Assembly (NCBI GenBank): GCA_021160725.1
Contig: JAGHCA010000044.1
Location: 1 to 51,549, forward strand
Origin: Dehalococcoidia bacterium
Lineage (GTDB): Bacteria; Chloroflexota; Dehalococcoidia; GIF9; AB-539-J10
Direction of reading: 5' to 3'
DNA length: 51,549 bases
Shown: positions 1-51,549 of the stretch, in pieces
Position numbering within the stretch: the first letter of the stretch is position 1
Layout: each line of letters starts with the position of its first letter
Notes under the pieces: model-generated
Seen by the model: the letters and a program-made list of their open reading frames with translations, nothing else
Database searches by the model: none
Told to the model about the DNA's origin: nothing
Translations under genes and position numbers: made by a program

Positions 1-101
1 CTGCCTGATATTGATGATAAAATAAGGTTTGTTATTCCAATAATGCTTGATAAAGTCTCTGTGAAATTAGGCCCCTGGAGTGGATACAATGTCTTGGCAC
101 A

Positions 102-356
102 TCACCTCGTATGTTCCTGGTAGTAATCGGCGAGGAGATGGATATCGCCCAATTTTACATTCCTCAATCCCTGCGTCTTCGCTTCTGCCAGACATTCTTT
201 AGCATGCCGCCTGAATGTAGGCGGCAAATTGTTCATCCTGTGATGAGGGGAGAATTCGAGAAGAGCATAGGGTATATCAGGACTGAGGGAGCCAATAAAG
301 GAAGCAATTCCTGCCACCTCTGCTTTATCAGTGAAATTTGACAATAGAATACCGAT
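102..356 (-). pseudogene. C-terminal remnant (~85 aa) of a radical-SAM activase (AmmeMemoRadiSam/PflA-like type)
   Basis: The ORF shows the C-terminal pattern of this family (LLEFSPHHRMNNLPPT ... AKTQGLRNVKLGD). The frame is closed by a stop at 357-359, so the CxxxCxxC radical-SAM core is absent. The only start is a TTG at 342-344. Confidence 0.45.
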
Positions 357-366
357 TCACTATACT
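338..366 (+). promoter_or_regulatory. sigma-70-type promoter TTGACA-N17-TATACT for the T-box/argHG transcript
   Basis: TTGACA at 338-343, a 17-nt spacer, and TATACT at 361-366, about 25 nt upstream of the T-box stem I. Confidence 0.6.
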
Positions 367-392
367 GGAGTTGGTTGGGAATTAATATCTTA

Positions 393-682
393 GCCGACGA
401 AGGAGAGTAGTAAGAAACTGGCGCTTTCTATAAGCGAGCCGGGGAAGGTGTAAGCCTGGCAGAAAGAGGTTTCTGAACGCGCTCTGGAGGTTATGGGCCG
501 AAGAAAGTTCCGGCTTGGAACAAGTAGGATCCAGCGGGTGGCTCCCGTAGATGCAATAGCTCAATGAGTGCTTCAAACTGAGACTGTGGTTTGAGGAATC
601 AGGGTGGCACCACGGGGTAAGAGCCCTCGTCCCTAGATAGAAATGGAAGTTTTTATGTAGAGACGAGGATTTTTTGTTTGTG
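393..682 (+). promoter_or_regulatory. T-box leader (tRNA-sensing riboswitch), specifier probably CGC (Arg)
   Basis: Stem I has a GA/K-turn-like start (CGACGAAGGAGAGTAGTA) and an AGTA S-turn element at 406-409. Helix AGAAAC (413-418) pairs with GTTTCT (469-474), and the distal loop carries GGTG. The specifier loop reads GAA-CGC-G at 475-481. A T-box sequence AATCAGGGTGGCACCACGG at 597-615 is followed by a terminator hairpin plus T-run. Confidence 0.8.
624..682 (+). terminator. intrinsic terminator of the T-box leader
   Basis: CCTCGTCCCTA (625-635) pairs with TAGAGACGAGG (658-668) with one mismatch, followed by ATTTTTTGTTTG. Its 5' arm overlaps the region needed for the antiterminator. Confidence 0.7.
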
Positions 683-747
683 ATTCCATCAAAGCAAACG
701 ACCAAAGTTGTTAGGCTTTGAGATGATTCGGGAGAAAGAGGAAGCAT

Positions 748-2103
748 ATGGCAAAAAAAGTGTGGCAAAACACAGACAACTTAAATAAACTTGTCGAGCA
801 ATACACTGCGGGTAACGATGTTTTGCTGGATCAAAACCTGGTGAGTTTTGATGTTTACGGTTCCTTGGCACATGCCAGGATGCTTGCCAAGCAGGGACTG
901 ATAGAAAAAACAGACCTAGAAAATATTGAAGAGGGTTTGATTGAGATTTTAGAGCTTTATAAAAAAGGACAATATACTCTGCAGTTAGGTGATGAAGATG
1001 TGCATACAAGAATCGAAAATGACCTGACGAAGAAATATCCAGAGTCAGGGGCAAAATTGCACACAGGTCGATCCCGAAATGACCAGGTATTGGTTGACCT
1101 CCGTCTCTATATCAAGACCAAGCTTATCGAGATTGCCCTGGCACTACTTGACCTGGCAGAAATTTTTTGTGGACAAGCAGAAGAATTATCCAATGTTCCT
1201 CTGCCTGGTATGACTCATATGCAACCAGCTATGTTGTCTTCGTTTGGGCTGTGGCTCGGGTCTTTTGCTGAAAGCCTGCTCGATGACCTTTTTTTAGTCG
1301 AATCGGCTTATACTCTCAACAATCAATCGCCGCTCGGTTCAGGAGCGGCGTACGGTGTAACCCTGCCAATTGATCGGGCATACACTGCCGAATTGCTGGG
1401 TTTTACCAAAATACAAAATAACGCTCTCTACTCCCAGAACTCAAGAGGAAAAGTTGAGGCAAATGTTATTCACTCTTTAGCACAAACGATGGCTACGTTG
1501 AACAAGTTTGCCACTGATAGTCTATTGTTTACCACTGAGCCATTTTCTTTTATTACGTTTGACAAGAGCCTCAGTACCGGTAGCAGCATTATGCCACAGA
1601 AACAAAATTGGGATGCGCTGGAATTGATGCGAGCTAAATACCATCAGGTTATAGCAACCCAACTGCAAATCAGCAGTTCTCTGGCAAACCTTCCCTCCGG
1701 ATACAACAGGGATGTACAACAAGCAAAGGGTGGCATAATAGATGCCGTTAATATCGTTCTTTCCTCTCTTAAAGTAGCCAGGCTTTTCGTACAAACGATT
1801 GAAGTCAATGAGGCGCAGATAAAGAACCATCTTCCAAAGGAGATTTTTGCCGCCCATTGGGTATATGTTTTAGCTCAAGAAAAGAAGCTGCCTTTCCGGC
1901 AGGCATATATGTATGCTAAAGAACATCTCAGCGAGATTCCTGATTTTGATGCAGCCACACTCCTTAAGCTAGCGACTTCGCAGGGCTCGACTGGCAATCT
2001 TCAACTTTCAACCGTCCAGGAAAGTATTTTGGGAAAAAGGCGGCACTGGATCGAAGAGAAAGAAACCTTTGAAAAAGTTATTGAGAAATTAATTCGGAAA
2101 TGA
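748..2103 (+). CDS. argH: argininosuccinate lyase
   Basis: 451 aa. Carries the fumarate-lyase superfamily signatures TGRSRNDQV and GSSIMPQKQN. RBS GAGAAAGAGG lies upstream. Confidence 0.95.
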   Translation: MAKKVWQNTDNLNKLVEQYTAGNDVLLDQNLVSFDVYGSLAHARMLAKQGLIEKTDLENIEEGLIEILELYKKGQYTLQLGDEDVHTRIENDLTKKYPESGAKLHTGRSRNDQVLVDLRLYIKTKLIEIALALLDLAEIFCGQAEELSNVPLPGMTHMQPAMLSSFGLWLGSFAESLLDDLFLVESAYTLNNQSPLGSGAAYGVTLPIDRAYTAELLGFTKIQNNALYSQNSRGKVEANVIHSLAQTMATLNKFATDSLLFTTEPFSFITFDKSLSTGSSIMPQKQNWDALELMRAKYHQVIATQLQISSSLANLPSGYNRDVQQAKGGIIDAVNIVLSSLKVARLFVQTIEVNEAQIKNHLPKEIFAAHWVYVLAQEKKLPFRQAYMYAKEHLSEIPDFDAATLLKLATSQGSTGNLQLSTVQESILGKRRHWIEEKETFEKVIEKLIRK

Positions 2104-2113
2104 GGGAGAAAAT

Positions 2114-3388
2114 ATGAAAACACAAACCAAGTATCACAAAATTGCCTCCCACGAGGTTCACGAGGGGGAAAAGGTTGACTCCGTAGTACTTCTTTACTCG
2201 GGTGGGCTTGACTCCTCTGTTATCTTAAAGTGGATTCAGGAGATTTATCATGCCCAGGTTATTGCTCTCACTATTGATATTGGTCAAAAAGCCGATGATT
2301 TGGAGGCTATAAAACAAAAAGCTCTCAGGCTGGGAGCAAAAAAAGCTATTGTGCTCGATTGTAAAGACGAGTTTGCCGAGCAGTATATTGCCAGAGCCAT
2401 TAAGGCCAACGGCAGCTATCAGGGAGACTATCATTTAAGCACACCGGTTGGCCGTCCGCTGATTGCCAAAAAAGCGGTGGAGATAGCACATGCAGAAGGA
2501 GTAAAAGCCATTGCTCATGCCTGTACAGGTAAGGGCAACGACCAGGTACGGATTGAGAGTTCGATTCTTTGTGAAGACCCAGATATGAAAGTCATTGCTC
2601 CGGTGCGGGAGTGGAGTATGGGGCGAGATGAAGAATTTGCATATGCAGCTGAACACGGTATCGAAACTTCTCAAGCAAAGAAGGGAGTCCCTTATTCTTG
2701 GGATGACAATATGTGGGGTGTGACTGGCGAAGGTGGAGAGATTGAAGATCCCAAAGCTACCCTCAATCTGGAGAGAATTCTGCGAATCACTACTCCGCCC
2801 GAAAGCGCGCCCAATGATGCAGAATATATCGAGCTTGAATTTGAACATGGCATCCCAGTTACTCTTAATGGACAGAAGATGAAGCTGTCTGAACTCATCA
2901 TCACTGCTAACAGGATTGTCGGCAAGCATGGCGTAGGGTATGTCATTCTTATAGAAGATCGCCTGGTGGGAATTAAAGTCAGGGGTGTGTATGAGTCACC
3001 GGCAGCACATGTGATCACTCAGGCACACTACAATCTCGAAAAAATTGTCAACACCCAAACTGCCAACGAGATGAAAGAAATAATTGACAAAAAATGGGCA
3101 TACCTTTGTTACAATGCCAAGTGGTATGAGCCGACCATGAAGCATTTGAATGCGTACATTGACTCAATGAATTATAATGTGACAGGTACAGTAAAAATCA
3201 AGCTTTTCAAAGGTAGGTCCGACGTCGTTTCGGTCAAGTCACCATTTTCACTGTTTGATGCGGACCTGGCCACATTCAACAAGAGTACTAAGTTTAATCA
3301 AAACTCAAGCGCTGGCTTCATTGAGATATATTCATTGGCGATGAAAACTGCAGCACAGGCAAATAAAGGGAGAATTGATAAACTTTAG
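2114..3388 (+). CDS. argG: argininosuccinate synthase
   Basis: 424 aa. N-terminal ATP-pyrophosphatase motif YSGGLDSS, and full-length similarity to ArgG (TGKGNDQVR). Confidence 0.95.
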   Translation: MKTQTKYHKIASHEVHEGEKVDSVVLLYSGGLDSSVILKWIQEIYHAQVIALTIDIGQKADDLEAIKQKALRLGAKKAIVLDCKDEFAEQYIARAIKANGSYQGDYHLSTPVGRPLIAKKAVEIAHAEGVKAIAHACTGKGNDQVRIESSILCEDPDMKVIAPVREWSMGRDEEFAYAAEHGIETSQAKKGVPYSWDDNMWGVTGEGGEIEDPKATLNLERILRITTPPESAPNDAEYIELEFEHGIPVTLNGQKMKLSELIITANRIVGKHGVGYVILIEDRLVGIKVRGVYESPAAHVITQAHYNLEKIVNTQTANEMKEIIDKKWAYLCYNAKWYEPTMKHLNAYIDSMNYNVTGTVKIKLFKGRSDVVSVKSPFSLFDADLATFNKSTKFNQNSSAGFIEIYSLAMKTAAQANKGRIDKL

Positions 3389-3525
3389 ACAAAGTTTATC
3401 AGGTGCGGTGAGTGAAAAACGATTAAAGAAAGCAAAATGTGGCTCAGGGAGGCATAATGAAGACCAGCTACGACTATCTGGTAGCAAAAACCCATCCCAT
3501 TGCATTTGGGGTAATTGATTTCTTG

Positions 3526-4725
3526 TTATACACCCGTGTCATGCTTGGACTTCACAGATAGTAGTAATAGTGAGGAGATTATTGCCAGTACAAGGCCGTA
3601 GATAAATGTCGTCTCGGGGCTTATCTTATCCCAAAGCGTACCAGCAATATAGCCGCCGGGCAAAGCCACCAAGCCTATAGCGGTATGAAATGTACCAAGA
3701 GTTGTACCCCGTAGATGCTCCGGTGCAAAATCAACCACGTATGCTCTTTGAACACTGTCAAATATGGCAAAGGATACGCCATAGAGTACAAAGACCGGTA
3801 AGATACTGTAGAGGCTCGAAGCGAATATCAGACTCAATGAGACAACCGCAAACATCAGGTAACCTGCAATTAGAACTGGTTTTCTCCCAATTCTATCCGA
3901 TAGCATCCCCGCCGGTATTGCGGTAATAACATAGACAACATAGAACAGCACGTATAGAAGAATCGCTGTCTGATCGGTCAACCCTATGTCCTTAGCTCGC
4001 AGCAAGAGGAAGGCATATCCAAAATGGCCCATGTAGAAGACGGCAGCCGCAACAATCAATAGCCTTAAGTTTGAGGGTAATGCTTTGAAGCTCACTCTCA
4101 TAGATGCTACTTTAACTTCTTGCTTTTCTGTTACTTTGGGCTCTTTAAGAAATAAGCCAAATATTATTGCTGCGATTCCCGGGATGCCCGCAAAGAGGAA
4201 AATCTGAGCATAATTGGAATTTGTCACCGATAGTAGTAGAAATGCCAGCAGTGCTCCCATAACCGAACCAAGCCCGTCCATAGCTCTGTGAAATCCGTAG
4301 GCTTTCCCCCTAACACTCTGGTCAACTGATTCAGCCACAAAAGCATCTCTGGGAGCAGTCCTTATGCCTTTCCCGATTCTTTCTATTACTCTTATGACAA
4401 GAACAAGGGGCCAGACTTTAGCCAGAGCAAATAATGGTTTTGTCATTGCGGAAAGAGAATAACCAATAAGAACAAAGGGCTTTCTCATTTTGATTTTGTC
4501 GGACCAATAACCAGAGAATACTCTTATAAGGGAAGCAGTTGTTTCCGCAGCGCCCTCGACAATACCTACTACAGATGCTCCGGCACCCAGGACGCTAACC
4601 AGGTATAAAGGAATCAATGGAAAGACCATCTGGCTGCTGAGGTCGGTAAACAGACTAACCAAGCCCAATAAGAATACATTTCTAGTGATACCCCTGAAAA
4701 TGCCACTCTTCCTGTTTTGATTCAT
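3526..4725 (-). CDS. MFS transporter
   Basis: 399 aa, strongly hydrophobic. MFS motif A occurs twice (GYWSDKIKMRKP and GMLSDRIGRKP), consistent with 6+6 helices. Confidence 0.85.
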   Translation of the reverse strand: MNQNRKSGIFRGITRNVFLLGLVSLFTDLSSQMVFPLIPLYLVSVLGAGASVVGIVEGAAETTASLIRVFSGYWSDKIKMRKPFVLIGYSLSAMTKPLFALAKVWPLVLVIRVIERIGKGIRTAPRDAFVAESVDQSVRGKAYGFHRAMDGLGSVMGALLAFLLLSVTNSNYAQIFLFAGIPGIAAIIFGLFLKEPKVTEKQEVKVASMRVSFKALPSNLRLLIVAAAVFYMGHFGYAFLLLRAKDIGLTDQTAILLYVLFYVVYVITAIPAGMLSDRIGRKPVLIAGYLMFAVVSLSLIFASSLYSILPVFVLYGVSFAIFDSVQRAYVVDFAPEHLRGTTLGTFHTAIGLVALPGGYIAGTLWDKISPETTFIYGLVLAIISSLLLLSVKSKHDTGV

Positions 4726-4772
4726 CTACTACTTCTTTCGTATAACACTCTGGGAATAGACTAGGCTACCAT

Positions 4773-5078
4773 TTATCTCCGGTCTAGCACTTCATCTACA
4801 AGTTCTCTGATTTTATCCCTTGCTTGCTTAAGTACCTCCAAACCACTGTCAGTTATGGTGTAGTACTTTCTCACTTTTCCGCCAACTAATTTTGAATCCT
4901 GTGTAAGATATCCCTCTTTTACCAAACGATGCAGAGTTGGGTAGAGGGTGCCTGGGCTAAGATAGTAACCATGGCGACTGAGCTCCTTAGCTATTCCGAC
5001 GCCAAAGATTGGTTCTTTGGAAGCATGATACAGGATGTGAATTTTTATGAATCCGAGGAAAAACTCACGCTCTATCAT
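4773..5078 (-). CDS. PadR-family transcriptional regulator
   Basis: 101 aa with the PadR winged-helix pattern (FGVGIAKEL..SPGTLYPTLHRLVKEGYL..GGKVRKYYTIT). Confidence 0.85.
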   Translation of the reverse strand: MIEREFFLGFIKIHILYHASKEPIFGVGIAKELSRHGYYLSPGTLYPTLHRLVKEGYLTQDSKLVGGKVRKYYTITDSGLEVLKQARDKIRELVDEVLDRR

Positions 5079-5107
5079 GATAACACCTGCCGATATTGCG
5101 ATACGAT

Positions 5108-5137
5108 ATTATATTTTGTAGTTTTATCCTTTGTCAA
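5108..5137 (-). promoter_or_regulatory. sigma-70-type promoter TTGACA-N18-TATAAT upstream of padR-MFS
   Basis: Read on the minus strand: TTGACA (5137-5132), 18-nt spacer, TATAAT (5113-5108). Two direct AATATCG copies lie between the -10 element and the start codon and could be an operator. Confidence 0.45.
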
Positions 5138-5312
5138 TATACTATTGTGCGAAGTTTGATTGGCACACAGTTTATCACCTACCCCGTGAAGCACCGATTG
5201 CGCTGCTCAAGGCTTCTTTCCCTGACTTTGTTATTGCTTAAAATGAACTTCTCTGCCCTTTCATTGGGATAACGAGCTATGGGCAGAGGGCAATAATTAT
5301 GAAATGCTTAAA

Positions 5313-6731
5313 TCAGTAGCGTTTAGCGCGCCTTACAGGCTCTATATTGCCCCGATAATCGGGAGCAGTGATGTTGAATACTACGCTGAGCTTGGGGTCT
5401 ACCATTCGTGAACTGATTCTTGTTTCAATCTCCTCTAAAGAGAGGCATGTGGTGACCACCATGGGCAGTCGGGCATTGTAGCGGTAGTTTATCAGTTGAT
5501 ATAGCTTCTCCTGAGCCCAGGGCGTGGCTGATTGTTCTCCGAAGTCGTCGAGAATCAGCAATGGAACCCCTTTAAGCTTCTCAGAAAATTCGTCGTAGGA
5601 TATTTTGCTATCCGGACTGAATGTGGAGCGTAAATGGTCAAGAAGGTCGGGAACAACCACAAAGTAGACAGGTTTTCCATGAGCCAGCTGGTAATTAGCA
5701 ATAGCTGCCGCCAGATGAGTTTTGCCGCAGCCATTAATGCCTTGAAATATCAGCCAACCCTCCGGCGAGCGAGCGAATTCTACTGCTAAGTTGAAAGCTT
5801 GGTGCAGATTTTGACGCTGTTCCGAGGGCAATTCCAGTCTCTTGTGGTCAAAATTATCAAAAGTCATATTTCGCAATAGCTCTAGTTCTAAGCCGTCCTG
5901 AGATTCCAAGAGGGATTTTTTATCAACCGCCCATACCTGGCAGAATTCATTGTCAGTGAGATGACCACGTAAGCGTTCATCCATTCTTTCTAGCGGCACA
6001 TCGCTTGTGATTACTGTGGCCAGTCTGGTATTGAAGCGATGATTAAGGAGTTGTTCCAGCTTCTCTTTAGCCCAGGTGGTAGCACTGCCTAGAGTAAGAT
6101 CATCAAGTATTAGTAAAGGCACATTCTTTACTTGTTCAAACAGCTCGTCATAAGAGGTATCGCTGGTGGAGTTGAAGGCAGAGCGGAGGTGGTCGAGGAG
6201 GTCAGCGGTGCTGATGTAAAATACAGGCTCTCCTAATCTGAGACGGTGGTTGGCGATAGCACAAGCCAGGTGTGTTTTACCACAGCCGCAGGGGCCTAAC
6301 AGGAGCAGCCAACCCTGAGGATTGTCAGCAAAGCCTTTAGCAGCATGGTAAACCCGGGCAAAGTGCTCTTGAGATTCTTCGTCCCGATTGTGCCGAGACT
6401 CAGGATGACGGCTAGTTTTTCCTTTAGGAGACAAATTGTCGAAGGTAAGCTGCGACAGGGAACCCAGATTGCTGTATTTCTCAAGATATTCTGTTTTTTT
6501 CTTGCGGAGCTCCCTTTTACTGCATCGGCAGGGTACCACGCGGCTGAAATCAATTTGCCCCGAATCCAAGGCGGGATGAACAAAACCAGCCCCTTTGCAA
6601 ACAGGGCAGATTTCACCCGCGTCTTCTTCTGTCGAGGGAGAAGGAACGTTATCTTTGGACGAGGTGTCCGTATTTGCCCTTGACATATTTGTCTGGGCCA
6701 TCTTTTTTAATATCTCTCCTATATTCTCCAC
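5313..6731 (-). CDS. DnaC/DnaI-like helicase loader with two tandem AAA+ modules and an N-terminal Cys4 element
   Basis: Two homologous ~190-aa units, each with Walker A (GPCGCGKTHLACAIAN / GINGCGKTHLAAAIAN) and Walker B (PLLILDD in both). N-terminal CPVCKGAGF...PCRC. The start is uncertain: GTG 6731, or ATG 6701 or 6686. All of these overlap the upstream gene. Confidence 0.8.
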   Translation of the reverse strand: MENIGEILKKMAQTNMSRANTDTSSKDNVPSPSTEEDAGEICPVCKGAGFVHPALDSGQIDFSRVVPCRCSKRELRKKKTEYLEKYSNLGSLSQLTFDNLSPKGKTSRHPESRHNRDEESQEHFARVYHAAKGFADNPQGWLLLLGPCGCGKTHLACAIANHRLRLGEPVFYISTADLLDHLRSAFNSTSDTSYDELFEQVKNVPLLILDDLTLGSATTWAKEKLEQLLNHRFNTRLATVITSDVPLERMDERLRGHLTDNEFCQVWAVDKKSLLESQDGLELELLRNMTFDNFDHKRLELPSEQRQNLHQAFNLAVEFARSPEGWLIFQGINGCGKTHLAAAIANYQLAHGKPVYFVVVPDLLDHLRSTFSPDSKISYDEFSEKLKGVPLLILDDFGEQSATPWAQEKLYQLINYRYNARLPMVVTTCLSLEEIETRISSRMVDPKLSVVFNITAPDYRGNIEPVRRAKRY

Positions 6732-7296
6732 TGTCCTTACCTTCGCTAGCCCATCTTTCTAGGATACGGGCGATATATTTCCAACTGCGTTTATTGAGTG
6801 TAACTGCTTCCTTAAAGGCTTCTTCTATCCACTGGGGTGGATAAAGTTTCTCTGCTTCCTTAAGTTCTTCAACAATCATCGGCGTTATCATACCAATATT
6901 CTGCTCATAGAGAGCAAATATGTTGACAGCCGGCGGCTGAGGGCTCCGATGCATCAGGGCGGGCAGCGTGTAAACGTCCTCGAGCGCTCCTTTTATGTTT
7001 AAAGTTGAGTGTAATAGAGTGCCGTGCTCTATAGCTAAGTCCAAAGCCTGGCGCAGTGTCTCCTCATCTAACTCGGCTGATAGCCGGCAGATTGCAGATT
7101 TTAGTTCTTTATAAGTAACGCCGCTAATATCGGAGTGAGGATGCTCTTGTTTTCGCAGTATAAGATAAGTCACATATAACACTATCTTAAGTTCGGCCAG
7201 GTCGTGAATTTTAGGCATCATTCGGGTAAAGAAAGAGTCAGGCAAGGAGATAAACTCTGTTTTCACTTGAGAGCTGGATAATTGTCGTTCAGGCAT
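6649..7296 (-). CDS. DnaD-domain replication/helicase-loading protein
   Basis: 215 aa. C-terminal DnaD/DnaB_2-type domain (YEQNIGMITPMIVEELKEAEKLYPPQWIEEAFKEAV..NKRSWKYIARILERW). Located between dnaB and the dnaI-like gene. Confidence 0.75.
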   Translation of the reverse strand: MPERQLSSSQVKTEFISLPDSFFTRMMPKIHDLAELKIVLYVTYLILRKQEHPHSDISGVTYKELKSAICRLSAELDEETLRQALDLAIEHGTLLHSTLNIKGALEDVYTLPALMHRSPQPPAVNIFALYEQNIGMITPMIVEELKEAEKLYPPQWIEEAFKEAVTLNKRSWKYIARILERWASEGKDSGEYRRDIKKDGPDKYVKGKYGHLVQR

Positions 7297-7306
7297 CTTT
7301 CTACCC

Positions 7307-8683
7307 TTAAGAGGCTGAAGTCAGCTCAGCCTCTAGATTAGCAAATTTAGCAGTCCTGCCCAGGAAGCGCAGCTTAAGCTGTCCCAAAGGACCATTACGA
7401 TGTTTAGCTATAATGATATCCGCGATGCCGCTGGGGTAGGGTTCCTTCTCAATGTCATGCACCTTGCTCCACTCTTCACGGGAAAAATACATGTCATCTC
7501 GATAGACGAAAAGAACGATGTCAGCATCTTGCTCGATACTACCACTTTCGCGCAGGTCAGAGAGCTGTGGTATATGAGAGGCCCGCCATTCTACAGCCCG
7601 ACTGAGTTGGGACACTGCTAGTACAGGCACATTTAGTTCTCTGGCTAGTGTTTTCAAGTCGCGGGTTATCTTGCTAATTTCCTGCACCCGGGTTTCACTC
7701 CTGCCATTGCCTTGTATCAGCTGCAGATAATCGATGATAATCAGGTCGATGTTGTGCTCGAAGTGAAGGCGTCGTACCTTGCTTCTTATATCCAAACAGC
7801 GAAGTTGTGGTGAATCATCAATATAAATCAGTGCCTCGGAGAGGATTCCACTGGCTTCCATAATTTTTATCTCATCCTGCTCGCTGAAGCGACCAAGGCG
7901 AACCTTTCTGGAATCCACCCCGGATTCGCTGGCTAGAAGCCTCTGTACCACCGCCTCTCGAGACATCTCCAAGCTGCAGAAAGCGATACAAGCCTTCTGG
8001 TTAATGGCAGCGTTTCTGGCAATATTCAGCGCCAAGCTTGTTTTGCCCATGCTGGGCCTGGCCGCCAAAATAATTAGGTCAGATCTTTGTAGTCCTCCTA
8101 AAAAATCATCTAAGGCAGCAAAACCAGTGAGAATATGAGGTATTTGCCCTTCTTGTGACGCCGTAGGTGCCCCAGCTTCCTCAAAGTATTGTCCCAGGGC
8201 GTCTCGAATTGGAACGAAATCCCGGGTTTCCCGTTTCATTCGCACCTGAAACAGGAAATCTTCGGCTTTGTTTAAGCAGGCCTCAATATCAGGGCTGGCT
8301 TCGTAACCCAGGGCTTTGATTTGCTCAGCGGCGGCAATCAACCGCCGCATTACCGCTGTATTGGATACTATTTGAGCATAATATTCAACATGGAGGGATG
8401 TGGGTACATTACTGATTAGATGGCTTAAGAAGGCAGCACCACCAGTTTGCTCCAGCTTGTCCTCACGCATTAGCTCATGAGCTACTGTAATCTGGTTTAT
8501 TGCTTCATTGCGTTGGTAAAGGGAGAGGCAAGCCTTGTAAATTATCCGATTTGTTTCGGAAAAAAAATCCTCGGGCTTAAGGGAGGCGGCAATTTTCAAT
8601 ATAGCATCAGGATCAATAAGCAGAGACCCAATTACTGCCTCCTCGGCTTCAATATCGTGAGGTGGCAATTTCTCATTCGCCAT
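7307..8683 (-). CDS. dnaB: replicative DNA helicase
   Basis: 458 aa. N-terminal PPHDIEAEEAVIGSLL and Walker A ARPSMGKTS. DnaB-family throughout. Confidence 0.95.
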   Translation of the reverse strand: MANEKLPPHDIEAEEAVIGSLLIDPDAILKIAASLKPEDFFSETNRIIYKACLSLYQRNEAINQITVAHELMREDKLEQTGGAAFLSHLISNVPTSLHVEYYAQIVSNTAVMRRLIAAAEQIKALGYEASPDIEACLNKAEDFLFQVRMKRETRDFVPIRDALGQYFEEAGAPTASQEGQIPHILTGFAALDDFLGGLQRSDLIILAARPSMGKTSLALNIARNAAINQKACIAFCSLEMSREAVVQRLLASESGVDSRKVRLGRFSEQDEIKIMEASGILSEALIYIDDSPQLRCLDIRSKVRRLHFEHNIDLIIIDYLQLIQGNGRSETRVQEISKITRDLKTLARELNVPVLAVSQLSRAVEWRASHIPQLSDLRESGSIEQDADIVLFVYRDDMYFSREEWSKVHDIEKEPYPSGIADIIIAKHRNGPLGQLKLRFLGRTAKFANLEAELTSAS

Positions 8684-8685
8684 GC

Positions 8686-9141
8686 CTAATCTTTCTCTTC
8701 CCCCTCGATAACCACCGTAATTTGTGGCTTAATGTCGCCGGCTAACCTAACGCCTAGTTCATAGCTACCAGCTTGGTGCAAAGGTTTCTCTATATCTATC
8801 TTTTTTTTATCAATAACAGAACCGATGGTCCGACTTAATTCTTCAGCTATATCGGCAGCAGTAATAGAACCAAACAACCGTTCTCCGGCACCGCTGCGAG
8901 CTTTAAGGTGAATTTCTCTTCCCTCAATTTGCTGAGCCAGTTCGACAAGCTTATCCCGGTCAACGCTTTCCTCAAGTTTTTTCCTCTCTAGCCTGGCCTC
9001 TACTTGCTTAACGACCGTAGGGGTAGCTAACATAGCTAAACCTCGAGGCAAAAGGAAATTCTTGGCATAGCCTTTATTCACCTCCCTTATATCGCCGGCC
9101 CTTCCTTTTCCAGGGATGTCTTCTAGTAAAACAACTTTCAT
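8686..9141 (-). CDS. rplI: 50S ribosomal protein L9
   Basis: MKVVLLEDIPGKG... L9 signature. I place the start at ATG 9141 behind the GTGAGG RBS rather than at the GTG at 9153 in the ORF track. Confidence 0.9.
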   Translation of the reverse strand: MKVVLLEDIPGKGRAGDIREVNKGYAKNFLLPRGLAMLATPTVVKQVEARLERKKLEESVDRDKLVELAQQIEGREIHLKARSGAGERLFGSITAADIAEELSRTIGSVIDKKKIDIEKPLHQAGSYELGVRLAGDIKPQITVVIEGEEKD

Positions 9142-9158
9142 AGTATTCCTCACTTCTT

Positions 9159-9782
9159 TCAGAATGATAGAAATCTCTCCGCTGAGATGACAGCAGTGGC
9201 GCCACTTCCAGCAGCAGTTATCGCTTGCCTGGTTGAATTATGGTGGACATCTCCGGCAGCAAATATTCTTGGAATCTTTGTTTCCATCACTTCGTTGGTG
9301 ATTATGTAGCTTCCTTCATCTAGAGATAACAATTCTTGCCACTGGTTACTATTGGGCTTCGAGCCGATAGCCACAAAAACACCTGCCACCTCTAGCGTTG
9401 ATATTTTAGCATCTTTGGTGTTTTTTGAGCTAACTTGCTTAACTATCGCGTCACCTTTCATTTAAGTTACCATAGTATACCAAACGAGTTCTATCTTCGG
9501 TTCGATCATGGCTCTTTTCTGAAATATGTTGATGGCTCGAAGCTGACTACGACTGTGGATGACCTTAACCGAAGAAGCAAACTTACTCAAATAGAGAATT
9601 TCGGTGGTAGCAACATCGCCACTATCTATCATTCCCGTTGTTTTGCTTTTGAATAAAGGACTATCGCAGGTGGCACAGCAGGAAACTCCCTTGCCCATAA
9701 ATATATCTTCCCCAGGCACGTCTAATTTGCGGCATTGCGAGCCGAAGGCAACGATTATCGCTTCAGATGCAAATCGCCTTCA
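9159..9782 (-). pseudogene. trxB: decayed thioredoxin reductase
   Basis: Two contiguous in-frame ORFs are separated by TAA at 9462-9464. The redox-active site is retained (GVSCCATCDS), as is the C-terminal FAAGDV..QAITAAGSGATAVISAERFL. The N-terminal FAD-binding ~110 aa are absent (in-frame stop at 9783-9785) and the NADPH motif is degraded (DSGDVATTE instead of GGGDSAxEE). Confidence 0.8.
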
Positions 9783-9836
9783 GTCTTTACTCTAATTATG
9801 CCATCGGTTTTTACCTGTAGGTAGGGGCTACTTGCT

Positions 9837-11003
9837 CTAACCATGGCAGAACTCTTGCTTAATCTTGTCAAACATCCCTGGCTGGAGGATATCAGCTACA
9901 GTCATAGCCAGTGCCTTAGCTGCGTCCATTAAACCTTCATGTCCTGCTTCAGAGGCGGCTGCTGCAGCAAATTCCGGTGTATGTCCCAACACATCAGGCG
10001 AAGCAATAGCTATCGTAGGATGTATGCTTGGGACTACTTGACTGACGTTTCCCATATCCGTGCTGCCAAGGCCAAACTCAGGCTCGAAGGCTACGACATG
10101 TCGCCCCAGCGATTCCAGATTTTGCTTAAATAACTCAGCTAGAGTTTCATTGTTTTTCATGGAATCAAAAGCTATTTCATCCCAGCGATATTCTAATCTT
10201 GCTCCACTAGCTGTAGAAGCTCCAATAAGGCAGTTCGAAACCTTCCTTTTCAATTCATCAAGATACTCACTATCTGGAGCCCGTACGTAAAACTCAGCAG
10301 CGCTATGCGCTGGCACTATATTAGGAGCTTCACCCCCATCGGTGATTATGCCATGGATGCGTGCTCCCTCTTTTATGTGTTGGCGCAGTGAATTTATAGA
10401 GTTGAAAGCTAAAATCGTAGCTTCAAGGGCATTTATGCCCTTGTGAGGTTCAGCCGAAGCGTGAGCCGGCTTGCCAAAAAATTCCACCTCTACGCCGGTG
10501 CAGGCAAGCGCCCGGATGGTTGCCAAGTTTCTCACATCAGGATGTATAATCATAGCCACGTCTATTTCATTAAAGACCCCAGCTTGCACCATGTTTATCT
10601 TGCCACCGAAGTTTTCCTCTGCAGGAGTGCCCAGGACTACAATGCTGCCTCCTAACTGGTCAATGATAGGCTTACTGCCGATAGCAGCACCAACTGCCGA
10701 GGAAGCTATTATATTATGCCCACAGCCATGTCCTATTTTGGGTAAAGCGTCGTATTCGGCAAGCAAAGCAATTCTAGGGCTTCCCTGACCATACGTTGCC
10801 CAAAAGGCTGTAGCTATGTCAGCAATGCCTCGTTCTACATGAAATTCGTTGTCTTCAAGATAGCTAGTAAGCCAAGCCATTGCCTTTTTCTCCTCGAAGC
10901 CCAACTCAGGGTTATCATGGATCTTCAGGCTCAGCTGGATAAGCTGTTGTCTTTGCGATTCCACTGCGTCTTTCACCTTTAGCTTCAGTTTTTCTATTTC
11001 CAA
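9837..11003 (-). CDS. M20-family amidohydrolase/peptidase
   Basis: 388 aa. Metal-binding motif GHGCGHN. Overall M20 (AbgB/amidohydrolase-like) pattern. Confidence 0.85.
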   Translation of the reverse strand: MEIEKLKLKVKDAVESQRQQLIQLSLKIHDNPELGFEEKKAMAWLTSYLEDNEFHVERGIADIATAFWATYGQGSPRIALLAEYDALPKIGHGCGHNIIASSAVGAAIGSKPIIDQLGGSIVVLGTPAEENFGGKINMVQAGVFNEIDVAMIIHPDVRNLATIRALACTGVEVEFFGKPAHASAEPHKGINALEATILAFNSINSLRQHIKEGARIHGIITDGGEAPNIVPAHSAAEFYVRAPDSEYLDELKRKVSNCLIGASTASGARLEYRWDEIAFDSMKNNETLAELFKQNLESLGRHVVAFEPEFGLGSTDMGNVSQVVPSIHPTIAIASPDVLGHTPEFAAAAASEAGHEGLMDAAKALAMTVADILQPGMFDKIKQEFCHG

Positions 11004-11006
11004 TGC

Positions 11007-11034
11007 TTGAACCTCCTGTGATATGATTTATTAT
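11007..11034 (+). promoter_or_regulatory. possible sigma-70-type promoter TTGAAC-N16-TATTAT for yceD-rpmF
   Basis: Hexamer match in the 66-bp divergent intergenic region. Sequence match only. Confidence 0.3.
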
Positions 11035-11069
11035 ACTTTGGGTTCATCGAAATTTCTAGGCTGTGATAA

Positions 11070-11525
11070 ATGGGAAGAGAATCTCTGAATGCTTTGATAA
11101 ATGTATCCCAGTTACTGAAAGAGTCTGCTGGCTCTACTCGAAGTTATGATATAGATGGGATAATTGATGAGGAAGTTGAAGGTTCTGTGAAAGGAAAGGT
11201 AAAGTTAATTCATACCAGTCGGGGAGTTTTGGTGCAAGGCAAGTTAGCTGTTGAGGTAAAACTCGTATGTAGCCGCTGCCTCGGTACATACTTATGTCCG
11301 ATAAGCTTTACTGCGGAAGAAGAATTCCTTCGGACGTCTGATTTGCCTGGCGATTCAGCACTCTATTTGCGGGAGCAAGCGGAAGAGTTCACTATTGATA
11401 GTAAGAATATACTTGACCTGGGCGAACTAATACGGCAATATACATTGTTAAATTTGCCCATGAAACCATTATGTCGACCTGACTGCCCGGGAATTAAGGA
11501 GGAGAATTCATATGGCACTGCCTAA
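11070..11525 (+). CDS. yceD: YceD/DUF177 family protein
   Basis: 151 aa with the CSRC...C..DCPG Cys pattern. Lies directly upstream of, and overlapping, rpmF, as in many bacteria. Confidence 0.8.
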   Translation: MGRESLNALINVSQLLKESAGSTRSYDIDGIIDEEVEGSVKGKVKLIHTSRGVLVQGKLAVEVKLVCSRCLGTYLCPISFTAEEEFLRTSDLPGDSALYLREQAEEFTIDSKNILDLGELIRQYTLLNLPMKPLCRPDCPGIKEENSYGTA

Positions 11526-11700
11526 GAAGAAAACCGCGAAATCACGCCAAGGAAAAAGGCGCAGCCACCTCAAGCTAAGTCTGCCTGCCATGGATGTATG
11601 TCCACATTGCCACAGTCCCAAGTTATCTCACCGTGTTTGTCCTCAATGTGGCTGGTATAACGACAGAGAGACAATCGAGGTCAAACCCTCCAAGAAGTAG
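11512..11700 (+). CDS. rpmF: 50S ribosomal protein L32
   Basis: 62 aa. N-terminal ALPKKKT..R and zinc ribbon CPHC...CPQCG. Confidence 0.9.
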   Translation: MALPKKKTAKSRQGKRRSHLKLSLPAMDVCPHCHSPKLSHRVCPQCGWYNDRETIEVKPSKK

Positions 11701-11705
11701 TTAAC

Positions 11706-12656
11706 ATGTCTGAGTTATCCAAGGTAGCTTATGTTTTCCCAGGACAGGGTTCCCAAAGCACTGGTATGGGAGTGGATCTTTATGACCGCTATCCCTCAGC
11801 CAGGGCAGTCTTTGATCAAGCTGATGCTTCTTTAGGCTTTTCTCTCTCGCGTTTATGCTTTGAAGGGCCGGATGAGGAGTTGACAAAGACGCATAACGTC
11901 CAGCCAGCAATACTGGTCGTCAGCATTGCCTGTCTTAAAGCGATTGAAGAGGCTGCCATGGCTAATTTTCCCTCTCCCTCTTTTGTTGCTGGGCATAGTT
12001 TAGGCGAATACACTGCCCTGGTTGCTGCCGGTGCGCTGGACTTGGAAGATGCTGTTTTGCTTGTCAGGGAAAGAGGTAGACTGATGTATGAAGCTGGACT
12101 AAGAAATCCCGGGGGGATGCTGGCTGTAATAGGACTTGATGAAGAGACAGTTAAAGATATTAGCCTACATAGTGGCACTGAAATCTCCAATATAAACTGC
12201 CCCGGGCAGATTGTGATTAGTGGTGCTACCCAGGCTCTGGCTGAAGCTGATAAATTAGCCAGGGCAAGAGGTGCTCGTGTTCTTATTCCTCTGAAGGTTA
12301 GCGGGGCTTTTCATTCTGCCTTAATGGAGCCAGCCGTAGCTGAATTCAGTAAAATCGTTTCGAACATTGGATTTAAACCACCAAGTATTCCTGTGGTATC
12401 TAATGTGACTGCTCGGCTATTAACCGACGCTGACTCTATAAAAGAAGAGTTGGTGAAGCAGCTTCGTAACTGTATCCAATGGCAAAGGTCGGTGGAATAT
12501 ATGATGCAAGGTGGGATCACCACTTTTTATGAGATGGGCCCAGGGAGAGTGCTCAGCGGTTTACTCAGGCGAATCAATTCTGAGCTCCAAACGTTCAATA
12601 TATCAGGAGTTGAGGATATAGCACAGCTAGTATCTAAAGAGAATCCAACCAACTAA
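11706..12656 (+). CDS. fabD: malonyl-CoA:ACP transacylase
   Basis: 316 aa. Carries FPGQGSQ and the active-site motif GHSLGEY. Confidence 0.9.
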   Translation: MSELSKVAYVFPGQGSQSTGMGVDLYDRYPSARAVFDQADASLGFSLSRLCFEGPDEELTKTHNVQPAILVVSIACLKAIEEAAMANFPSPSFVAGHSLGEYTALVAAGALDLEDAVLLVRERGRLMYEAGLRNPGGMLAVIGLDEETVKDISLHSGTEISNINCPGQIVISGATQALAEADKLARARGARVLIPLKVSGAFHSALMEPAVAEFSKIVSNIGFKPPSIPVVSNVTARLLTDADSIKEELVKQLRNCIQWQRSVEYMMQGGITTFYEMGPGRVLSGLLRRINSELQTFNISGVEDIAQLVSKENPTN

Positions 12657-13072
12657 TGGCTGGCATCAGGCGACGGGCAAGAATCGTTGCTCTCCAAACG
12701 CTTTATGAGCTTGATTATACTAAGCATAAGGTGGAGGATGCTTGGGCTCATTTGAGAGCGGAGAAAACACTGCCCCAAGAAGCACTTAGCTTCAGTGAAG
12801 AGCTTGTGAAAGGAGTACTCCAAAACAAATCTGAGCTTGATGCTCTCATTAAGAAATTTGCTCCGGCTTTTCCCCCAGAGCAAATGTCAACCGTTGACAG
12901 AAATATTCTGCGCCTGGCTATTTTCGAAATTTCGTTTAGCGATAAAACCCCGCTCAAGGTAGCTATAAATGAGGCTATAGAATTAGCCAAGGAATTCGGA
13001 AGCGACTCTTCCCCACGATTAATCAACGGAGTATTGGGCTCAATAACAACTGAACGTGGCGTAACACGATAA
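12656..13072 (+). CDS. nusB: transcription antitermination factor NusB
   Basis: 138 aa. NusB pattern (RRRARIVALQTLYE ... NGVLGSI). TAATG overlap with fabD. Confidence 0.9.
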   Translation: MAGIRRRARIVALQTLYELDYTKHKVEDAWAHLRAEKTLPQEALSFSEELVKGVLQNKSELDALIKKFAPAFPPEQMSTVDRNILRLAIFEISFSDKTPLKVAINEAIELAKEFGSDSSPRLINGVLGSITTERGVTR

Positions 13073-13192
13073 AGCTTCCTTTAGAGACGTGAGTCCTTGT
13101 CTGTTCACCTGTGACCTCTCAACCAGGGTGATTTCCCACAAAAGATAAAATTTTTGACAATATAGTCCCATATAGTGTAAAAATATTATACA

Positions 13193-14311
13193 ATGAGGAA
13201 GCTGGAGATTCAACGGGAACAAGCGTTGCAGGCGCGGCAAGAGTTCAAATTGATCATGCGACTGGAACAGGCTGGTTTGCTGGAAATGCCCGAAGAGGAG
13301 TTTAACAGGCTTACCACCGAAGTAGAAAGCAGCCCCTTATTTAGAAAGTTATATCGGAAGGATGGAATAATTCATTATCAGAGGTATCCTAAGACAGACT
13401 TTTCTCCTCGCTTTTATCAACTTAATGAAGAGATTGTTGCTGGGACAGACACTCTTGATATCGACTCTCTTTTATCTAACAAAGGAGATGTAATTCGTCT
13501 GATAAAGAAAATAGGGCTGGATAATTTTAAGCGCTATTTTCTTTATCCTGAACCCAGGGTAAGCATAGAAGAGGTCACTCAAGAGTGCAATTTGGAGCTT
13601 GCAGAGGTTGAAAGGATAGATAGCCTCATTAACGAATTCTCCATTATGAGCGAGTTTTACAACCCTTCTGTTCTGAGTTCGGAACATGGAATTCACTACT
13701 CCAAGGTCGCTTCGATAGAAAGGGGGGCTGAGGGTTTTATTATCAGCTATATCTCTCCGCCTTATGCGCGGGGAAGATATTCGATTGACTATGCGAGATT
13801 TGAGGAATTGAGGCAGAGTGGAGTTATCACCAAGGCTGAGGTAAAGGAAATCAGACAGCTATTTAAGAAGCTAGAGCTAATCAATAGACGTAAGGACACG
13901 GTTACTCGGATATTGCAAGGAATTGTGGAAAAGCAAGCACCCTATTTCGAATCCGGTAACGGCAAGGCTATCCTGCCGTTTAGCCAAAAAGAGCTAGCTG
14001 AAAGGATTGGGCTTGCTCCAAGCTCAATTAGCCGCGCTATTAGCGGTAAAAGCCTTGAGATGCCATGGGGCGAAGAGAAGGCCCTTAAGGATTTCTTTCC
14101 TCGGCCGAGAAGGTTTCGGAAGGAACTGGTCAGGCAGCTTCTTGAAACAGGGGAAGAATTCCCCTCTGATGAAGCGATTAAAGCCGAACTTGAACAGAAA
14201 TTTGGCGTTTCTATTTCCCGCCGTCTAGTAGCAAGCTTGAGGAAGGAATTAAAAATACCCGCAGCTTGGAAAAGGGGAAGACAGCCCTCTAAGAAAGCAA
14301 AAGGAGGATAA
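13193..14311 (+). CDS. short, divergent sigma-54 (RpoN)-like factor
   Basis: 372 aa. Region-I-like N-terminus (LEIQREQALQARQEFKLIMRLEQAGLLEMPEEEF..EVESSPLF). HTH segment SQKELAERIGLAPSSISRAISGKSLEMPWG..LKDFF. RpoN-box-like FGVSISRRLVASLRKELKIP. About 100 aa shorter than typical RpoN. Confidence 0.6.
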   Translation: MRKLEIQREQALQARQEFKLIMRLEQAGLLEMPEEEFNRLTTEVESSPLFRKLYRKDGIIHYQRYPKTDFSPRFYQLNEEIVAGTDTLDIDSLLSNKGDVIRLIKKIGLDNFKRYFLYPEPRVSIEEVTQECNLELAEVERIDSLINEFSIMSEFYNPSVLSSEHGIHYSKVASIERGAEGFIISYISPPYARGRYSIDYARFEELRQSGVITKAEVKEIRQLFKKLELINRRKDTVTRILQGIVEKQAPYFESGNGKAILPFSQKELAERIGLAPSSISRAISGKSLEMPWGEEKALKDFFPRPRRFRKELVRQLLETGEEFPSDEAIKAELEQKFGVSISRRLVASLRKELKIPAAWKRGRQPSKKAKGG

Positions 14312-14313
14312 TA

Positions 14314-16260
14314 ATGGGCATTATCTTTACAGTGACGGAGAAGTGTAAGGGGTGCTATGCCTGTGTTCGCAACTGCCCGGTCAAGGCTATTAGAGTGAAG
14401 GAAGGGATAGCCGGAGTTATGGAGGAGAGGTGTGTTACCTGTGGCGTCTGTATCAACATATGCGCTATAGGGGCCAGAGAGGCTAAGAGCGACATAGGTT
14501 ATGTTCGCCAGCTATTGGGGCAATCCACTCCGGTAATCGCTGCCCTTTCCTCCGCCTTTACGGCAGCTTTTCCAGAAATCAGGCCGAAGCAGTTAGTATC
14601 TGCTTTGAAGAAGCTGGGGTTCAGTGAGGTAATGGAAACTGCCTTTGGTGCTGAGCTGGTCTGCCGCGAGTATGGACGAATGGTAAAGGGAAACAAAGGA
14701 AAGCCCATTCTTTCCTCTACCTGTCCTGCTGTAACTTCCCTGGTGGAAAAACACTATCCTCAGCTAATCGATAGACTGGCACCAATTGTGTCGCCCATGA
14801 TCGCCATGGGCAGGGTCATTAAATGGCGGTACAATCCTGAGGCTAAAGTAGTCTTCATTGGCCCCTGTATAGCTAAAAAAGCTGAAGCAGAGGATGAGAA
14901 AGTTGCCGGGGTCATTGACGCTGTTCTGACCTTTTCCGAGCTGAGGGAGATGTTGGCGACAAAGGAAATCGACCTCCTTTCTGAGGAGGAAGAGCAGTTC
15001 TCTGGCCCCAGGCCTCATCTCGGTCGCCTGTTCCCTGTGCCCGGGGCTTCACTTAAGCTAGCGGGAATCTCTGGTGATACCATGATAAGCGATGTCGTTG
15101 TAGCTGAGGGCATTGATCGTGCTAGCAGTTGCCTTCTGGAATTTGCTCAAGGCAAGGTCAAAACCAAGTTTATGGACATATTCTTCTGCCGGGGTTGTAT
15201 TGACGGACCAGCGATAAATAAGAGCCTAAGCCTTTGTGGACGTAGGGAAAAAATAGTTGATTATGCTTTGGAGGATGCAGATCCGGCTCGAACGGAGAGC
15301 GACATCGAGCAATATGCTGACATTGACCTCAGCCGCAAATTTACCAATCGATATACTGTGCTACGCACCCCGACCGAAGATGAGATCAACGACATCCTGA
15401 GACAAATCGGTAAGCTAAAAAGAGAAGATCAACTCAACTGTGGAGCCTGTGGATATAATTCCTGTCGAGAGCTGGCTACTGCCGTCTGTCAAGGTTTAGC
15501 AGAGCGTGAGATGTGCTGGCCTTATCTGGTCAACGAATTACAGAATACACAGGATGAACTCCTCAGGGCTGAGAAGTTAACCTCGCTGGGCCAGTTGGCT
15601 GCCTCCATTGCTCACGAAATCAATAATCCTCTGACTGGTGTACTGGTCTATACCCAGTTGCTATCAAAGAAAGTGGCTGGTGATGCTTTTAAGAGAGAAC
15701 AAGCCTTGGAGTATCTTTCCAAGATGGAATCCGAGGTAGGTCGTTGCTCCAGGATAATCCGAAATCTTTTAGATTTTGCTCGGCAAACTGAGCCAATGTT
15801 GAGGTTGGTGGATGTTAACCGGGTTATAGAACAGGTATTGGCTATGGTAGGGCATCAAGCTCAACTTCAAAACGTTGAGATTGTGAAAGAGTTTAGCCCA
15901 TCCTTGCCTAAGGTCATAGCTGATTTCGACCAGCTTCAACAGGTATTTACTAATCTCACGCTGAATGCTATCCAGGCGATGTCTGAAGGGGGTAAGCTGA
16001 CTCTGCGCACGTCCGTGGAGAATAGTCAAGTTAGGGTTGATGTCCAGGATACAGGTTGTGGTATTTCAAAAGATAACTTGAGTAAGCTTTTCACTCCTTT
16101 CTTCACCACCAAGGCAAAAGGCAAGGGTGTAGGGTTGGGATTAGCTGTAGTTCACGGGATTATTGAGAGGCACAAGGGAGTAATCAAAGTGCAAAGTGAG
16201 GTGGGGAAAGGAACCACCTTCACCGTCTATTTGGGAGGCCACAACGATGAAAAAGGTTAA
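14314..16260 (+). CDS. sensor histidine kinase with 2x[4Fe-4S] ferredoxin, [FeFe]-hydrogenase-like domain and CxxCGxxxC Fe-S domain as input
   Basis: N-terminal CKGCYACVRNCP and CVTCGVCINIC. Hydrogenase H-domain-like motifs SSTCPAV, GPCIAKKAE and FFCRGCIDGP. Also NCGACGYNSCRELATAVC. H-box SIAHEINNPL and HATPase_c (DTGCGI..GKGVGLGL). The RBS lies inside the end of the preceding gene. Confidence 0.85.
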   Translation: MGIIFTVTEKCKGCYACVRNCPVKAIRVKEGIAGVMEERCVTCGVCINICAIGAREAKSDIGYVRQLLGQSTPVIAALSSAFTAAFPEIRPKQLVSALKKLGFSEVMETAFGAELVCREYGRMVKGNKGKPILSSTCPAVTSLVEKHYPQLIDRLAPIVSPMIAMGRVIKWRYNPEAKVVFIGPCIAKKAEAEDEKVAGVIDAVLTFSELREMLATKEIDLLSEEEEQFSGPRPHLGRLFPVPGASLKLAGISGDTMISDVVVAEGIDRASSCLLEFAQGKVKTKFMDIFFCRGCIDGPAINKSLSLCGRREKIVDYALEDADPARTESDIEQYADIDLSRKFTNRYTVLRTPTEDEINDILRQIGKLKREDQLNCGACGYNSCRELATAVCQGLAEREMCWPYLVNELQNTQDELLRAEKLTSLGQLAASIAHEINNPLTGVLVYTQLLSKKVAGDAFKREQALEYLSKMESEVGRCSRIIRNLLDFARQTEPMLRLVDVNRVIEQVLAMVGHQAQLQNVEIVKEFSPSLPKVIADFDQLQQVFTNLTLNAIQAMSEGGKLTLRTSVENSQVRVDVQDTGCGISKDNLSKLFTPFFTTKAKGKGVGLGLAVVHGIIERHKGVIKVQSEVGKGTTFTVYLGGHNDEKG

Positions 16261-17602
16261 AATACTAGTGGTTGATGATGAGGCTATTGTCCGCGAGTCG
16301 CTAAGCGAATGGCTCAAGGATGTTGGCTATCAGGTTTTCGCCGCTGAAAGTGGCCCCAAGGCATTAGAGGTGATTGGGAAGGAAAAGCCGGGCATCATGA
16401 TTGCCGATCTGGTTATGCCGGGTATGGACGGTATTGAATTGATGAAAAGGGCTAAAGAGCTTCATCCTAGGATAGAGGTTATTATTATCACAGCCTATGC
16501 TAGCATCCCTACCGCCATCGCTGCTATAAAAGAAGGGGCATACGATTATATTGAAAAGCCCTTTTGCCCTGAGAGAGCCGAATTCCTCGTCGAAAAATTA
16601 GCTGAACATCAGGAACTCGTCGAGGAAAACCTCGCCCTGCGTCATAGATTGGAAGACCGTTACCGCTTTGAGAACATCATTGCTAAGAGCTCCAAGATGC
16701 AGCGGCTGATTGAGTTGATAAAGGTTGTGGGCAAAAGCAACGCCACAGTATTAATCACAGGTGAAAGCGGCACAGGGAAGGAGTTAGTAGCACGTGCCAT
16801 TCATTCTCAGAGCCATCGTCGGAACAAGCCCTTTGTCGCTGTTAGTTGTGCTGCTTTGCCGGAAAGCCTTTTGGAAAGCGAACTGTTTGGCCACGAGAGG
16901 GGTTCCTTCACCGGCGCCTACACTCGGAAGAAGGGCAAATTCGAGTTTGCCAGTGGGGGGACTCTTTTTTTGGATGAAATCGGCGAGATGAGTGCCAATA
17001 TCCAAGTACACCTGTTAAGGGTTTTAGAAGAGAAAGAATTTACTCGCGTCGGTGGCAATGAGCCACTCAGAGTTGATGTAAGAGTTATTTCCGCGACTAA
17101 TAAGGACTTAAGAAAGGCCATAGAAAAGCAAGAATTCCGAGAAGACCTTTATTATCGCCTTAATGTAGTTAACATCGAATTGCCACCCTTGAGGGAAAGG
17201 AAGGAGGATATCCCTCTCTTGGCTGAGCATTTCTTGAATAAGTTTGCTTCGGAGAATCGGAAAGAGATTACCGGATTCTCTACCGATACTGTAGAATTTC
17301 TGCTCGATTATGACTGGCCGGGCAATGTCCGTGAGTTGGAAAATGCCATTGAAAGGGCGGTCATCCTGGCTAAGGATAGCATTATCACCATTGCTGACCT
17401 GCCTCAGAAGAAGATATCGCCTGCTTATTCAACTGCGCAGAGGAAAAATCTTAAAGAAGTAGAAAAAGAGCACATCTTGAATATCCTCCGTGAAACCGGC
17501 GAGAACTACAGTCAGGCAGCTAGAATCTTGGGAATTAGCAGGATGACGCTTTACAAAAAGGCAAGGGAATATGATTTAAGTGTAAAGAAAATTAAACAGT
17601 GA
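16247..17602 (+). CDS. sigma-54-dependent response regulator (NtrC family)
   Basis: REC (MKKVKILVVDDE..DLVMPGMDG), AAA+ sigma-54 activator core (GESGTGKE, ESELFGHERGSFTGA, the latter spanning the GAFTGA-type loop) and a C-terminal Fis-type HTH. Start placed at ATG 16247 behind GGGAGG, not at 16196. Confidence 0.9.
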   Translation: MKKVKILVVDDEAIVRESLSEWLKDVGYQVFAAESGPKALEVIGKEKPGIMIADLVMPGMDGIELMKRAKELHPRIEVIIITAYASIPTAIAAIKEGAYDYIEKPFCPERAEFLVEKLAEHQELVEENLALRHRLEDRYRFENIIAKSSKMQRLIELIKVVGKSNATVLITGESGTGKELVARAIHSQSHRRNKPFVAVSCAALPESLLESELFGHERGSFTGAYTRKKGKFEFASGGTLFLDEIGEMSANIQVHLLRVLEEKEFTRVGGNEPLRVDVRVISATNKDLRKAIEKQEFREDLYYRLNVVNIELPPLRERKEDIPLLAEHFLNKFASENRKEITGFSTDTVEFLLDYDWPGNVRELENAIERAVILAKDSIITIADLPQKKISPAYSTAQRKNLKEVEKEHILNILRETGENYSQAARILGISRMTLYKKAREYDLSVKKIKQ

Positions 17603-17663
17603 CTGATTAATTATTTACATAACTCGGCAAGACGGTAGTTCCTAAGTCTGTCGCCCTAGTGAA

Positions 17664-17700
17664 GAAAACTATCCTGAATTTTCAGGATGGTTTTTTATTT
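17664..17700 (+). terminator. intrinsic terminator after the regulator operon
   Basis: ATCCTGAA-TT-TTCAGGAT palindrome (17671-17688), flanked by an A-tract upstream and GGTTTTTTATTT downstream. Confidence 0.65.
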
Positions 17701-17756
17701 CGACGGAAGGATTGTAGTTGGCTTAGATTAGAAGATTAAGATATAGGGAAAGAGAT

Positions 17757-17772
17757 TGGCAAGAAAATTGCT
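17757..17772 (+). promoter_or_regulatory. sigma-54 (-24/-12) promoter TGGCAA-N5-TTGCT
   Basis: GG at 17758-17759 and GC at 17770-17771 with canonical spacing. RBS GAAAGGAGG (17785-17793) and ATG 17801 follow at the expected distance. Confidence 0.7.
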
Positions 17773-17800
17773 ACACCAAAGGGTGAAAGGAGGTTTAGAA

Positions 17801-18868
17801 ATGGACAAAGAAGTGGTCTCAGTAAAACAAGAAAAAGAGCAGGAGGTGAATGAAATGAAACCAGTATTAATTGTTGAGGACGAAGCCATAGTACGTGAAT
17901 CGCTCAGAGACTGGCTTAAGAATGTGGGCTATGAAGTCGAAACAGCTGAGGAAGGTGAAGAAGCACTGGAGAAGATCGAGAATAAGGAATTCAGTGTCGC
18001 AGTTCTCGATCTAAGGCTGCCCGGAAAGGACGGATTGGAGGTATTGAGGGAAGCCACTGAGAAAAACCCGAAGATCAAGGGCATAGTTATCACTGCTTAT
18101 CCCTCAGTGGAAACCGCCGTGGAGGCGATGAAAATGGGTGCTATTGATTACATAGCGAAGCCATTTACCCCCGACGCCCTGGAGAGGAAAATTCAGGAGG
18201 TTCTAGGCTCGATTCAGATGAAGGTAAAACCTAAGGAAAGGAAGGTTGAGGAAGCCTCAGCGGAACTCACGGCAGTTAAGGAGGCTGGCATTGAGGAAGC
18301 TATAGTGATAACTGAAGAAGAGATCCCTACTCATCTGGAGGAAGGTCGAGCTTACTTCGAAGCGGGCCGCTACCAGGAGGCATTAAGAGAATTTCAGGCC
18401 ATTTTACAGGTTGCTCCGGGACACATAGAAACTCGAACCTGGGTCCAGAAGACCAAGAAAGCATTGGCGAAGCCGAAAGTAGAGGTACCTGAAGGAGAAG
18501 GTGCTGTTGAGGAAGGGGCGAAAGTCTGTATTTGGGCGAAGATGGGGATAGTCTCTCACAGGTACTGCACTCGGGATTATGACTGCTTGACCTGTGAGTT
18601 TGACCAGATGATGCAGGAGAAAGTGGCCTCCGGTGAGACTCCTGAGCTTGATGAGGCTCTGGAGAAGTTTAAGAACCTACCAGGATCCCAGAGACTTTGT
18701 CGTTATTCCCTAAAGGGCGACGTTTCGTACCGCCTTTGCTCTCGTGTCTTTCAATGCGCGACCTGCGAATTCGGGCAGCTCATGGAGGATGTCCTGGAGC
18801 GAAAGCTAGACAAGTTGTCTGCCCGCCGCCAGATTCTGAGTAAGAAGCGGTCGACTCTTAAAGACTGA
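17801..18868 (+). CDS. response regulator: REC + TPR-like segment + duplicated Cys4 (C..C..CxxCEFxQ) C-terminal domain
   Basis: REC (KPVLIVEDE..VLDLRLPGKDG..ITAY..KPF). TPR-like GRAYFEAGRYQEALREFQAILQVAPG. Two homologous Cys4 units (CIWAKMGIVSHRYCTRDYDCLTCEFDQMMQE and CRYSLKGDVSYRLCSRVFQCATCEFGQLMED). ATG 17855 is an alternative start. Confidence 0.8.
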   Translation: MDKEVVSVKQEKEQEVNEMKPVLIVEDEAIVRESLRDWLKNVGYEVETAEEGEEALEKIENKEFSVAVLDLRLPGKDGLEVLREATEKNPKIKGIVITAYPSVETAVEAMKMGAIDYIAKPFTPDALERKIQEVLGSIQMKVKPKERKVEEASAELTAVKEAGIEEAIVITEEEIPTHLEEGRAYFEAGRYQEALREFQAILQVAPGHIETRTWVQKTKKALAKPKVEVPEGEGAVEEGAKVCIWAKMGIVSHRYCTRDYDCLTCEFDQMMQEKVASGETPELDEALEKFKNLPGSQRLCRYSLKGDVSYRLCSRVFQCATCEFGQLMEDVLERKLDKLSARRQILSKKRSTLKD

Positions 18869-19023
18869 GCTGGCGAGAACAGCGGCAAAAACTTGTCTTT
18901 TGGGGTGGAGTTTATTATACTTTTAACCTGTACTCCGATTTGAGTTATCGGCAAAGAGGGTAACTAGGAGGTTTTTGCGTCGGCTGTTTTTTTGTTTCCC
19001 AGTCTTGAAATGGCGGAACCATA

Positions 19024-20172
19024 GTGAAAACAATAAGTCCTTATAAAGAAGCTACGGATGTAATACTTGAGGCGGGCGGTGAGCCTCTTAAATTGTGTTA
19101 TCAGTGTGGCCTTTGCACTGCTGTTTGTCCCTGGAACGTAGTGCGCAGTTTCTTGGTTCGCCGCATCATGCATGAAGCTCAGCTTGGGGTAACTGATTTT
19201 GACAGCGAGGATGTCTGGACTTGTGCCACTTGTCGAGCTTGTGTCCAGCGTTGCCCTCGGGGCGTTGAGATAATAGATGTCGTGAGGGCTGTACGTCGAG
19301 TTGTGGCTAGTCTCGGCATTGGTGTTGTCCCTGATGCTCTTCGGATATCAGCTAAGAACATCGCCGGCGTAGGTAATCCCTTTGGTGAAGCGCCAGAAAA
19401 GCGTAATGACTGGGCTAAAGATCTGGGGGTGAAGGAGTTCGTCCCGGGTACTGAAATACTTTATTTCCCTTGCTGTGTTCCCTCCTATGATCCTGATGTG
19501 AAAACAGTAGCTCGATCTGTTGCCACGATCTTCAATAAGCTGGGGGTTGATTATGGCCTGATAAGCACAGAGGCAAGATGCTGTGGCGAGTCAATTAGGA
19601 AGGCTGGGCATGAAGACACTTTTCAAAACCTGGCTCACAATAATATTAACCTCTTTGCCAATAATGATGTCAAAACTGTGGTAGTTTCCTCCCCACACTG
19701 CTACCATACTTTCAGAAATGAGTATCCCGAGCTTGGAGGCAAATTCGAAGTAATTCATATTACCCAATACTTAGCTTCACTTATCGACGAAGGAAAATTG
19801 AAGTTCTCTAAGACGATGAATAAAAAGGTAATCTATTCTGATCCTTGCTATTTGGGGAGGCATAACAATGTCTATGACGAACCTAGAAAGATATTGCAGA
19901 GTATTCCCGGCCTGGAATTAATAGAATTTCCCGATGCCCGCGAGAATGCTCTTTGTTGTGGTGGTGGCGGCGGTAGAATCTGGATGGATACACCGAAAGG
20001 GGAAAGGTTCTCTGATATAAGGGTAGAGCAAGCTGTAGAGAAAGGCGCTGATATTATAGCCTTGGCGTGTCCTTACTGCTTCCTCAACTACAGGGATAGC
20101 GTGCTATCTATGGGCAAGGCAGAGACTATGCAGGTTAGAGATATCGCTGAGCTTGTTGCTGAAGCAGTGTAA
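19024..20172 (+). CDS. HdrD-like fused HdrC/HdrB protein (2x[4Fe-4S] + two CCG domains)
   Basis: 382 aa. Carries CYQCGLCTAVCP and CATCRACVQRCP, then CCG-domain motifs (PCCVPS, ARCCGES, DPCYLGRH, ALCCGGGGG, ACPYC). GTG start with a weak RBS. Confidence 0.85.
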   Translation: MKTISPYKEATDVILEAGGEPLKLCYQCGLCTAVCPWNVVRSFLVRRIMHEAQLGVTDFDSEDVWTCATCRACVQRCPRGVEIIDVVRAVRRVVASLGIGVVPDALRISAKNIAGVGNPFGEAPEKRNDWAKDLGVKEFVPGTEILYFPCCVPSYDPDVKTVARSVATIFNKLGVDYGLISTEARCCGESIRKAGHEDTFQNLAHNNINLFANNDVKTVVVSSPHCYHTFRNEYPELGGKFEVIHITQYLASLIDEGKLKFSKTMNKKVIYSDPCYLGRHNNVYDEPRKILQSIPGLELIEFPDARENALCCGGGGGRIWMDTPKGERFSDIRVEQAVEKGADIIALACPYCFLNYRDSVLSMGKAETMQVRDIAELVAEAV

Positions 20173-20188
20173 TAGCAGGGGAGCCAAA

Positions 20189-23100
20189 ATGGAAGAGGTA
20201 AAAATTGGTGTTTATGTCTGCTGGTGCGGCTTAAATATCGCTGGCACAGTGGATTCTGAAGAGGTGGCCAGGTATGCTGGAACCCTGCCCCATGTGGCGG
20301 TTGCCCGTGACTATAAGTATATGTGCTCCGATCCTGGACAGGATCTCATTAAGAATGATATTAAGAGGTTGGGGATTAATCGAGTTGTGGTTGCTTCCTG
20401 CTCACCGAGATTGCATGAACCCACGTTTCGCAAAGCTTGCCGGGATGCCGGACTGAACCCATATCTATATGAGCACGCAAATATCAGGGAGCACTGCTCT
20501 TGGCCCCATGCCACAGACAAGAATCGAGCCACAGAAAAGGCCAAGGACCTTGTACGTGCTGCAGTAAGGCGTGTCTATTATCAAGAACCTCTGGAGATTA
20601 AGGAGGTTCCGGTGAATCCCAATGTCTTGGTTGTGGGGGGTGGTATTGCTGGCATTCAAGCTGCTCTGGATATCGCTGATGGGGAGAAGAAAGTCTACAT
20701 GGTGGAACGGGACGCATCCATTGGTGGACATATGATTCAGCTTGATAGGACATTCCCCACTCTAGATTGCTCAGAGTGTATTCTCACTCCCAAGATGACC
20801 GATACTGGTCATCATCCTAACATCGAGTTAATGACCAACAGCGAAGTAGAGGAGGTTTCGGGGTATATCGGCAATTTCAATGTCAGGATCAGGAAAAAGC
20901 CCAGGTATGTCGATGTCGATAAATGTAACTCATGCGGTGAATGTGCCAAGGTGTGCCCTGTTGAAGTGCCCGATGAGTTTGAGATGGGCTTGAGTATGAG
21001 GAAAGCAGCATATTTACCTCTTCCTCAGGCTGTTCCCGCCGCTTTTGCCATTGACAAAAGAGGCACTGCGCCCTGCCGCATTGCTTGCCCCGCCGGTGTT
21101 AATGCTCAGGGCTACATCGCCCTTATTTCCCAGGGCAAGTTCAAGGAGGCTCTTGAGTTAGTGAGGAGAGCTATGCCATTTGCTGGAGTCCTGGGGCGTG
21201 TTTGTACTCATCCCTGTGAACTCGAATGCGAGCGAGGGAAGTTTGATGAACCCGTCAGCATCCGTGCTTTGAAACGCTTTATAGCTGACTATGAGTTGAA
21301 GACAGAGAGAGAGAAGGTGGTTCCCATTGAGACAACAAAAGATAGCAAGGTGGCTGTTATCGGTTCTGGCCCTGCCGGTCTTGCCTGTGCTTATGATTTG
21401 ATTAGAGAGGGTTATGCTGTTACCGTATTTGAGTCTCTGCCTCGGGCAGGCGGACTGCTTAGATATGGTATCCCTGAGTATAGGTTGCCCAAGGAGGTAC
21501 TTGATAACGACATAAGTTATATACAGGAATTAGGAGTAGAGATTAAAACGAAGTCACCAGTGGAGGATCTTGCCGAGGTTTTCAATCAGGGATATGCGGC
21601 CATCTTTATTGCCAGCGGTGCCCAAGGAAGCCAGAAAATGGGCATACCCGGTGAAGAAACGAGCGGTGTAATTCATGCCCTTGATTTTCTAAGAATGGTT
21701 AATGCTGGAGTGGACATCAAGTTAGGCAATAAAGTAGTGGTTGTCGGCGGTGGTAATGCTGCCATAGATGCTGCTAGGGCATCTTTACGACTTGGAGCCA
21801 GGGAAGTTACTGTTGTTTATCGCCGCTCTCGTGACGAAATGCCTGCTATAAGCAGCGAAGTTGAGGAAGCGGAGCATGAAGGAATTAAAATCCATTTTCT
21901 GGCCACACCCACCAAAATCCTGTCCAGAGATGGCCAATTGTCGGCTATAGAATGTATCACGATGAAGCTGGGTGAACCAGATGCCAGCGGTCGCCGTCGT
22001 CCTGTAGCTGTCAAGGGGACGGAATTCACCATGAATGTTGACAATGTCATCATTGCAATCGGTCAAACTGTGGACAAGACGGCACTGCCGAAGGAGCTTA
22101 ATTACACTAGTTGGGGCACACTGGAGGTTGATCCCGTCACCTTGCAAACCCATATTGCTGGTGTGTTCGCTGGCGGCGACGTAGTTTCTGGACCGGCTGA
22201 TGTCGTGGTAGCGGTTGCCGCTGGCAAGGAAGCAGCTATTTCCATTGATCGGTATCTAAGAGGAGTCAGTCTAACCGAGGAAAGGCAGGTAACACCGAAA
22301 CGTGTGGAAAACGTATCAAAGGAAAGAGCCCAGCTAAAAGCGAGAGCTTCTACCCCGCTGCTTAAGCTTGATGAAAGGAAAGGCTCCTTCGCTGAGGTTG
22401 AACTAAGCTTTGATGAAAAGACGGCAATTGAGGAGGCCAAACGCTGTCTGAACTGTGGCGTATGCTCGGAATGTTTGGAATGCGTGAAGGTCTGTGAGCA
22501 AGGGGCAATTAATCATGAAATGCAAGATGAGTTCGTTGAGGTCGAGGTAGGCTCGATGATTCTAGCTACTGGCTACCAGCAGTTTGACCCCAGTGTCATA
22601 CCTCAGTATGGATATAAGAAGTTCGATAATGTCCTGACCGGACTTGAATTCGAAAGGATAACCTGTGCAGGAGGGCCAACTCAAGGACGGATTCAACTCA
22701 AGGATGGTAGAGAACCGGAGAGTGTAGCCATAGTGCATTGTGTGGGCAGCCGGGACCAGAACTACCATGAGTATTGCTCTAGAGTATGCTGCATGTATGG
22801 ACTCAAATATGCCGAATTGATAAAAGAGTTTACCAAAGCAGAGGTATATGAATTTTATATTGACATGAGATGTTTTGGTGAGGCTTTTGAGGAATTCTAT
22901 AAACGTGTTTCCGAGATGGGAGTCAATTTCATCCGAGGAAAGGTGGCTAACATTACCGACCGGGTGATGGGCGAAGAGGAGAGGGGGAAATTAATTGTCA
23001 CAGCAGAGGATACGTTACTGGGAAAGATGATACGTGTCCCTGTGGATATGGTTATCCTGTGTGCGGCCCTAGAGGCACGCTCTGACGCGGCTGATGTGGC

Positions 23101-23554
23101 GAGCCTTTTTACCATAGGCCAAAGAGGAGACGGCTTCTTCTTGGAAACCCATCCTAAGCTTGCTCCAGTAAACACGCCAACAGATGGAGTTTTCATTGCT
23201 GGGTGCTGCGAAGCACCAAGAGACGTCCCTGATACTGTGGCGCAGGCTTCGGCAGCAGCATCCAAGGCTTTGTCATTGATAAGTAGAGGCAAGGTAACCA
23301 CTGAAGCAGCTGTGTCGTATGTGGATGAATCTATTTGCCATGGATGTGGCCGCTGCGAGGAAATCTGTACTTTTCATGCCCCCTCGATTATCAGAACGGA
23401 TGGACGCTTGGTTTCTAGCATAAACGAAGCTCTCTGTAAGGGATGTGGAGCATGCGCTGTTGTGTGTCCTACAGGGGCAGCACAAATCAAGCACTTCAAT
23501 ATGCAGGAAATAGAGGGTCTGGTCGACGGCTTGCTGGAGGTGCACCGTGGCTGA
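20189..23554 (+). CDS. HdrA-type flavoprotein with inserted GltD/NfnB-like NAD(P)H-flavin module
   Basis: 1121 aa from ATG 20189. The HdrA N-domain (VYVCWCGLNIAG), FAD motif VVGGGIAGIQAAL, DCSECILTPKM, CVGSRD..YCSRVCCMY and the C-terminal 2x[4Fe-4S] are collinear with the paralogue at 29946. Between them sits a GltD-like block (CPAGVNAQGY..GRVCTHPCELEC, VIGSGPAGLACA, VVGGGNAAIDAAR..VYRRS). Confidence 0.85.
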   Translation: MEEVKIGVYVCWCGLNIAGTVDSEEVARYAGTLPHVAVARDYKYMCSDPGQDLIKNDIKRLGINRVVVASCSPRLHEPTFRKACRDAGLNPYLYEHANIREHCSWPHATDKNRATEKAKDLVRAAVRRVYYQEPLEIKEVPVNPNVLVVGGGIAGIQAALDIADGEKKVYMVERDASIGGHMIQLDRTFPTLDCSECILTPKMTDTGHHPNIELMTNSEVEEVSGYIGNFNVRIRKKPRYVDVDKCNSCGECAKVCPVEVPDEFEMGLSMRKAAYLPLPQAVPAAFAIDKRGTAPCRIACPAGVNAQGYIALISQGKFKEALELVRRAMPFAGVLGRVCTHPCELECERGKFDEPVSIRALKRFIADYELKTEREKVVPIETTKDSKVAVIGSGPAGLACAYDLIREGYAVTVFESLPRAGGLLRYGIPEYRLPKEVLDNDISYIQELGVEIKTKSPVEDLAEVFNQGYAAIFIASGAQGSQKMGIPGEETSGVIHALDFLRMVNAGVDIKLGNKVVVVGGGNAAIDAARASLRLGAREVTVVYRRSRDEMPAISSEVEEAEHEGIKIHFLATPTKILSRDGQLSAIECITMKLGEPDASGRRRPVAVKGTEFTMNVDNVIIAIGQTVDKTALPKELNYTSWGTLEVDPVTLQTHIAGVFAGGDVVSGPADVVVAVAAGKEAAISIDRYLRGVSLTEERQVTPKRVENVSKERAQLKARASTPLLKLDERKGSFAEVELSFDEKTAIEEAKRCLNCGVCSECLECVKVCEQGAINHEMQDEFVEVEVGSMILATGYQQFDPSVIPQYGYKKFDNVLTGLEFERITCAGGPTQGRIQLKDGREPESVAIVHCVGSRDQNYHEYCSRVCCMYGLKYAELIKEFTKAEVYEFYIDMRCFGEAFEEFYKRVSEMGVNFIRGKVANITDRVMGEEERGKLIVTAEDTLLGKMIRVPVDMVILCAALEARSDAADVASLFTIGQRGDGFFLETHPKLAPVNTPTDGVFIAGCCEAPRDVPDTVAQASAAASKALSLISRGKVTTEAAVSYVDESICHGCGRCEEICTFHAPSIIRTDGRLVSSINEALCKGCGACAVVCPTGAAQIKHFNMQEIEGLVDGLLEVHRG
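21062..22440 (+). other. GltD/NfnB-like insertion within the HdrA hybrid
   Basis: Boundaries come from aligning the protein by eye with the uninterrupted paralogue (29946..31934). Collinearity is lost after ..AIDKRG and resumes around ..EEAKRCLNCGVC. Confidence 0.7.
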
Positions 23555-23990
23555 GTTTGAGCCTAAGATTATCGTTTTTGCATGTAACTGGTGTACCTAT
23601 GCCGCAGCCGATCTAGCCGGAACGAGCCGAGTTCAATATCCTCCTAATGCCTATATCGTCAGGATGATGTGCAGCGGGATGATAAATCCCAGCTATGTTC
23701 TTAGAGCCTTTGAAGATGGTGCAGACGGAGTTATAGTCTCTGGATGTCATTACACTGATTGCCATTACATCGATGGACCGGTAAAGTGCGATGCCATGTT
23801 TGCCAAGCTAAAGAGGTTAGTACATATTCTTGGCTTGGAGGACGAGAGGCTAAAGCGCGAGATGATATCTACCTCCGAGGGAACAGTATTTGCTAGAGTG
23901 GTTAGGGAGTTCGTAAGCGAGCTTAAGAGGCTAGGGCCTTCGCCTTTTTCATCTTTAAGAAATTCAAGAAAGGAGAAGGCAGTGGCTTGA
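23547..23990 (+). CDS. mvhD: MvhD (methyl-viologen-reducing hydrogenase delta subunit/FlpD family)
   Basis: 147 aa. Carries FACNWCTYAAADLAG, MCSG and GCHYTDCHY. GTG start in an 8-nt overlap (GTGGCTGA) with the hdrA stop. Confidence 0.9.
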   Translation: MAEFEPKIIVFACNWCTYAAADLAGTSRVQYPPNAYIVRMMCSGMINPSYVLRAFEDGADGVIVSGCHYTDCHYIDGPVKCDAMFAKLKRLVHILGLEDERLKREMISTSEGTVFARVVREFVSELKRLGPSPFSSLRNSRKEKAVA

Positions 23991-25153
23991 GTTTAGAGGA
24001 CATTATTCAAGAGACGAAAACCTATTACTGTCTGGAATGTGGCAAATGTACAAGTATATGTCCTGTCGCCAGATATGACCCAGCATTCTCTCCTCGGGCG
24101 ATGATTGAGAATGCTCTATTGGGACCTGAAGATGACTTGGTATTCAACCGAGAACTTTTTTCCTGCTTAACTTGTTACACTTGTCAACAGAGATGTCCCA
24201 GTGATGTCGATTTTCCTGTATTTGTGCGCAAAGCCCGCACCATAGCCCAAGATAATGGACAGCACGGAATTTGTGCCCACTCGGGGCAGTTGCAATCTCT
24301 GGCCAGGCTTATGACTAGCCCCGACATTAAGCAAAGGAGATTGGAATGGCTATCTGATAAATACCGCACCTCCGATGACTCCGATGTTCTTCTCTGGGTG
24401 GGGTGTGCTCCATATTTTGAAGCCATCTTTGAGGATATTGAGTTTAGAGCTCTTGATATCACTGAGGCCAGCTTGAAAATCTTGAATCTTCTGGGAATAG
24501 AGCCCAAGCTGCTTCCAGATGAGAAATGCTGTGGGCATGATGTGGTTTGGACTGGGGATGTAGAGACATTTAAGAAACTAGCCGAGCATAATGCGACCCA
24601 AATAAAAGAATCCGGGGTGCAGAAAATAATCTTCTCCTGCCCTGAAGGCTACCGAACATTGAAGCTGGATTATCCAAACTATGGCTTTGATGTTGGTTGT
24701 GAGTTACAACATATCTCTGAATTCTTGGCGGACAGAATCGAAAAGGGCGGCGTGAAGTTTAATGAAGTGAAAAAAAGGGTAACTTATCAGGATCCATGTA
24801 GGTTGGGAAGGCATCTCGGTATATATGATGCCCCCAGAAAAGTACTTAAATCTATTCCTGGCATAGAATTTGTCGAGATGCAATATAGTGGATGGGATGC
24901 TATTTGCTGTGGCACCAGCGCCTGGACTAACTGCGACTCGTATTCCAATATGATACGGGCGGAAAGGTTATCTGAGGCAACTGCCACCAAGGCTGAGACA
25001 CTCATAACATGCTGCCCCAAATGTCAAACCCATTTCAGATGCGCCATGACAGATAAGGGAAAAGAAAAGCGGTCGATGCCAAGTATTGAAGTTATGGATT
25101 TAGCAAACCTGGTAGCAAATGCTATTGAGGAAGGGAGTAATCTTAGCAAGTAA
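23987..25153 (+). CDS. HdrC/HdrB-like fused Fe-S/CCG-domain protein
   Basis: 388 aa. Carries CLECGKCTSICP and CLTCYTCQQRCP, plus CCG-domain motifs (EKCCGHD, QDPCRLGRH, AICCGTSAW, CCPKC). TTG start overlaps the mvhD stop (TTGA). Confidence 0.85.
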   Translation: MSLEDIIQETKTYYCLECGKCTSICPVARYDPAFSPRAMIENALLGPEDDLVFNRELFSCLTCYTCQQRCPSDVDFPVFVRKARTIAQDNGQHGICAHSGQLQSLARLMTSPDIKQRRLEWLSDKYRTSDDSDVLLWVGCAPYFEAIFEDIEFRALDITEASLKILNLLGIEPKLLPDEKCCGHDVVWTGDVETFKKLAEHNATQIKESGVQKIIFSCPEGYRTLKLDYPNYGFDVGCELQHISEFLADRIEKGGVKFNEVKKRVTYQDPCRLGRHLGIYDAPRKVLKSIPGIEFVEMQYSGWDAICCGTSAWTNCDSYSNMIRAERLSEATATKAETLITCCPKCQTHFRCAMTDKGKEKRSMPSIEVMDLANLVANAIEEGSNLSK

Positions 25154-25155
25154 TA

Positions 25156-27915
25156 ATGAGCAACAGGGAAAACGGACAGAAATCGGTGCTAGTAATTGGT
25201 GGTGGCATAGCGGGGATCCAGGCTTCGCTGGATCTAGCGAATATGGGCTTTAAGGTATATTTGGTGGAAAAATTGCCCAGCATCGGGGGAAGGATGGCGC
25301 AACTGGATAAGACTTTCCCTACTAATGATTGTGCCATGTGTATTTTGGCACCTAAGATGATTGAAGCGAGTACACATAATAACATAGAGCTTTTAACTTA
25401 TTGTGAAGTAGAAAAAGTTTCCGGGGAAGCAGGGAAATTTGAGGTCAAGGTAAAGAAAAAGTCATCTTTTGTCGATTGGGACAAATGTACAGGGTGCGGC
25501 CTCTGTATCGAAGGCTGCCCTGTCATTCTGCCAAATGAATTCGATCAAGGGATAGGAAAAAGAAAAGCTATATACATGCTATTTCCTCAGGCTGTTCCCA
25601 AGAAATGTGTTATAGACAAAAGGGAAGACCGCCCCTGTAAAGCGGCTTGCATGGATGCCTGTCCAGTTCATACTAACGTACCTGGGTACATCAAACTCGT
25701 TGCTGAAGGAGAGTTCAAAGAGGCTTATAAGCTTATAAGGGAGACAACCCCCCTGCCTGCATGTGTTGGCCGAGTATGCTATGCACCTTGTCAGGATGTC
25801 TGTAATCGCGGTGAAATAGATGAACCATTGTGTATCCGCGACATTAAGCGAGTTCCCTCGGATCAATGGAGTATCGAGGAACTTGAAGTACCGCCAATTA
25901 CAAAGACGGATAAAAAGGTAGCAGTTATAGGCTCGGGACCTGCAGGTCTTGCCGCTGCCAATGACCTTGCTCTAAAAGGGCACAGTGTGACTATCTTTGA
26001 GGCTCTTCCTGAACCCGGAGGTATGCTTCGCGTTGGCATACCGGAATATCGACTTCCCAAGGAAATTTTACGCCAGGAGATAGGCTACATTCAGAAACTT
26101 GGCGTGGAGGTAAAAACGGGCATTCGAGTCGGTAAAGATATCACCCTCGAAAAATTAAAAAAAGACTACGATGCCGTTTTCATTGCTATTGGGACACACG
26201 GTGGCATGAAGCTTGGGGTAGAGGGTGAAGATATTCCCGGAGTAATGGAGGGGATAGGATTTCTCCGCGCTGTAAATCTCGGGGAAAAGATAGATGTTGG
26301 AAATAGGGTAGCAGTGATTGGCGGAGGTAATACAGCTATAGATTGTGCCCGCACAGCAAAGCGCCTGGGAGCAAAAGAGGTGACCATTGTTTACCGCCGT
26401 TCTCGCGCTGAGATGCCAGCTTCCGCGGAGGAAGTGACAGCAGCCGAAGAAGAGGACATAAAGATCGAGTTTCTGACTATTCCAAGCCGCTTCTCTTCTG
26501 AGAATAAAAAGCTTGCCAAGATGGAATGTGTACGCATGAAGCTCGGGGAACCAGATGCCAGCGGGCGCCCTCGACCTATTCCCATTGAGGGTTCTGAATT
26601 TATTATTTCGGTGGATACAGTGATCACTGCATTGGGGCAGACTCCAGAAGCAGATTTTGTTAAACAGTCAGGAGTTTCGCTTTCCAAGAAGGGCACGATA
26701 GAAATTGATGCCAAGACTGGGGTGACCAGTGTTGAAGGAGTATTTGCTGGAGGTGATGTAGTTACAGGACCTGCTTTCGTGATTGATGCCATAGCGGCTG
26801 GGAAAAAGGCTGCTCGCTCTATGGATCAGTATTTGAATGGACAACCTCTTGAGCCAGAGGAAGAATGGAAGGAACCAGAGAAGCTGTCCCAGAAAGAGAT
26901 AGAGGATCTGAAGAAACGCTTTCCTTCCAGAAATAGAGTGGGGATGAGGAGGGAGCCAGCTAAGAAAAGAATCCAGGACTTTCGTGAGGTTGCTCTGGGG
27001 TATTCCTTAGAGGAAGCCTTAGAGGAAGCTTCACGCTGTTTGGCGGGACAAACAGAAGGGTGTATAGAATGCCATGAATGTGAACGACGATGCGAGCCAA
27101 AAGCAATAGTGTATACGAAGAAGGATGAAAGCATCGAGCTAAAGGTAGGCGCGATAATAGTTGCTTCAGGGCTTGGTTTATATGATATTTCAGCGCTACC
27201 AGAATATGGCTATGGCAAAATAAAAAACGTGATTAGCGCTATGGAATTTGAGAGATTGACTGCAGCATCTGGGCCTACTATGGGAGAACTCAGGCGTCCT
27301 TCGGATGGCAAGATACCTGAGAATATAGCTTTTATCCAATGTGTCGGCTCCCGCGATTTCAGGCATAAAGCTTATTGCTCCAGTGTCTGCTGTATGCATT
27401 CAACTAAGGAGGCAATGCTGGCTTTCGAACATCATCCGGGAACAAGATCCTTCATCTTCTACATGGATATGAGGGCTGTGGGCAAAAGATTTCAGGAATA
27501 TATTGCCAGGGCTAAGCAAGAATACAATGTCACTTATATCAGGAGTCGTCCCGGGAGGATTGAAGTTAATCCTGATAACGACAATCCTATTATCTGGTAT
27601 GAGGAAACCTCCAGTGGAGAAGTAAAGAAATTTGAGGTAGAGTTGGTAGTTCTTGCTCAAGCCATGATTCCTCAAATCACCCGGGAGTTGGCAGAAATAC
27701 TAGAAATAGAGTTAGACGAAGATGGCTTTGTGAGGACTGCAGATAGATTTCTGCAACCGCTGGACACTACAAAGCCAGGCATTTTTACCTGTGGCTATGT
27801 CCATAGCCCGCGGGACATCCCAGATTCGGTGACCCAGGCCTCTGGGGCAGCAGGCAGAGTAGCTGAAGAGATTGCTTCATCCCGATTGAATCGGGACTCG
27901 CAAGGAGGTAACTGA
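25156..27915 (+). CDS. HdrA-GltD hybrid lacking the HdrA N-terminal and C-terminal ferredoxin domains
   Basis: 919 aa. Starts directly at the FAD motif (VLVIGGGIAGIQASL). Has NDCAMCILAPKM and CTGCGLCIEGCP, a GltD block (CPVHTNVPGY..GRVCYAPCQDVC, VIGSGPAGLAAA, VIGGGNTAIDCAR..VYRRS), then CVGSRD..YCSSVCCMH. Ends after ..PRDIPDSVTQASGAAG. Confidence 0.85.
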   Translation: MSNRENGQKSVLVIGGGIAGIQASLDLANMGFKVYLVEKLPSIGGRMAQLDKTFPTNDCAMCILAPKMIEASTHNNIELLTYCEVEKVSGEAGKFEVKVKKKSSFVDWDKCTGCGLCIEGCPVILPNEFDQGIGKRKAIYMLFPQAVPKKCVIDKREDRPCKAACMDACPVHTNVPGYIKLVAEGEFKEAYKLIRETTPLPACVGRVCYAPCQDVCNRGEIDEPLCIRDIKRVPSDQWSIEELEVPPITKTDKKVAVIGSGPAGLAAANDLALKGHSVTIFEALPEPGGMLRVGIPEYRLPKEILRQEIGYIQKLGVEVKTGIRVGKDITLEKLKKDYDAVFIAIGTHGGMKLGVEGEDIPGVMEGIGFLRAVNLGEKIDVGNRVAVIGGGNTAIDCARTAKRLGAKEVTIVYRRSRAEMPASAEEVTAAEEEDIKIEFLTIPSRFSSENKKLAKMECVRMKLGEPDASGRPRPIPIEGSEFIISVDTVITALGQTPEADFVKQSGVSLSKKGTIEIDAKTGVTSVEGVFAGGDVVTGPAFVIDAIAAGKKAARSMDQYLNGQPLEPEEEWKEPEKLSQKEIEDLKKRFPSRNRVGMRREPAKKRIQDFREVALGYSLEEALEEASRCLAGQTEGCIECHECERRCEPKAIVYTKKDESIELKVGAIIVASGLGLYDISALPEYGYGKIKNVISAMEFERLTAASGPTMGELRRPSDGKIPENIAFIQCVGSRDFRHKAYCSSVCCMHSTKEAMLAFEHHPGTRSFIFYMDMRAVGKRFQEYIARAKQEYNVTYIRSRPGRIEVNPDNDNPIIWYEETSSGEVKKFEVELVVLAQAMIPQITRELAEILEIELDEDGFVRTADRFLQPLDTTKPGIFTCGYVHSPRDIPDSVTQASGAAGRVAEEIASSRLNRDSQGGN
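25624..27040 (+). other. GltD/NfnB-like insertion within the second HdrA hybrid
   Basis: Same position and motif order as the insertion at 21062-22440. Confidence 0.7.
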
Positions 27916-27916
27916 G

Positions 27917-29596
27917 GTGGATGAACCTCGTATTGGAGTTTTTGTTTGTCATTGCGGCATAAATATCGCGGCGTATGTCAATGTCCCAGAACTTGTTGAA
28001 TATGCCAAGGGGCTACCGAATGTAGTGCATGCTGAGCGTAATTTGTTTACCTGCTCTGAGGAAGGGATTTCAGCGATTAAAAGAGGCATTAAGGAATATA
28101 ACTTGAATCGGGTCCTGGTAGCTTCCTGTACACCTAGAACCCATGAGCCGCTCTTCAGGGCTGCTTGCGAAGATGCGGGCTTGAACAAGTACCTTTTTGA
28201 GTTTGTTAACATAAGAGATCAATGCTCCTGGGTGCATATGCGTGAGCCTGAGAGGGCTACAGAAAAGGCTAAAGACCTTGTAAGGATGGGAGTAGCCAAA
28301 GCTAGATTGCTGGAGCCGCTGGAGGAGATTGAGGTCAAGGTAGCTCCTTCTGCTTTGGTGATTGGAGGTGGGGTTGTTGGAATGGAGGCAGCTTTGAACT
28401 TGGCTAGGCAGGGCTTTGATATTCATTTAGTGGAAAAGGAACCAGAACTTGGGGGGACCCTTCGCAGCGTGTATAAACTTTTCCCCACGAATCAAGAAGC
28501 AACAAAGTTAATCAAACTGTTCGTCGAACAAATTGAGAAGCATCCCAAGATTAAGACCTATCTCTCGTCTAAAGTGAAGGAGGTAACTGGATTTATCGGT
28601 AACTTTGATGTCAATCTGGATGGGAAGGGAGGAGCGAGTAAATTCAATGTAGGTACTATTGTAGTGGCTACCGGGGCTGATAAGTTGAAGCCGGTAGGCC
28701 AATACGGCTACGGTAAGATGTCGAATGTCATCACTCAACTGGAGCTGGAGGAGCGTATGAAGAAAGGGGAGCCTTTGGGCCAGAATGTTGTGATGGTCAA
28801 TTGTGTAGGAGCGCGGATTCCCGAGAGAACTTATTGCAGTAGAATCTGCTGCATGACGGCAATAAAGAATGCCTCTCTCATTAAGGAATCAAACCCTGAA
28901 GCAAGAGTCTGGATACTGCACCGGGACCTTATGACTTATGGTGTGGACTTTGAGAAATATCAGCGAAGAGCCATGGAGATGGGGGTCAGATTTATTAGAT
29001 ATAGCTTAGAGAGTCCTCCTGAAGTTGTCGGGGACGGGAAAGTTGAGAGAATAAAGGTGTACCACGAGCTGTGGGGAAAGGACATAGAACTTCCCTGCGA
29101 TATGCTTGTTTTAACCACTCCTCTTATCGCTGGTGAGGATAATCAGGATATATCCAAGATGCTAAAAGTTTCCTTAGACGAGTTTGGTTTCTTCTTGGAA
29201 GCACATTTAAAACTCCGGCCTGTAGAATTCGCCATGGACGGCATTTACATTTGCGGCTCAGCACGCTGGCCCACAGATGTAGCTGAAGGAATTTCTCAAG
29301 CCTTCGCAGCTGCTTCAAAGGCAGCAGGCCCTCTTAGGTTGGGTTATGTCAAACCGGAGGCGATAAATGCCTGGATTGATGAAGATAAGTGCTCAGGCTG
29401 TGGGATTTGCGAACTTTTATGCCCCTTTCAAGCTATTGAGCTGCAGCCTAGAGATGATAGAAGGGTATCCCATGTCAGTGAAGTTGTGTGCAAGGGGTGT
29501 GGCACCTGTAGTGCCGCCTGTCCTTCGGGAGCAATTATTATGCACCACTTCACAAACGAGCAAATTCTAGCTCAGATAGAAGCTTTGTTCAGCTGA
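27917..29596 (+). CDS. HdrA-like protein with N- and C-terminal domains but no inserted ferredoxin or DCxxC pair
   Basis: 559 aa. Has the N-domain IGVFVCHCGINIAA, FAD motif LVIGGGVVGMEAAL, CVGAR..YCSRICCMT, and the C-terminal CSGCGICELLCP and CKGCGTCSAACP. At the DCxxC position it reads FPTNQEAT. GTG start 7 nt after AAGGAGG. Confidence 0.85.
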   Translation: MDEPRIGVFVCHCGINIAAYVNVPELVEYAKGLPNVVHAERNLFTCSEEGISAIKRGIKEYNLNRVLVASCTPRTHEPLFRAACEDAGLNKYLFEFVNIRDQCSWVHMREPERATEKAKDLVRMGVAKARLLEPLEEIEVKVAPSALVIGGGVVGMEAALNLARQGFDIHLVEKEPELGGTLRSVYKLFPTNQEATKLIKLFVEQIEKHPKIKTYLSSKVKEVTGFIGNFDVNLDGKGGASKFNVGTIVVATGADKLKPVGQYGYGKMSNVITQLELEERMKKGEPLGQNVVMVNCVGARIPERTYCSRICCMTAIKNASLIKESNPEARVWILHRDLMTYGVDFEKYQRRAMEMGVRFIRYSLESPPEVVGDGKVERIKVYHELWGKDIELPCDMLVLTTPLIAGEDNQDISKMLKVSLDEFGFFLEAHLKLRPVEFAMDGIYICGSARWPTDVAEGISQAFAAASKAAGPLRLGYVKPEAINAWIDEDKCSGCGICELLCPFQAIELQPRDDRRVSHVSEVVCKGCGTCSAACPSGAIIMHHFTNEQILAQIEALFS

Positions 29597-29706
29597 TAGA
29601 TAATTTGAACCCAAATGCAGCAAGTGCTCAGTATTGTATCTAGAGAGACTTCAGGAGTGAGAATTCATTCTTAGTGGACTCATTTGGAGGAGGGCCACAG
29701 TTGAAT

Positions 29707-29726
29707 TGCGTAAGTTTGGTATTATG
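29707..29726 (+). repeat. direct repeat copy 1 (TGCGTAAGTT[TGGT]ATTATG)
   Basis: Repeated at 29851-29866 without the TGGT. Both copies lie in the 349-bp gap before hdrA. Confidence 0.5.
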
Positions 29727-29850
29727 TTCTGTGGCGGAAGCAGAGTGGGTATTGCGCCGATAATGCTGATGGCTGGGATTCCAAGATGGGCGGTAATCGG
29801 ATTATCTCCGGGTTGCCTGCAAATCGGATACTTTGTATCTTGTATTTAAC

Positions 29851-29866
29851 TGCGTAAGTTATTATG
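29851..29866 (+). repeat. direct repeat copy 2 (TGCGTAAGTTATTATG)
   Basis: See copy 1. A second short direct repeat, AATCGGAT, occurs at 29795-29802 and 29822-29829. Confidence 0.5.
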
Positions 29867-29945
29867 ATTTTCCCTAGCTTGGCAGTAAAGGGGTGGTTTG
29901 ATACGACATTATGCAATGAACTGTGGTTAAAAAGTGACTGTTCAT

Positions 29946-31934
29946 ATGGAAAATGAGAAAAAGGTCGGGGTTTACATCTGCCACTGTGGGTTGAACATCG
30001 CTGGCACGGTTGATGTGGCAGAGCTAGCGAAATATGCTGCAACCCTGCCTAACGTAGTGATTTCCCGTGACTACCGGTATATGTGCTCGGACCCTGGCCA
30101 GGATCTCATTAAGAATGATATCAAGGAACTGGGACTTAATCGAGTTGTTGTCGCCTCTTGTTCGCCACGGATGCATGAACTCACCTTCCGTAAAGCTTGC
30201 CAGAGTGCCGGTTTGAACCCTTATCTATATGAGCAAGCCAACATCAGGGAGCATTGCTCTTGGGTCCATGCGGATAAAAAGCAGGGCACCAAGAAAGCTA
30301 AGGACCTGGTTCGTGCTGCTGTGCAGCGTGTTTGCTATCACGAGCCTTTGGAGGTCAAAGAAATACCAGTCAATCCTAACACTCTGGTTGTGGGTGGTGG
30401 GATTGCAGGGATAGAGGCGGCCCTGAAATTAGCTAACGGTGGCCACAAGGTTTACTTAGTAGAGAAAGAGCCGTCAATCGGGGGGCATATGATTCAACTG
30501 GACACTACTTTCCCTACCCTTGATTGTTCCGAATGTATTATGACTCCCAAGATGAGTGAGGTAGGACATCATCCTAATATCGAGCTTCTGGCTTATAGTG
30601 AAGTGGAGGAAGTATCAGGGTCTGTGGGTAATTTCAAGGTAAAGGTGAAGAAAAAGGCAAGGTATGTGGACGAAGGCAAATGTATTGGCTGTGGAATTTG
30701 TGAGCAGAAATGTCCTTGGAAGGTGCCGAGCGAGTTCGAAATGGGCTTGGGGAAGAGGGTAGCTATTTATATTCCCTTCGCTCAAGCTATCCCGAATGTT
30801 GCTACGATAGACAAAGACCACTGTGTCTATATTCAATCGGGGGGGAAGAAGTGTGGTGCTTGCATCAAATTCTGTGAGGCCGGGGCTATAGATTTTGACC
30901 AGACGGACCAAATTATTGAGCTAGAAGTGGGTGCGATTATACTGGCTACGGGGTATGATCTCTTGGACCCGAGTCAGATACCGCAATATGGCTACGGGAG
31001 ATACGATAATGTCATAACTGCTCTTGAATTTGAGAGAATGACCTGTGCTGCGGGGCCGAGTTCTGGCAAAATTCAACTTAAGGATGGGAGAGTACCCCAG
31101 AGCGCAGCCATCATTCATTGTGTTGGCAGCCGGGATAAAAATTACCGTGAATATTGCTCCAAAATATGCTGTATGTACGCACTGAAGCATGCCCATCATC
31201 TCAGGGAGAAAATAAATGCCGATGTATATGAAATGTATATTGATATGCGTTGCACAGGGGATGGTTATGAAGAGTTCTATGAGCGTGTTTCTGCGGAAGG
31301 TGTTGTTTTTATAAAAGGCAAGGTAGCTGAGGTGACTGATAGAGCCATTACGGAGGAGGAGAAAGGAAAACTTGTTGTGGTAGCCGAGGATACTCTGCTA
31401 GGAAGACTAGTACGTATTCCTGTGGATATGGTTATTCTTTGTCCTGCCATGATACCGCGGGCTGATGCAGGAGAAGTCGCCAGGATGTTTTCCATTACCC
31501 AGAAGGCAACGGGTTTCTTTCTGGAGCGTCATGCCAAGCTTGAACCTCAAGTTTCAGCCATGGATGGTATTTTTCTGGCCGGTTGTTGCCAATGTCCCAA
31601 GGATATTCCTGATTCTGTGTCTCACGGTAGAGCGGCAGCCGCGGCTGCACTGGAGATAATAGATAGAGGTAGTGTTGTCACTGAAGCTGCCATCGCTTGT
31701 GTAGACAAAACCCTATGTCATGGCTGTGGAATATGTGAAGACATTTGTGAATTTCGAGCTGCAAAGGTGATTCTTAAAGGCGGTAGGATGATATCTACAG
31801 TGAATGAAGCGTTGTGCAAAGGCTGCGGTGTCTGTGCTGTTGCCTGTCCTAGCGGTGCCATGTCCATCAAACATTTCACTCGTGATGAACTATCTACCAT
31901 GGTTAAGGCGCTAGCCCCAGTAGAAAATGGCTGA
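29946..31934 (+). CDS. hdrA: heterodisulfide reductase subunit A (canonical architecture)
   Basis: About 662 aa from ATG 29946 (GTG 29934 is possible). N-domain VYICHCGLNIAG, VVGGGIAGIEAAL, DCSECIMTPKM, inserted ferredoxin CIGCGICEQKCP..CGACIKFC, CVGSRD..YCSKICCMY, and C-terminal CHGCGICEDIC and CKGCGVCAVACP. Confidence 0.9.
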   Translation: MENEKKVGVYICHCGLNIAGTVDVAELAKYAATLPNVVISRDYRYMCSDPGQDLIKNDIKELGLNRVVVASCSPRMHELTFRKACQSAGLNPYLYEQANIREHCSWVHADKKQGTKKAKDLVRAAVQRVCYHEPLEVKEIPVNPNTLVVGGGIAGIEAALKLANGGHKVYLVEKEPSIGGHMIQLDTTFPTLDCSECIMTPKMSEVGHHPNIELLAYSEVEEVSGSVGNFKVKVKKKARYVDEGKCIGCGICEQKCPWKVPSEFEMGLGKRVAIYIPFAQAIPNVATIDKDHCVYIQSGGKKCGACIKFCEAGAIDFDQTDQIIELEVGAIILATGYDLLDPSQIPQYGYGRYDNVITALEFERMTCAAGPSSGKIQLKDGRVPQSAAIIHCVGSRDKNYREYCSKICCMYALKHAHHLREKINADVYEMYIDMRCTGDGYEEFYERVSAEGVVFIKGKVAEVTDRAITEEEKGKLVVVAEDTLLGRLVRIPVDMVILCPAMIPRADAGEVARMFSITQKATGFFLERHAKLEPQVSAMDGIFLAGCCQCPKDIPDSVSHGRAAAAAALEIIDRGSVVTEAAIACVDKTLCHGCGICEDICEFRAAKVILKGGRMISTVNEALCKGCGVCAVACPSGAMSIKHFTRDELSTMVKALAPVENG

Positions 31935-33510
31935 ATTTGAACCTCGCATTATTGTTTTTGCCTGCAACTGGTGTACTTATGCTGCAGCAGATATAGCTGG
32001 CACAAACCGTATCCAATATCCCCCCAATGTAAGAATTATAAGGGTTATGTGTAGCGGCATGGTGGCTCCGGAACATATTTCTCTGGCGCTTGAGAGTGGA
32101 GCTGACGGTGTTTTAGTGGCCGGTTGCCATCCAGGCGACTGTCACTATATTTCGGGTAATTTAAAGGCGGAAGAAAGGGTCCAGATGGTCAGTAAGGTCA
32201 CCAATATGCTTGGTATTGAGGAGGAGAGGGTAAGGCTTAAGTGGATAGCTACATCTGAGGGAACAATATTTGCCCAGACTATCAGAGATATGGTGGAGGA
32301 GCTTAAAAAATTGGGGCCTTCACCTTTCAGGGAATCTCGACAAGTTAGTCAAGAAAAACCTGCTCTGGATTTAGAGGACATTCTTCAAGAGACCAAGGCT
32401 TACTATTGTCTGGAGTGCAGCAAGTGCACCAGCATATGCCCTGTGGCTAAGTATGATTCATCCTGTTCCCCACGGTCTGTGATTGAGGATGTTGCATTGG
32501 GGCTGGAAAGAGAAAGTACTCGTGATAAGAAACTTTTCTCTTGCCTTGGCTGTTATGCCTGCTCTCTAAGATGTCCCACCGATGTTGACTTCCCGGCTTT
32601 CGTGCAAAGAGTCAGGGCATTGGCTTTTGGTGCTGATGAGCATGGCTGCCCGGCTCACGGTGGTTTCTTACACTCCGTTACACGGCTGATGGCACGGTCC
32701 CCGTATAAACAGAAAAGGTTGGGATGGTTAACCAAGGAGTACAGGGTATCTGACAATAGTGATATCTTATACTTTGTTGGGTGTGCACCTTATTTTGACC
32801 CAGTTTTTCAGTATCTGGAGCTGAGAACGCTCGATATTACAGAGGCAAGCTTGAAGATACTAAATCACTTGGGGGTGGAGCCCATGCTACTTCCCGATGA
32901 GAAATGTTGCGGACATGATGCGTTGTGGACAGGAGATACAGAGACCTTTCAGAGACTAGCTGAACATAATACAAGGGTGATAAGGGAAGCCGGGATAAAG
33001 AAGATTATCTTCTCATGCCCTGAAGGTTATCGTACATTTAAGCTAGACTATCCTAAGTATGGGTTTAAGCTGGACTGTGAGTTGCAGCATATCTCCGAAT
33101 TTGTAGCTGGGAAGATGGGGGAGCAGGAATTGAAATTGAAGGAGTTCAGGAAGAAGGTAACTTATCAAGACCCATGCCGATTAGGGAGGCATCTCGGCAT
33201 TTATGATTCTCCGAGGCAATTACTTCAGGCTATTCCTGGGATAGAGCTAGCCGAGATGGAAAAGAACAGGGAGTATGCTCTTTGCTGTGGGACGAGCGCT
33301 TTTACCAACTGTGATTTGTACTCTCATGAAATGAGGGTTGGGCGATTGCAGGAGGCGAAAGCTACTGGTGCAGAAATTCTGGTGACTGACTGCCCAAAGT
33401 GCCAGATACACTTTAGATGTGCTATGAATAACAAGGGCGAAGAAAAAGGCCCTGATATAAATATTGAGGTGATGGACTTGGCAAAGCTTGTAGCGGATGC
33501 TTTAGAATAA
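31927..33510 (+). CDS. MvhD fused to HdrC/HdrB-like CCG protein
   Basis: 527 aa. The N-terminal ~140 aa are MvhD (FACNWCTYAAADIAG, GCHPGDCHY). The remainder is collinear with the separate gene 23987..25153 (CLECSKCTSICP, CLGCYACSLRCP, EKCCGHD, QDPCRLGRH, ALCCGTSAF). ATGGCTGA overlap with hdrA. Confidence 0.85.
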   Translation: MAEFEPRIIVFACNWCTYAAADIAGTNRIQYPPNVRIIRVMCSGMVAPEHISLALESGADGVLVAGCHPGDCHYISGNLKAEERVQMVSKVTNMLGIEEERVRLKWIATSEGTIFAQTIRDMVEELKKLGPSPFRESRQVSQEKPALDLEDILQETKAYYCLECSKCTSICPVAKYDSSCSPRSVIEDVALGLERESTRDKKLFSCLGCYACSLRCPTDVDFPAFVQRVRALAFGADEHGCPAHGGFLHSVTRLMARSPYKQKRLGWLTKEYRVSDNSDILYFVGCAPYFDPVFQYLELRTLDITEASLKILNHLGVEPMLLPDEKCCGHDALWTGDTETFQRLAEHNTRVIREAGIKKIIFSCPEGYRTFKLDYPKYGFKLDCELQHISEFVAGKMGEQELKLKEFRKKVTYQDPCRLGRHLGIYDSPRQLLQAIPGIELAEMEKNREYALCCGTSAFTNCDLYSHEMRVGRLQEAKATGAEILVTDCPKCQIHFRCAMNNKGEEKGPDINIEVMDLAKLVADALE

Positions 33511-33568
33511 ATGCAGCTTGCCTCGACTTTGTCAGGGAGGGTAGAAAAGTAAGGTCTGGAGGCTAGTA

Positions 33569-34447
33569 ATGTGTAAAATAGTAAAAAAGGAGATTCTTGT
33601 CCCCAACACAATTTATCTTAAAGTAGAAGCTGCCGAAATTGCCCGAAAAGCTAAACCAGGGCAGTTTGTCATATTGCGGGTAGATGAAGTTGGGGAGAGA
33701 TTTCCCTTGTCGCTAGCTGGTTGGGATGAGGATAGAGGGACACTCGAAATTCTCTTTCTTATCATGGGGAAAAGTACTATGAAACTCTCTGCTCTTGATG
33801 AGGGCGACTGTATTAGGGATATAGTGGGTCCCCTGGGCAGGCCTACCGAAATTGAATCCTATGGCAATATTCTGTCTGTCTGTAGCACATTTGGAATTGG
33901 TCCTATGGTACCTATGATAAAGGCTCTCAAGGAAAAGGGCAACAAAGTAGTTACAGCCATGGAAGCTAGAGATAAAGCATCTCTATTCTGGGAGGACAGA
34001 TTAAAGAGTGTGAGCGATGAAACATACGTTGTTTTAGGAGATGGGAGCCTTGGGAAACACAGGCGAGTGCGCGAATTTATCACAGAATACCTGGAATCCG
34101 GGAACAAGGTCGATAGGGTCTTCGCATTCGGGCGTATATTTATGATGATGGACTGCTGCAGGGCGACAAAGCCGTTTGATATTAAGACGATTGTCGGTCT
34201 CACGCCAATAATGGTTGATGGTACAGGCATGTGTGGTTGTTGCCGTGTCTCTGTAGGCGGTGAAACGAAATTTACCTGCGTTGACGGCCCCGAATTTGAT
34301 GGTCACTTAGTGGATTGGGAGTTGCTCATTAAGCGGAAACGGGCTTATCTGAGGGAAGAGGCACAGGCATTTAACCTATGGCAACCTGATAACCTGCGGC
34401 GGATTGCAGAGTTATCTGAATTACCCGAGCGAATCTCTGTAATGTAA
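33569..34447 (+). CDS. nfnA: NfnA/SudB-like FAD + [2Fe-2S] subunit (ferredoxin-NADP reductase-like)
   Basis: 292 aa. Carries PGQFVILRVDEVGERFPLSLA and the C-terminal MVDGTGMCGCCRVSVGGETKFTCVDGPEF. Confidence 0.85.
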   Translation: MCKIVKKEILVPNTIYLKVEAAEIARKAKPGQFVILRVDEVGERFPLSLAGWDEDRGTLEILFLIMGKSTMKLSALDEGDCIRDIVGPLGRPTEIESYGNILSVCSTFGIGPMVPMIKALKEKGNKVVTAMEARDKASLFWEDRLKSVSDETYVVLGDGSLGKHRRVREFITEYLESGNKVDRVFAFGRIFMMMDCCRATKPFDIKTIVGLTPIMVDGTGMCGCCRVSVGGETKFTCVDGPEFDGHLVDWELLIKRKRAYLREEAQAFNLWQPDNLRRIAELSELPERISVM

Positions 34448-34449
34448 AA

Positions 34450-35871
34450 ATGGCTGAGAAACCAAAACTGAATCTGAATCGGGTGCCGATACCGAAGCAG
34501 ACTCCGGAGGTGAGGAGGAGGAATTTCAATGAAGTGGCTCTGGGATATACCGACGAGCAGGCTTTGGAGGAAGCCAGTCGCTGTATTGACTGCAAGAAAG
34601 CTGGCTGCAAGGATGGTTGTCCTGTCAATATAGACATCCCCGAATTTATAAAAGCAATAAGGGCAGGTGACATGCCTGAGGCAGCAAGAATACTTAAGAG
34701 CAAGAATAGCCTCCCTGGCATTTGTGGTCGTGTCTGTCCTCAAGAAACGCAATGCGAGATGACCTGTAATCTGGCCAAAAAAGGAGGCCCGATTGCTATT
34801 GGCAGACTAGAGCGGTATGTGGCTGATTGGGAAAGAGATCATCCGGAAATCGCAGAACAACAAAAAGAGCGAATAAGATTCAATGGTAAAAAAGTGGCTG
34901 TAGTTGGCTCTGGACCAGCAGGTCTAACCTGTGCCGCTGACCTGGCCAAGCTGGGGTATGAAGTTATTATTTTTGAAGCACTTCACGTTGCCGGTGGCGT
35001 GCTGATGTACGGCATCCCCGAGTTTAGGCTACCCAAGGTAATTGTTCAGAGTGAAGTTGATTATGTGAAGTCGCTGGGTGTGGAAATTAAGCTCAATCAT
35101 GTTATCGGGAAAATAGCTACCGTAGATGAACTTCTGGAAAATGGCTTTGACGCTGTTTTCTTATCTCCCGGGGCTGGGGCACCGGTATTCCTGAATATAC
35201 CTGGGGAGAATCTTAGTGGTATTTATTCTGCTAACGAGTTTCTTACTCGAACAAATCTGATGAAGGCATATCTTTTTCCTGAGTATGATACCCCTATACA
35301 AGTGGGGAAGCGGGTAGCAGTATTTGGCGCTGGAAATGTAGCTATGGATGCTTCCAGATGCGCTTTGAGACTCGGAGCAGAAGAAGTGTATATTATCTAT
35401 CGGCGCTCCAAAGTGGAAATGCCTGCCAGGCTTGAGGAGAGGGAAAACGCTGAAGAAGAGGGGGTTATTTTCAAGCTTTTGACTAATCCCAGCAGATTTC
35501 TTGGTGATGGACGGGGTAGAGTCAGAGCAGTGGAGTTACATGAAATGGAGTTGGGTGAGCCCGATGAAAGTGGCCGGCCACGGCCGATTCGAAAGCCAGG
35601 CTCTGAGTTCATTATGGAGATAGATACGGCCATTCCTGCTTTGGGCACAAGACCTAACCCGATTATTCCCTCAACAACCAAGGGGCTTGAACTTACTAAG
35701 TGGGGTACCATTTTGACTGATGAGGCCAGTGGCAGGACAAGCAAGGAGAGAGTCTGGTGTGGGGGGGATATGGCTACAGGGGCAGCCACGGTTATTAGTG
35801 CCATGGGGGCAGCACGGCGGGCAGCTACCGATATAGATAAATATTTGAGGGGTAGTACCGAGTGGTCATAA
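34450..35871 (+). CDS. nfnB: NfnB/SudA/GltD-like NAD(P)H flavoprotein with 2x[4Fe-4S]
   Basis: 473 aa. Carries EEASRCIDCKKAGCKDGCPVNIDIPEF..GRVCPQETQCEMTC, VVGSGPAGLTCA, FGAGNVAMDASR..IYRRS and GGDMATG. Confidence 0.85.
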   Translation: MAEKPKLNLNRVPIPKQTPEVRRRNFNEVALGYTDEQALEEASRCIDCKKAGCKDGCPVNIDIPEFIKAIRAGDMPEAARILKSKNSLPGICGRVCPQETQCEMTCNLAKKGGPIAIGRLERYVADWERDHPEIAEQQKERIRFNGKKVAVVGSGPAGLTCAADLAKLGYEVIIFEALHVAGGVLMYGIPEFRLPKVIVQSEVDYVKSLGVEIKLNHVIGKIATVDELLENGFDAVFLSPGAGAPVFLNIPGENLSGIYSANEFLTRTNLMKAYLFPEYDTPIQVGKRVAVFGAGNVAMDASRCALRLGAEEVYIIYRRSKVEMPARLEERENAEEEGVIFKLLTNPSRFLGDGRGRVRAVELHEMELGEPDESGRPRPIRKPGSEFIMEIDTAIPALGTRPNPIIPSTTKGLELTKWGTILTDEASGRTSKERVWCGGDMATGAATVISAMGAARRAATDIDKYLRGSTEWS

Positions 35872-35928
35872 TATAGGATTGTCTGCTGTAGTAATCTGCA
35901 AACATCAGTGTGATGGTATTACAGTATG

Positions 35929-35947
35929 ATACTGCTCTGGGCAGTAT
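35929..35947. terminator. possible bidirectional hairpin between convergent nfnB and the hydrogenase large subunit
   Basis: ATACTGC-TCTGG-GCAGTAT (7-bp stem, 5-nt loop). No clear U-run on either side. Confidence 0.25.
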
Positions 35948-35988
35948 TGCTGTTGTGCCTCGCCGATTTTCAGGACAAACACAGGACA

Positions 35989-37425
35989 CTACCTTATAAT
36001 CTCTTTTATTATTTCACCGTCAGGTGACACGACCTGAATGTTGAAAGGCATTTGACCTAAGGCATGTGTTGAGCAGGATAGACACGGGTCATAGCAGCGG
36101 ATAGCCACTTCAACCCGGTTGAGTATGCCTTCGGTTATTTTGTTGTTCTTTATGTGTGTTTTGGCTACCTCATATACTGCTTTGTTTATAGCAGCGTTAT
36201 TATTGCCTGTGGCTACTATGAGGTTGACTTTTTTGATTTTGCCGGTGTCGTCTACCCAGTAGTGGTGGAATAGAGTGCCCCTCGGTGCTTCGAGCACGCC
36301 AATACCCTGCTCGTTGTATTTGTTGGAAGTGACTATAAGGTCAGTCGAACAGATATCCTTATCCTCCAGCAACTGCTGGATCTTTTCGATGGAATAAAGC
36401 AGTTCTATGAGACGGGCGTAATGATAGTATAATGAACCTTCCACTATGCCGTTATTACCCAGTTTCTTGAAGTTCTTGAGTTCAGCATTGGCTAGTGGAG
36501 TGGATATTCCCTGGCTGACGTTGAGTCGGGCAAGCGGTCCCACCCGATAAGTACCCTTAGGGTAGCCCATCTTCTTGTAAAATGGAAACTTGAGATAAGA
36601 CCAATCCTCCACGTATTCGCTGATGATATCGAGGTAATTGGATGGATTGAACTGGTCTTCGAGGTTCTTTCCTTTCTGGTCAATTAACCGCAATTTGCCA
36701 TCGTAGAGTTCCAGATTGTTGTTTTCATCCACCAGCCCGAGATAGCCTGTGGGAAAACTGGCGCAGGTGCACACAAACTCATTATCTTGTTCATAGTAAT
36801 GCTTAATTACACTTATAGCAGTCTGCGCATCAGCGATAGCCCACCCAATTTGCTTCAATAAATGGTCTCTGTCGGCAGTGGATAGAGCTGTGTTCATGCC
36901 GCCAGGGACAGCGCCGTTAGGATGGATTTTCTTGCCACCTAGCTTTTGAATTACTGTCTGACCAAAGCTGCGAAGCTTGATACCTTTAACAGCGATGTCA
37001 GGATTCTCAGCAATCAGCCCAATTATATTTCTCCTTGCCGGTTCAGCATCCATGCCGAGAAGTAAATCTGGGCTGGCAAGGTGGAAGAAATGGAGGGCAT
37101 GGGATTGGAGGACCTGCCCCATATGCATTAATTCGCGCAATAGTTTAGCTGGGCGGGTCAGCTCAACTCCCAAAATCTCATCGCAGGCTTTGGCTGCGCC
37201 CAAGTGGTGGCTCACCGGGCAGATGCCACAAATTCTGGGTGTGATTGCCGGCATCTCCCAGAAAACTCTGCCTTCACAGAACTTCTCAAAGCCTCGAAAC
37301 TGTGTTACATGAAATTTAGCATCAGCTACATTCCCTGAATCATCCAGTTGTATCGTTACCTTGCCATGTCCTTCAAGCCGGCTAACGGGGTTTATTTCGA
37401 TAGTTTTGCTAACTTTAGTAGCCAT
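35989..37425 (-). CDS. hoxH: [NiFe] hydrogenase large subunit, group 3 (HoxH/HydL-like)
   Basis: 478 aa. N-terminal Ni-binding motif RICGICPVSHH and C-terminal DPCLSCSTH, followed by a 24-aa extension. Confidence 0.9.
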   Translation of the reverse strand: MATKVSKTIEINPVSRLEGHGKVTIQLDDSGNVADAKFHVTQFRGFEKFCEGRVFWEMPAITPRICGICPVSHHLGAAKACDEILGVELTRPAKLLRELMHMGQVLQSHALHFFHLASPDLLLGMDAEPARRNIIGLIAENPDIAVKGIKLRSFGQTVIQKLGGKKIHPNGAVPGGMNTALSTADRDHLLKQIGWAIADAQTAISVIKHYYEQDNEFVCTCASFPTGYLGLVDENNNLELYDGKLRLIDQKGKNLEDQFNPSNYLDIISEYVEDWSYLKFPFYKKMGYPKGTYRVGPLARLNVSQGISTPLANAELKNFKKLGNNGIVEGSLYYHYARLIELLYSIEKIQQLLEDKDICSTDLIVTSNKYNEQGIGVLEAPRGTLFHHYWVDDTGKIKKVNLIVATGNNNAAINKAVYEVAKTHIKNNKITEGILNRVEVAIRCYDPCLSCSTHALGQMPFNIQVVSPDGEIIKEIIR

Positions 37426-37439
37426 GTTTTCACCTCTTT

Positions 37440-37976
37440 CTAATCGAAGCGCATCATATCGCTGGGCAGAACTGGTATTCTGCCTGCCAGCAACTCTTTT
37501 AACGCATATAAGATAGCTCCAGCTTCTGGTGGACAGCCTGGCACATAACAGTCTACCTTTACCACGTGATTTGCTGGTTTTACCTGGTCTAGGAGTGCTG
37601 GCACACCAGGCGGGCAGGGTATTTTGCCTTTGTAGGTACTTTCAGTCTCGATATATCCTCGCCTGAGAACCTCTTCTTTATCGAAAGTGTTGCGCATAGC
37701 ACACACACCACCGAAACAGGCACAATCCCCCCAAGCCATAAGGATTTTGCAGTGAGCCCTGAGTTCCTTGAGCACCTCTTCCTCTTCAGTATTGCCGACA
37801 GAGCCTTCCACAATGCCGACATCTACCTGGGGGAAGTCCTTTATGTCTGTTATAGGAGTTCTAGTGAATTCGACCTTATCGGCTAGCTCGATTATCGCCT
37901 CATCAATATCAAGGAATGACATATGACAGCCAGCACAAGCTTCCAACCAGATTGTAGCTACCTTGACCTTTGTCAT
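37440..37976 (-). CDS. hoxY: [NiFe] hydrogenase small subunit (HoxY/HydS-like, Nqo6/NuoB fold)
   Basis: 178 aa. Carries ACAGCHMSF..GDCACFGG..GCPP. Confidence 0.85.
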   Translation of the reverse strand: MTKVKVATIWLEACAGCHMSFLDIDEAIIELADKVEFTRTPITDIKDFPQVDVGIVEGSVGNTEEEEVLKELRAHCKILMAWGDCACFGGVCAMRNTFDKEEVLRRGYIETESTYKGKIPCPPGVPALLDQVKPANHVVKVDCYVPGCPPEAGAILYALKELLAGRIPVLPSDMMRFD

Positions 37977-38001
37977 GTTAGAAACTCCTTCTTTTCAATT
38001 G

Positions 38002-39993
38002 CTATTTCTTCATCTGTTGCGAAATTTCACGCAATATCTCTGCATCTGCCTTGATGTCATCAGATGATTTGACGAGGGGCGAAGTCAATTTGGCTATACC
38101 GTCCAGTGTGGTATATTCTTCCCCTACCTCTGTCCAGATTGGCGATGGTAACACGACGTCGGCTTTCGATGTTGCTGATGAGAGATAACTTGATTGAATA
38201 ACTATGAATTCTAATCCTGTGCTAAGGTTTGGTAATTCTGATGCGTCAACATAGTCATCAGACAGAAGTAAGTATAAAGCCTTTATGTTGTTGCTCGTCA
38301 GGTTCTTTATGATTGATTGCGATGAATTGGCTATTCCTATATCCCAGGCGCCACGGCTATTTCCCTTGGGTTTTAGAGAGATGATTTGTGGTCTCTCTTT
38401 ATCTTGACTGCTGACGATGGTTGCCAAATTGAGGAGAGATGTTATCAGCCCGGGATTCTTGTGTTGCAGAACGCCTTCGCCGTAGACTATGATGTTGTGC
38501 TTAGCCTTGCTGAGCATATCTGCAGCCTCAAGAAGATCATCGCTATCTATCCCAGCTCGCTTACTATTTTGCTTTACATTGATATCCTTGAGGGATGCTG
38601 CTACTTCCTTTGTCCGGGCAGAGTCTTTCTTAGTGCTCTTCTCTATGACAGCTTTGGATAGGACATTCACTGCTAGTTGCTCAGTGCCTTCCTTTGGTTT
38701 TAGCCACAGCGTAGCATGGTAAGGGAAGGCATTTTGCGCCGGGTCGATAATGATAAGCTTTGCCTTGTTCCCTCTTACTGCTCTGGCAATATAAGAACCA
38801 GCCACAGGATGGCTTCCAAGGGGATTGGCTCCTACCACGATTATGCAATCAGCCTTGAGTATCTCTTCTAGCGAGGTTTCGATATCCAAACCTCCCTGAG
38901 CTCGAGGACCGTTTATGCCCTTGATAATGGTTCTGTAGGTATCCCCATCGAGAGTGTCGATTAAGTCACTGCCGATTGTACCGGCTATGAGTTCTTTGAA
39001 GGCCTTGAGGGAGTTGGTACTGGCCTGGCTTGATGCTATGCCAGCTATACCGTTACTGCCATACTGTGCTTTCAATCGAGCAAGTTTATTGGCTACCGTG
39101 TCTATGGCTTTAGATAGTGGCTGTGGCTCGAGCTTACCGCGACCATTTCTTACCAGTGCTGACTTGACACGTTCGTCTTTTCTGGACAACAGAGCAAAAC
39201 GTCCTTTGTCACAAAGTATGCCGCGCTTGCCAGTAATGTCAGGGCTGTCAATTCTCACGAGCCTGTTATCCTTGACTAGCGCTTCAATCTCGCAGCCAAT
39301 CCCACATATTGGGCATATGGTGTTTACCTTTTGGCATTCTTGGGGTTTTCCCTTGTAGGCGCTGTTCTTGGAGAATATGGCACCTGTGGGGCAGGCTTGA
39401 AAACAAGCTCCGCAGGAAATGCAGGATGATGTTCCTAAAGGTTGATTGAGGTCGGCGATAACCATGTCTTTCCAACCGCGATGGCCAAAGTCCAGTGCAT
39501 GAACGCCCACAATTTCATCGCAAGTCCTGATGCATCTGCCACACAAAATACAGCGATTATGGTCAATAACTAGGTAATCGTTTACTGAGTCTACAGGTAA
39601 CGCTGGCCATGAATATGGATAGCGCACATTGTCCATCTGGTACTCATAAGCAAGGCTCTGTAGTTCACAATCGCCGCTGGCCACGCACTGAGCGCACAGG
39701 TGGTTGCGTTCGGTAAACATCAATTCCAGAATCAACCGGCGATATTTCTCCAGTTTTTCATTGTGTGTCTGTACTACCAACCCATCTCGTGCCGGATAGG
39801 TGCATGCAGGCACAGGGCGCCTTTCTTTTTCAATATCAACCACACACATGCGGCAGGCGCCGACATCAGTTAGCCCTTTTAAGTGGCACAAGGTTGGGAT
39901 GTGTATGTTGTTAGCTTCACATACCTCAAGAACAGTATCTCCCTCCTTGCCTTTCACCTGCTTGCCATTGACTGTAAGCGTTATTTCTTTCAT
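38002..39993 (-). CDS. NuoG/HoxU/HydA-like Fe-S subunit with truncated molybdopterin-oxidoreductase-like domain
   Basis: 663 aa. N-terminal [2Fe-2S] (CHL..GACRMCVV) and several 4Fe-4S motifs (CILCGRCIRTC, CISCGACFQACP). MopB-type Fe4S4 motif CPICGIGCEIEA..GILCDKGRF, followed by ~400 aa of molybdopterin-like fold. Confidence 0.85.
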   Translation of the reverse strand: MKEITLTVNGKQVKGKEGDTVLEVCEANNIHIPTLCHLKGLTDVGACRMCVVDIEKERRPVPACTYPARDGLVVQTHNEKLEKYRRLILELMFTERNHLCAQCVASGDCELQSLAYEYQMDNVRYPYSWPALPVDSVNDYLVIDHNRCILCGRCIRTCDEIVGVHALDFGHRGWKDMVIADLNQPLGTSSCISCGACFQACPTGAIFSKNSAYKGKPQECQKVNTICPICGIGCEIEALVKDNRLVRIDSPDITGKRGILCDKGRFALLSRKDERVKSALVRNGRGKLEPQPLSKAIDTVANKLARLKAQYGSNGIAGIASSQASTNSLKAFKELIAGTIGSDLIDTLDGDTYRTIIKGINGPRAQGGLDIETSLEEILKADCIIVVGANPLGSHPVAGSYIARAVRGNKAKLIIIDPAQNAFPYHATLWLKPKEGTEQLAVNVLSKAVIEKSTKKDSARTKEVAASLKDINVKQNSKRAGIDSDDLLEAADMLSKAKHNIIVYGEGVLQHKNPGLITSLLNLATIVSSQDKERPQIISLKPKGNSRGAWDIGIANSSQSIIKNLTSNNIKALYLLLSDDYVDASELPNLSTGLEFIVIQSSYLSSATSKADVVLPSPIWTEVGEEYTTLDGIAKLTSPLVKSSDDIKADAEILREISQQMKK

Positions 39994-39995
39994 GT

Positions 39996-41430
39996 CTATT
40001 CTCCTGCTTCAAGGTCACATCTTAGACATCGGCTGGCTTCCTCTATTGCCTCCTTCGCGCTGTAAGGTAAGACTGTCTCCTCAAAGGAAGTTATCCTATC
40101 AGCAGCGGGAATCTCGCCAATCTTTAGTCGATGCTTTTCTTCAAGCTGGTCTTCGGTCGGCATCACGGAAGGCACATCTATCGGTTCGTAGCCGTTGCGT
40201 TCGACTAATGGTGTGAGTTCTTCTCCTTGAAGATATCGCCTTATTGAGCAAGCTGCCCTTTGTCCTGCAGCTATTGCTTCGATTACTGTGGCTGCGCCCG
40301 TATGTACATCTCCGCCGGCGAAAACTCCTTTACGTCCGGTAGCTAGAGTTCTCGGGTCGGCTACTATCGTTCCCCGTTTTGTTACGCTTATCCCATCTCT
40401 GCTAAGGTACGTAGTATCAGGTCTCTGTCCTGTAGCTTCGATAACCGTATCGAAATTCACAGTGTATTCGGAACCCTTGATCTGGTAAGGGGTTTTTCTG
40501 CCACTCTTGTCAAACTCCCTTGGTTCCATGCGGACGCACTCGACCCCATCGACTTTGCCGTTCTTGCCCATGATCTTGACTGGCGCCGTTAGACAGTGAA
40601 TAAGTATGCCTTCCTCTTCAGCGGCCTCGATCTCTTCAACTATTGCCGGCATATCTCTCTTTTCTCTTCGGTAGAGGATATGCACTTCTTTGGCGCCCTT
40701 TCTTAGGGCTACTCTGGCTGTATCGATGGCTGAGTTCCCACCCCCAACGACGGCCACTTTTTGTCCTACCTTGATATCTTTCCCCAGGTTTACTTCCCTC
40801 AAGAAATCAATGGCGTCAAAGACTCCATTCAGGTCTTCACCAGGGATGCCCATCTTGTCACCTTTATGTGCACCGGTAGCGATAAATACTGCCTGGTAAC
40901 CGTCTTTCAGCAGAGATTCGACATCGTTTACAGGTGAGTTAAGTCTTATATCAACCCCGAGCTTTTTTACTGTTTCGATCTCTCTGTTGAGAACGTTCTT
41001 GGGGAGGCGGTATTCAGGTATACCTACCGCCAGCATCCCACCAGCCACAGGCAGGGCTTCAAACACGGTAACCTGGAAACCTTCTCTGGCAAGATCCCAG
41101 GCTGCTGATAAGCCCGCCGGACCAGCGCCAATAATTGCTATCTTTTCTTTCCTTTTCTCTTTGATTTGAGGAATGTATTCAAGTCCGTGGTTAAATGCAT
41201 AGTCAGCAGCGAACCTCTTCAGATGCTTGATTGCAATAGGGTCTTCAATCTGAGCTCTTCGACATTTGCCTTCGCAAGGGTGGTGGCACACGCGTCCGAC
41301 ACTCAATGGTAATGGTAGCCGTTGCATGATGAGCCTGTAAGCTTTCTCAAAGTTACCTGCTTTTATGAGAGCAACATATCCCGGGACGTCTAGTCCAACA
41401 GGACAGGTATGCTGACATGGTGCCCTGAAG
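39996..41430 (-). other. GltD/NfnB-like module of the NuoF fusion
   Basis: Starts near ..PLFRAPCQHTCPVG (about 41430) and runs to the stop codon. Confidence 0.7.
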
Positions 41431-43085
41431 AGAGGTTGACAGACTACAGCCGGGCATTTTTTGTCTATGATATGCGCTTCGTATTCCTCTCTGAAATGCC
41501 GAAGTGTGGTTAGCACCGGGTTAGGGGCTGTTTGCCCCAGACCACAGATAGAGGCAGAACCGACCATCTCAGCCAGCTCTTCTAGTGTAGCGAGATCTTC
41601 CATCGTGCCTTCGCCGTTTGTGATCCTGGTCAATAGTTCAAGCATCTTGGGTATCCCGGCACGGCATGGAGTACATTTGCCACAAGACTCGTCCCTGGTA
41701 AATTGGAGAAAGAACTTGGCGACGTCAACCATACAGCTATCCTCATCCATTACCACTAGTCCACCCGAGCCCATGATAGCCCCCAGCGCAGTAACAGCCT
41801 CATAGTCTACTGGGGTATTTAAGTACTCGATAGGGATAACGCCGCCCGATGGACCTCCTATCTGCACTGCTTTGTACTTCTTCCCATTCGGTATACCGCC
41901 GCCGATATCAAATACAATCTTTCCTAAACTTGTACCCAAAGGGACTTCAACCAGACCTGTGTTATGCACCTTGCCAACCAGACATAAAGTTTTTGTGCCT
42001 TTGCTGGTTGTGGTACCGACGCTACTGAACCATTCAGCCCCTTTCCAGATTATCTGTGGGACGTTCGACCAGGTCTCCACGTTGTTGAGCGTGGTGGGCT
42101 TGTCGAAAAGTCCTTTGTTAGCCGGGAAGGGTGGTCGCTGGCGAGGATTTCCTCGTTTTCCTTCGATTGATATCAGAAGGGCTGTCTCTTCGCCGCAGAC
42201 AAAGGCACCGGCTCCCGGGAATATATCCAGGTCGAATTCAAAGCCAGTTCCCAGAATATTTTTCCCCAGCAGGCCGTATTCTCGAGCCTGGTTTATAGCG
42301 TGACTTAATGTTTCGATAGCAAGGGGATATTCAGCGCGGATGTATGCATAACCTTGGCGCACATTGCCTATGGCATAGGCTCCTATGGCCATACCCTCGA
42401 CTATTGAATGTGGGTTGCCTTCGAGGACAGCGCGGTTCATATAGGCGCCGGGGTCACCTTCGTCACCGTTGCAGACAACATATTTTTCATCGCCCTGAGC
42501 ATTGCGGACAAACGTCCACTTTGTAGCTGTTGGGAAGCCTGCTCCTCCTCGACCTCTCAAGCCAGCTTTTCCTATTTCTGCGATAACATCCTCCGGCTTC
42601 ATCTGGGTCAGTGCTTTAGCCAGCGCTTGATAGCCGTCTCGGGCGATGTATTCTTCGATGTTCATCGGGTCGAGGTCCTGGTTATGCATTACCCGTATTT
42701 CTTGCAGCTTGAGCAAGGGGTCATCGGGATTTAGTTTCCATTCGTCTACTATCTTACCTTTAATGAGGTGCTGCTCGATGACCTTGGGAACTTTATCCTC
42801 GGAGAGATCGTAATAGATAGTCTTGCCTTTTATGGGATGAACAATTGTAACTACTGGTTCTCGGTCGCATAAGCCAATGCAGGCTGCCTTTAATACGACG
42901 ACTTCTGTTAACTTACGGCTTTCGATCTCTCGTTGAAAAGCCGCAAGGACTTTGTTTGCGCCTGAAGATATTCCGCATGTTCCAAGATGAACTTTTACCT
43001 GGGTCTTCTTTTCTCGTTGCGACAGTTTCTTGTTAATTTGGTCTACAAGCTTGTTTAATTCTTCTACCGACGCAAGTCGTTTCAT
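39996..43085 (-). CDS. NuoF/HoxF/HydB-like FMN-NADH subunit fused to a C-terminal GltD/NfnB-like module
   Basis: 1029 aa. N-terminal thioredoxin-like [2Fe-2S] domain (GTCGISSGA..CIGLCDREP). NuoF core (GLRGRGGAGFPTATKW, ESCGKCTPCR). GltD block (CPVGLDVPGY..GRVCHHPCEGKC, IIGAGPAGLSAA, VVGGGNSAIDTAR..LYRRE). Ends ..EEASRCLRCDLEAGE. Confidence 0.85.
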   Translation of the reverse strand: MKRLASVEELNKLVDQINKKLSQREKKTQVKVHLGTCGISSGANKVLAAFQREIESRKLTEVVVLKAACIGLCDREPVVTIVHPIKGKTIYYDLSEDKVPKVIEQHLIKGKIVDEWKLNPDDPLLKLQEIRVMHNQDLDPMNIEEYIARDGYQALAKALTQMKPEDVIAEIGKAGLRGRGGAGFPTATKWTFVRNAQGDEKYVVCNGDEGDPGAYMNRAVLEGNPHSIVEGMAIGAYAIGNVRQGYAYIRAEYPLAIETLSHAINQAREYGLLGKNILGTGFEFDLDIFPGAGAFVCGEETALLISIEGKRGNPRQRPPFPANKGLFDKPTTLNNVETWSNVPQIIWKGAEWFSSVGTTTSKGTKTLCLVGKVHNTGLVEVPLGTSLGKIVFDIGGGIPNGKKYKAVQIGGPSGGVIPIEYLNTPVDYEAVTALGAIMGSGGLVVMDEDSCMVDVAKFFLQFTRDESCGKCTPCRAGIPKMLELLTRITNGEGTMEDLATLEELAEMVGSASICGLGQTAPNPVLTTLRHFREEYEAHIIDKKCPAVVCQPLFRAPCQHTCPVGLDVPGYVALIKAGNFEKAYRLIMQRLPLPLSVGRVCHHPCEGKCRRAQIEDPIAIKHLKRFAADYAFNHGLEYIPQIKEKRKEKIAIIGAGPAGLSAAWDLAREGFQVTVFEALPVAGGMLAVGIPEYRLPKNVLNREIETVKKLGVDIRLNSPVNDVESLLKDGYQAVFIATGAHKGDKMGIPGEDLNGVFDAIDFLREVNLGKDIKVGQKVAVVGGGNSAIDTARVALRKGAKEVHILYRREKRDMPAIVEEIEAAEEEGILIHCLTAPVKIMGKNGKVDGVECVRMEPREFDKSGRKTPYQIKGSEYTVNFDTVIEATGQRPDTTYLSRDGISVTKRGTIVADPRTLATGRKGVFAGGDVHTGAATVIEAIAAGQRAACSIRRYLQGEELTPLVERNGYEPIDVPSVMPTEDQLEEKHRLKIGEIPAADRITSFEETVLPYSAKEAIEEASRCLRCDLEAGE

Positions 43086-43094
43086 TGCACTCTC

Positions 43095-43625
43095 CTATCG
43101 ATATGAACTCAGGATATCCTTTAGTCTGCTGGGCTTCACTCTCCTATGTATATCTTCATTGATGGCTAACACAGGAGATAAACCGCAACAGCCAATGCAC
43201 CTTACTGTTTGTAGCGAGAATCTGCCATCTGCTGTCGTCCCCCCAGACTCAAGACCGAGCTCTTTCTTCAGAGTATCAATTATTTTCTGCCCTCCCTTGA
43301 CGTAGCAACTGGTACCCAAACACACCTGAATGACATATTTACCCTTTGGCACCATCGAGAAAAAAGAATAGAAGCTCGTTATTCCATACATCTCGCTTAG
43401 AGGGATTCTCATTTCCCTGGCTATTATTTCCAGAACCTCACGTGGTAGATAGCCAATGAGCCCCTGCGCCTTTTGTAATACCCTGATTGGCGCTCCTGCT
43501 TGTCCCTCAGTAGCTTCAATTATTTTCTTTATTTGCTGCTGTGTCTTGCTATCTATAGCTTTACTTGCTTCCTCTTTGATTGGTTTGGTTTCGACTGCTT
43601 GCTTCAAGGACACCTCCTGAAACAT
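43095..43625 (-). CDS. hoxE: NuoE/HoxE/HydC-like [2Fe-2S] subunit
   Basis: 176 aa. Carries VCLGTSCYVKGG..RCIGCCGLSP (the C-x4-C...C-x3-C NuoE pattern). Confidence 0.85.
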   Translation of the reverse strand: MFQEVSLKQAVETKPIKEEASKAIDSKTQQQIKKIIEATEGQAGAPIRVLQKAQGLIGYLPREVLEIIAREMRIPLSEMYGITSFYSFFSMVPKGKYVIQVCLGTSCYVKGGQKIIDTLKKELGLESGGTTADGRFSLQTVRCIGCCGLSPVLAINEDIHRRVKPSRLKDILSSYR

Positions 43626-43984
43626 GACTGATTTGTGGTCATGAAATAGATTCGTAGCGATGCACTAGATGGCATCCCTCTGGATTTTAGATCTAGTTTC
43701 CAAGGCATCGGTCTCAAAGGGCGAATTCACATACTCAGTTGAGCTAAACGTGGCTTGTGAAGCTACATAAGTGTAGCATCTAACTTTATCTGGTGCAACT
43801 AGGTGTATTGCTCTCTTAACCTAAAATTGTTATAGTGGTTTTGCTTATCCGTAGAAGCTTATGTGCCACAAGTCAGTGAGGGTCTACTATATTGCATCCT
43901 TGGAAAATTGAGGCAATGAATCGTTGTTAAACTGGTATCCGGTGTATAACTTTTTTAAGCTTAATCTGTGCAAGGAGGTTAAAT

Positions 43985-45802
43985 ATGTGGAAAACTGAAG
44001 CCACGGGAGTGGCACGTGTGGAGATGGCAGTAAGACAGTGTCTCCCCCCCTGCGAGATCAAATGCCCGATAAATGAGGATATCCAGCGGACAAACGTGCT
44101 CATTTCCCTGCTCCCTGAAGATATGGATTCGGCAAGAGAAGGTATGATCCAGATTAGCGATTATCTCTATGAAAGAAATCCCTTCTTCAACATTTGTGGT
44201 TACATCTGCGGAATTTGTGAGCTAGAGTGTAACTACCTCAAAAAGGGTGGTGCAATTAAGAGGAGGCTCCTCAAGAGATTCTTGTCGGATGTTTATACTG
44301 AACATCTTAGGGAACTGGGAAAACTTGAGATAGTCAAAAATAAAGAAAAGGTGGCTGTTATAGGTGGTGGGCCGGGCGGGCTGATGTGTGCCTACCATTT
44401 AAGCAAGAAAGGATATAACGTAACGGTAATCGAAGCTTCTGACAGGCTCGGCGGAGCACTGTGGCTGGTTCCGGATTATCGCTTGCCCAAGGATGTTCTG
44501 CAGACTACGGTTGAAAACCTCGTAAGAATAGCTGGCATAGACGTCCGGTATAACAACAAGCTGGGAGAGGGAGATTTGACACTAGAGCAGCTGAAGAACG
44601 ATGGCTATAAGGCAATCTTCCTCGCAACCGGGCTGCCATTTCCCAGAGTGCTGACTTTTGAGGGAAAATCTTTAGAGGGGCAGGACCTGGCCGGTGTTAT
44701 GTATGGTCACACTTATCTATATGAAGTTAGTTACAATAATATCGCCCCAGATTATTTCAAAGGCAAGAGAGTCATTGTCACGGGAGGGGGGAATGTAGCC
44801 TTTGACGTGGCCAGGTCAGCTAGGAGGCACGGCGCAGAGGTCACTGTCGTAGCCCTTGAACGTGAAGATAAAGACCATAGAGATGGTATACCTGCAGACG
44901 AGCAAGAGATCCGTGGGGCCTGGGAGGAGGGCATAAAAATAATCTATAGCCGTGGTGTGAGAAAAATCATCGGAGAGAGTGGCAGATTTAAGGGAATCAA
45001 CTGCCCGACTTGCGTGAGCGTCTTTGATGAAGAGGGGTTCAATCCAAAATTTGATTGTGCGGACTGTATAGACCTGGAGGGCGATATACTCATAATCACA
45101 GTAGGGCAGGCTCCTGATAAATCACTCTTTCAGAAGGCAGGCCTTCTGGATGAGCGTGGTAGATTTAATGTTGACCATCTAACGTTGCAGAATGTGAACG
45201 AGCCTTGGGTTTTTATAGGCGGTGATGTTAGAAGGGTCGGCTTTATGGTTGAAGCTATGGGTGAAGGGCTTGTGGCTGCTGAATCAATTGACAGATATCT
45301 ACGGGGAGTGGATATGAGGGAGGGGCGAAGAAGAGATTATGAGGGATATCCAATTCCTCTGAGGAAGAATTATAAGAGTGAGCCCGAGGTGCCCTGGATG
45401 CCACCAGAGAACAGAATGCACTTCAAGATTTTTGAGCAGGGATTTACACTCAAAGAGGCGATAGAAGAAGCGCGAAGATGTGTTACTTGTGGGCCATGTC
45501 TGTCTTGTAAAGCCTGCATCTCGATTGGTTTTCAGAAGTCGTTGAGCCCAGTTGAAGTGGATGAAACAAGGTGTAGTGGTTGTGGGCATTGTGTTTATGT
45601 CTGCAATTATTATTCTGCTCATTTGATTAGCTCTGGTGAAAAAATTATATCCGCAACGGATATGTTCAGATGTAAATCCTGCGGCATGTGTGTTGCGGCT
45701 TGCCCATCTGAAGCAAGAAGAATGGTCGATGATGACACAGTGGAAAAGATAGATGAGTTGTACTCGTCTTTGATACAGCGTCCAGACCAAAATATTGTTT
45801 AG
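43985..45802 (+). CDS. GltD-like NAD(P)H flavoprotein with C-terminal poly-ferredoxin
   Basis: 605 aa. Carries CEIKCPINEDI..NICGYICGICELEC, VIGGGPGGLMCA..DYRLPKDV, VTGGGNVAFDVAR, EEARRCVTCGPCLSCKAC, CSGCGHCVYVC and CKSCGMCVAACP. Confidence 0.8.
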   Translation: MWKTEATGVARVEMAVRQCLPPCEIKCPINEDIQRTNVLISLLPEDMDSAREGMIQISDYLYERNPFFNICGYICGICELECNYLKKGGAIKRRLLKRFLSDVYTEHLRELGKLEIVKNKEKVAVIGGGPGGLMCAYHLSKKGYNVTVIEASDRLGGALWLVPDYRLPKDVLQTTVENLVRIAGIDVRYNNKLGEGDLTLEQLKNDGYKAIFLATGLPFPRVLTFEGKSLEGQDLAGVMYGHTYLYEVSYNNIAPDYFKGKRVIVTGGGNVAFDVARSARRHGAEVTVVALEREDKDHRDGIPADEQEIRGAWEEGIKIIYSRGVRKIIGESGRFKGINCPTCVSVFDEEGFNPKFDCADCIDLEGDILIITVGQAPDKSLFQKAGLLDERGRFNVDHLTLQNVNEPWVFIGGDVRRVGFMVEAMGEGLVAAESIDRYLRGVDMREGRRRDYEGYPIPLRKNYKSEPEVPWMPPENRMHFKIFEQGFTLKEAIEEARRCVTCGPCLSCKACISIGFQKSLSPVEVDETRCSGCGHCVYVCNYYSAHLISSGEKIISATDMFRCKSCGMCVAACPSEARRMVDDDTVEKIDELYSSLIQRPDQNIV

Positions 45803-45812
45803 GAGGATTGCA

Positions 45813-46259
45813 TTGAGTGAATATAAACCTAAATTAGTGTGTTTTTCCTGCAAATTTAGCTGGGGTTATCTGACAAACGAAGATATGCTCTCAAGCAAGA
45901 TAGATAACTGGCTTCCACTAATTTGCACGGGGAAAATTGATGCTACTCATATGCTGGAGGCATTCAGAGCGGGGGCTGATGGAATTTTGATACTTGGTTG
46001 TCCGGAAGGGGAGTGTCATTACCAAGATGGCAACTACGAGGCAAAAAAGAGAGTATGTTTAGTTCGCAGGCTGTTAGAGTCCGTTGGTATAGAGAAGGAA
46101 AGGGTTAGGATAGAACTATCCAGAGATCCCGAAGGCAACAGAATCCCCGAGTTGGTGAAAGAGATGAGACAAGAATTGGTAAAACTAGGTCCGGCAAAAA
46201 GGGGTCTGGTGACGGAAAAGAAATCCAAAGAGACCACTAAAGTTAGAGGAGGGAAATGA
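45813..46259 (+). CDS. mvhD: divergent MvhD-like subunit
   Basis: About 148 aa from TTG 45813, 6 nt after AGGAGG. Carries LVCFSCKFSWGY, ICTG and GCPEGECHY. The first Cys motif differs from the FACNWC form of the other copies. Confidence 0.75.
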   Translation: MSEYKPKLVCFSCKFSWGYLTNEDMLSSKIDNWLPLICTGKIDATHMLEAFRAGADGILILGCPEGECHYQDGNYEAKKRVCLVRRLLESVGIEKERVRIELSRDPEGNRIPELVKEMRQELVKLGPAKRGLVTEKKSKETTKVRGGK

Positions 46260-46260
46260 G

Positions 46261-47229
46261 ATGGCCAAGCCGAAGATTGCGATTTGCTGGTTGGGGTCGT
46301 GTGGTGGTTGTGACGAAACGGTAGTGGATATAAATGAAGTACTACTTCGGGTAGCAGCTGCGGTTGATATAGTCCTTTGGCCGGTGGCGATGGACTTCAA
46401 GTATGATAGCCTAAAAAAGATTAAAAATGGGGGAATTGTGTTGGGTATAGTCAATGGGCATGTCAGAAACTCTGAGCAAGAAGAGATAGCCAAGATACTA
46501 AGGGAGAAATCACAGCTAATTCTTGCCTTCGGTGCCTGTGCTTGCTTTGGAGGAACACCTGGATTGGCTAATCTTGCTACGAAGGAGGACATCTTCAACT
46601 GGGTGTACCGTGATGCCCCAACTGTAGTTAACCCAAATAGTAACTACCCCCAGACAATCTCCAATGTCAATGGGAAAGAACTTACTCTGCCTGAATTCTA
46701 TAACCGTGTTTATGCGTTGAATGACATCATCGATGTCGATTATTACCTGCCTGGATGTCCCCCACCTCCATATTTGGTGTTACATGCCGTGAGCGCGGCC
46801 ATCGAAAATAAATTCCCCCCCAAAGGCTCAACCTTAGCACCTCATAGAGCCCTGTGTGATAGCTGTAAACGCAATAGATCGAAGCCGGATAAAATATCAA
46901 TAAGGGAAATCAAGAGAATTCATGAGGTAGAGGCAGACCCCGATATTTGTTTTCTAGCTCAAGGAATAGTATGCCTGGGTCCAGCTACTCGTGATGGCTG
47001 TGGGGAATCCTGCATGAATATCAATATGCCGTGTCGGGGATGCTTTGGCCCTGTGGAGGGAGTCGAAGATTCCGGCGCTAAATTTATCTCTACGATGGCA
47101 TCAATTCTGGACGCAGAGAGTGATGAAGACATAGCAAGAATTGTAAGCCAGTTTGTTGACCCTGTGGGATATCTGTATCGATTTTTACTCCCCGCTTCGA
47201 TACTACAGAAAAAGCAGATTGTGAAATAG
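46261..47229 (+). CDS. mvhG: [NiFe] hydrogenase small subunit, group 3c (MvhG-like)
   Basis: 322 aa. Carries WLGSCGGCDE, GACACFGG and GCPPPP, plus C-terminal Cys clusters (CDSC, CLGPATRDGCGESC, CRGCFGP). Confidence 0.85.
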   Translation: MAKPKIAICWLGSCGGCDETVVDINEVLLRVAAAVDIVLWPVAMDFKYDSLKKIKNGGIVLGIVNGHVRNSEQEEIAKILREKSQLILAFGACACFGGTPGLANLATKEDIFNWVYRDAPTVVNPNSNYPQTISNVNGKELTLPEFYNRVYALNDIIDVDYYLPGCPPPPYLVLHAVSAAIENKFPPKGSTLAPHRALCDSCKRNRSKPDKISIREIKRIHEVEADPDICFLAQGIVCLGPATRDGCGESCMNINMPCRGCFGPVEGVEDSGAKFISTMASILDAESDEDIARIVSQFVDPVGYLYRFLLPASILQKKQIVK

Positions 47230-47252
47230 ATTAGATAGGAAAGAGGTGTACT

Positions 47253-48716
47253 GTGAGCAAAAGGATAACCATAAACCCAATAACCAGGCTTGAGGGACAT
47301 GGGAAAATCGAGATTTTTTTGGACGATAAGGGTGAAGTAGAAGATGCTTATTGGCAGGTAGTGGAGCTTAGAGGATTTGAAACTTTTTGTCTGGGTAGGC
47401 CTATAGAAGAGTTGCCGCGGATTATGCCAAATATCTGTGGCGTTTGTCCAACTCCACATAATATGGCGTCGGTGAAAGCGCTGGATGACCTGTACAGGGT
47501 AGAGCCAACTCCTCCTGCCAAGTTGATAAGGCAGCTCCATTACAATGCTTTCATAGTAGAAGACCATCTGTTGCACTTCTATATACTTTCCTCGCCTGAC
47601 TTTGTCCTTGGGCCAACTAGTGACCCGTCAGAACGGAATATTGTCGGTGTGGTGCAGAAGGTTGGATTGGAGATCGGTGGCAAGGTCATAGAGGCAAGGA
47701 AAAGATGCCGGGAGATAATCCGGCACATTGCCAGCAAGCCTGCCCATCCGGAGGGTGGCTTGCCTGGTGGAGTTTCCGTGGTAATTATCGAGGAGGACAG
47801 AAAATGGATACGGGAAACTGCCGATTTCTGTGTCGAATTTTGCCAGTTTTCTCTGGAGTTATTCAAACAGGTTGTCTTGGACAACAAAGAATATTTGAAT
47901 ATTGTCCTGAATGATGCTTACAAACTGAACACCTATTATATGGGACAGGTTGATGAGAATAATCGCTTGAATTTTTACGAAGGTAAGTGCAGGGTGGTTA
48001 ATCCAAAAGGTGAGGAGTATGCCTTGTTTGATTGCCACGATTATGTTGATTACATAGGAGAGTGGGTTGAACCATGGACATATGTTAGGTTAACTCACTT
48101 GCGACAGATAGGTTGGAAAGGCTTGAACGAGGGTGAAGCGACATCATTGTACCGTGTGGGGCCACTGGCAAGATTAAACGCAGCTGACAATATGTTAACC
48201 CCCCTCGCTCAGAGAGAATATGAGACTATGTTTGATATACTGGGAGGCAAACCTGCTCACCATACTCTCGCTTATCATTGGGCAAGGTTAATTGAAGCTT
48301 TGCAGGCTGCTGAGCATATGCAGAGAATTGCTAATGATCCTTTGCTGACCAGCAAGGATATACGCAATATGGACCTTAAGCTGGACAAGGTTGGCGTTGG
48401 TTGTGTTGAGGCATCGCGGGGAACGTTAATCCACCATTATGAAGCTGATACTGAAGGAAAAGCTACAAAGGTGAATCTTATTGTAGCAACTCAGCACAAT
48501 GCTGCCCCCATATGTTTATCTGTGAAAAAGGCGGCCAGGGAATTTGTCAAGGGTCCCCAGGTGAAGGAAGGTTTCCTCAATATGGTGGAGATGGCTTTCC
48601 GAGCATATGATCCGTGTCTGGCTTGTGCGACTCATGCCCTGCCCGGTCAGATGCCGCTTACAGTGAATATAAGAGAGCATAACGGAGGCTTGATACGGAC
48701 CTTGCAGAGACCATAA
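47253..48716 (+). CDS. mvhA: [NiFe] hydrogenase large subunit, group 3c (MvhA-like)
   Basis: 487 aa. Carries NICGVCPTPHN and the C-terminal DPCLACATH plus an extension. GTG start after AAGAGG. Confidence 0.9.
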   Translation: MSKRITINPITRLEGHGKIEIFLDDKGEVEDAYWQVVELRGFETFCLGRPIEELPRIMPNICGVCPTPHNMASVKALDDLYRVEPTPPAKLIRQLHYNAFIVEDHLLHFYILSSPDFVLGPTSDPSERNIVGVVQKVGLEIGGKVIEARKRCREIIRHIASKPAHPEGGLPGGVSVVIIEEDRKWIRETADFCVEFCQFSLELFKQVVLDNKEYLNIVLNDAYKLNTYYMGQVDENNRLNFYEGKCRVVNPKGEEYALFDCHDYVDYIGEWVEPWTYVRLTHLRQIGWKGLNEGEATSLYRVGPLARLNAADNMLTPLAQREYETMFDILGGKPAHHTLAYHWARLIEALQAAEHMQRIANDPLLTSKDIRNMDLKLDKVGVGCVEASRGTLIHHYEADTEGKATKVNLIVATQHNAAPICLSVKKAAREFVKGPQVKEGFLNMVEMAFRAYDPCLACATHALPGQMPLTVNIREHNGGLIRTLQRP

Positions 48717-48860
48717 TCTAGAGTGGATAACTTGCCTTGGACTCGGTTAGGGTTATGGCGATATTCCGATGAGCGTGTAGGCAGTTTCATAGTATAATAG
48801 TAGCGGAGAGCATAGGTTTCAGCTGCATTGTGATAGTGGTATGTGTGCTGAAGTAAGGTA

Positions 48861-50105
48861 ATGGTGAGTCTGACGCAGAGATACTACCGCAGTCTTTACG
48901 AAATAGCAGCTGTGATTAATTCAGCTGGTACTCCTAAGAACGTGCTCAATACAATTGTAGAAACTGTTGCCAAGGCAATGGATGTTAAAGGGTGCTCATT
49001 AATGCTCCTAACCCCGGACCGGAAAGATTTGCTTCAGACAGCAGCATATGGATTAAGCGACTGGTATGTCAACAAGGGCCAGTTGTCTGCCGACAAGAGT
49101 ATTCCCCAGGTGTTGAAAGGGAAGCCCGTTGCCGTATTGAACGCAACCGAGGATGAGAGAGTACAGTATAGGGAAGAGGCGAAACGGGAGGGGATTGCAT
49201 CTATGCTTTCGGTACCAGTGATATTCAAGAAAGATGTAGTGGGGGTGATAAGGGTATACACTGCAAATCAGCATGACTTCGCAGCTGACGAGATGTATTT
49301 CGTGCAGGCGGTTGCAAATCTAGGTGCTATTGCCTTGGAGAATGCCAGGAGGCTAGAACAGTGTTTTACTGAAGTAGACAAGCTGGAAGAGGAGAGACGA
49401 CAGTTTGTTCGCTTTCTCAGTGTTGTCGCTCATGATCTCCAATCACCGCTGGTTGCTATTCAGAGCTTATTATCCTATATGGTGGATGGATACACCGGAG
49501 AGATTACTGAAGGGCAAAAGGATCTGATGCAGAGGGGTATCAGGAGGGTTGATGAGCTTCTAACTTTGCTTACCGATCTGCTGGATATACCTCGTATCAG
49601 AGCTGGCCAGCTTGAGCGCGAGAAAGTAGAACTTTCTTTGCATGAGGTAGTTAAACAAGTGGTGGAAGAGCTCAGTAGTGTTGCTAAGAAGAAGGGAATA
49701 GTATTGAAGGTTGAACTACCTGAAAGTTTACCTAAAGTTTACGCATCCAAGCGACGTCTGCAACAAGTGTTGAATAACCTGATAAGTAATGCTATTAATT
49801 ATACACGTGAAGGCATGGTACTTGTAAGGGTGAAGGAATATGATAACGAGGTAGCGATTGAAACAATGGACACTGGCGTCGGCATACTACCTAGTGAGCT
49901 GCCCCGAGTGTTTGACGAGTTTTTTAGAGGGAGCAATGTGGGAACTAAAGGAACTGGATTGGGGTTATCAATATCGAAGCGAATAATTGAGGCTCATGGA
50001 GGGAAAATCTGGGTTGAGAGTCCCTGTCCCGAAACTGGTAAGGGAAGTAAATTTACTTTTACTTTGCCACAAATACGGACGCTCGAGACAGTATCTAAGA
50101 CATAA
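48861..50105 (+). CDS. GAF-domain sensor histidine kinase (cytoplasmic)
   Basis: 414 aa. N-terminal GAF-like ~160 aa, H-box [10 protein letters not shown], and HATPase_c ([24 protein letters not shown]). No hydrophobic segments. Confidence 0.85.
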
Positions 50106-50153
50106 TATGCGCATGTAAGGTCCCAGAACGAATAACTAAGGAGGCGATTAAAT

Positions 50154-50537
50154 ATGAAACAAAGGCCGAAGATTCTACTCGTTGATGATGATGTTGATCT
50201 TGTGAAAGTTATGAGAGGAGCTCTGGAAAGTAAGGCCTACGAGGTGGTTGTGGCCTACAATGGACAGGAAGGTTTGGAAAAGGCAAGAAAAGAGAAACCC
50301 GATCTAGTCGTTCTAGATATTTTGATGCCAGAGGCGAATGGTTTTACATTTGCCGACCAATTCCGCAAGGACCCAGTGCTTGCCAAGATTCCTGTCTTGG
50401 CACTGACCAGCTTCTCAGAGTCACTGGGGCAACCTTTCCCATTTGAGGTGTCTGAATATATTGTCAAGCCCATCAAACCAAAAGACTTGGTGGCCAAGGT
50501 AGAGGAATCTCTTAAAAAGGCTGGGATATCGCAATAG
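50154..50537 (+). CDS. single-domain response regulator (CheY-like REC)
   Basis: 127 aa. Carries KILLVDDD..VVLDILMPEANG..LTS..KP. Confidence 0.85.
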   Translation: MKQRPKILLVDDDVDLVKVMRGALESKAYEVVVAYNGQEGLEKARKEKPDLVVLDILMPEANGFTFADQFRKDPVLAKIPVLALTSFSESLGQPFPFEVSEYIVKPIKPKDLVAKVEESLKKAGISQ

Positions 50538-50693
50538 GATTGCCTCTACTTTCCATCTAGAGCGCGAATCCTGATGCATCAGACGAGGAGGTGCCTTTTT
50601 TTAGCAGACGTGCTATCATTTACAAGATCGTTTTATCAGAGTGGTGAGTAAGGGTGGATTGGTACTGCCCTTTCTGTTTAGTCAGGAGGCTAG

Positions 50694-51137
50694 ATGGGCA
50701 ATTTTGAACCAAAAATAATAGCTTTTTGCTGTAATTGGTGCTCTTATGCCGGTGCCGACCTGGCGGGCACTTCCAGAATCCAATACCATCCCGCTATAAG
50801 GATAATCAGGGTTATGTGTAGTGGCAGGGTAAGCCCTCTCTTTGTCCTTAAAGCGATTAGCATCGGTGCTGATGGCGTGTTGGTCCTTGGTTGTCATCCC
50901 GGTGATTGCCACTACATTGAAGGAAATTACAAGACGCTACGTCGTATCCCGTTACTCAAGAGGATTTTGAAGCAGTTTGGGATAGAGGAAGAAAGAGTTC
51001 GGCTGGAGTGGGTTTCCGCGTCTGAGGGAGCAAGATTTGCTGAGGTGGCTAATAGTTTTACTCAATCCATAAAAAACCTTGGGCCAAATACATTGGGCCA
51101 TTTAAAGCAGAATTCTAAGGAGGCAAAGCATGGCTAA
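50694..51137 (+). CDS. mvhD: MvhD (fourth copy in the window)
   Basis: 147 aa. Carries FCCNWCSYAGADLAG, MCSG and GCHPGDCHY. Confidence 0.9.
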   Translation: MGNFEPKIIAFCCNWCSYAGADLAGTSRIQYHPAIRIIRVMCSGRVSPLFVLKAISIGADGVLVLGCHPGDCHYIEGNYKTLRRIPLLKRILKQFGIEEERVRLEWVSASEGARFAEVANSFTQSIKNLGPNTLGHLKQNSKEAKHG

Positions 51138-51549
51138 ACTGAAAATAGCTCTTTACTGGGCGGCTAGTTGTGGCGGTTGCGACATCGCCACCCTGGCAAT
51201 AGGCGACAAAATTCTGAAGCTGGCCGAGGCTGCCGACATCGTGTTCTGGCCGGTTGGCTTAGATTTCAAATATGCTGACGTAGAGAAGATGCCCGATAAA
51301 AGTATTGACGCCTGTCTCTTTAATGGGGCTATCAGGACTTCGGAGAACGAGCACATTGCCAAACTCTTACGAGCTAAGTCCAAATTGATGATTGCCTATG
51401 GCTCTTGTTCTTATGAGGGTTGTATCCCAGGGCTGTCTAATTTTTATGACCGAAAAACGACCTTCGAACGCGCCTATATCGAAACCCCGACGACTGATAA
51501 TCCTAAGAAAATCCTTCCCCAGACGAAAGTTAAGGTACCCGAGGGCGAA
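51130..51549 (+). CDS. mvhG: MvhG-like [NiFe] hydrogenase small subunit, 5' partial (runs off the window)
   Basis: Not in the ORF track because it is open-ended. My own translation from ATG 51130 gives MAKLKIALYWAASCGGCDIA..VFWPVGLDFKY..GSCSYEGC, collinear with the MvhG at 46261. ATGGCTAA start/stop overlap with mvhD. Confidence 0.8.
   Translation, partial: MAKLKIALYWAASCGGCDIATLAIGDKILKLAEAADIVFWPVGLDFKYADVEKMPDKSIDACLFNGAIRTSENEHIAKLLRAKSKLMIAYGSCSYEGCIPGLSNFYDRKTTFERAYIETPTTDNPKKILPQTKVKVPEGE

Follow-up and report, generated by a model that had tools for sequence, protein, structure and literature searches.

HdrA is the core of a main machine of flavin-based electron bifurcation, and natural variants with a single bifurcation unit reveal which domains make such a unit functional. 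An operon in the DNA of a Dehalococcoidia bacterium analyzed here (the window: the whole stretch of 51,549 nt, contig JAGHCA010000044.1 of assembly GCA_021160725.1) contains four HdrA paralogues, including full-length ones at 20153 and 29934. Two adjacent genes, in the following called gene A and gene B, code for HdrA-like proteins with complementary domain contents. This raises the question whether both products form one asymmetric dimer, as proposed in an earlier note on this DNA, in which they were described as two half-proteins of a divided hybrid. The features of the locus are listed in Table 1.

Table 1. Positions of genes, domains and motifs of the A/B locus in the window.
Feature	Position	Strand	Basis
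MvhD-like [2Fe-2S] adaptor gene	23547..23990	+	Pfam FlpD PF02662, E=2.6e-47
HdrD-like subunit, 2x[4Fe-4S] ferredoxin and two CCG domains	23987..25153	+	Pfam CCG PF02754, E=7.9e-28; Fer4_8
Gene A, A-type HdrA, 919 aa, ATG start	25156..27915	+	motif, Pfam and PDB comparisons
Gene A, FPTNDCAMC, Cys pair C59/C62	25315..25341	+	motif alignment
Gene A, inserted ferredoxin, first half, CTGCGLCIEGC, C111-C121	25450..25629	+	PDB alignment, Cys map
Gene A, NfnB/GltD-like insertion, aa ~159-632	25630..27051	+	Pfam and PDB matches
Gene A, inserted ferredoxin, second half, CIECHECERRC, C636-C646	27052..27141	+	Cys map
Gene A, core-cluster motif CVGSRD..YCSSVCCMHSTK, C729/C741/C745/C746, followed by K751	27340..27408	+	alignment
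A/B translational-coupling junction	27902..27919	+	sequence read
Gene B, B-type HdrA, 559 aa, GTG start	27917..29596	+	motif, Pfam and PDB comparisons
Gene B, N-terminal domain, conserved C11, C13, C46, C71, C103	27917..28336	+	PDB alignment, Cys map
Gene B, FPTNQEAT, lost Cys-pair site, E194/K197 (5ODC numbering)	28481..28504	+	alignment
Gene B, core-cluster motif CVGAR..YCSRICCMTAIK, C296/C307/C311/C312, and K317	28802..28867	+	alignment
Gene B, C-terminal 2x[4Fe-4S] ferredoxin, CSGCGICELLC and CKGCGTCSAAC	29333..29593	+	Pfam Fer4_21/Fer4_7

Gene A starts 2 nt behind the stop codon of the upstream HdrD-like gene. In phmmer comparisons with the PDB, the protein matched 5odc_A with E=1.5e-123, and its residue 10 aligned to about residue 142 of the solved HdrA 8rvv_A; the N-terminal domain is therefore absent, and the protein indeed begins at the FAD motif (Rossmann motif GGGIAG, aa 15-20), as the earlier note had claimed. 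The HdrA-like portion stops at about residue 568 of the HdrA of 5ODC, so that the C-terminal 2x[4Fe-4S] domain is absent, too. This absence had been recognized before, but the protein does not end right after ...GAAG and continues for 19 more residues. Overall, gene A corresponds to residues ~142-568 of 5ODC plus an NfnB insert. Its Cys pair is equivalent to C194/C197 of the HdrA of M. thermolithotrophicus, Cys202/205 of that of M. marburgensis, and Cys59/Cys62 of BamE. K751 corresponds to Lys280 of BamE, the lysine at N5 of the flavin, and takes position 276 after removal of the insert.

The insert is a complete NfnB/GltD-like module located between the CTGCGLCIEGC and CIECHECERRC motifs of the inserted ferredoxin. 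It comprises a Cys-rich Fer4_20 region, a FAD motif at aa 259-264 (GSGPAG) and one for NAD(P)H at aa 389-394 (GGGNTA), with Pfam matches to PF14691 (E=2.4e-19) and PF07992 (E=2.3e-52) and PDB matches to NfnB 4ylf_B (E=1.7e-112, residues 46-462 of 468) and 9bov_A (E=3.2e-141). Of the inventory given before, the Cys pair and the GltD insertion could be confirmed, while both 4-Cys ferredoxin motifs are kept and not just the first one.

Gene B (phmmer match to 5odc_A with E=9.5e-149; FAD Rossmann motif GGGVVG, aa 150-155) aligns to residues 1-235 and 319-650 of the HdrA of 5ODC, so the inserted ferredoxin domain of ~80 aa is the only missing part. The alignment agrees with the previous description of a protein having the N-domain and the C-terminal ferredoxin, lacking the inserted ferredoxin and reading FPTNQEAT at the Cys-pair site. 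The sensitive comparison suggested in the earlier note (phmmer against the PDB, domain-segment searches, and an AF2/Foldseek model) detected none of the domains missing from A and B. Both proteins belong to the HdrA superfamily according to their GxGxxG FAD motif, the homology to the TrxR-like fold and the core 4-Cys motif. They are not canonical four-domain HdrA proteins, with A lacking the N-domain and the C-terminal ferredoxin and B lacking the Cys pair and the inserted ferredoxin, and the NCBIfam HdrA models NF041778, NF040770 and NF041891 all scored far below their cut-offs (e.g., 523-568 vs 1100 bits). The term half-proteins does not apply, since A and B each keep a complete TrxR-like FAD core and their own 4-Cys cluster motif.

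At the junction, the Shine-Dalgarno sequence AAGGAGG (27902-27908) lies inside the end of gene A and is followed by the stop codon TGA (27913-27915), a single base, and the GTG of gene B at 27917, exactly the 1-nt spacing described earlier. Such a pair could be an artefact if one hybrid HdrA gene had been broken recently, had suffered a frameshift or had been mis-assembled; the superficial look of a divided hybrid is all that speaks for this. We rejected this explanation as virtually impossible: each gene codes for a complete FAD core, the same pair of ORFs (904-945 aa plus 559-566 aa) is found again in dozens of independent assemblies, and the core of gene A is just ~38% identical to that of the operon's full-length hybrid, and of full-length hybrids generally, vs 59-60% to A-types free of the insert. 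The hybrid of the operon, the first in the window (20153-23554, 1133 aa), is a full-length HdrA-NfnB hybrid with N-terminal domain and C-terminal ferredoxin. In a neighbor-joining tree of the cores, A-type and B-type proteins form separate clades (B-type 91/91 pure, A-type 63/64), with gene A lying within the A-type clade. Judged by their sequences, A and B thus represent old, separate paralogue clades, and the notion of one hybrid divided in two had to be abandoned.

To what extent A and B depend on each other can be seen from the occurrence of their relatives. The survey comprised 160 related loci, 80 from a search of genomes with gene B and 80 from a search of metagenomes with gene A, and the relatives span at least eight phyla. 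Every B-type gene of the genome loci with enough upstream sequence either had an A-type gene in front of it or made up the C-terminal part of a fused A-B protein. In the metagenome loci, 64 NfnB-carrying A-type genes have a B-type gene directly downstream and three reach the contig end; two were marked as lacking an Hdr gene downstream, one of them due to an ORF-calling artefact (L124). The metagenomic contig L132, with an A-type gene and no B nearby, is the sole real exception among the 160 loci, so that orthologues of A and B, whose solitary occurrence had been named as a check, are otherwise paired or fused. The gap between the stop of A and the start of B has a median of 7 nt (123 pairs). 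The pattern recurs in more than 140 independent contigs and hence far above chance. A-B fusions make up at least 120 cluster representatives, in some of which the NfnB insert (1511-1518 aa) or MvhD is part of the same chain, and their domain order in the surveyed loci is A-B in 63 of 63 cases. Gene A without its insert, joined to gene B, can be aligned collinearly to 43 natural fusions (46-51% identity), all cofactor Cys residues being invariant. The complementary arrangement of adjacent or fused A and B units is real and widespread, and the pair in the window conforms to it in its complementary accessory domains and direct adjacency.

Abundant natural fusions collinear with the window pair support physical pairing of A and B. 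Alternatively, A and B might form homodimers or pair with a full-length HdrA (20153 or 29934), their adjacency reflecting co-regulation. Four HdrA paralogues in one operon make other pairings conceivable, and L132 provides an A-type gene that manages without B. We nevertheless consider this highly improbable, not only in view of the fusions but also because A and B are adjacent in loci devoid of any full-length HdrA (e.g., L005, L010, L016). A dimer of two A chains would be without the arm, and one of two B chains without Cys pair and low-potential exit. Moreover, the complementarity of Cys pair and N-domain is absolute: both Cys residues of the pair are present in 151/151 A-type and 53/53 canonical modules and in 0/189 B-type modules. 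With orthologues practically never alone, the missing domains not found and fusions abundant, the view of an obligate asymmetric heterodimer is supported.

For structure prediction, gene A without its insert and gene B were joined to an artificial single chain, for which AF2 yielded a pLDDT of 75.8 and a pTM of 0.74; the latter hints weakly at how the two cores might be placed relative to each other. In Foldseek, part of the model matched the rigid HdrA core chain 8rwn_A (428 aa, TM 0.91, 48% identity), and full HdrA chains were matched with TM 0.70-0.75.

A possible parallel is offered by QmoA and QmoB of sulfate reducers, HdrA-like flavoproteins that differ in domain content within one complex. 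The idea of an HdrA heterodimer is already published, from genomes in 2022 and for a fused relative by cryo-EM in 2026; the pair described here is a split version carrying an NfnB module. Chadwick et al. (2022) proposed, by genomic inference, that tandem or fused HdrA proteins with complementary N-domain and Cys197 are symmetry-breaking heterodimers, among them the tandem HdrA5/6 and 12/13 and the fusions HdrA3/4 of ANME as well as the fused HdrA of the Moorella thermoacetica MetFV-HdrABC-MvhD complex (PMC9012536). In these paralogues, the C-terminal ferredoxin is complementary, too, as in A and B. The ANME fusions have the N-domain unit first (B-A, PMC9012536), in contrast to the A-B order found in our survey, and their hosts are archaea, whereas the host of the A/B pair is a bacterium.

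The closest structural counterpart is BamE of the class II benzoyl-CoA reductase of Geobacter metallireducens, a 'fused HdrA dimer' according to cryo-EM, whose N-terminal unit contains the bifurcating FAD (Lys280) and the pair Cys59-Cys62, whose second FAD is non-bifurcating and 'primarily structural', and whose clusters are designated E1-E7 (bioRxiv 10.64898/2026.04.10.717634, April 2026 preprint). Like A and B together, BamE has two TrxR-like FAD cores with complementary accessory domains. Its N-terminal unit resembles gene A in the Cys pair with the same residue numbers, the N5 lysine, the inserted ferredoxin and a core cluster feeding the HdrD-like BamD, and its second unit resembles gene B in the C-terminal ferredoxin, which in BamE connects via the MvhD-like adaptor BamF. 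According to the motifs, gene A should bind two FAD and five [4Fe-4S] clusters and gene B one FAD and four [4Fe-4S] clusters. Counting Cys motifs without the insert gives one core and two inserted-ferredoxin clusters for A and one N-domain, one core and two C-terminal clusters for B; these seven clusters and two FAD equal the inventory of BamE, the collinearity resting on the residue numbers of the preprint and the cluster count. Unlike the single polypeptide BamE, A and B are encoded by separate, translationally coupled genes, and gene A carries the NfnB-like FAD/NAD(P)H module of ~470 aa inside its inserted ferredoxin. BamBC (tungsten) and BamGHI, partners of BamE, are absent from the A/B locus. 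We estimate with a probability of about 80% that A and B together make up one asymmetric dimer of HdrA type, a split version of the BamE type, with A as the bifurcating subunit.

Canonical methanogen HdrA (5ODC, 7BKB, 8RVU, 9SW6) shares the fold and the cofactor motifs with A and B but combines four domains in each chain, and its symmetric dimer contains two bifurcation units instead of one. The published mobile-arm model places the Cys pair beside the FAD of the partner (PMC12350162, PMC13580544). In the canonical homodimer, the two units are domain-swapped: the arm carried by one protomer serves the FAD of its partner together with the latter's Cys pair, core cluster and inserted ferredoxin. 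In the mechanism proposed here, the A/B pair would retain exactly one such unit. The cofactors would indeed be split between two chains, as claimed before, but not symmetrically, one of the two domain-swapped units being kept. Gene A would provide the bifurcating FAD with K751 as N5 lysine and the Cys pair C59/C62, its core cluster would feed an HdrD-like subunit as high-potential exit, and its inserted ferredoxin would be the low-potential exit. Gene B would contribute the mobile arm, made up of the cluster in its N-terminal domain and of the C-terminal 2x[4Fe-4S] domain, which would dock an MvhD-type adaptor, while its own FAD core and cluster would mainly act as a non-bifurcating dimer scaffold rather than as a second bifurcation site. 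The split into A and B sets the boundary of the unit at the gene level and agrees with the mobile arm seen by cryo-EM, gene A resembling the rigid bifurcating core and gene B the carrier of arm and scaffold core.

Candidate partners for both ends are encoded nearby. The HdrD-like subunit upstream of gene A is probably its high-potential exit partner; the order HdrD-A-B is kept in loci L001-L003, L069 and L081-L149. The MvhD-like adaptor at 23547 is the nearest partner candidate for the arm of gene B, an uncertain assignment as it may belong to the upstream full-length hybrid instead. No MvhD gene is present downstream of gene B within the window; in other phyla, MvhD follows or is fused to B-type or fused genes in 86 of 113 assessable cases.

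The flavin core of gene B might do more than hold the dimer together. The Cys residues of the core cluster are conserved in 151/151 A-type and 175/175 B-type modules, the latter also retaining their FAD motifs, and the N5 lysine in 151/151 and 163/175, respectively. With all four Cys residues kept and usually the lysine as well (K317 in gene B), the FAD and cluster of B are more constrained than expected for a purely structural role; BamE, in contrast, has Gln768 at this position, a loss not shared by gene B. The A:B heterodimer could thus form with the core of B as a second working electron-transfer site, e.g., by leading electrons via FAD and [4Fe-4S] without bifurcation to a second HdrD-like subunit, for which the HdrD-like genes of the operon at 19024, 23987 and 31927 (two stand-alone genes and one MvhD-HdrD fusion) are possible sources. 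We regard this as unlikely. [quoted passage not shown] The equivalent FAD of BamE lies outside the path on which the electrons branch and has been interpreted as structural, and relaxation of the lysine (12/175 substituted) is confined to B-type modules.

With A as the bifurcating and B as the arm-carrying subunit, the low-potential exit of gene A would be wired into the inserted NfnB-like FAD/NAD(P)H module, which would replace free ferredoxin or act besides it. The complex would therefore probably couple three things: NAD(P)(H), a donor or acceptor connected through MvhD, and the substrate reduced by the HdrD-like subunit; substrates and direction of electron flow are guesses. HdrA-NfnB hybrids are known from HdrL of Desulfobacterium autotrophicum (Strittmatter et al. 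2009, PMC2702500) and HdrA9-11 of ANME-1 (PMC9012536). Like gene A, these proteins have an NfnB/GltD-like NAD(P)H-flavin module of ~470-500 aa in the inserted ferredoxin, and the first hybrid in the window is of their kind. HdrL is assumed to keep the N-terminal domain and the C-terminal ferredoxin. Compared with this full-length framework, gene A has lost both terminal domains and would depend on B, and its flavin core groups with the A-types free of the insert and not with full-length hybrids.

Speculatively, and with rather low odds, two bifurcation modules might operate in series on gene A, the NfnB-type and the HdrA-type flavins having their low-potential branches joined via the inserted ferredoxin. 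No free ferredoxin would be released, and NAD(P)H chemistry would have a direct connection to the MvhD/hydrogenase arm of B and the HdrD-like exit. If so, the 'coupled bifurcation modules' recently described in class II benzoyl-CoA reductase would have a second, independent case here, one occurring widely among Dehalococcoidia, Desulfobacterota and Thermoplasmata. The NfnB-carrying gene A suggests that subsurface Dehalococcoidia have a bifurcation linked to NAD(P)(H). Also, many genes annotated as 'CoB-CoM heterodisulfide reductase subunit A family' are better read as A-type/B-type pairs or A-B fusions than as independent HdrA copies, which concerns genomes of Chloroflexota, Bathyarchaeia, Asgard archaea and Desulfobacterota.

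Genes A and B, on a contig of an uncultured bacterium of the Dehalococcoidia (Chloroflexota), lie inside a tightly packed cluster of hdr genes on the plus strand, where A starts 2 nt past the stop codon of the preceding HdrD gene. Residue 10 of A already aligns with residue 142 of the solved HdrA chain 8rvv_A and its C-terminal end is equivalent to residue ~568 of 5ODC HdrA, which confirms the earlier note in that both the N-terminal domain and the C-terminal ferredoxin are missing. A does not end right after the motif GAAG, as had been stated, since 19 more residues follow. Within A, the first 4-Cys motif of the inserted ferredoxin is followed by a complete NfnB-like module (aa ~159–632; E=1.7e-112 to the NfnB chain 4ylf_B), the second 4-Cys motif and the remaining flavin core; thus, besides the first ferredoxin motif described before, the second one is also kept. 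B aligns to residues 1–235 and 319–650 of 5ODC and therefore lacks only the inserted ferredoxin, with FPTNQEAT at the site where other HdrA proteins have FPTxDCxxC, in agreement with the domain content initially proposed. The 1-nt spacing and the AAGGAGG motif within the end of A were found as described (AAGGAGG at 27902–27908, TGA at 27913–27915, one base, GTG start codon of B at 27917). The term "half-proteins" is a misnomer, because both A and B possess an entire FAD core and the 4-Cys cluster belonging to it. A database entry with 100% identity to the B protein carries the NCBI name [quoted passage not shown], and a dedicated model for the A-type (core and inserted ferredoxin, lacking both N-terminal domain and C-terminal ferredoxin) or the B-type (complementary domain set) is absent from NCBIfam.

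Features of the hdr gene cluster
Feature	Position	Strand	Length
HdrD-like	19024–20172	+	
Full-length HdrA with NfnB/GltD-like insert	20153–23554	+	1133 aa
MvhD	23547–23990	+	
HdrD-like	23987–25153	+	
Gene A	25156–27915	+	919 aa
Gene B	27917–29596	+	559 aa
Non-coding gap between B and canonical HdrA	29597–29933		337 nt
Canonical HdrA	29934–31934	+	
MvhD-HdrD fusion	31927–33510	+	
NfnA-like	33569–34447	+	
NfnB-like	34450–35871	+	

For analysis of the conservation of the pair, genomes were scanned with B and metagenomes with A, yielding 80 loci each, which were annotated by phmmer searches with domain segments. The loci originate from Chloroflexota, Bathyarchaeia, Asgard archaea, Desulfobacterota, Thermoplasmata/Methanomassiliicoccales, Cloacimonadota, Aminicenantes, and Clostridia. 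Each B-type module with enough upstream sequence has an A-type gene on its 5′ side or is the C-terminal part of an A-B polypeptide of ~1000 aa, or 1350–1655 aa with NfnB insert. Among the metagenome loci found with A, 64 A-type genes with the NfnB module are directly followed by B, and three reach the contig end. The distance between the stop codon of A and the start codon of B has a median of 7 nt (n=123). Co-occurrence and adjacency, which the earlier note had suggested to check, hold across the 160 loci with L132 as the sole real exception. Its A-type gene (L132:4601–7357), 918 aa long and sharing 76% identity with A, has neither a B-type nor an HdrD gene in its neighbourhood, and the next gene is convergent and molybdopterin/formate-dehydrogenase-like; the locus may have been rearranged or be a chimera of the assembly. 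With one fusion as query, at least 120 cluster representatives of the fused form were retrieved, and A (insert removed) plus B is collinear with 43 fusions at 46–51% identity, all cofactor cysteines being invariant.

The presence of the cysteine pair was counted by alignment column. Both cysteines are found in 151/151 A-type and 53/53 canonical modules (all four domains on one chain), while neither occurs in any of 189 B-type modules; the complementarity between A-type and B-type is absolute. The four core-cluster cysteines are kept in all 151 A-type and all 175 B-type modules. No A-type or canonical module has a substitution at the flavin-N5 lysine (Lys409 in 5ODC); 12 of 175 B-type modules do, with B of the window retaining the lysine (K317). 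In bifurcating HdrA-type flavins, the flavin N5 is contacted by such a lysine, namely Lys280 of BamE, the HdrA-like subunit of class II benzoyl-CoA reductase (2026 preprint).

According to cryo-EM of methanogen Hdr, the MvhD cluster and FAD′ flank the partner's Cys pair, the high-potential electron passes to HdrBC via the partner's core cluster, and the low-potential electron reaches the inserted ferredoxin of the partner from a C-terminal "shuttle" cluster (PMC12350162, PMC13580544). Projected onto the pair, bifurcation would take place in the core of A, and B would bear the arm and contribute a second core; exactly one of the two domain-swapped units would be kept. The low-potential exit of A would lead into its NfnB-like FAD/NAD(P)H module. 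The asymmetric architecture has been shown experimentally in a fused relative, BamE, described as a "fused HdrA dimer": its N-terminal unit carries the bifurcating FAD and the Cys59-Cys62 pair, and the second FAD sits away from the branch point and was considered mainly structural (2026 preprint). The seven [4Fe-4S] clusters of BamE equal the count predicted from motifs for A (without insert) plus B. Judged from the sequences, the reading of A and B as a putative asymmetric heterodimer with cofactors partitioned between the chains is supported. In an AF2 model of A (minus insert) and B, concatenated as a single chain and predicted with the fusion alignment (pLDDT 75.8, pTM 0.74), Foldseek matched 428-aa rigid-core HdrA chains (8rwn_A) with TM 0.91 and 48% identity and full HdrA chains with TM 0.70–0.75; the rigid-core match would fall, we infer, on the A half.

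In some loci, MvhD is fused to the C-terminus of B-type or fused A-B proteins of 1000–1163 aa (L020, L025, L075, and proteins P0232 and P0238), further gene-fusion evidence suggesting that MvhD docks on the B-type unit. In the Desulfobacterota loci L047, L048, L056, L059, L062, and L064, the MvhD ORFs adjoining fused A-B genes have only 73–89 aa, a size that would be compatible with a reading frame broken at an in-frame UGA encoding selenocysteine, like Sec19 of BamF; the clusters may be of the bam type.

The pair had been presented as a divided hybrid. A recent truncation or division of the operon's own full-length hybrid was ruled out, because the core of A is only ~38% identical to this protein vs 59–60% to insert-free A-types from other phyla, and because of its tree position. 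In a neighbour-joining tree of 168 non-redundant core domains, calculated with no bootstrap and from biased sampling, B-type modules form one pure clade (91/91), A-type modules a separate one (63/64), and canonical and full-length hybrid HdrA a third. Core identities and clades thus indicate that A and B are an old paralogue pair. In the A clade, the NfnB insert has a scattered distribution. For the first HdrA of the operon, sister contigs have forms with insert (1121–1134 aa) and without (656–670 aa; L001:4438, L082:1397, and L104:1451 compared), and the core identity of 0.76–0.78 between both forms implies that gain or loss of this insert takes little evolutionary time.

Chadwick et al. (2022; PMC9012536) reported HdrA paralogues, arranged in tandem or fused, that complement each other in N-domain, Cys197, and C-terminal ferredoxin, among them the fusion HdrA of Moorella MetFV-Hdr, and inferred heterodimers; they also described NfnB insertions in some ANME-1 HdrA. 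The name HdrL dates from 2009 (PMC2702500). The heterodimer concept is already published, and the split, NfnB-carrying A/B pair, of which no description in Dehalococcoidia was found in the literature, is a further case of a known arrangement.

The gap after B contains no MvhD remnant (tblastn, best E=1.9); most sister contigs retain an equivalent gap of about 175–380 nt. Rfam gave zero matches across the cluster including this gap, scans for sigma-70 promoters and for terminators did not rise above background in the cluster, and of 40 matches to the sigma-54 consensus (28 expected) none was convincingly placed upstream of hdr genes. Directly upstream of the cluster (13193–18868, +), a sigma-54 factor (372 aa; Pfam match to the DNA-binding domain only), a histidine kinase with a fused [FeFe]-hydrogenase-like domain (14314–16260, +), a sigma-54-dependent response regulator (16196–17602, +), and a receiver-TPR protein are encoded, which may be an H2- or redox-sensing regulon. 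Further upstream, a T-box leader (388–637, +; RF00230, 100.6 bits) precedes a Lyase_1 gene (748–2103), which looks like argininosuccinate lyase, and argininosuccinate synthase (2114–3388). Two [NiFe]-hydrogenase clusters are located downstream. The first (35989–43625, −) comprises genes for both hydrogenase subunits (large and small), NuoE, a 663-aa protein similar to NuoG/formate dehydrogenase, and a 1029-aa NuoF-GltD fusion. It resembles a hydrogenase linked to NAD(P), which may be bifurcating and carries a further NfnB-like module. The second (43985–48716, +) encodes a GltD-plus-ferredoxin protein (605 aa), then MvhD and MvhG/MvhA-like [NiFe]-hydrogenase subunits (Mvh-type hydrogenase at 46261–48716); a GltD-ferredoxin and MvhD gene pair is also found directly 5′ of HdrA genes of the fused A-B form at several loci of Bathyarchaeia (L052, L058, L061, L070, L076, and L078 listed).

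Follow-up and report, generated by a model that had tools for sequence, protein, structure and literature searches.

Background

Among solved structures, the closest relative of the locus analysed here is the electron-bifurcating enzyme NiFe-HydABCSL from Acetomicrobium mobile (Feng et al. 2022, PMC8880783; PDB 7T2R/7T30), and enzymes termed 'NiFe-Bfu' form type 3 of the Bfu family (Schut et al. 2022, PMC9304861). According to the current view of Bfu enzymes, electrons part at an FMN/FeS 'flavobicluster', and the low-potential branch leads to ferredoxin via the B3/B4 domain. The family was defined with a ferredoxin-type C-terminal domain on BfuB (IPR017896; PMC9304861), and in characterised members this B3/B4 domain is the low-potential outlet and the place where ferredoxin binds (PMC10482914, PMC12018979). 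In Tsi NfnABC, ferredoxin sits between the C-terminal domain of BfuC and B3/B4, and cluster C1 shuttles electrons from FMN to B3/B4 (PMC12018979). BfuB also carries a characteristic His/Cys site (PMC9304861, PMC12018979), and non-bifurcating homologues are without this BfuB-specific His and Cys set (PMC9304861).

GltD-type modules are known from several related complexes. In the StnABC/NfnABC (Nfn-Bfu) transhydrogenases (PDB 8OH5, 9N5U, 9BOV; PMC10482914, PMC11829005, PMC12018979), GltD is inserted between the [2Fe-2S] and [4Fe-4S] domains of the NuoG-like A subunit (StnC/NfnA), where it serves as the mid-potential inlet (PMC10482914, PMC12018979); the FAD of StnC is non-bifurcating and NADPH-specific (PMC10482914). 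In ANME-1, the ferredoxin domain of HdrA contains an NfnB-like insertion (PMC9012536). For archaeal hybrid group F [FeFe]/group 3 [NiFe] complexes, a HydB diaphorase with a 'glutamate synthase (GltA) domain' was described (Greening et al., Cell 2024, PMC11216029). The cyanobacterial Hox hydrogenase was reported to bifurcate with NAD+ and ferredoxin, NADPH not being used (bioRxiv 10.64898/2026.06.25.734504).

The hyd operon

The window, a stretch of 51,549 nucleotides from an uncultured Dehalococcoidia bacterium, contains five tightly packed ORFs on the minus strand (35989-43625) in the order HydC, HydB, HydA, HydS, HydL, with intergenic gaps of 2-25 bp. ORFs and Pfam domains agree with the original prediction of a five-gene minus-strand operon at this place encoding proteins of 176, 1029, 663 and 178 aa and a large subunit. 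The genes and the two [NiFe] motifs of the large subunit (motif scan) are:

43095..43625, minus strand: hydC, 176 aa, NuoE-like (Pfam 2Fe-2S_thioredx, E=5e-48)
39996..43085, minus strand: hydB, fused gene, 1029 aa (Pfam Complex1_51K, NADH_4Fe-4S, Fer4_20, Pyr_redox_2)
38002..39993, minus strand: hydA, 663 aa, NuoG-like conduit subunit (Pfam, match to 7T2R_A)
37440..37976, minus strand: hydS, 178 aa, short [NiFe] small subunit, a single [4Fe-4S] cluster in proximal position (Pfam Oxidored_q6)
35989..37425, minus strand: hydL, 478 aa, group-3 [NiFe] large subunit (Pfam NiFeSe_Hases)
37207-37236, minus strand: HydL L1 motif RICGICPVSH, aa 64-73
36064-36090, minus strand: HydL L2 motif DPCLSCSTH, aa 446-454

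For all five subunits, the nearest solved relative is the matching chain of A. mobile NiFe-HydABCSL (7T2R), aligned over nearly the full length and with 42-60% identity for HydC, HydB, HydS and HydL. E-values against solved structures reach 1e-206, so these homologies are not due to chance. Judged from its sequence, the operon encodes a cytoplasmic NiFe-HydABCSL-type hydrogenase of the Bfu family, type 3. The assignment to the group-3 [NiFe] hydrogenases is supported by the predicted L1 and L2 motifs of HydL and by the short single-cluster HydS. This bears out the earlier view of a group-3 enzyme with NuoE, NuoF and a long NuoG of HydABCSL (Bfu) type. No hyp genes and no HycI-type protease were found among the ORFs of the whole window, as had been noted before for hyp genes and a maturation endopeptidase. 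Unlike in A. mobile, genes for HydD, HisK and HydP are absent from the operon.

HydC is most similar to 7T2R_C among PDB chains (E=8e-42, 42% identity). The ligands of its [2Fe-2S] cluster C1, Cys102, 107, 143 and 147, lie inside the PF01257 domain (motif scan and 7T2R_C alignment). HydA aligns over residues 1-659 with residues 1-660 of 7T2R_A (E=2e-123) and contains the Pfam domains Fer2_4, NADH-G_4Fe-4S_3, two Fer4, Molybdop_Fe4S4 and Molybdopterin, while Molydop_binding is missing; its molybdopterin-like domain is cofactor-less. Pfam and the Cys pattern predict a [2Fe-2S] cluster, a His-type [4Fe-4S] cluster, two further [4Fe-4S] clusters and the Molybdop_Fe4S4 cluster. This is the HydA set expected of NiFe-HydABCSL/Bfu enzymes, in which the Molybdop_Fe4S4 cluster takes electrons from HydS. 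Pfam detects in HydA neither an H-cluster nor Fer4_20 or Pyr_redox_2, i.e. no GltD. HydS matches 7T2R_E over its full length (E=1e-66, 58% identity). HydL is 59% identical to 7T2R_D (E=3e-185) and ends in a 24-aa C-terminal tail homologous to that of A. mobile HydL. Shared with the A. mobile enzyme are thus the five matching subunits, the HydA cluster domains without catalytic cofactor, the single-cluster small subunit, the HydB His/Cys site (see below) and the HydL tail.

The next best PDB matches of HydL are Hox 5XF9_D (5e-132) and MvhA 5ODC_F (1e-122). A likeness to Hox-type (group 3d) hydrogenases had been pointed out originally and is present: HoxEFUYH (PDB 5XF9) likewise joins a diaphorase of NuoE/NuoF type to a hydrogenase part made of a short small and a group-3 large subunit. 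The likeness is weaker than that to HydABCSL, however: HydL scores 444 bits against the Hox and 620 bits against the HydABCSL large subunit. HoxU has only ~240 aa, compared to 663 aa and a molybdopterin-like domain in HydA; the HoxU model NF005745 matches HydA at aa 1-226 only, with a score under the model cut-off. HoxF is without GltD, whereas HydB carries this module.

The HydB core and its junction with GltD

HydB comprises a BfuB-like core followed by the GltD module:

41427..43085, minus strand: HydB core, aa 1-553, with N-terminal thioredoxin-like domain, FMN/NAD(H) site and cluster B1
41439..41474, minus strand: Bfu-specific His/Cys site (His538, Cys544, Cys549, plus Cys451 upstream)
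39996..41426, minus strand: GltD/StnC-type module, aa 554-1029 (476 aa; Fer4_20 and Pyr_redox_2)

The core (Complex1_51K, 3e-43; NADH_4Fe-4S, 2e-35) is 60% identical to 7T2R_B over aa 30-554 (E=4e-206). The FMN/NAD(H) site is marked by GRGGAGFP at 178 and the flavin-pocket motif GGPSG at 410; the nucleotide specificity of this site is not predictable from sequence. The ligands of the [4Fe-4S] cluster B1 (Cys468, 471, 474 and 514) are invariant in 57 homologues. At the position of cluster B5, the N-terminal domain (partial PF01257 match, aa 24-105) offers His33, Cys37, Cys69 and Cys73 instead of four Cys, i.e. H-x3-C...C-x3-C compared to C-x4-C...C-x3-C in A. mobile. In Tsi NfnB, Zn occupies the equivalent site (PMC12018979).

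The His/Cys site residues H538, C544, C549 and C451 correspond to H525, C531, C536 and C438, which are ligands of B2 in A. mobile, and are likewise invariant in the 57 homologues. The fifth A. mobile ligand, C476, is replaced by Thr489, as in Csac NfnB (residue alignment). The site is therefore more likely to hold Zn than the B2 [2Fe-2S] cluster.

Directly behind this site, HydB departs from its relatives. The alignment to A. mobile HydB ends at residue 541 of 597; the C-terminal B3/B4 domain of that protein has no counterpart, and the 476-aa GltD module is found instead. In an unfused BfuB (P0138), the ferredoxin-like segment CKGCTLCARNCP...CIKCGTCMEKC follows directly after H-x5-CPxxxC. The GltD module occupies the same place in fused HydB, with its first cluster ligand 8 residues past Cys549. 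After aa 549, neither Pfam nor the alignment revealed a Fer4-type domain; present instead are Fer4_20 (aa 549-633, 1e-26), with two differently ligated [4Fe-4S] clusters, and Pyr_redox_2 (aa 648-941, 6e-36). The ferredoxin-type domain IPR017896 is thus missing. In terms of predicted domains, the 2x[4Fe-4S] ferredoxin-like B3/B4 domain of HydB is replaced by a complete StnC-type GltD module.

The GltD module

The fusion of NuoF to a complete GltD/NfnB-like module had been predicted at about 39996-41430 and maps to nt 39996-41426; FAD and NADPH motifs are intact on alignment. The following elements were identified:

41217..41417, minus strand: ligands of two [4Fe-4S] clusters, Cys557, 561, 600, 604, 608 and Lys623 (alignment and motif scan)
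41112..41129, minus strand: FAD dinucleotide motif GAGPAG, aa 653-658, invariant in homologues
40665..40745, minus strand: NADPH motif GGGNSA (aa 781-786) and Tyr-Arg-Arg (aa 805-807) (motif scan, alignment)
40017..40031, minus strand: C-terminal RCLRC with Cys1020 and Cys1023, which completes the cluster ligand set; conserved in homologues

The module is colinear with residues 101-567 of 9BOV_A (E=9e-122) and residues 101-566 of StnC 8OH5_C (E=7e-105). Lys623 takes the position of StnC K170, where NfnB has Glu. None of the 57 homologues deviates in the cluster, FAD or NADPH motifs, except at position 623 (K in 53, H in 3, R in 1). An identical NADPH-site motif is found in NADPH-using StnC and T. 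maritima NfnB. The tail aligns to residues 14-43 of T. maritima NfnB and to residues ~540-566 of StnC. Since the RCLRC segment is N-terminal in classical NfnB/GltD, the module is circularly permuted like StnC. Its predicted topology and Lys cluster ligand identify it as StnC type. A single-chain AlphaFold model of the fusion was poor (pLDDT 61, pTM 0.47), and where the GltD cluster domain would lie with respect to the HydC domain was deduced solely from chain connectivity.

The composition NuoE, NuoF and GltD had been likened to Stn, correctly so. Common to both are the NuoE-like and NuoF-like core, the permuted GltD with Lys ligand, and the FAD and NADPH motifs. The further notion of a hydrogenase merged with Stn holds for the type of GltD but not for its position, as the module sits on HydB in place of B3/B4 and none is found in HydA. 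In Stn/NfnABC, BfuB retains its ferredoxin-like domain, there is no hydrogenase, and NADPH is the only mid-potential substrate. Here, in contrast, GltD is attached to the HydB C-terminus at the low-potential outlet, and H2 (HydSL) would feed in through HydA. With no recognisable ferredoxin-type domain left, this anatomy does not imply a ferredoxin-dependent Stn-like reaction. The operon differs from NfnSL (NfnAB) in having Lys623 instead of Glu, a C-terminal instead of N-terminal RCLRC, and no FNR-like NfnS gene.

Distribution of the fusion

A search in related genomes, as originally suggested, recovered the fusion together with the five-gene order in ~55 Dehalococcoidia species genomes. Full-length fused HydB (1027-1034 aa) forms >120 independent 90%-identity protein clusters, and 13 more full-length fused representatives share 36-51% identity. 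At ~70 genome loci from different assemblies, the BfuB-like and GltD parts follow each other in a single frame, the aligned blocks being 1-4 residues apart. The NiFe small and large subunit genes are kept with fused hydB across loci.

An assembly or frameshift artefact joining a nuoF-like and a gltD-like gene, a concern raised beforehand and conceivable a priori for a contig from a MAG, found no support and is ruled out by these clusters, loci and further representatives with near certainty.

In Bacillota, HydB::GltD is also encoded by operons of the [FeFe]-HydABC type, for example at locus L080 of Pelotomaculum terephthalicicum JT; no description of them was found in the literature. These proteins share the NuoF::GltD fusion with 50-58% identity, a matching junction and matching ligands, and form the sister clade in a neighbor-joining tree of the NuoF core. 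Their operons differ in encoding an [FeFe]-HydA with H-cluster (Fe_hyd_lg_C, E=5e-105) and no NiFe subunits, and in having additional HATPase and small 2Fe-2S genes. The archaeal hybrid complexes, compared by description only, likewise combine a GltA-domain HydB with NuoE-like, NuoG-like and NiFe small- and large-subunit components. Their [FeFe] catalytic domain, however, is fused to the NiFe small subunit, whereas HydS is a plain 178-aa protein, and their host is an archaeon instead of a member of the Dehalococcoidia. The fused-HydB clade was probably missed by the published Bfu census, because this required a ferredoxin-type domain on BfuB. Annotation pipelines name the fused protein 'FAD-dependent oxidoreductase' or 'NuoF'.

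Within the window, Lys-type GltD modules are also carried by two HdrA-like proteins and an Mvh-type hydrogenase-linked protein; the Mvh-type large subunit encoded there is 39% identical to HydL. Together with HydB, this suggests that the host organism repeatedly equips bifurcating complexes with NADPH ports. ANME-1 HdrA resembles HydB and the two HdrA-like proteins, as in it, too, the ferredoxin-type domain of a bifurcating enzyme has received a GltD/NfnB-type NADPH module. It differs from HydB in the host enzyme, which is HdrA with its FAD-based bifurcation site.

Proposed reaction

The hyd operon may encode a hydrogenase variant that links H2 directly to NADH and NADPH. The best reading, to which we would give slightly less than an even chance, is an H2:NAD+/NADP+ enzyme with NADP(H) in place of ferredoxin. 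H2 would be split at the NiFe site, and electrons would pass from the HydS cluster via the HydA clusters to B1 and FMN of HydB with its NAD(H) site. From the FMN/C1/B1 flavobicluster, the other branch would run via the mobile [2Fe-2S] domain of HydC to the two GltD clusters, on to FAD, and end in the reduction of NADP+. Overall, 2 H2 + NAD+ + NADP+ <-> NADH + NADPH + 2 H+ would be expected, in either direction, with NADP(H) as the lower-potential partner. The GltD FAD would act as a plain converter between two-electron and one-electron transfer, not as a second bifurcating flavin. One point against this route is that NuoF::GltD also occurs as a stand-alone protein with no NuoE gene beside it (L083, L085), so that C1 may be dispensable for the transfer from FMN to GltD.

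The calculated H2 potential is -325 to -355 mV at 100-1000 Pa H2; the nucleotide potentials, calculated with assumed cellular ratios, are ~ -282 mV for NAD and ~ -367 mV for NADP. The H2 potential falls between those of the two nucleotides, so it makes energetic sense to couple both to H2. At high H2, driving force would be wasted by directing a low-potential branch to NADP+, which speaks against this reaction.

In a non-bifurcating alternative, FMN and GltD FAD would be separate points at which electrons leave or enter a common wire, without energetic coupling; NAD+ and/or NADP+ would be reduced by H2, or H2 formed from either, as in a soluble NAD(P)-linked hydrogenase. The standard potentials of NAD and NADP lie above that of H2, hence coupling is unneeded at high H2, and NuoF::GltD proteins that occur apparently alone or beside a molybdopterin oxidoreductase fit a simple NADH/NADPH-linked electron-transfer module. 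We nevertheless consider this improbable: the enzyme retains HydC with C1 as well as the GGPSG of the flavin pocket and the His/Cys site specific to Bfu, the closest relatives are tightly coupled bifurcating enzymes, and sediment and aquifer Dehalococcoidia probably live at low H2 (an assumption), a setting in which coupling would be relevant.

A further objection to the H2:NAD+/NADP+ reading is that ferredoxin might yet bind to the cluster domain of GltD. In NfnSL, the two [4Fe-4S] clusters of the GltD-type module form the ferredoxin-reducing branch, and ferredoxin docks near the distal cluster of NfnL. By analogy with this role, ferredoxin might remain a substrate of the hyd enzyme, docking on the GltD cluster domain or between GltD and HydC. 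The enzyme would then interconvert H2, NAD(H), NADP(H) and ferredoxin and so unite, in effect, bifurcating hydrogenase activity with that of a ferredoxin:NADP+ or Stn/Nfn-like transhydrogenase, which comes near the original proposal. The Stn-like composition is in line with this, as is a classical Glu-type NfnSL pair (33569-35871) that adjoins the operon; this adjacency, however, recurs in just 1 of the 57 related loci. Moreover, the B3/B4 domain, which makes up one half of the sole Bfu ferredoxin site observed in experiments, is missing, and the GltD module is of the Lys (Stn) instead of the Glu (Nfn) type and resides on B, not in A as in Stn. A four-substrate enzyme is, on balance, rather unlikely. 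It should be noted against the H2:NAD+/NADP+ reading, though, that Greening et al. expected ferredoxin to be the acceptor at the corresponding domain in the archaeal hybrids (PMC11216029).

Building on the H2:NAD+/NADP+ reading, the enzyme could be a ferredoxin-independent bifurcating/confurcating hydrogenase with NADP(H) as hard-wired low-potential partner, one case of a wider design in which a Stn-type GltD 'NADPH port' sits at, or in place of, the ferredoxin outlet of bifurcating complexes (HydB, the two HdrA-like proteins and the Mvh-linked protein of this window in Dehalococcoidia; Bacillota [FeFe] enzymes; ANME-1 HdrA). We put this forward tentatively.

Biological implications

Fused HydB is a natural test of the Bfu mechanism, the outlet being covalently swapped for a two-electron NADP+ reductase. 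It raises the questions of whether gating functions with a nucleotide acceptor, at which potentials the branch operates, and where ferredoxin is truly needed. If H2 indeed couples to NAD and NADP together, this would be a new kind of hydrogenase reaction. Confurcation of NADH and NADPH would allow H2 release up to ~90 Pa, compared to ~3 Pa with NADH alone (calculated, nucleotide ratios assumed), and the enzyme would explain how NADH, NADPH and H2 are balanced in the widespread Dehalococcoidia of sediments, aquifers and peat.

Operon structure and subunit identity

The operon comprises five minus-strand open reading frames, found exactly where the original prediction had placed them (35989-43625) and separated by only 2-25 bp. 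The best solved relative of each subunit is the matching chain of the electron-bifurcating hydrogenase NiFe-HydABCSL of Acetomicrobium mobile (7T2R/7T30), aligned essentially end to end.

Genes of the operon with their Pfam/NCBIfam assignment and their alignment to the A. mobile chain (window residues vs A. mobile residues, where both are given)
hydC, 43625-43095, minus strand: 176 aa, NuoE-type thioredoxin-like [2Fe-2S] protein; E=8e-42, 42% identity, 29-175 vs 9-155
hydB::gltD, 43085-39996, minus strand: 1029 aa, NuoF-type FMN/[4Fe-4S] part, then Fer4_20 and Pyr_redox_2; HydB core E=4e-206, 60% identity, aa 30-554
hydA, 39993-38002, minus strand: 663 aa, NuoG-like, with a molybdopterin-like domain and without a Molydop_binding domain; E=2e-123, 1-659 vs 1-660
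hydS, 37976-37440, minus strand: 178 aa, short Oxidored_q6 small subunit; E=1e-66, 58% identity, full length
hydL, 37425-35989, minus strand: 478 aa, [NiFe] large subunit; E=3e-185, 59% identity, 7-478 vs 6-474

HydL carries the motifs RICGICPVSH (aa 64) and DPCLSCSTH (aa 446). Its matches to the runner-up structures, Hox 5XF9_D (5e-132) and MvhA 5ODC_F (1e-122), are weaker, and it shares 39% identity with the Mvh-type large subunit whose gene lies 10 kb from it in the window. Based on these matches, the enzyme can be assigned to the HydABCSL type and to neither the Hox nor the Mvh type. Of the two likenesses that had been proposed, the one to the Hox type is the weaker.

As predicted, neither a hyp gene nor a HycI-type maturation protease gene was detected among the window ORFs. 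Two related Dehalococcoidia loci encode a further protein after hydL that has no counterpart downstream of the window hydL, namely a HycI-type maturation protease directly after it in L020 (15217-15693, minus strand) and a 167-aa HoxU-like FeS protein in L036 (15209-15712, plus strand). The 24-residue HydL tail after the L2 histidine (ALGQMPFNIQVVSPDGEIIKEIIR; window 36016-36087, aa 447-470 region) is conserved in sequence with the A. mobile HydL tail and is also shared with the tail of the window's Mvh-type large subunit; such conservation is uncommon in a stretch that is expected to be removed by cleavage.

The GltD module and its junction with the NuoF core

The alignment with A. mobile HydB stops at residue 541 of 597, just past the motif AHI-x3-R-CPA-x2-C. 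In the unfused canonical BfuB P0138 (597 aa), this His/Cys motif is followed by CKGCTLCARNCP...CIKCGTCMEKC, the ferredoxin-like B3/B4 domain. At the same point window HydB continues with QPLFRAPCQHTCPVGLDVPGY, the start of the GltD module. Cys557, the first cluster ligand of this module, comes eight residues past Cys549. Judging from this correspondence, the GltD module takes the place of the B3/B4 domain and is not appended to it.

The Bfu-specific B2 site of A. mobile HydB is formed by His525, Cys531, Cys536 and Cys438 (PMC9304861), with the counterparts His538, Cys544, Cys549 and Cys451 in window HydB. Other Bfu structures hold Zn at the equivalent site (PMC12018979). Since the fifth A. mobile ligand, Cys476, corresponds to Thr489 in window HydB, as it does to a threonine in Csac NfnB, the window site is more likely such a Zn site.

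The module had been described as a complete GltD/NfnB-like unit, and alignment bears this out. Fer4_20 and Pyr_redox_2, in the same polypeptide as the NuoF part, represent the GltD/NfnB architecture, and the module is colinear with residues 101-566 of the transhydrogenase subunit StnC (8OH5_C) and residues 101-567 of 9BOV_A. Its C-terminal segment ends in EEASRCLRC; the equivalent segment is N-terminal in classical NfnB/GltD, and the topology is therefore the permuted one of StnC/NfnA. All ligands needed for two [4Fe-4S] clusters are present (Cys557, 561, 600, 604, 608, 1020, 1023 and Lys623), as are the motifs for FAD (GAGPAG, aa 653) and NADPH (GGGNSA, 781; YRR, 805) and the arginine of GIPEYRL (Arg693). 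All of these positions are invariant in 57 fused homologues except 623, where 53 have K, 3 have H and 1 has R. Lys623 pairs with StnC Lys170, a residue conserved among StnC homologues that serves as a ligand to the FAD-proximal cluster, while bifurcating NfnB has Glu there; the equivalent FAD in StnC is a non-bifurcating NADPH:FeS converter (PMC10482914).

Distribution of the fusion

An assembly or frameshift artefact does not account for the fusion. The full query is spanned, at 73-100% identity, by proteins of 1027-1034 aa from more than 120 separate 90%-identity clusters, and when the 50%-identity representatives were searched exhaustively, 13 further full-length fused representatives came up at 36-51% identity. 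In a locus scan with one genome per species, in which the best 80 of 152 relatives were kept, about 55 loci were from Dehalococcoidia. In these, the B and G parts adjoin within a single reading frame, and all those of sufficient length show the gene order hydC-hydB::gltD-hydA-hydS-hydL.

The same fusion is found at 50-58% identity in Bacillota, including Pelotomaculum terephthalicicum JT, Thermovenabulum, Symbiobacterium, Fermentithermobacillaceae and others. Here, the fusion gene is followed by [FeFe]-HydA with an H-cluster domain, without NiFe subunits. P. terephthalicicum JT encodes such an [FeFe]-HydABC operon with a HydB::GltD of 1011 aa (L080, 6864-13183), and about 18 other Bacillota loci carry [FeFe]-HydABC with a GltD-fused HydB; HATPase and small 2Fe-2S genes sit between hydC and hydB in these operons. 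At 37-40% identity, more distant NuoF::GltD fusions are found with no hydrogenase beside them (L083 312-3482, L085 7001-10333, L084 4199-10393). Two of the three apparently stand alone, with no adjacent NuoE gene, and one, from Desulfobaccales, comes after a molybdopterin oxidoreductase and a Fer4 protein.

A neighbor-joining tree built on the NuoF core joins the NiFe-linked Dehalococcoidia and the FeFe-linked Bacillota as sister clades. Because the tree is rough, distance-based and without bootstrap support, its use was limited to this relationship. A single origin of all NuoF::GltD fusions is unsupported, as the remaining fused proteins are dispersed between unfused BfuB in the same rough tree. 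L069, a Chloroflexota MAG locus with 86% identity in the B part, was considered as an unfused ancestor and rejected. Its BfuB (460-2616) carries, where GltD would be, a tail of about 165 aa resembling a second NuoF C-terminal 4Fe-4S domain, and P0123 (738 aa) is the same variant. This duplicated domain can be regarded as a third alternative for the C-terminal module, after B3/B4 and GltD, at one and the same junction; the variant is nested within the Dehalococcoidia clade of the tree, which has no support values.

Genomic context

The operon is located in a redox island, the other members of which are listed below.

Redox and regulatory genes of the window
13193-17602, plus strand, first gene: sigma-54-like protein, 372 aa, DNA-binding domain only
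13193-17602, plus strand, following gene: 648-aa protein with [FeFe]-hydrogenase H-cluster domain (Fe_hyd_lg_C, E=1e-54), HisKA and HATPase_c
13193-17602, plus strand, after the 648-aa protein gene: NtrC-type sigma-54 activator
20153-23554, plus strand: HdrA-like protein with inserted GltD-type module, 1133 aa; Fer4_20 and Pyr_redox_2, Stn-type Lys ligand
25156-27915, plus strand: HdrA-like protein with inserted GltD-type module, 919 aa; Fer4_20 and Pyr_redox_2, Stn-type Lys ligand
33569-35871, plus strand: classical NfnSL-like pair (292-aa DHODB_Fe-S_bind protein and 473-aa NfnB-like protein), convergent to hydL
43985-48716, plus strand: 605-aa Lys-type GltD protein with C-terminal 2x[4Fe-4S] domain, divergent from hydC
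43985-48716, plus strand, after the 605-aa GltD gene: MvhD (FlpD), MvhG-like (322 aa) and MvhA-like (487 aa)

MvhD and HdrBC-like (Fer4 and CCG) genes flank both GltD-bearing HdrA-like genes, and a second MvhDGA set is also present in the island. The two HdrA-like proteins are a bacterial counterpart of the 'HdrA-NfnB' insertions of ANME-1, which are also a parallel case to the HydB fusion. The set at 43985-48716 appears to be an Mvh-type hydrogenase tied to an NADPH module in place of HdrA; this neighbor is kept in the 10 closest related loci, while in five more distant loci HdrA-MvhDGA takes its place. The 473-aa NfnB-like protein has an N-terminal RCIDC and a Glu ligand. Conserved synteny of the operon with NfnSL was rejected, the adjacency being found in only 1 of 57 related loci.

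From their domains, the genes at 13193-17602 look like an H2-sensing two-component system beside the Hdr/hydrogenase island. A scan for the sigma-54 promoter TGGCAC-N5-TTGC with one mismatch gave 7 matches (3.3 expected), none of them in the 359 bp upstream of hydC. No regulatory link is claimed between the operon and the sigma-54-type regulator genes, which lie 20 kb from it. In consensus scans for sigma-70 promoters and terminators, the operon did not rise informatively above shuffled background.

Relation to known systems and proposed reaction

Of the tested HydABCSL/Bfu features, the enzyme lacks the ferredoxin-type B3/B4 domain. The N-terminal HydB domain that corresponds to the [2Fe-2S] (B5) domain of BfuB is present, but with His33, Cys37, Cys69 and Cys73 in place of four Cys; the other tested features are shared. 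The B3/B4 domain (IPR017896) is part of the query defining the Bfu family (PMC9304861), and because the census required it, the clade was probably missed. The original prediction of a hydrogenase merged with an Stn-like module holds for the module type, which is that of StnC, but not for the defining placement, which is on the A subunit in Stn/NfnABC and on HydB here. A 'glutamate synthase (GltA) domain' on HydB has been mentioned for the archaeal hybrid [FeFe]/[NiFe] complexes (PMC11216029). That NuoF/GltD fusions had been encountered before follows from the HydDB rule 'GltD but not NuoF'. Full-text searches of the literature yielded no account of either the Dehalococcoidia NiFe enzyme or its Bacillota [FeFe] HydB::GltD counterpart.

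An AlphaFold2 model of the 1029-aa HydB, built on a shallow alignment of 47 sequences at 73-95% identity, was unusable (pLDDT 61, pTM 0.47; <50 at the junction, aa 537-562), so no geometric conclusion was drawn from it.

In A. mobile-type relatives, electrons from H2 pass via S1 and the A clusters to FMN (PMC8880783). The Bfu bifurcation site consists of FMN, C1 and B1; C1 is brought to B3/B4 by a mobile HydC/NfnC domain, and the binding place of ferredoxin is between this domain and the B3/B4 domain (PMC12018979). Ferredoxin might still dock on the GltD cluster domain, making a four-substrate enzyme close to the original reading; Greening et al. made a similar assumption for the archaeal hybrids (PMC11216029), but we consider this unlikely for the window enzyme. 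Uncoupled NAD(P)+ reduction seems more doubtful still. Our preferred, tentative reading is that the enzyme couples H2 to both NAD+ and NADP+. From chain connectivity, the GltD cluster domain would occupy the B3/B4 position, so that the second electron branch would end at FAD/NADP(H), with the predicted reaction 2 H2 + NAD+ + NADP+ <-> NADH + NADPH + 2 H+. At assumed cellular ratios, the computed potentials are about -282 mV for NAD and -367 mV for NADP, with H2 between them at 100-1000 Pa. The computed ceiling for H2 release, again at assumed ratios, would be about 93 Pa for confurcation of NADH and NADPH, compared with about 3 Pa for NADH alone.

Follow-up and report, generated by a model that had tools for sequence, protein, structure and literature searches.

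The question raised by this locus is what an Mvh-type [NiFe]-hydrogenase does when its operon is led by a GltD-like iron-sulfur flavoprotein in the place of HdrA. The locus lies on a contig of a Dehalococcoidia bacterium, of which 51,549 nucleotides were analysed (the window). An earlier note on this DNA had described such an operon, and its gene content, cysteine strings, TTG start with AGGAGG and intergenic span were all confirmed against the sequence.

Gene organization and conservation of the cassette

Four co-directional ORFs are found inside 43985-48716:

gltD-Fd, 43985-45802, plus strand: iron-sulfur flavoprotein of 605 aa (Pfam, NCBIfam and PDB matches, AF2/Foldseek)
mvhD, divergent subtype, 45813-46259, plus strand: 148 aa from a TTG start (Pfam, PDB, alignment)
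mvhG, 46261-47229, plus strand: long Mvh-type small subunit of 322 aa (PDB, NCBIfam)
mvhA-like gene, 47253-48716, plus strand: [NiFe] large subunit of 487 aa (Pfam, NCBIfam, PDB, trees)

The intergenic gaps are 10, 1, and 23 nt. AGGAGG (43973-43978) lies upstream of the gltD-Fd ATG at 43985, GAGGAGG upstream of mvhG, and AAGAGGTG upstream of the GTG start of mvhA. For mvhD, AGGAGG (45801-45806) sits 6 nt upstream of the TTG at 45813, and the ORF list holds an alternative in-frame TTG at 45795. Since relatives read TTG or ATG at the same position, the start at 45813 is supported. With long ORFs, strong family matches, and kept synteny, chance is not an issue.

In a neighbourhood census of 102 distinct loci, the complete order gltD-Fd, mvhD, mvhG, mvhA is present in 63, and at 5 further loci the contig ends inside the cassette; this order is kept by all homologues of at least 56% identity whose contig is long enough. 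The GltD-like protein takes the place of HdrA in an Mvh operon, as had been proposed, and the four-gene unit is conserved. The hosts belong to Chloroflexota, Thermodesulfobacteriota, Acidobacteriota, and others, all of them MAGs. The four genes are strictly co-inherited, the identities of all four proteins falling in step across loci. At 15 loci the genes are arranged in a second order, mvhG-mvhA-gltD-Fd-nifU-hycI-mvhD, and natural GltD-Fd::MvhD fusions are found (P0177, P0215, P0231); both support physical contact. The cassette is conserved in many uncultured anaerobes, and no paper describing it was found in a literature search. Since it has never been characterised, genome surveys probably mislabel it.

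The hydrogenase subunits and their classification

The mvhG product is an Oxidored_q6 protein (Pfam) with VhuG as its best NCBIfam match. It aligns with 5odc_E (4e-67) over residues 5-314 with all 12 Cys, corresponding to three [4Fe-4S] clusters, whereas short HydS/HoxY chains align with only its first ~170-190 residues. In the MvhA-like subunit (Pfam NiFeSe_Hases), the Ni-Fe motif set (RxEGH, RxCGxCxxxH, DPCxxCxxH) is complete, with RLEGHG at 12-17, CGVCPTPH at 62-69, and DPCLACATH at 453-461. Beyond DPCLACATH the C-terminus is extended by 26 residues, which a maturation protease is predicted to remove; three HycI-type proteases are encoded elsewhere in the genome.

The large subunit is less easily placed. 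Its best NCBIfam match is VhuA, with 371 bits against a cut-off of 800, and its PDB matches are 7t2r_D (365 bits), 5odc_F (352), and 5xf9_D (307). In a rooted tree it belongs to a separate clade of 21 rows (support 100/99) that excludes methanogen MvhA/VhuA, and large subunits linked to GltD-Fd form one clade; a joint clade with methanogen MvhA/VhuA is not rejected (AU p 0.17). Group 3c was named for function linked to HdrABC (PMC5037454), and hdrA, hdrB, and hdrC are absent from the cassette by gene context. As to the assignment to group 3c made in the earlier note, the subunit set is Mvh-like, a gene link to HdrABC is absent, and the large subunit forms its own clade, which may still join MvhA.

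The cassette resembles group 3d Hox (5XF9), NiFe-HydABCSL (7T2R), and group 3b sulfhydrogenase in that the reaction proposed below would link H2 to a pyridine nucleotide (definitions in PMC5037454). However, group 3d and HydABCSL enzymes combine a NuoF-type FMN diaphorase with a short one-cluster small subunit, and group 3b enzymes have AsrAB/PyrK-like subunits, whereas the cassette has a GltD/NfnB-type FAD subunit, MvhD, and the 322-aa three-cluster small subunit. Group 3d/HydABCSL was rejected on this GltD-type partner, on the small subunit, and on a large subunit outside the HoxH/HydL clade (13 rows, 100/98), to which the other large subunit of the window, at 35989, belongs. Group 3b was also rejected; the ShyA score is 138 bits, against ~290 in genuine 3b-like proteins of Chloroflexota, the 3b rows cluster separately (100/100), and Pfam found no AsrA/AsrB-like beta/gamma partner genes at the cassette.

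The divergent MvhD

The mvhD product belongs to the FlpD/MvhD family (Pfam FlpD, 6.5e-30; 5odc_D, 5e-23). Since it matches only profile positions 31-123, its N-terminus is divergent. In an alignment of 18 orthologues, canonical copies, and PDB chains, F(C/A)CNWC(S/T)YA, the motif of the other three MvhD copies in the window, is replaced by LVCFSCKFSWGY. The second Cys of CNWC is Ser in all orthologues of the divergent protein, which also has a 5-residue deletion relative to the canonical copies. Canonical MvhD has five conserved Cys, of which the divergent protein retains four (C13, C38, C63, C68), and the same four are kept in the MvhD domains fused to GltD-Fd. The copy singled out earlier as divergent is a distinct, co-evolving subtype, presumed to be a [2Fe-2S] connector.

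The iron-sulfur flavoprotein and its nucleotide site

GltD-Fd consists of Fer4_20, Pyr_redox_2, and a C-terminal Fer4 dicluster (Pfam). It was correctly counted as the fifth GltD-like module of the window, Fer4_20 and Pyr_redox_2 being also present in the ORFs at 20153, 25156, 34450, and 39996. The match to NfnB/NfnL is strong (5jca_L, 5e-54, PDB sequence search), and an AF2 model (pLDDT 77; low confidence in segments 293-302 and 503-519) has NfnA/StnC as its best Foldseek match, followed by NfnB. The N-terminal Fe-S domain is of a truncated GltD/NfnB type (C23, C27, C71, C75, C78, C82). The first two Cys of the N-terminal GltD motif are missing, and EEAxRCxxC is found after the flavin body instead, in a linker reading EEARRC499xxC502xxC505xxC508xxC511; by sequence, this relocated RCxxC motif probably completes the distal GltD cluster. 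The C-terminal Cys strings are CVTCGPCLSCKAC (499-511), CSGCGHCVYVC (530-540), and CKSCGMCVAACP (563-574). Residues 523-578 form a 2x[4Fe-4S] HdrA-type ferredoxin domain, which shares 45% identity with its C-terminal counterpart in the window's HdrA and also matches HdrA2 positions 572-637, directly before the fused MvhD of HdrA2.

The FAD site GGGPGG (127-132) and the NAD site GGGNVA (267-272) are Rossmann motifs invariant among the GltD-Fd homologues compared. In the module alignment, A290-L291-E292 occupy the position of the YRR motif, with an acidic insertion of 4 residues; the remaining four GltD modules of the window retain YRR, which is lost only here. NAD(H) sites classically carry an acidic residue at the end of beta-2. 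In DsrL/NfnB, an experimental rule holds that YRR binds the 2'-phosphate of NADPH (PMC7596348). Therefore, replacement of YRR by A-L-E with an invariant Glu292 points to NADH, which appears more likely than NADPH as the nucleotide of GltD-Fd. The signals are mixed since GltD-Fd has the dinucleotide motif GxGxxA, read as NADP-type by some authors (PMC12054007).

The same remodelling of the pocket, in which YRR is lost, an acidic stretch of 4 residues is inserted, and the loop is modelled with low confidence, could also mean that GltD-Fd no longer binds a pyridine nucleotide and is an Fe-S/flavin wire to another acceptor such as ferredoxin, a thiol/disulfide, or a folate-linked enzyme. MetV-like DUF5981 genes follow the cluster in two loci (L057 and L066, near the second gene order), a hint at the folate-linked acceptor; however, the first-type cassette has no MetV neighbour. 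Moreover, GGGNVAFD, R277, R281, and E292 do not vary in sets of 87 and 17 sequences that span several phyla, which fits a maintained NAD site, as does the textbook acidic residue at the end of beta-2. A flavoprotein without nucleotide is thus very unlikely.

Proposed function

It is probable, with some reservation, that the four genes encode a soluble heterotetrameric [NiFe]-hydrogenase acting as an H2:NAD(H) oxidoreductase without bifurcation, in which electrons pass from NiFe via MvhG, MvhD, and the ferredoxin domain to FAD. The NAD(P)H-linked Mvh variant suggested earlier is the best reading, refined here to NADH as more likely than NADPH by the lost YRR and invariant Glu292. H2 would be split at the Ni-Fe site of the MvhA-like subunit, and the electrons would pass through the three [4Fe-4S] clusters of MvhG to the [2Fe-2S] cluster of the divergent MvhD. 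By analogy with MvhD on HdrA in methanogens, MvhD would dock on the C-terminal ferredoxin domain of GltD-Fd. From there, electrons could reach FAD over the cluster(s) of the linker and the two [4Fe-4S] clusters of the GltD type, and FAD would reduce NAD+; as to physiological direction, the whole path may be reversed at low H2.

Because an NfnB-type FAD can bifurcate, non-bifurcation is an assumption. The alternative would be a new electron-bifurcating or confurcating hydrogenase in which this FAD couples NAD(H) with H2/H+ and ferredoxin, which we regard as unlikely; H2/H+ would be linked via the C-terminal ferredoxin domain and MvhD, and ferredoxin via the N-terminal GltD-type clusters. The GltD-Fd module is homologous to NfnB/NfnL, whose FAD bifurcates, but the same module in StnC/NfnA of Bfu enzymes, the nearest solved relatives, has lost bifurcation and is a plain, non-bifurcating NAD(P)H entry wire (PMC10482914). 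DsrL, of the same architecture, is likewise described as a plain NAD(P)H:acceptor oxidoreductase (PMC7596348). Although two separate Fe-S arms leave the flavin region, by sequence they look like one continuous chain. The neighbours of GltD-Fd are mvhD, mvhG, and mvhA, with no adjacent NfnA/NfnS (PyrK-like) or GltB partner, and the second flavin subunit of an NfnA/PyrK-like kind is thus missing from the cassette; in the window, the PyrK-like gene (33569) is the partner of the NfnB-like gene at 34450. MAGs that bear the label of a syntrophic lineage (Syntrophales, Syntrophobacterales, Syntrophorhabdales) commonly have the cassette, and on thermodynamic grounds NADH-driven H2 formation in syntrophs would need reduced ferredoxin unless H2 is very low, which favours bifurcation.

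A further possibility, raised in the earlier note, is that GltD-Fd is an adaptor docking the hydrogenase onto HdrL/Hdr-GltD complexes, so that H2 electrons enter a heterodisulfide-type bifurcation. The GltD part and linker of GltD-Fd are homologous to the HdrL insert (37% identity; linker motif 41%), a receiver-fused paralogue lies directly behind hdrC-hdrB-hdrL in a metagenome contig (L065), and hdr genes lie beside a paralogue in one related locus (L112). However, homology of modules is not evidence of mutual binding, and outside this lineage an Hdr gene is lacking within 8 kb of the cassette at most loci. The window's Hdr clusters are equipped with canonical MvhD copies of their own (23547, 31927), and another, canonical mvhD-mvhG operon begins at 50694 and extends onto contig C90. 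Docking onto Hdr complexes is therefore quite unlikely, and the proposal was not upheld.

Comparison with known systems

The H2:NAD(H) oxidoreductase favoured here shares its hydrogenase half with MvhADG-HdrABC and VhuADGU-Hdr of hydrogenotrophic methanogens (group 3c; 5ODC, 9SW2, 9SFI), namely the group-3 large-subunit motifs, a three-[4Fe-4S] small subunit, MvhD, and a partner with an HdrA-type C-terminal ferredoxin domain. Unlike them, the cassette lacks the thioredoxin-reductase-like bifurcating core of HdrA; its flavin module is of the GltD/NfnB type with an NAD site, its MvhD lacks one of five Cys, and its large subunit falls in a separate clade of the tree. Since HdrB/C are missing, there is no heterodisulfide site.

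HdrL of sulfate reducers and syntrophs, an HdrA with an inserted GltD module, has the same truncated GltD module, the EEAxRCxxCGxCxxCxxC linker, and the C-terminal ferredoxin domain. It keeps the HdrA flavoprotein core and the NADPH-type YRR, whereas GltD-Fd has neither, and by its sequence GltD-Fd may in effect be an HdrL without the bifurcating HdrA core. In NfnA/StnC of NfnABC/StnABC (9N5U, 9BOV, 8OH5), too, additional Fe-S clusters come after an FAD-containing GltD module; however, these proteins sit in a NuoG-like frame that has a dead molybdopterin domain besides an N-terminal [2Fe-2S], their nucleotide is NADPH, and their electrons go to a HydBC-type FMN module, while the partner of GltD-Fd is a hydrogenase.

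The order of domains in DsrL is identical: N-terminal Fe-S, FAD/NAD domains, a ~100-residue linker, and a C-terminal 2x[4Fe-4S] ferredoxin domain. YRR is missing from NADH-type DsrL-1 as well (PMC7596348). DsrL differs in having DsrAB as partner instead of a hydrogenase, and the N-terminal domain of GltD-Fd lacks both first Cys ligands; no match to dsrA was found in the 96%-complete genome.

Putative promoters and neighbouring genes

The divergent intergenic region (43626-43984, 359 bp) separates the cassette from a HydABCSL-like enzyme at 35989-43625. It had been said to hold both promoters, and a phylogenetic footprint of 15 related intergenic regions gives two putative ones there:

Putative sigma-70-type promoter of the divergent NiFe-Bfu-like operon, 43770-43798, minus strand (footprinting)
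Putative sigma-70-type promoter of the gltD-Fd/mvhDGA operon, 43808-43836, plus strand (footprinting)

The minus-strand promoter has -35 TTGCAC (reverse complement of 43793-43798), a 17-nt spacer, and -10 TACACT (reverse complement of 43770-43775); relatives read TG-n-TATAAT and TTGCA at these columns. The plus-strand promoter, with -35 TTGCTC (43808-43813), a 17-nt spacer ending in TGT, and -10 TATAGT (43831-43836), is conserved more strongly than any other block of the intergenic alignment; relatives read CTTGTTTC ... GGTATAAT. A simple consensus scan missed it. The two promoters thus appear to stand back to back, both of the sigma-70 type. In agreement with the earlier failure to see a convincing -24/-12 element, no sigma-54 site with at most one mismatch was found in 43626-43984. 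The predicted leader of the gltD-Fd/mvhDGA operon is ~140 nt and matches no Rfam family.

Hdr-type complexes crowd the window and could be further partners of the hydrogenase; HdrL is encoded at 20153-23554, and HdrL/Hdr-GltD complexes at 19-33.5 kb. Two genes lie behind the cassette:

GAF-HisKA-HATPase kinase, 48861-50105, plus strand (Pfam)
Stand-alone receiver protein, 50154-50537, plus strand (Pfam)

In most Dehalococcoidia loci, down to ~54% identity, the two genes again come after the cassette, whereas in other phyla they do not; they are a candidate regulator of it, specific to this lineage. Elsewhere, GltD-Fd paralogues carry fused receiver domains.

Organisation and conservation of the cassette

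The gltD-Fd-mvhDGA cassette is real, widespread, and uncharacterised, and it is assembled from known modules; a full-text literature search found no description of it. The window is an entire 51.5-kb contig from a genome of 1.45 Mb that is 96% complete, and every close relative carries a Dehalococcoidia or Chloroflexota MAG label. Four co-directional open reading frames of 605, 148, 322, and 487 aa span 43985-48716, with gaps of 10, 1, and 23 nt and a Shine-Dalgarno sequence ahead of each.

Genes of the cassette and their Pfam domains
43985-45802, plus strand: gene 1, gltD-Fd; Fer4_20, Pyr_redox_2, and a C-terminal 4Fe-4S dicluster
45813-46259, plus strand: gene 2, mvhD; FlpD/MvhD
46261-47229, plus strand: gene 3, mvhG; Oxidored_q6
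47253-48716, plus strand: gene 4, mvhA; NiFeSe_Hases

The earlier note started mvhD at the TTG at 45813, and this start holds: AGGAGG (45801-45806) ends 6 nt before it, and orthologue starts coincide, some of them being ATG. The three Cys strings quoted for the gltD-Fd product (hereafter the flavoprotein) are likewise all present as stated.

Three genome scans and a phylum-wide search yielded 102 distinct loci with a flavoprotein homologue among the matches listed.

Gene orders at the 102 loci
Full order gltD-Fd, mvhD (divergent type), mvhG, mvhA: 63 of 102
The same order, ended by the contig end: 5 of 102
Second order, mvhG-mvhA-gltD-Fd, nifU-like, hycI, canonical-type mvhD, often with hyp genes: 15 of 102
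Contig too short for a verdict: 6 of 102
Flavoprotein paralogues (51-55% identity), mostly without an adjoining hydrogenase, together with the copy at locus L143: 13 of 102

The L143 copy (59% identity), counted with the paralogues, is split in two and lies upstream of mvhDGA. Given a long enough contig, the order gltD-Fd-mvhD-mvhG-mvhA is found with every homologue of at least 56% identity, and the four proteins lose identity in step across loci. Chloroflexota contribute 41 loci and Thermodesulfobacteriota 14 (MAGs of Syntrophales, Syntrophobacterales, Desulfobacteraceae, Desulfomonilaceae, Geobacteraceae, and Desulfuromonadaceae), and Acidobacteriota and a few others are also represented. 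All census records are MAGs; no cultured isolate with the cassette was found among the best 80 matches of each of two alignment-based scans of species-representative genomes. Flavoprotein relatives in the protein database include fusions to MvhD (~726 aa) and to an N-terminal receiver domain (~740 aa). Since co-inheritance is strict, a second gene order exists, and fusions occur, the comparative case for the flavoprotein and MvhDGA forming one enzyme is strong.

Several individual loci deserve mention. MvhD is fused C-terminally to the flavoprotein in the database proteins P0177, P0215, and P0231 and at L066:2173-4359, where nifU-like, hycI, and a short FlpD gene lie ahead. In two genomes of other Dehalococcoidia families (L057:5327-16292 in G168; L056 in G260) the second gene order reads mvhG, mvhA, gltD-Fd, nifU-like, hycI, canonical-type mvhD, a 386-aa polyferredoxin::MvhD fusion, MetV-like, hypF, and hypD. 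In G388, a genome from the genus of the window's genome, a 53%-identical flavoprotein paralogue (L058:8411-12743) lies ahead of hypF, and no hydrogenase structural genes adjoin it; such a paralogue was not found in the window's own genome at E 1e-60 or better. At L017/L087, from the long-read MAG MFD03726.bin.2.26, tblastn gives two overlapping pieces for each of gltD-Fd, mvhG, and mvhA, reflecting either assembly indels or a decaying cassette copy. The cassette, in its gltD-Fd-mvhD-mvhG-mvhA form, is also found on a 5.4-kb contig (L177) binned as the Halobacteriota archaeon MAG25_tar_biofilm, by either lateral transfer or a binning error.

The flavoprotein

The closest solved sequence relatives of the flavoprotein are NfnL of Pyrococcus NfnI (5jca_L, 5e-54) and the GltD-containing subunits of NfnABC/StnABC, and the match to 9bov_A extends to residue 574. 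Fold comparison of an AF2 model (pLDDT 77) ranks NfnA of NfnABC and StnC first, followed by NfnB, DPD, and GltD. The C-terminal ferredoxin domain (525-577) shares 45% identity with that of the window's HdrA and 30% with that of HdrL, and is aligned by NCBIfam to HdrA2 positions 572-637, directly N-terminal of the fused MvhD domain of HdrA2; the linker FTLKEAIEEARRCVTCGPCLSCKAC matches the HdrL segment that follows the GltD insert. From these matches the flavoprotein reads as an HdrL without its HdrA core, and it would make a clear case of modular evolution in which the bifurcating core is absent and the MvhD docking domain retained. Membership of the DsrL family was rejected, as no dsrA match was found in the 96%-complete genome.

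The window does hold five GltD-like modules, as had been claimed. When these are aligned, the canonical N-terminal motif is seen to lack its first two Cys in the flavoprotein, HdrL (20153-23554), and NuoF-GltD, and only in part in HdrA-GltD (25156-27915). The inserted or fused modules (again HdrA-GltD in part) carry EEAxRCxxC after the flavin body, which may provide the distal cluster with the two ligands it lacks; these would be C499 and C502 in the flavoprotein. The relocation of the Cys motif looks like a circular permutation, and NuoF-GltD (39996-43085) stops right after EEAxRCxxC.

The Y-R-R residues are kept in the other four modules; the flavoprotein has A-L-E and a 4-residue acidic insertion. 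In NfnB, YRR binds the 2'-phosphate of NADPH, and its loss accompanies NAD(H) use in assayed DsrL-1 enzymes (PMC7596348). Glu292 and GGGNVAFD are invariant in 87 sequences and in a further 17 from other phyla. Together, this invariance and the loss of YRR suggest that the NAD site is maintained and is probably of the NADH type. The GxGxxA form of the dinucleotide motif is a weak signal against NADH specificity. That nucleotide binding has been lost altogether is very improbable in view of the invariant residues.

A CPxC pair (residues 340-343, window 45002-45013) lies in the NAD-domain region, with C343 invariant and C340 conserved in at least 90%; it is not present in NfnB-type modules. C505, C508, and C511 belong to a motif that is one Cys short, and the pair might complete a cluster with them.

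Hydrogenase subunits and classification

The small subunit matches MvhG of 5ODC end to end and keeps all 12 Cys of its three clusters; the one-cluster HydS/HoxY chains cover only its first half. MvhD matches 5odc_D at 5e-23. The earlier note called this copy divergent, and a divergent N-terminus is confirmed. The second Cys of canonical CNWC is Ser in all 18 orthologues compared, and a 5-residue deletion follows. Four Cys are conserved (C13, C38, C63, and C68), and their equivalents are also kept in MvhD domains naturally fused to flavoprotein relatives.

In the large subunit the Ni-Fe motifs are present, together with a C-terminal extension of 26 residues; the genome encodes three HycI-type proteases at other sites. 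Its best family is VhuA, at 371 bits against a cut-off of 800, and its PDB scores are near equal (HydL of NiFe-HydABCSL 365 bits, MvhA 352, HoxH 307). A maximum likelihood tree was built from 65 representatives (50% identity level) and PDB references, with two sets of outgroups, verified 3b-like Chloroflexota proteins and a group 1 enzyme from the genome itself, and with FrhA (group 3a) left out. The GltD-Fd-linked large subunits formed one clade nested in a 21-row clade (support 100/99). Methanogen MvhA/VhuA and the 3b clade fall outside this larger clade, as does the HoxH/HydL clade, to which the window's other large subunit (35989) belongs. Backbone support is weak, and joining the 21-row clade with methanogen MvhA was not rejected by the AU test (p 0.17). 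The enzyme is thus Mvh-like in its set of subunits, and its large subunit is probably a separate deep lineage of group 3.

Proposed function

In the best-supported reading, the cassette would encode a non-bifurcating H2:NAD(H) oxidoreductase. The earlier proposal of an NAD(P)H-linked Mvh variant survives in this narrower form, the A-L-E in place of YRR making the cofactor probably NADH. Electrons would pass from the Ni-Fe site through the three MvhG clusters and the MvhD [2Fe-2S] cluster to the C-terminal ferredoxin domain, and on through the linker cluster and the GltD-type clusters to FAD and NAD+. Docking of MvhD on the flavoprotein is proposed from the example of Mvh-HdrA and is backed by domain homology and the fusions. 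Where H2 pressures are low, as in anoxic sediments, the H2/NAD(H) reaction would lie close to equilibrium, so that its direction could be either; occurrence in MAGs of syntroph lineages fits the disposal of NADH as H2.

Non-bifurcation is proposed by analogy with StnC/NfnA and DsrL, where the GltD-type module is a plain wire. The cassette could be a fourth wiring of soluble [NiFe]-hydrogenase to cofactors, and in its boldest version this would be a bifurcating enzyme. Such a form, with its centre at the NfnB-type FAD rather than in HdrA or at a HydBC-type FMN, would take ferredoxin as third substrate and couple it with H2 and NAD(H) in syntrophs and Dehalococcoidia; it is unlikely, and since receiver domains are fused to flavoprotein paralogues, the Dehalococcoidia enzyme might then be receiver-switched. 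Docking of the hydrogenase onto Hdr complexes, which the earlier note had envisaged through the GltD module shared with the Hdr-GltD hybrids, is improbable: most loci of other lineages have no Hdr gene within 8 kb, and the window has canonical MvhD copies of its own and a second Mvh operon at 50694.

HydDB (PMC5037454) reserves group 3b for NADP-coupled enzymes, 3c for those linked to heterodisulfide reductase, and 3d for NAD-coupled ones. Mvh-like large subunits are labelled 'group 3c, heterodisulfide-reductase-linked, bifurcating' by sequence classifiers and in genome annotations (PMC5037454). The cassette has its hydrogenase half in common with group 3c, but none of the three groups uses its type of pyridine-nucleotide partner. 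If it is truly an H2:NADH oxidoreductase, metabolic models misplace the coupling of H2 to cellular redox pools in many uncultured Dehalococcoidia, syntrophic Thermodesulfobacteriota, and Acidobacteriota. Its GltD/NfnB-type FAD module would then be a third kind of diaphorase in group 3, beside the NuoF-type FMN (3d) and PyrK/AsrB-type (3b) modules. Such a compact four-subunit enzyme could interest H2-driven NADH regeneration.

Regulatory region and neighbouring operons

An alignment of 15 related intergenic regions revealed two conserved putative sigma-70-type promoters, back to back, in the 359-bp divergent region (43626-43984).

Putative promoters from footprinting
Plus strand, cassette: -35 TTGCTC (43808-43813), 17 nt, -10 TATAGT (43831-43836)
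Minus strand, divergent operon: -35 TTGCAC (reverse complement of 43793-43798), 17 nt, -10 TACACT (reverse complement of 43770-43775)

Relatives have CTTGTTTC ... GGTATAAT at the former and TGnTATAAT at the latter, and both would give leaders of ~140 nt. No Rfam family was found in the divergent region. These candidates come from footprinting only; a consensus sigma-70 and terminator scan of the intergenic regions gave nothing above shuffles. Genes for a sigma-54-like protein and for an enhancer-binding protein are also present in the window. The earlier failure to see a convincing -24/-12 element is borne out by a mismatch scan: 43626-43984 has no TGGCAC-N5-TTGCW match at one mismatch or fewer, and the sole 2-mismatch site (43853-43868, minus strand) is without the -12 GC.

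The second Mvh operon (50694-51549), with a canonical MvhD, runs past the window edge; another contig of the genome (C90:9-1107) holds the 3' end of its large-subunit gene (55% identical to cassette MvhA) and a HycI protease. For the Hdr clusters at 19-33.5 kb, this canonical copy is a likelier partner than the cassette. The NiFe-Bfu-like operon adjoins the cassette in related families too (L059:899-13497 in G364, compared with window 35989-48716), divergently in the window and co-directionally in G364, L079, and L080. That the two soluble hydrogenase operons stay neighbours though their orientation differs suggests selection for linkage.

In most Dehalococcoidia loci, but not in other phyla, genes for a GAF histidine kinase and a stand-alone receiver protein lie 3' of the cassette. 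Flavoprotein paralogues (~53% identical) with an N-terminal response-regulator receiver include P0170, P0179, P0183, P0207, P0211, P0219, P0235, and L065:7001-9280, the last directly behind hdrC-hdrB-hdrL with no hydrogenase nearby. The kinase/receiver pair and the receiver-fused paralogues hint at a possible control of electron flow by phosphorylation. The stand-alone receiver protein (50154-50537) is 26-30% identical to the fused receivers, a hint of a possible link rather than of orthology.
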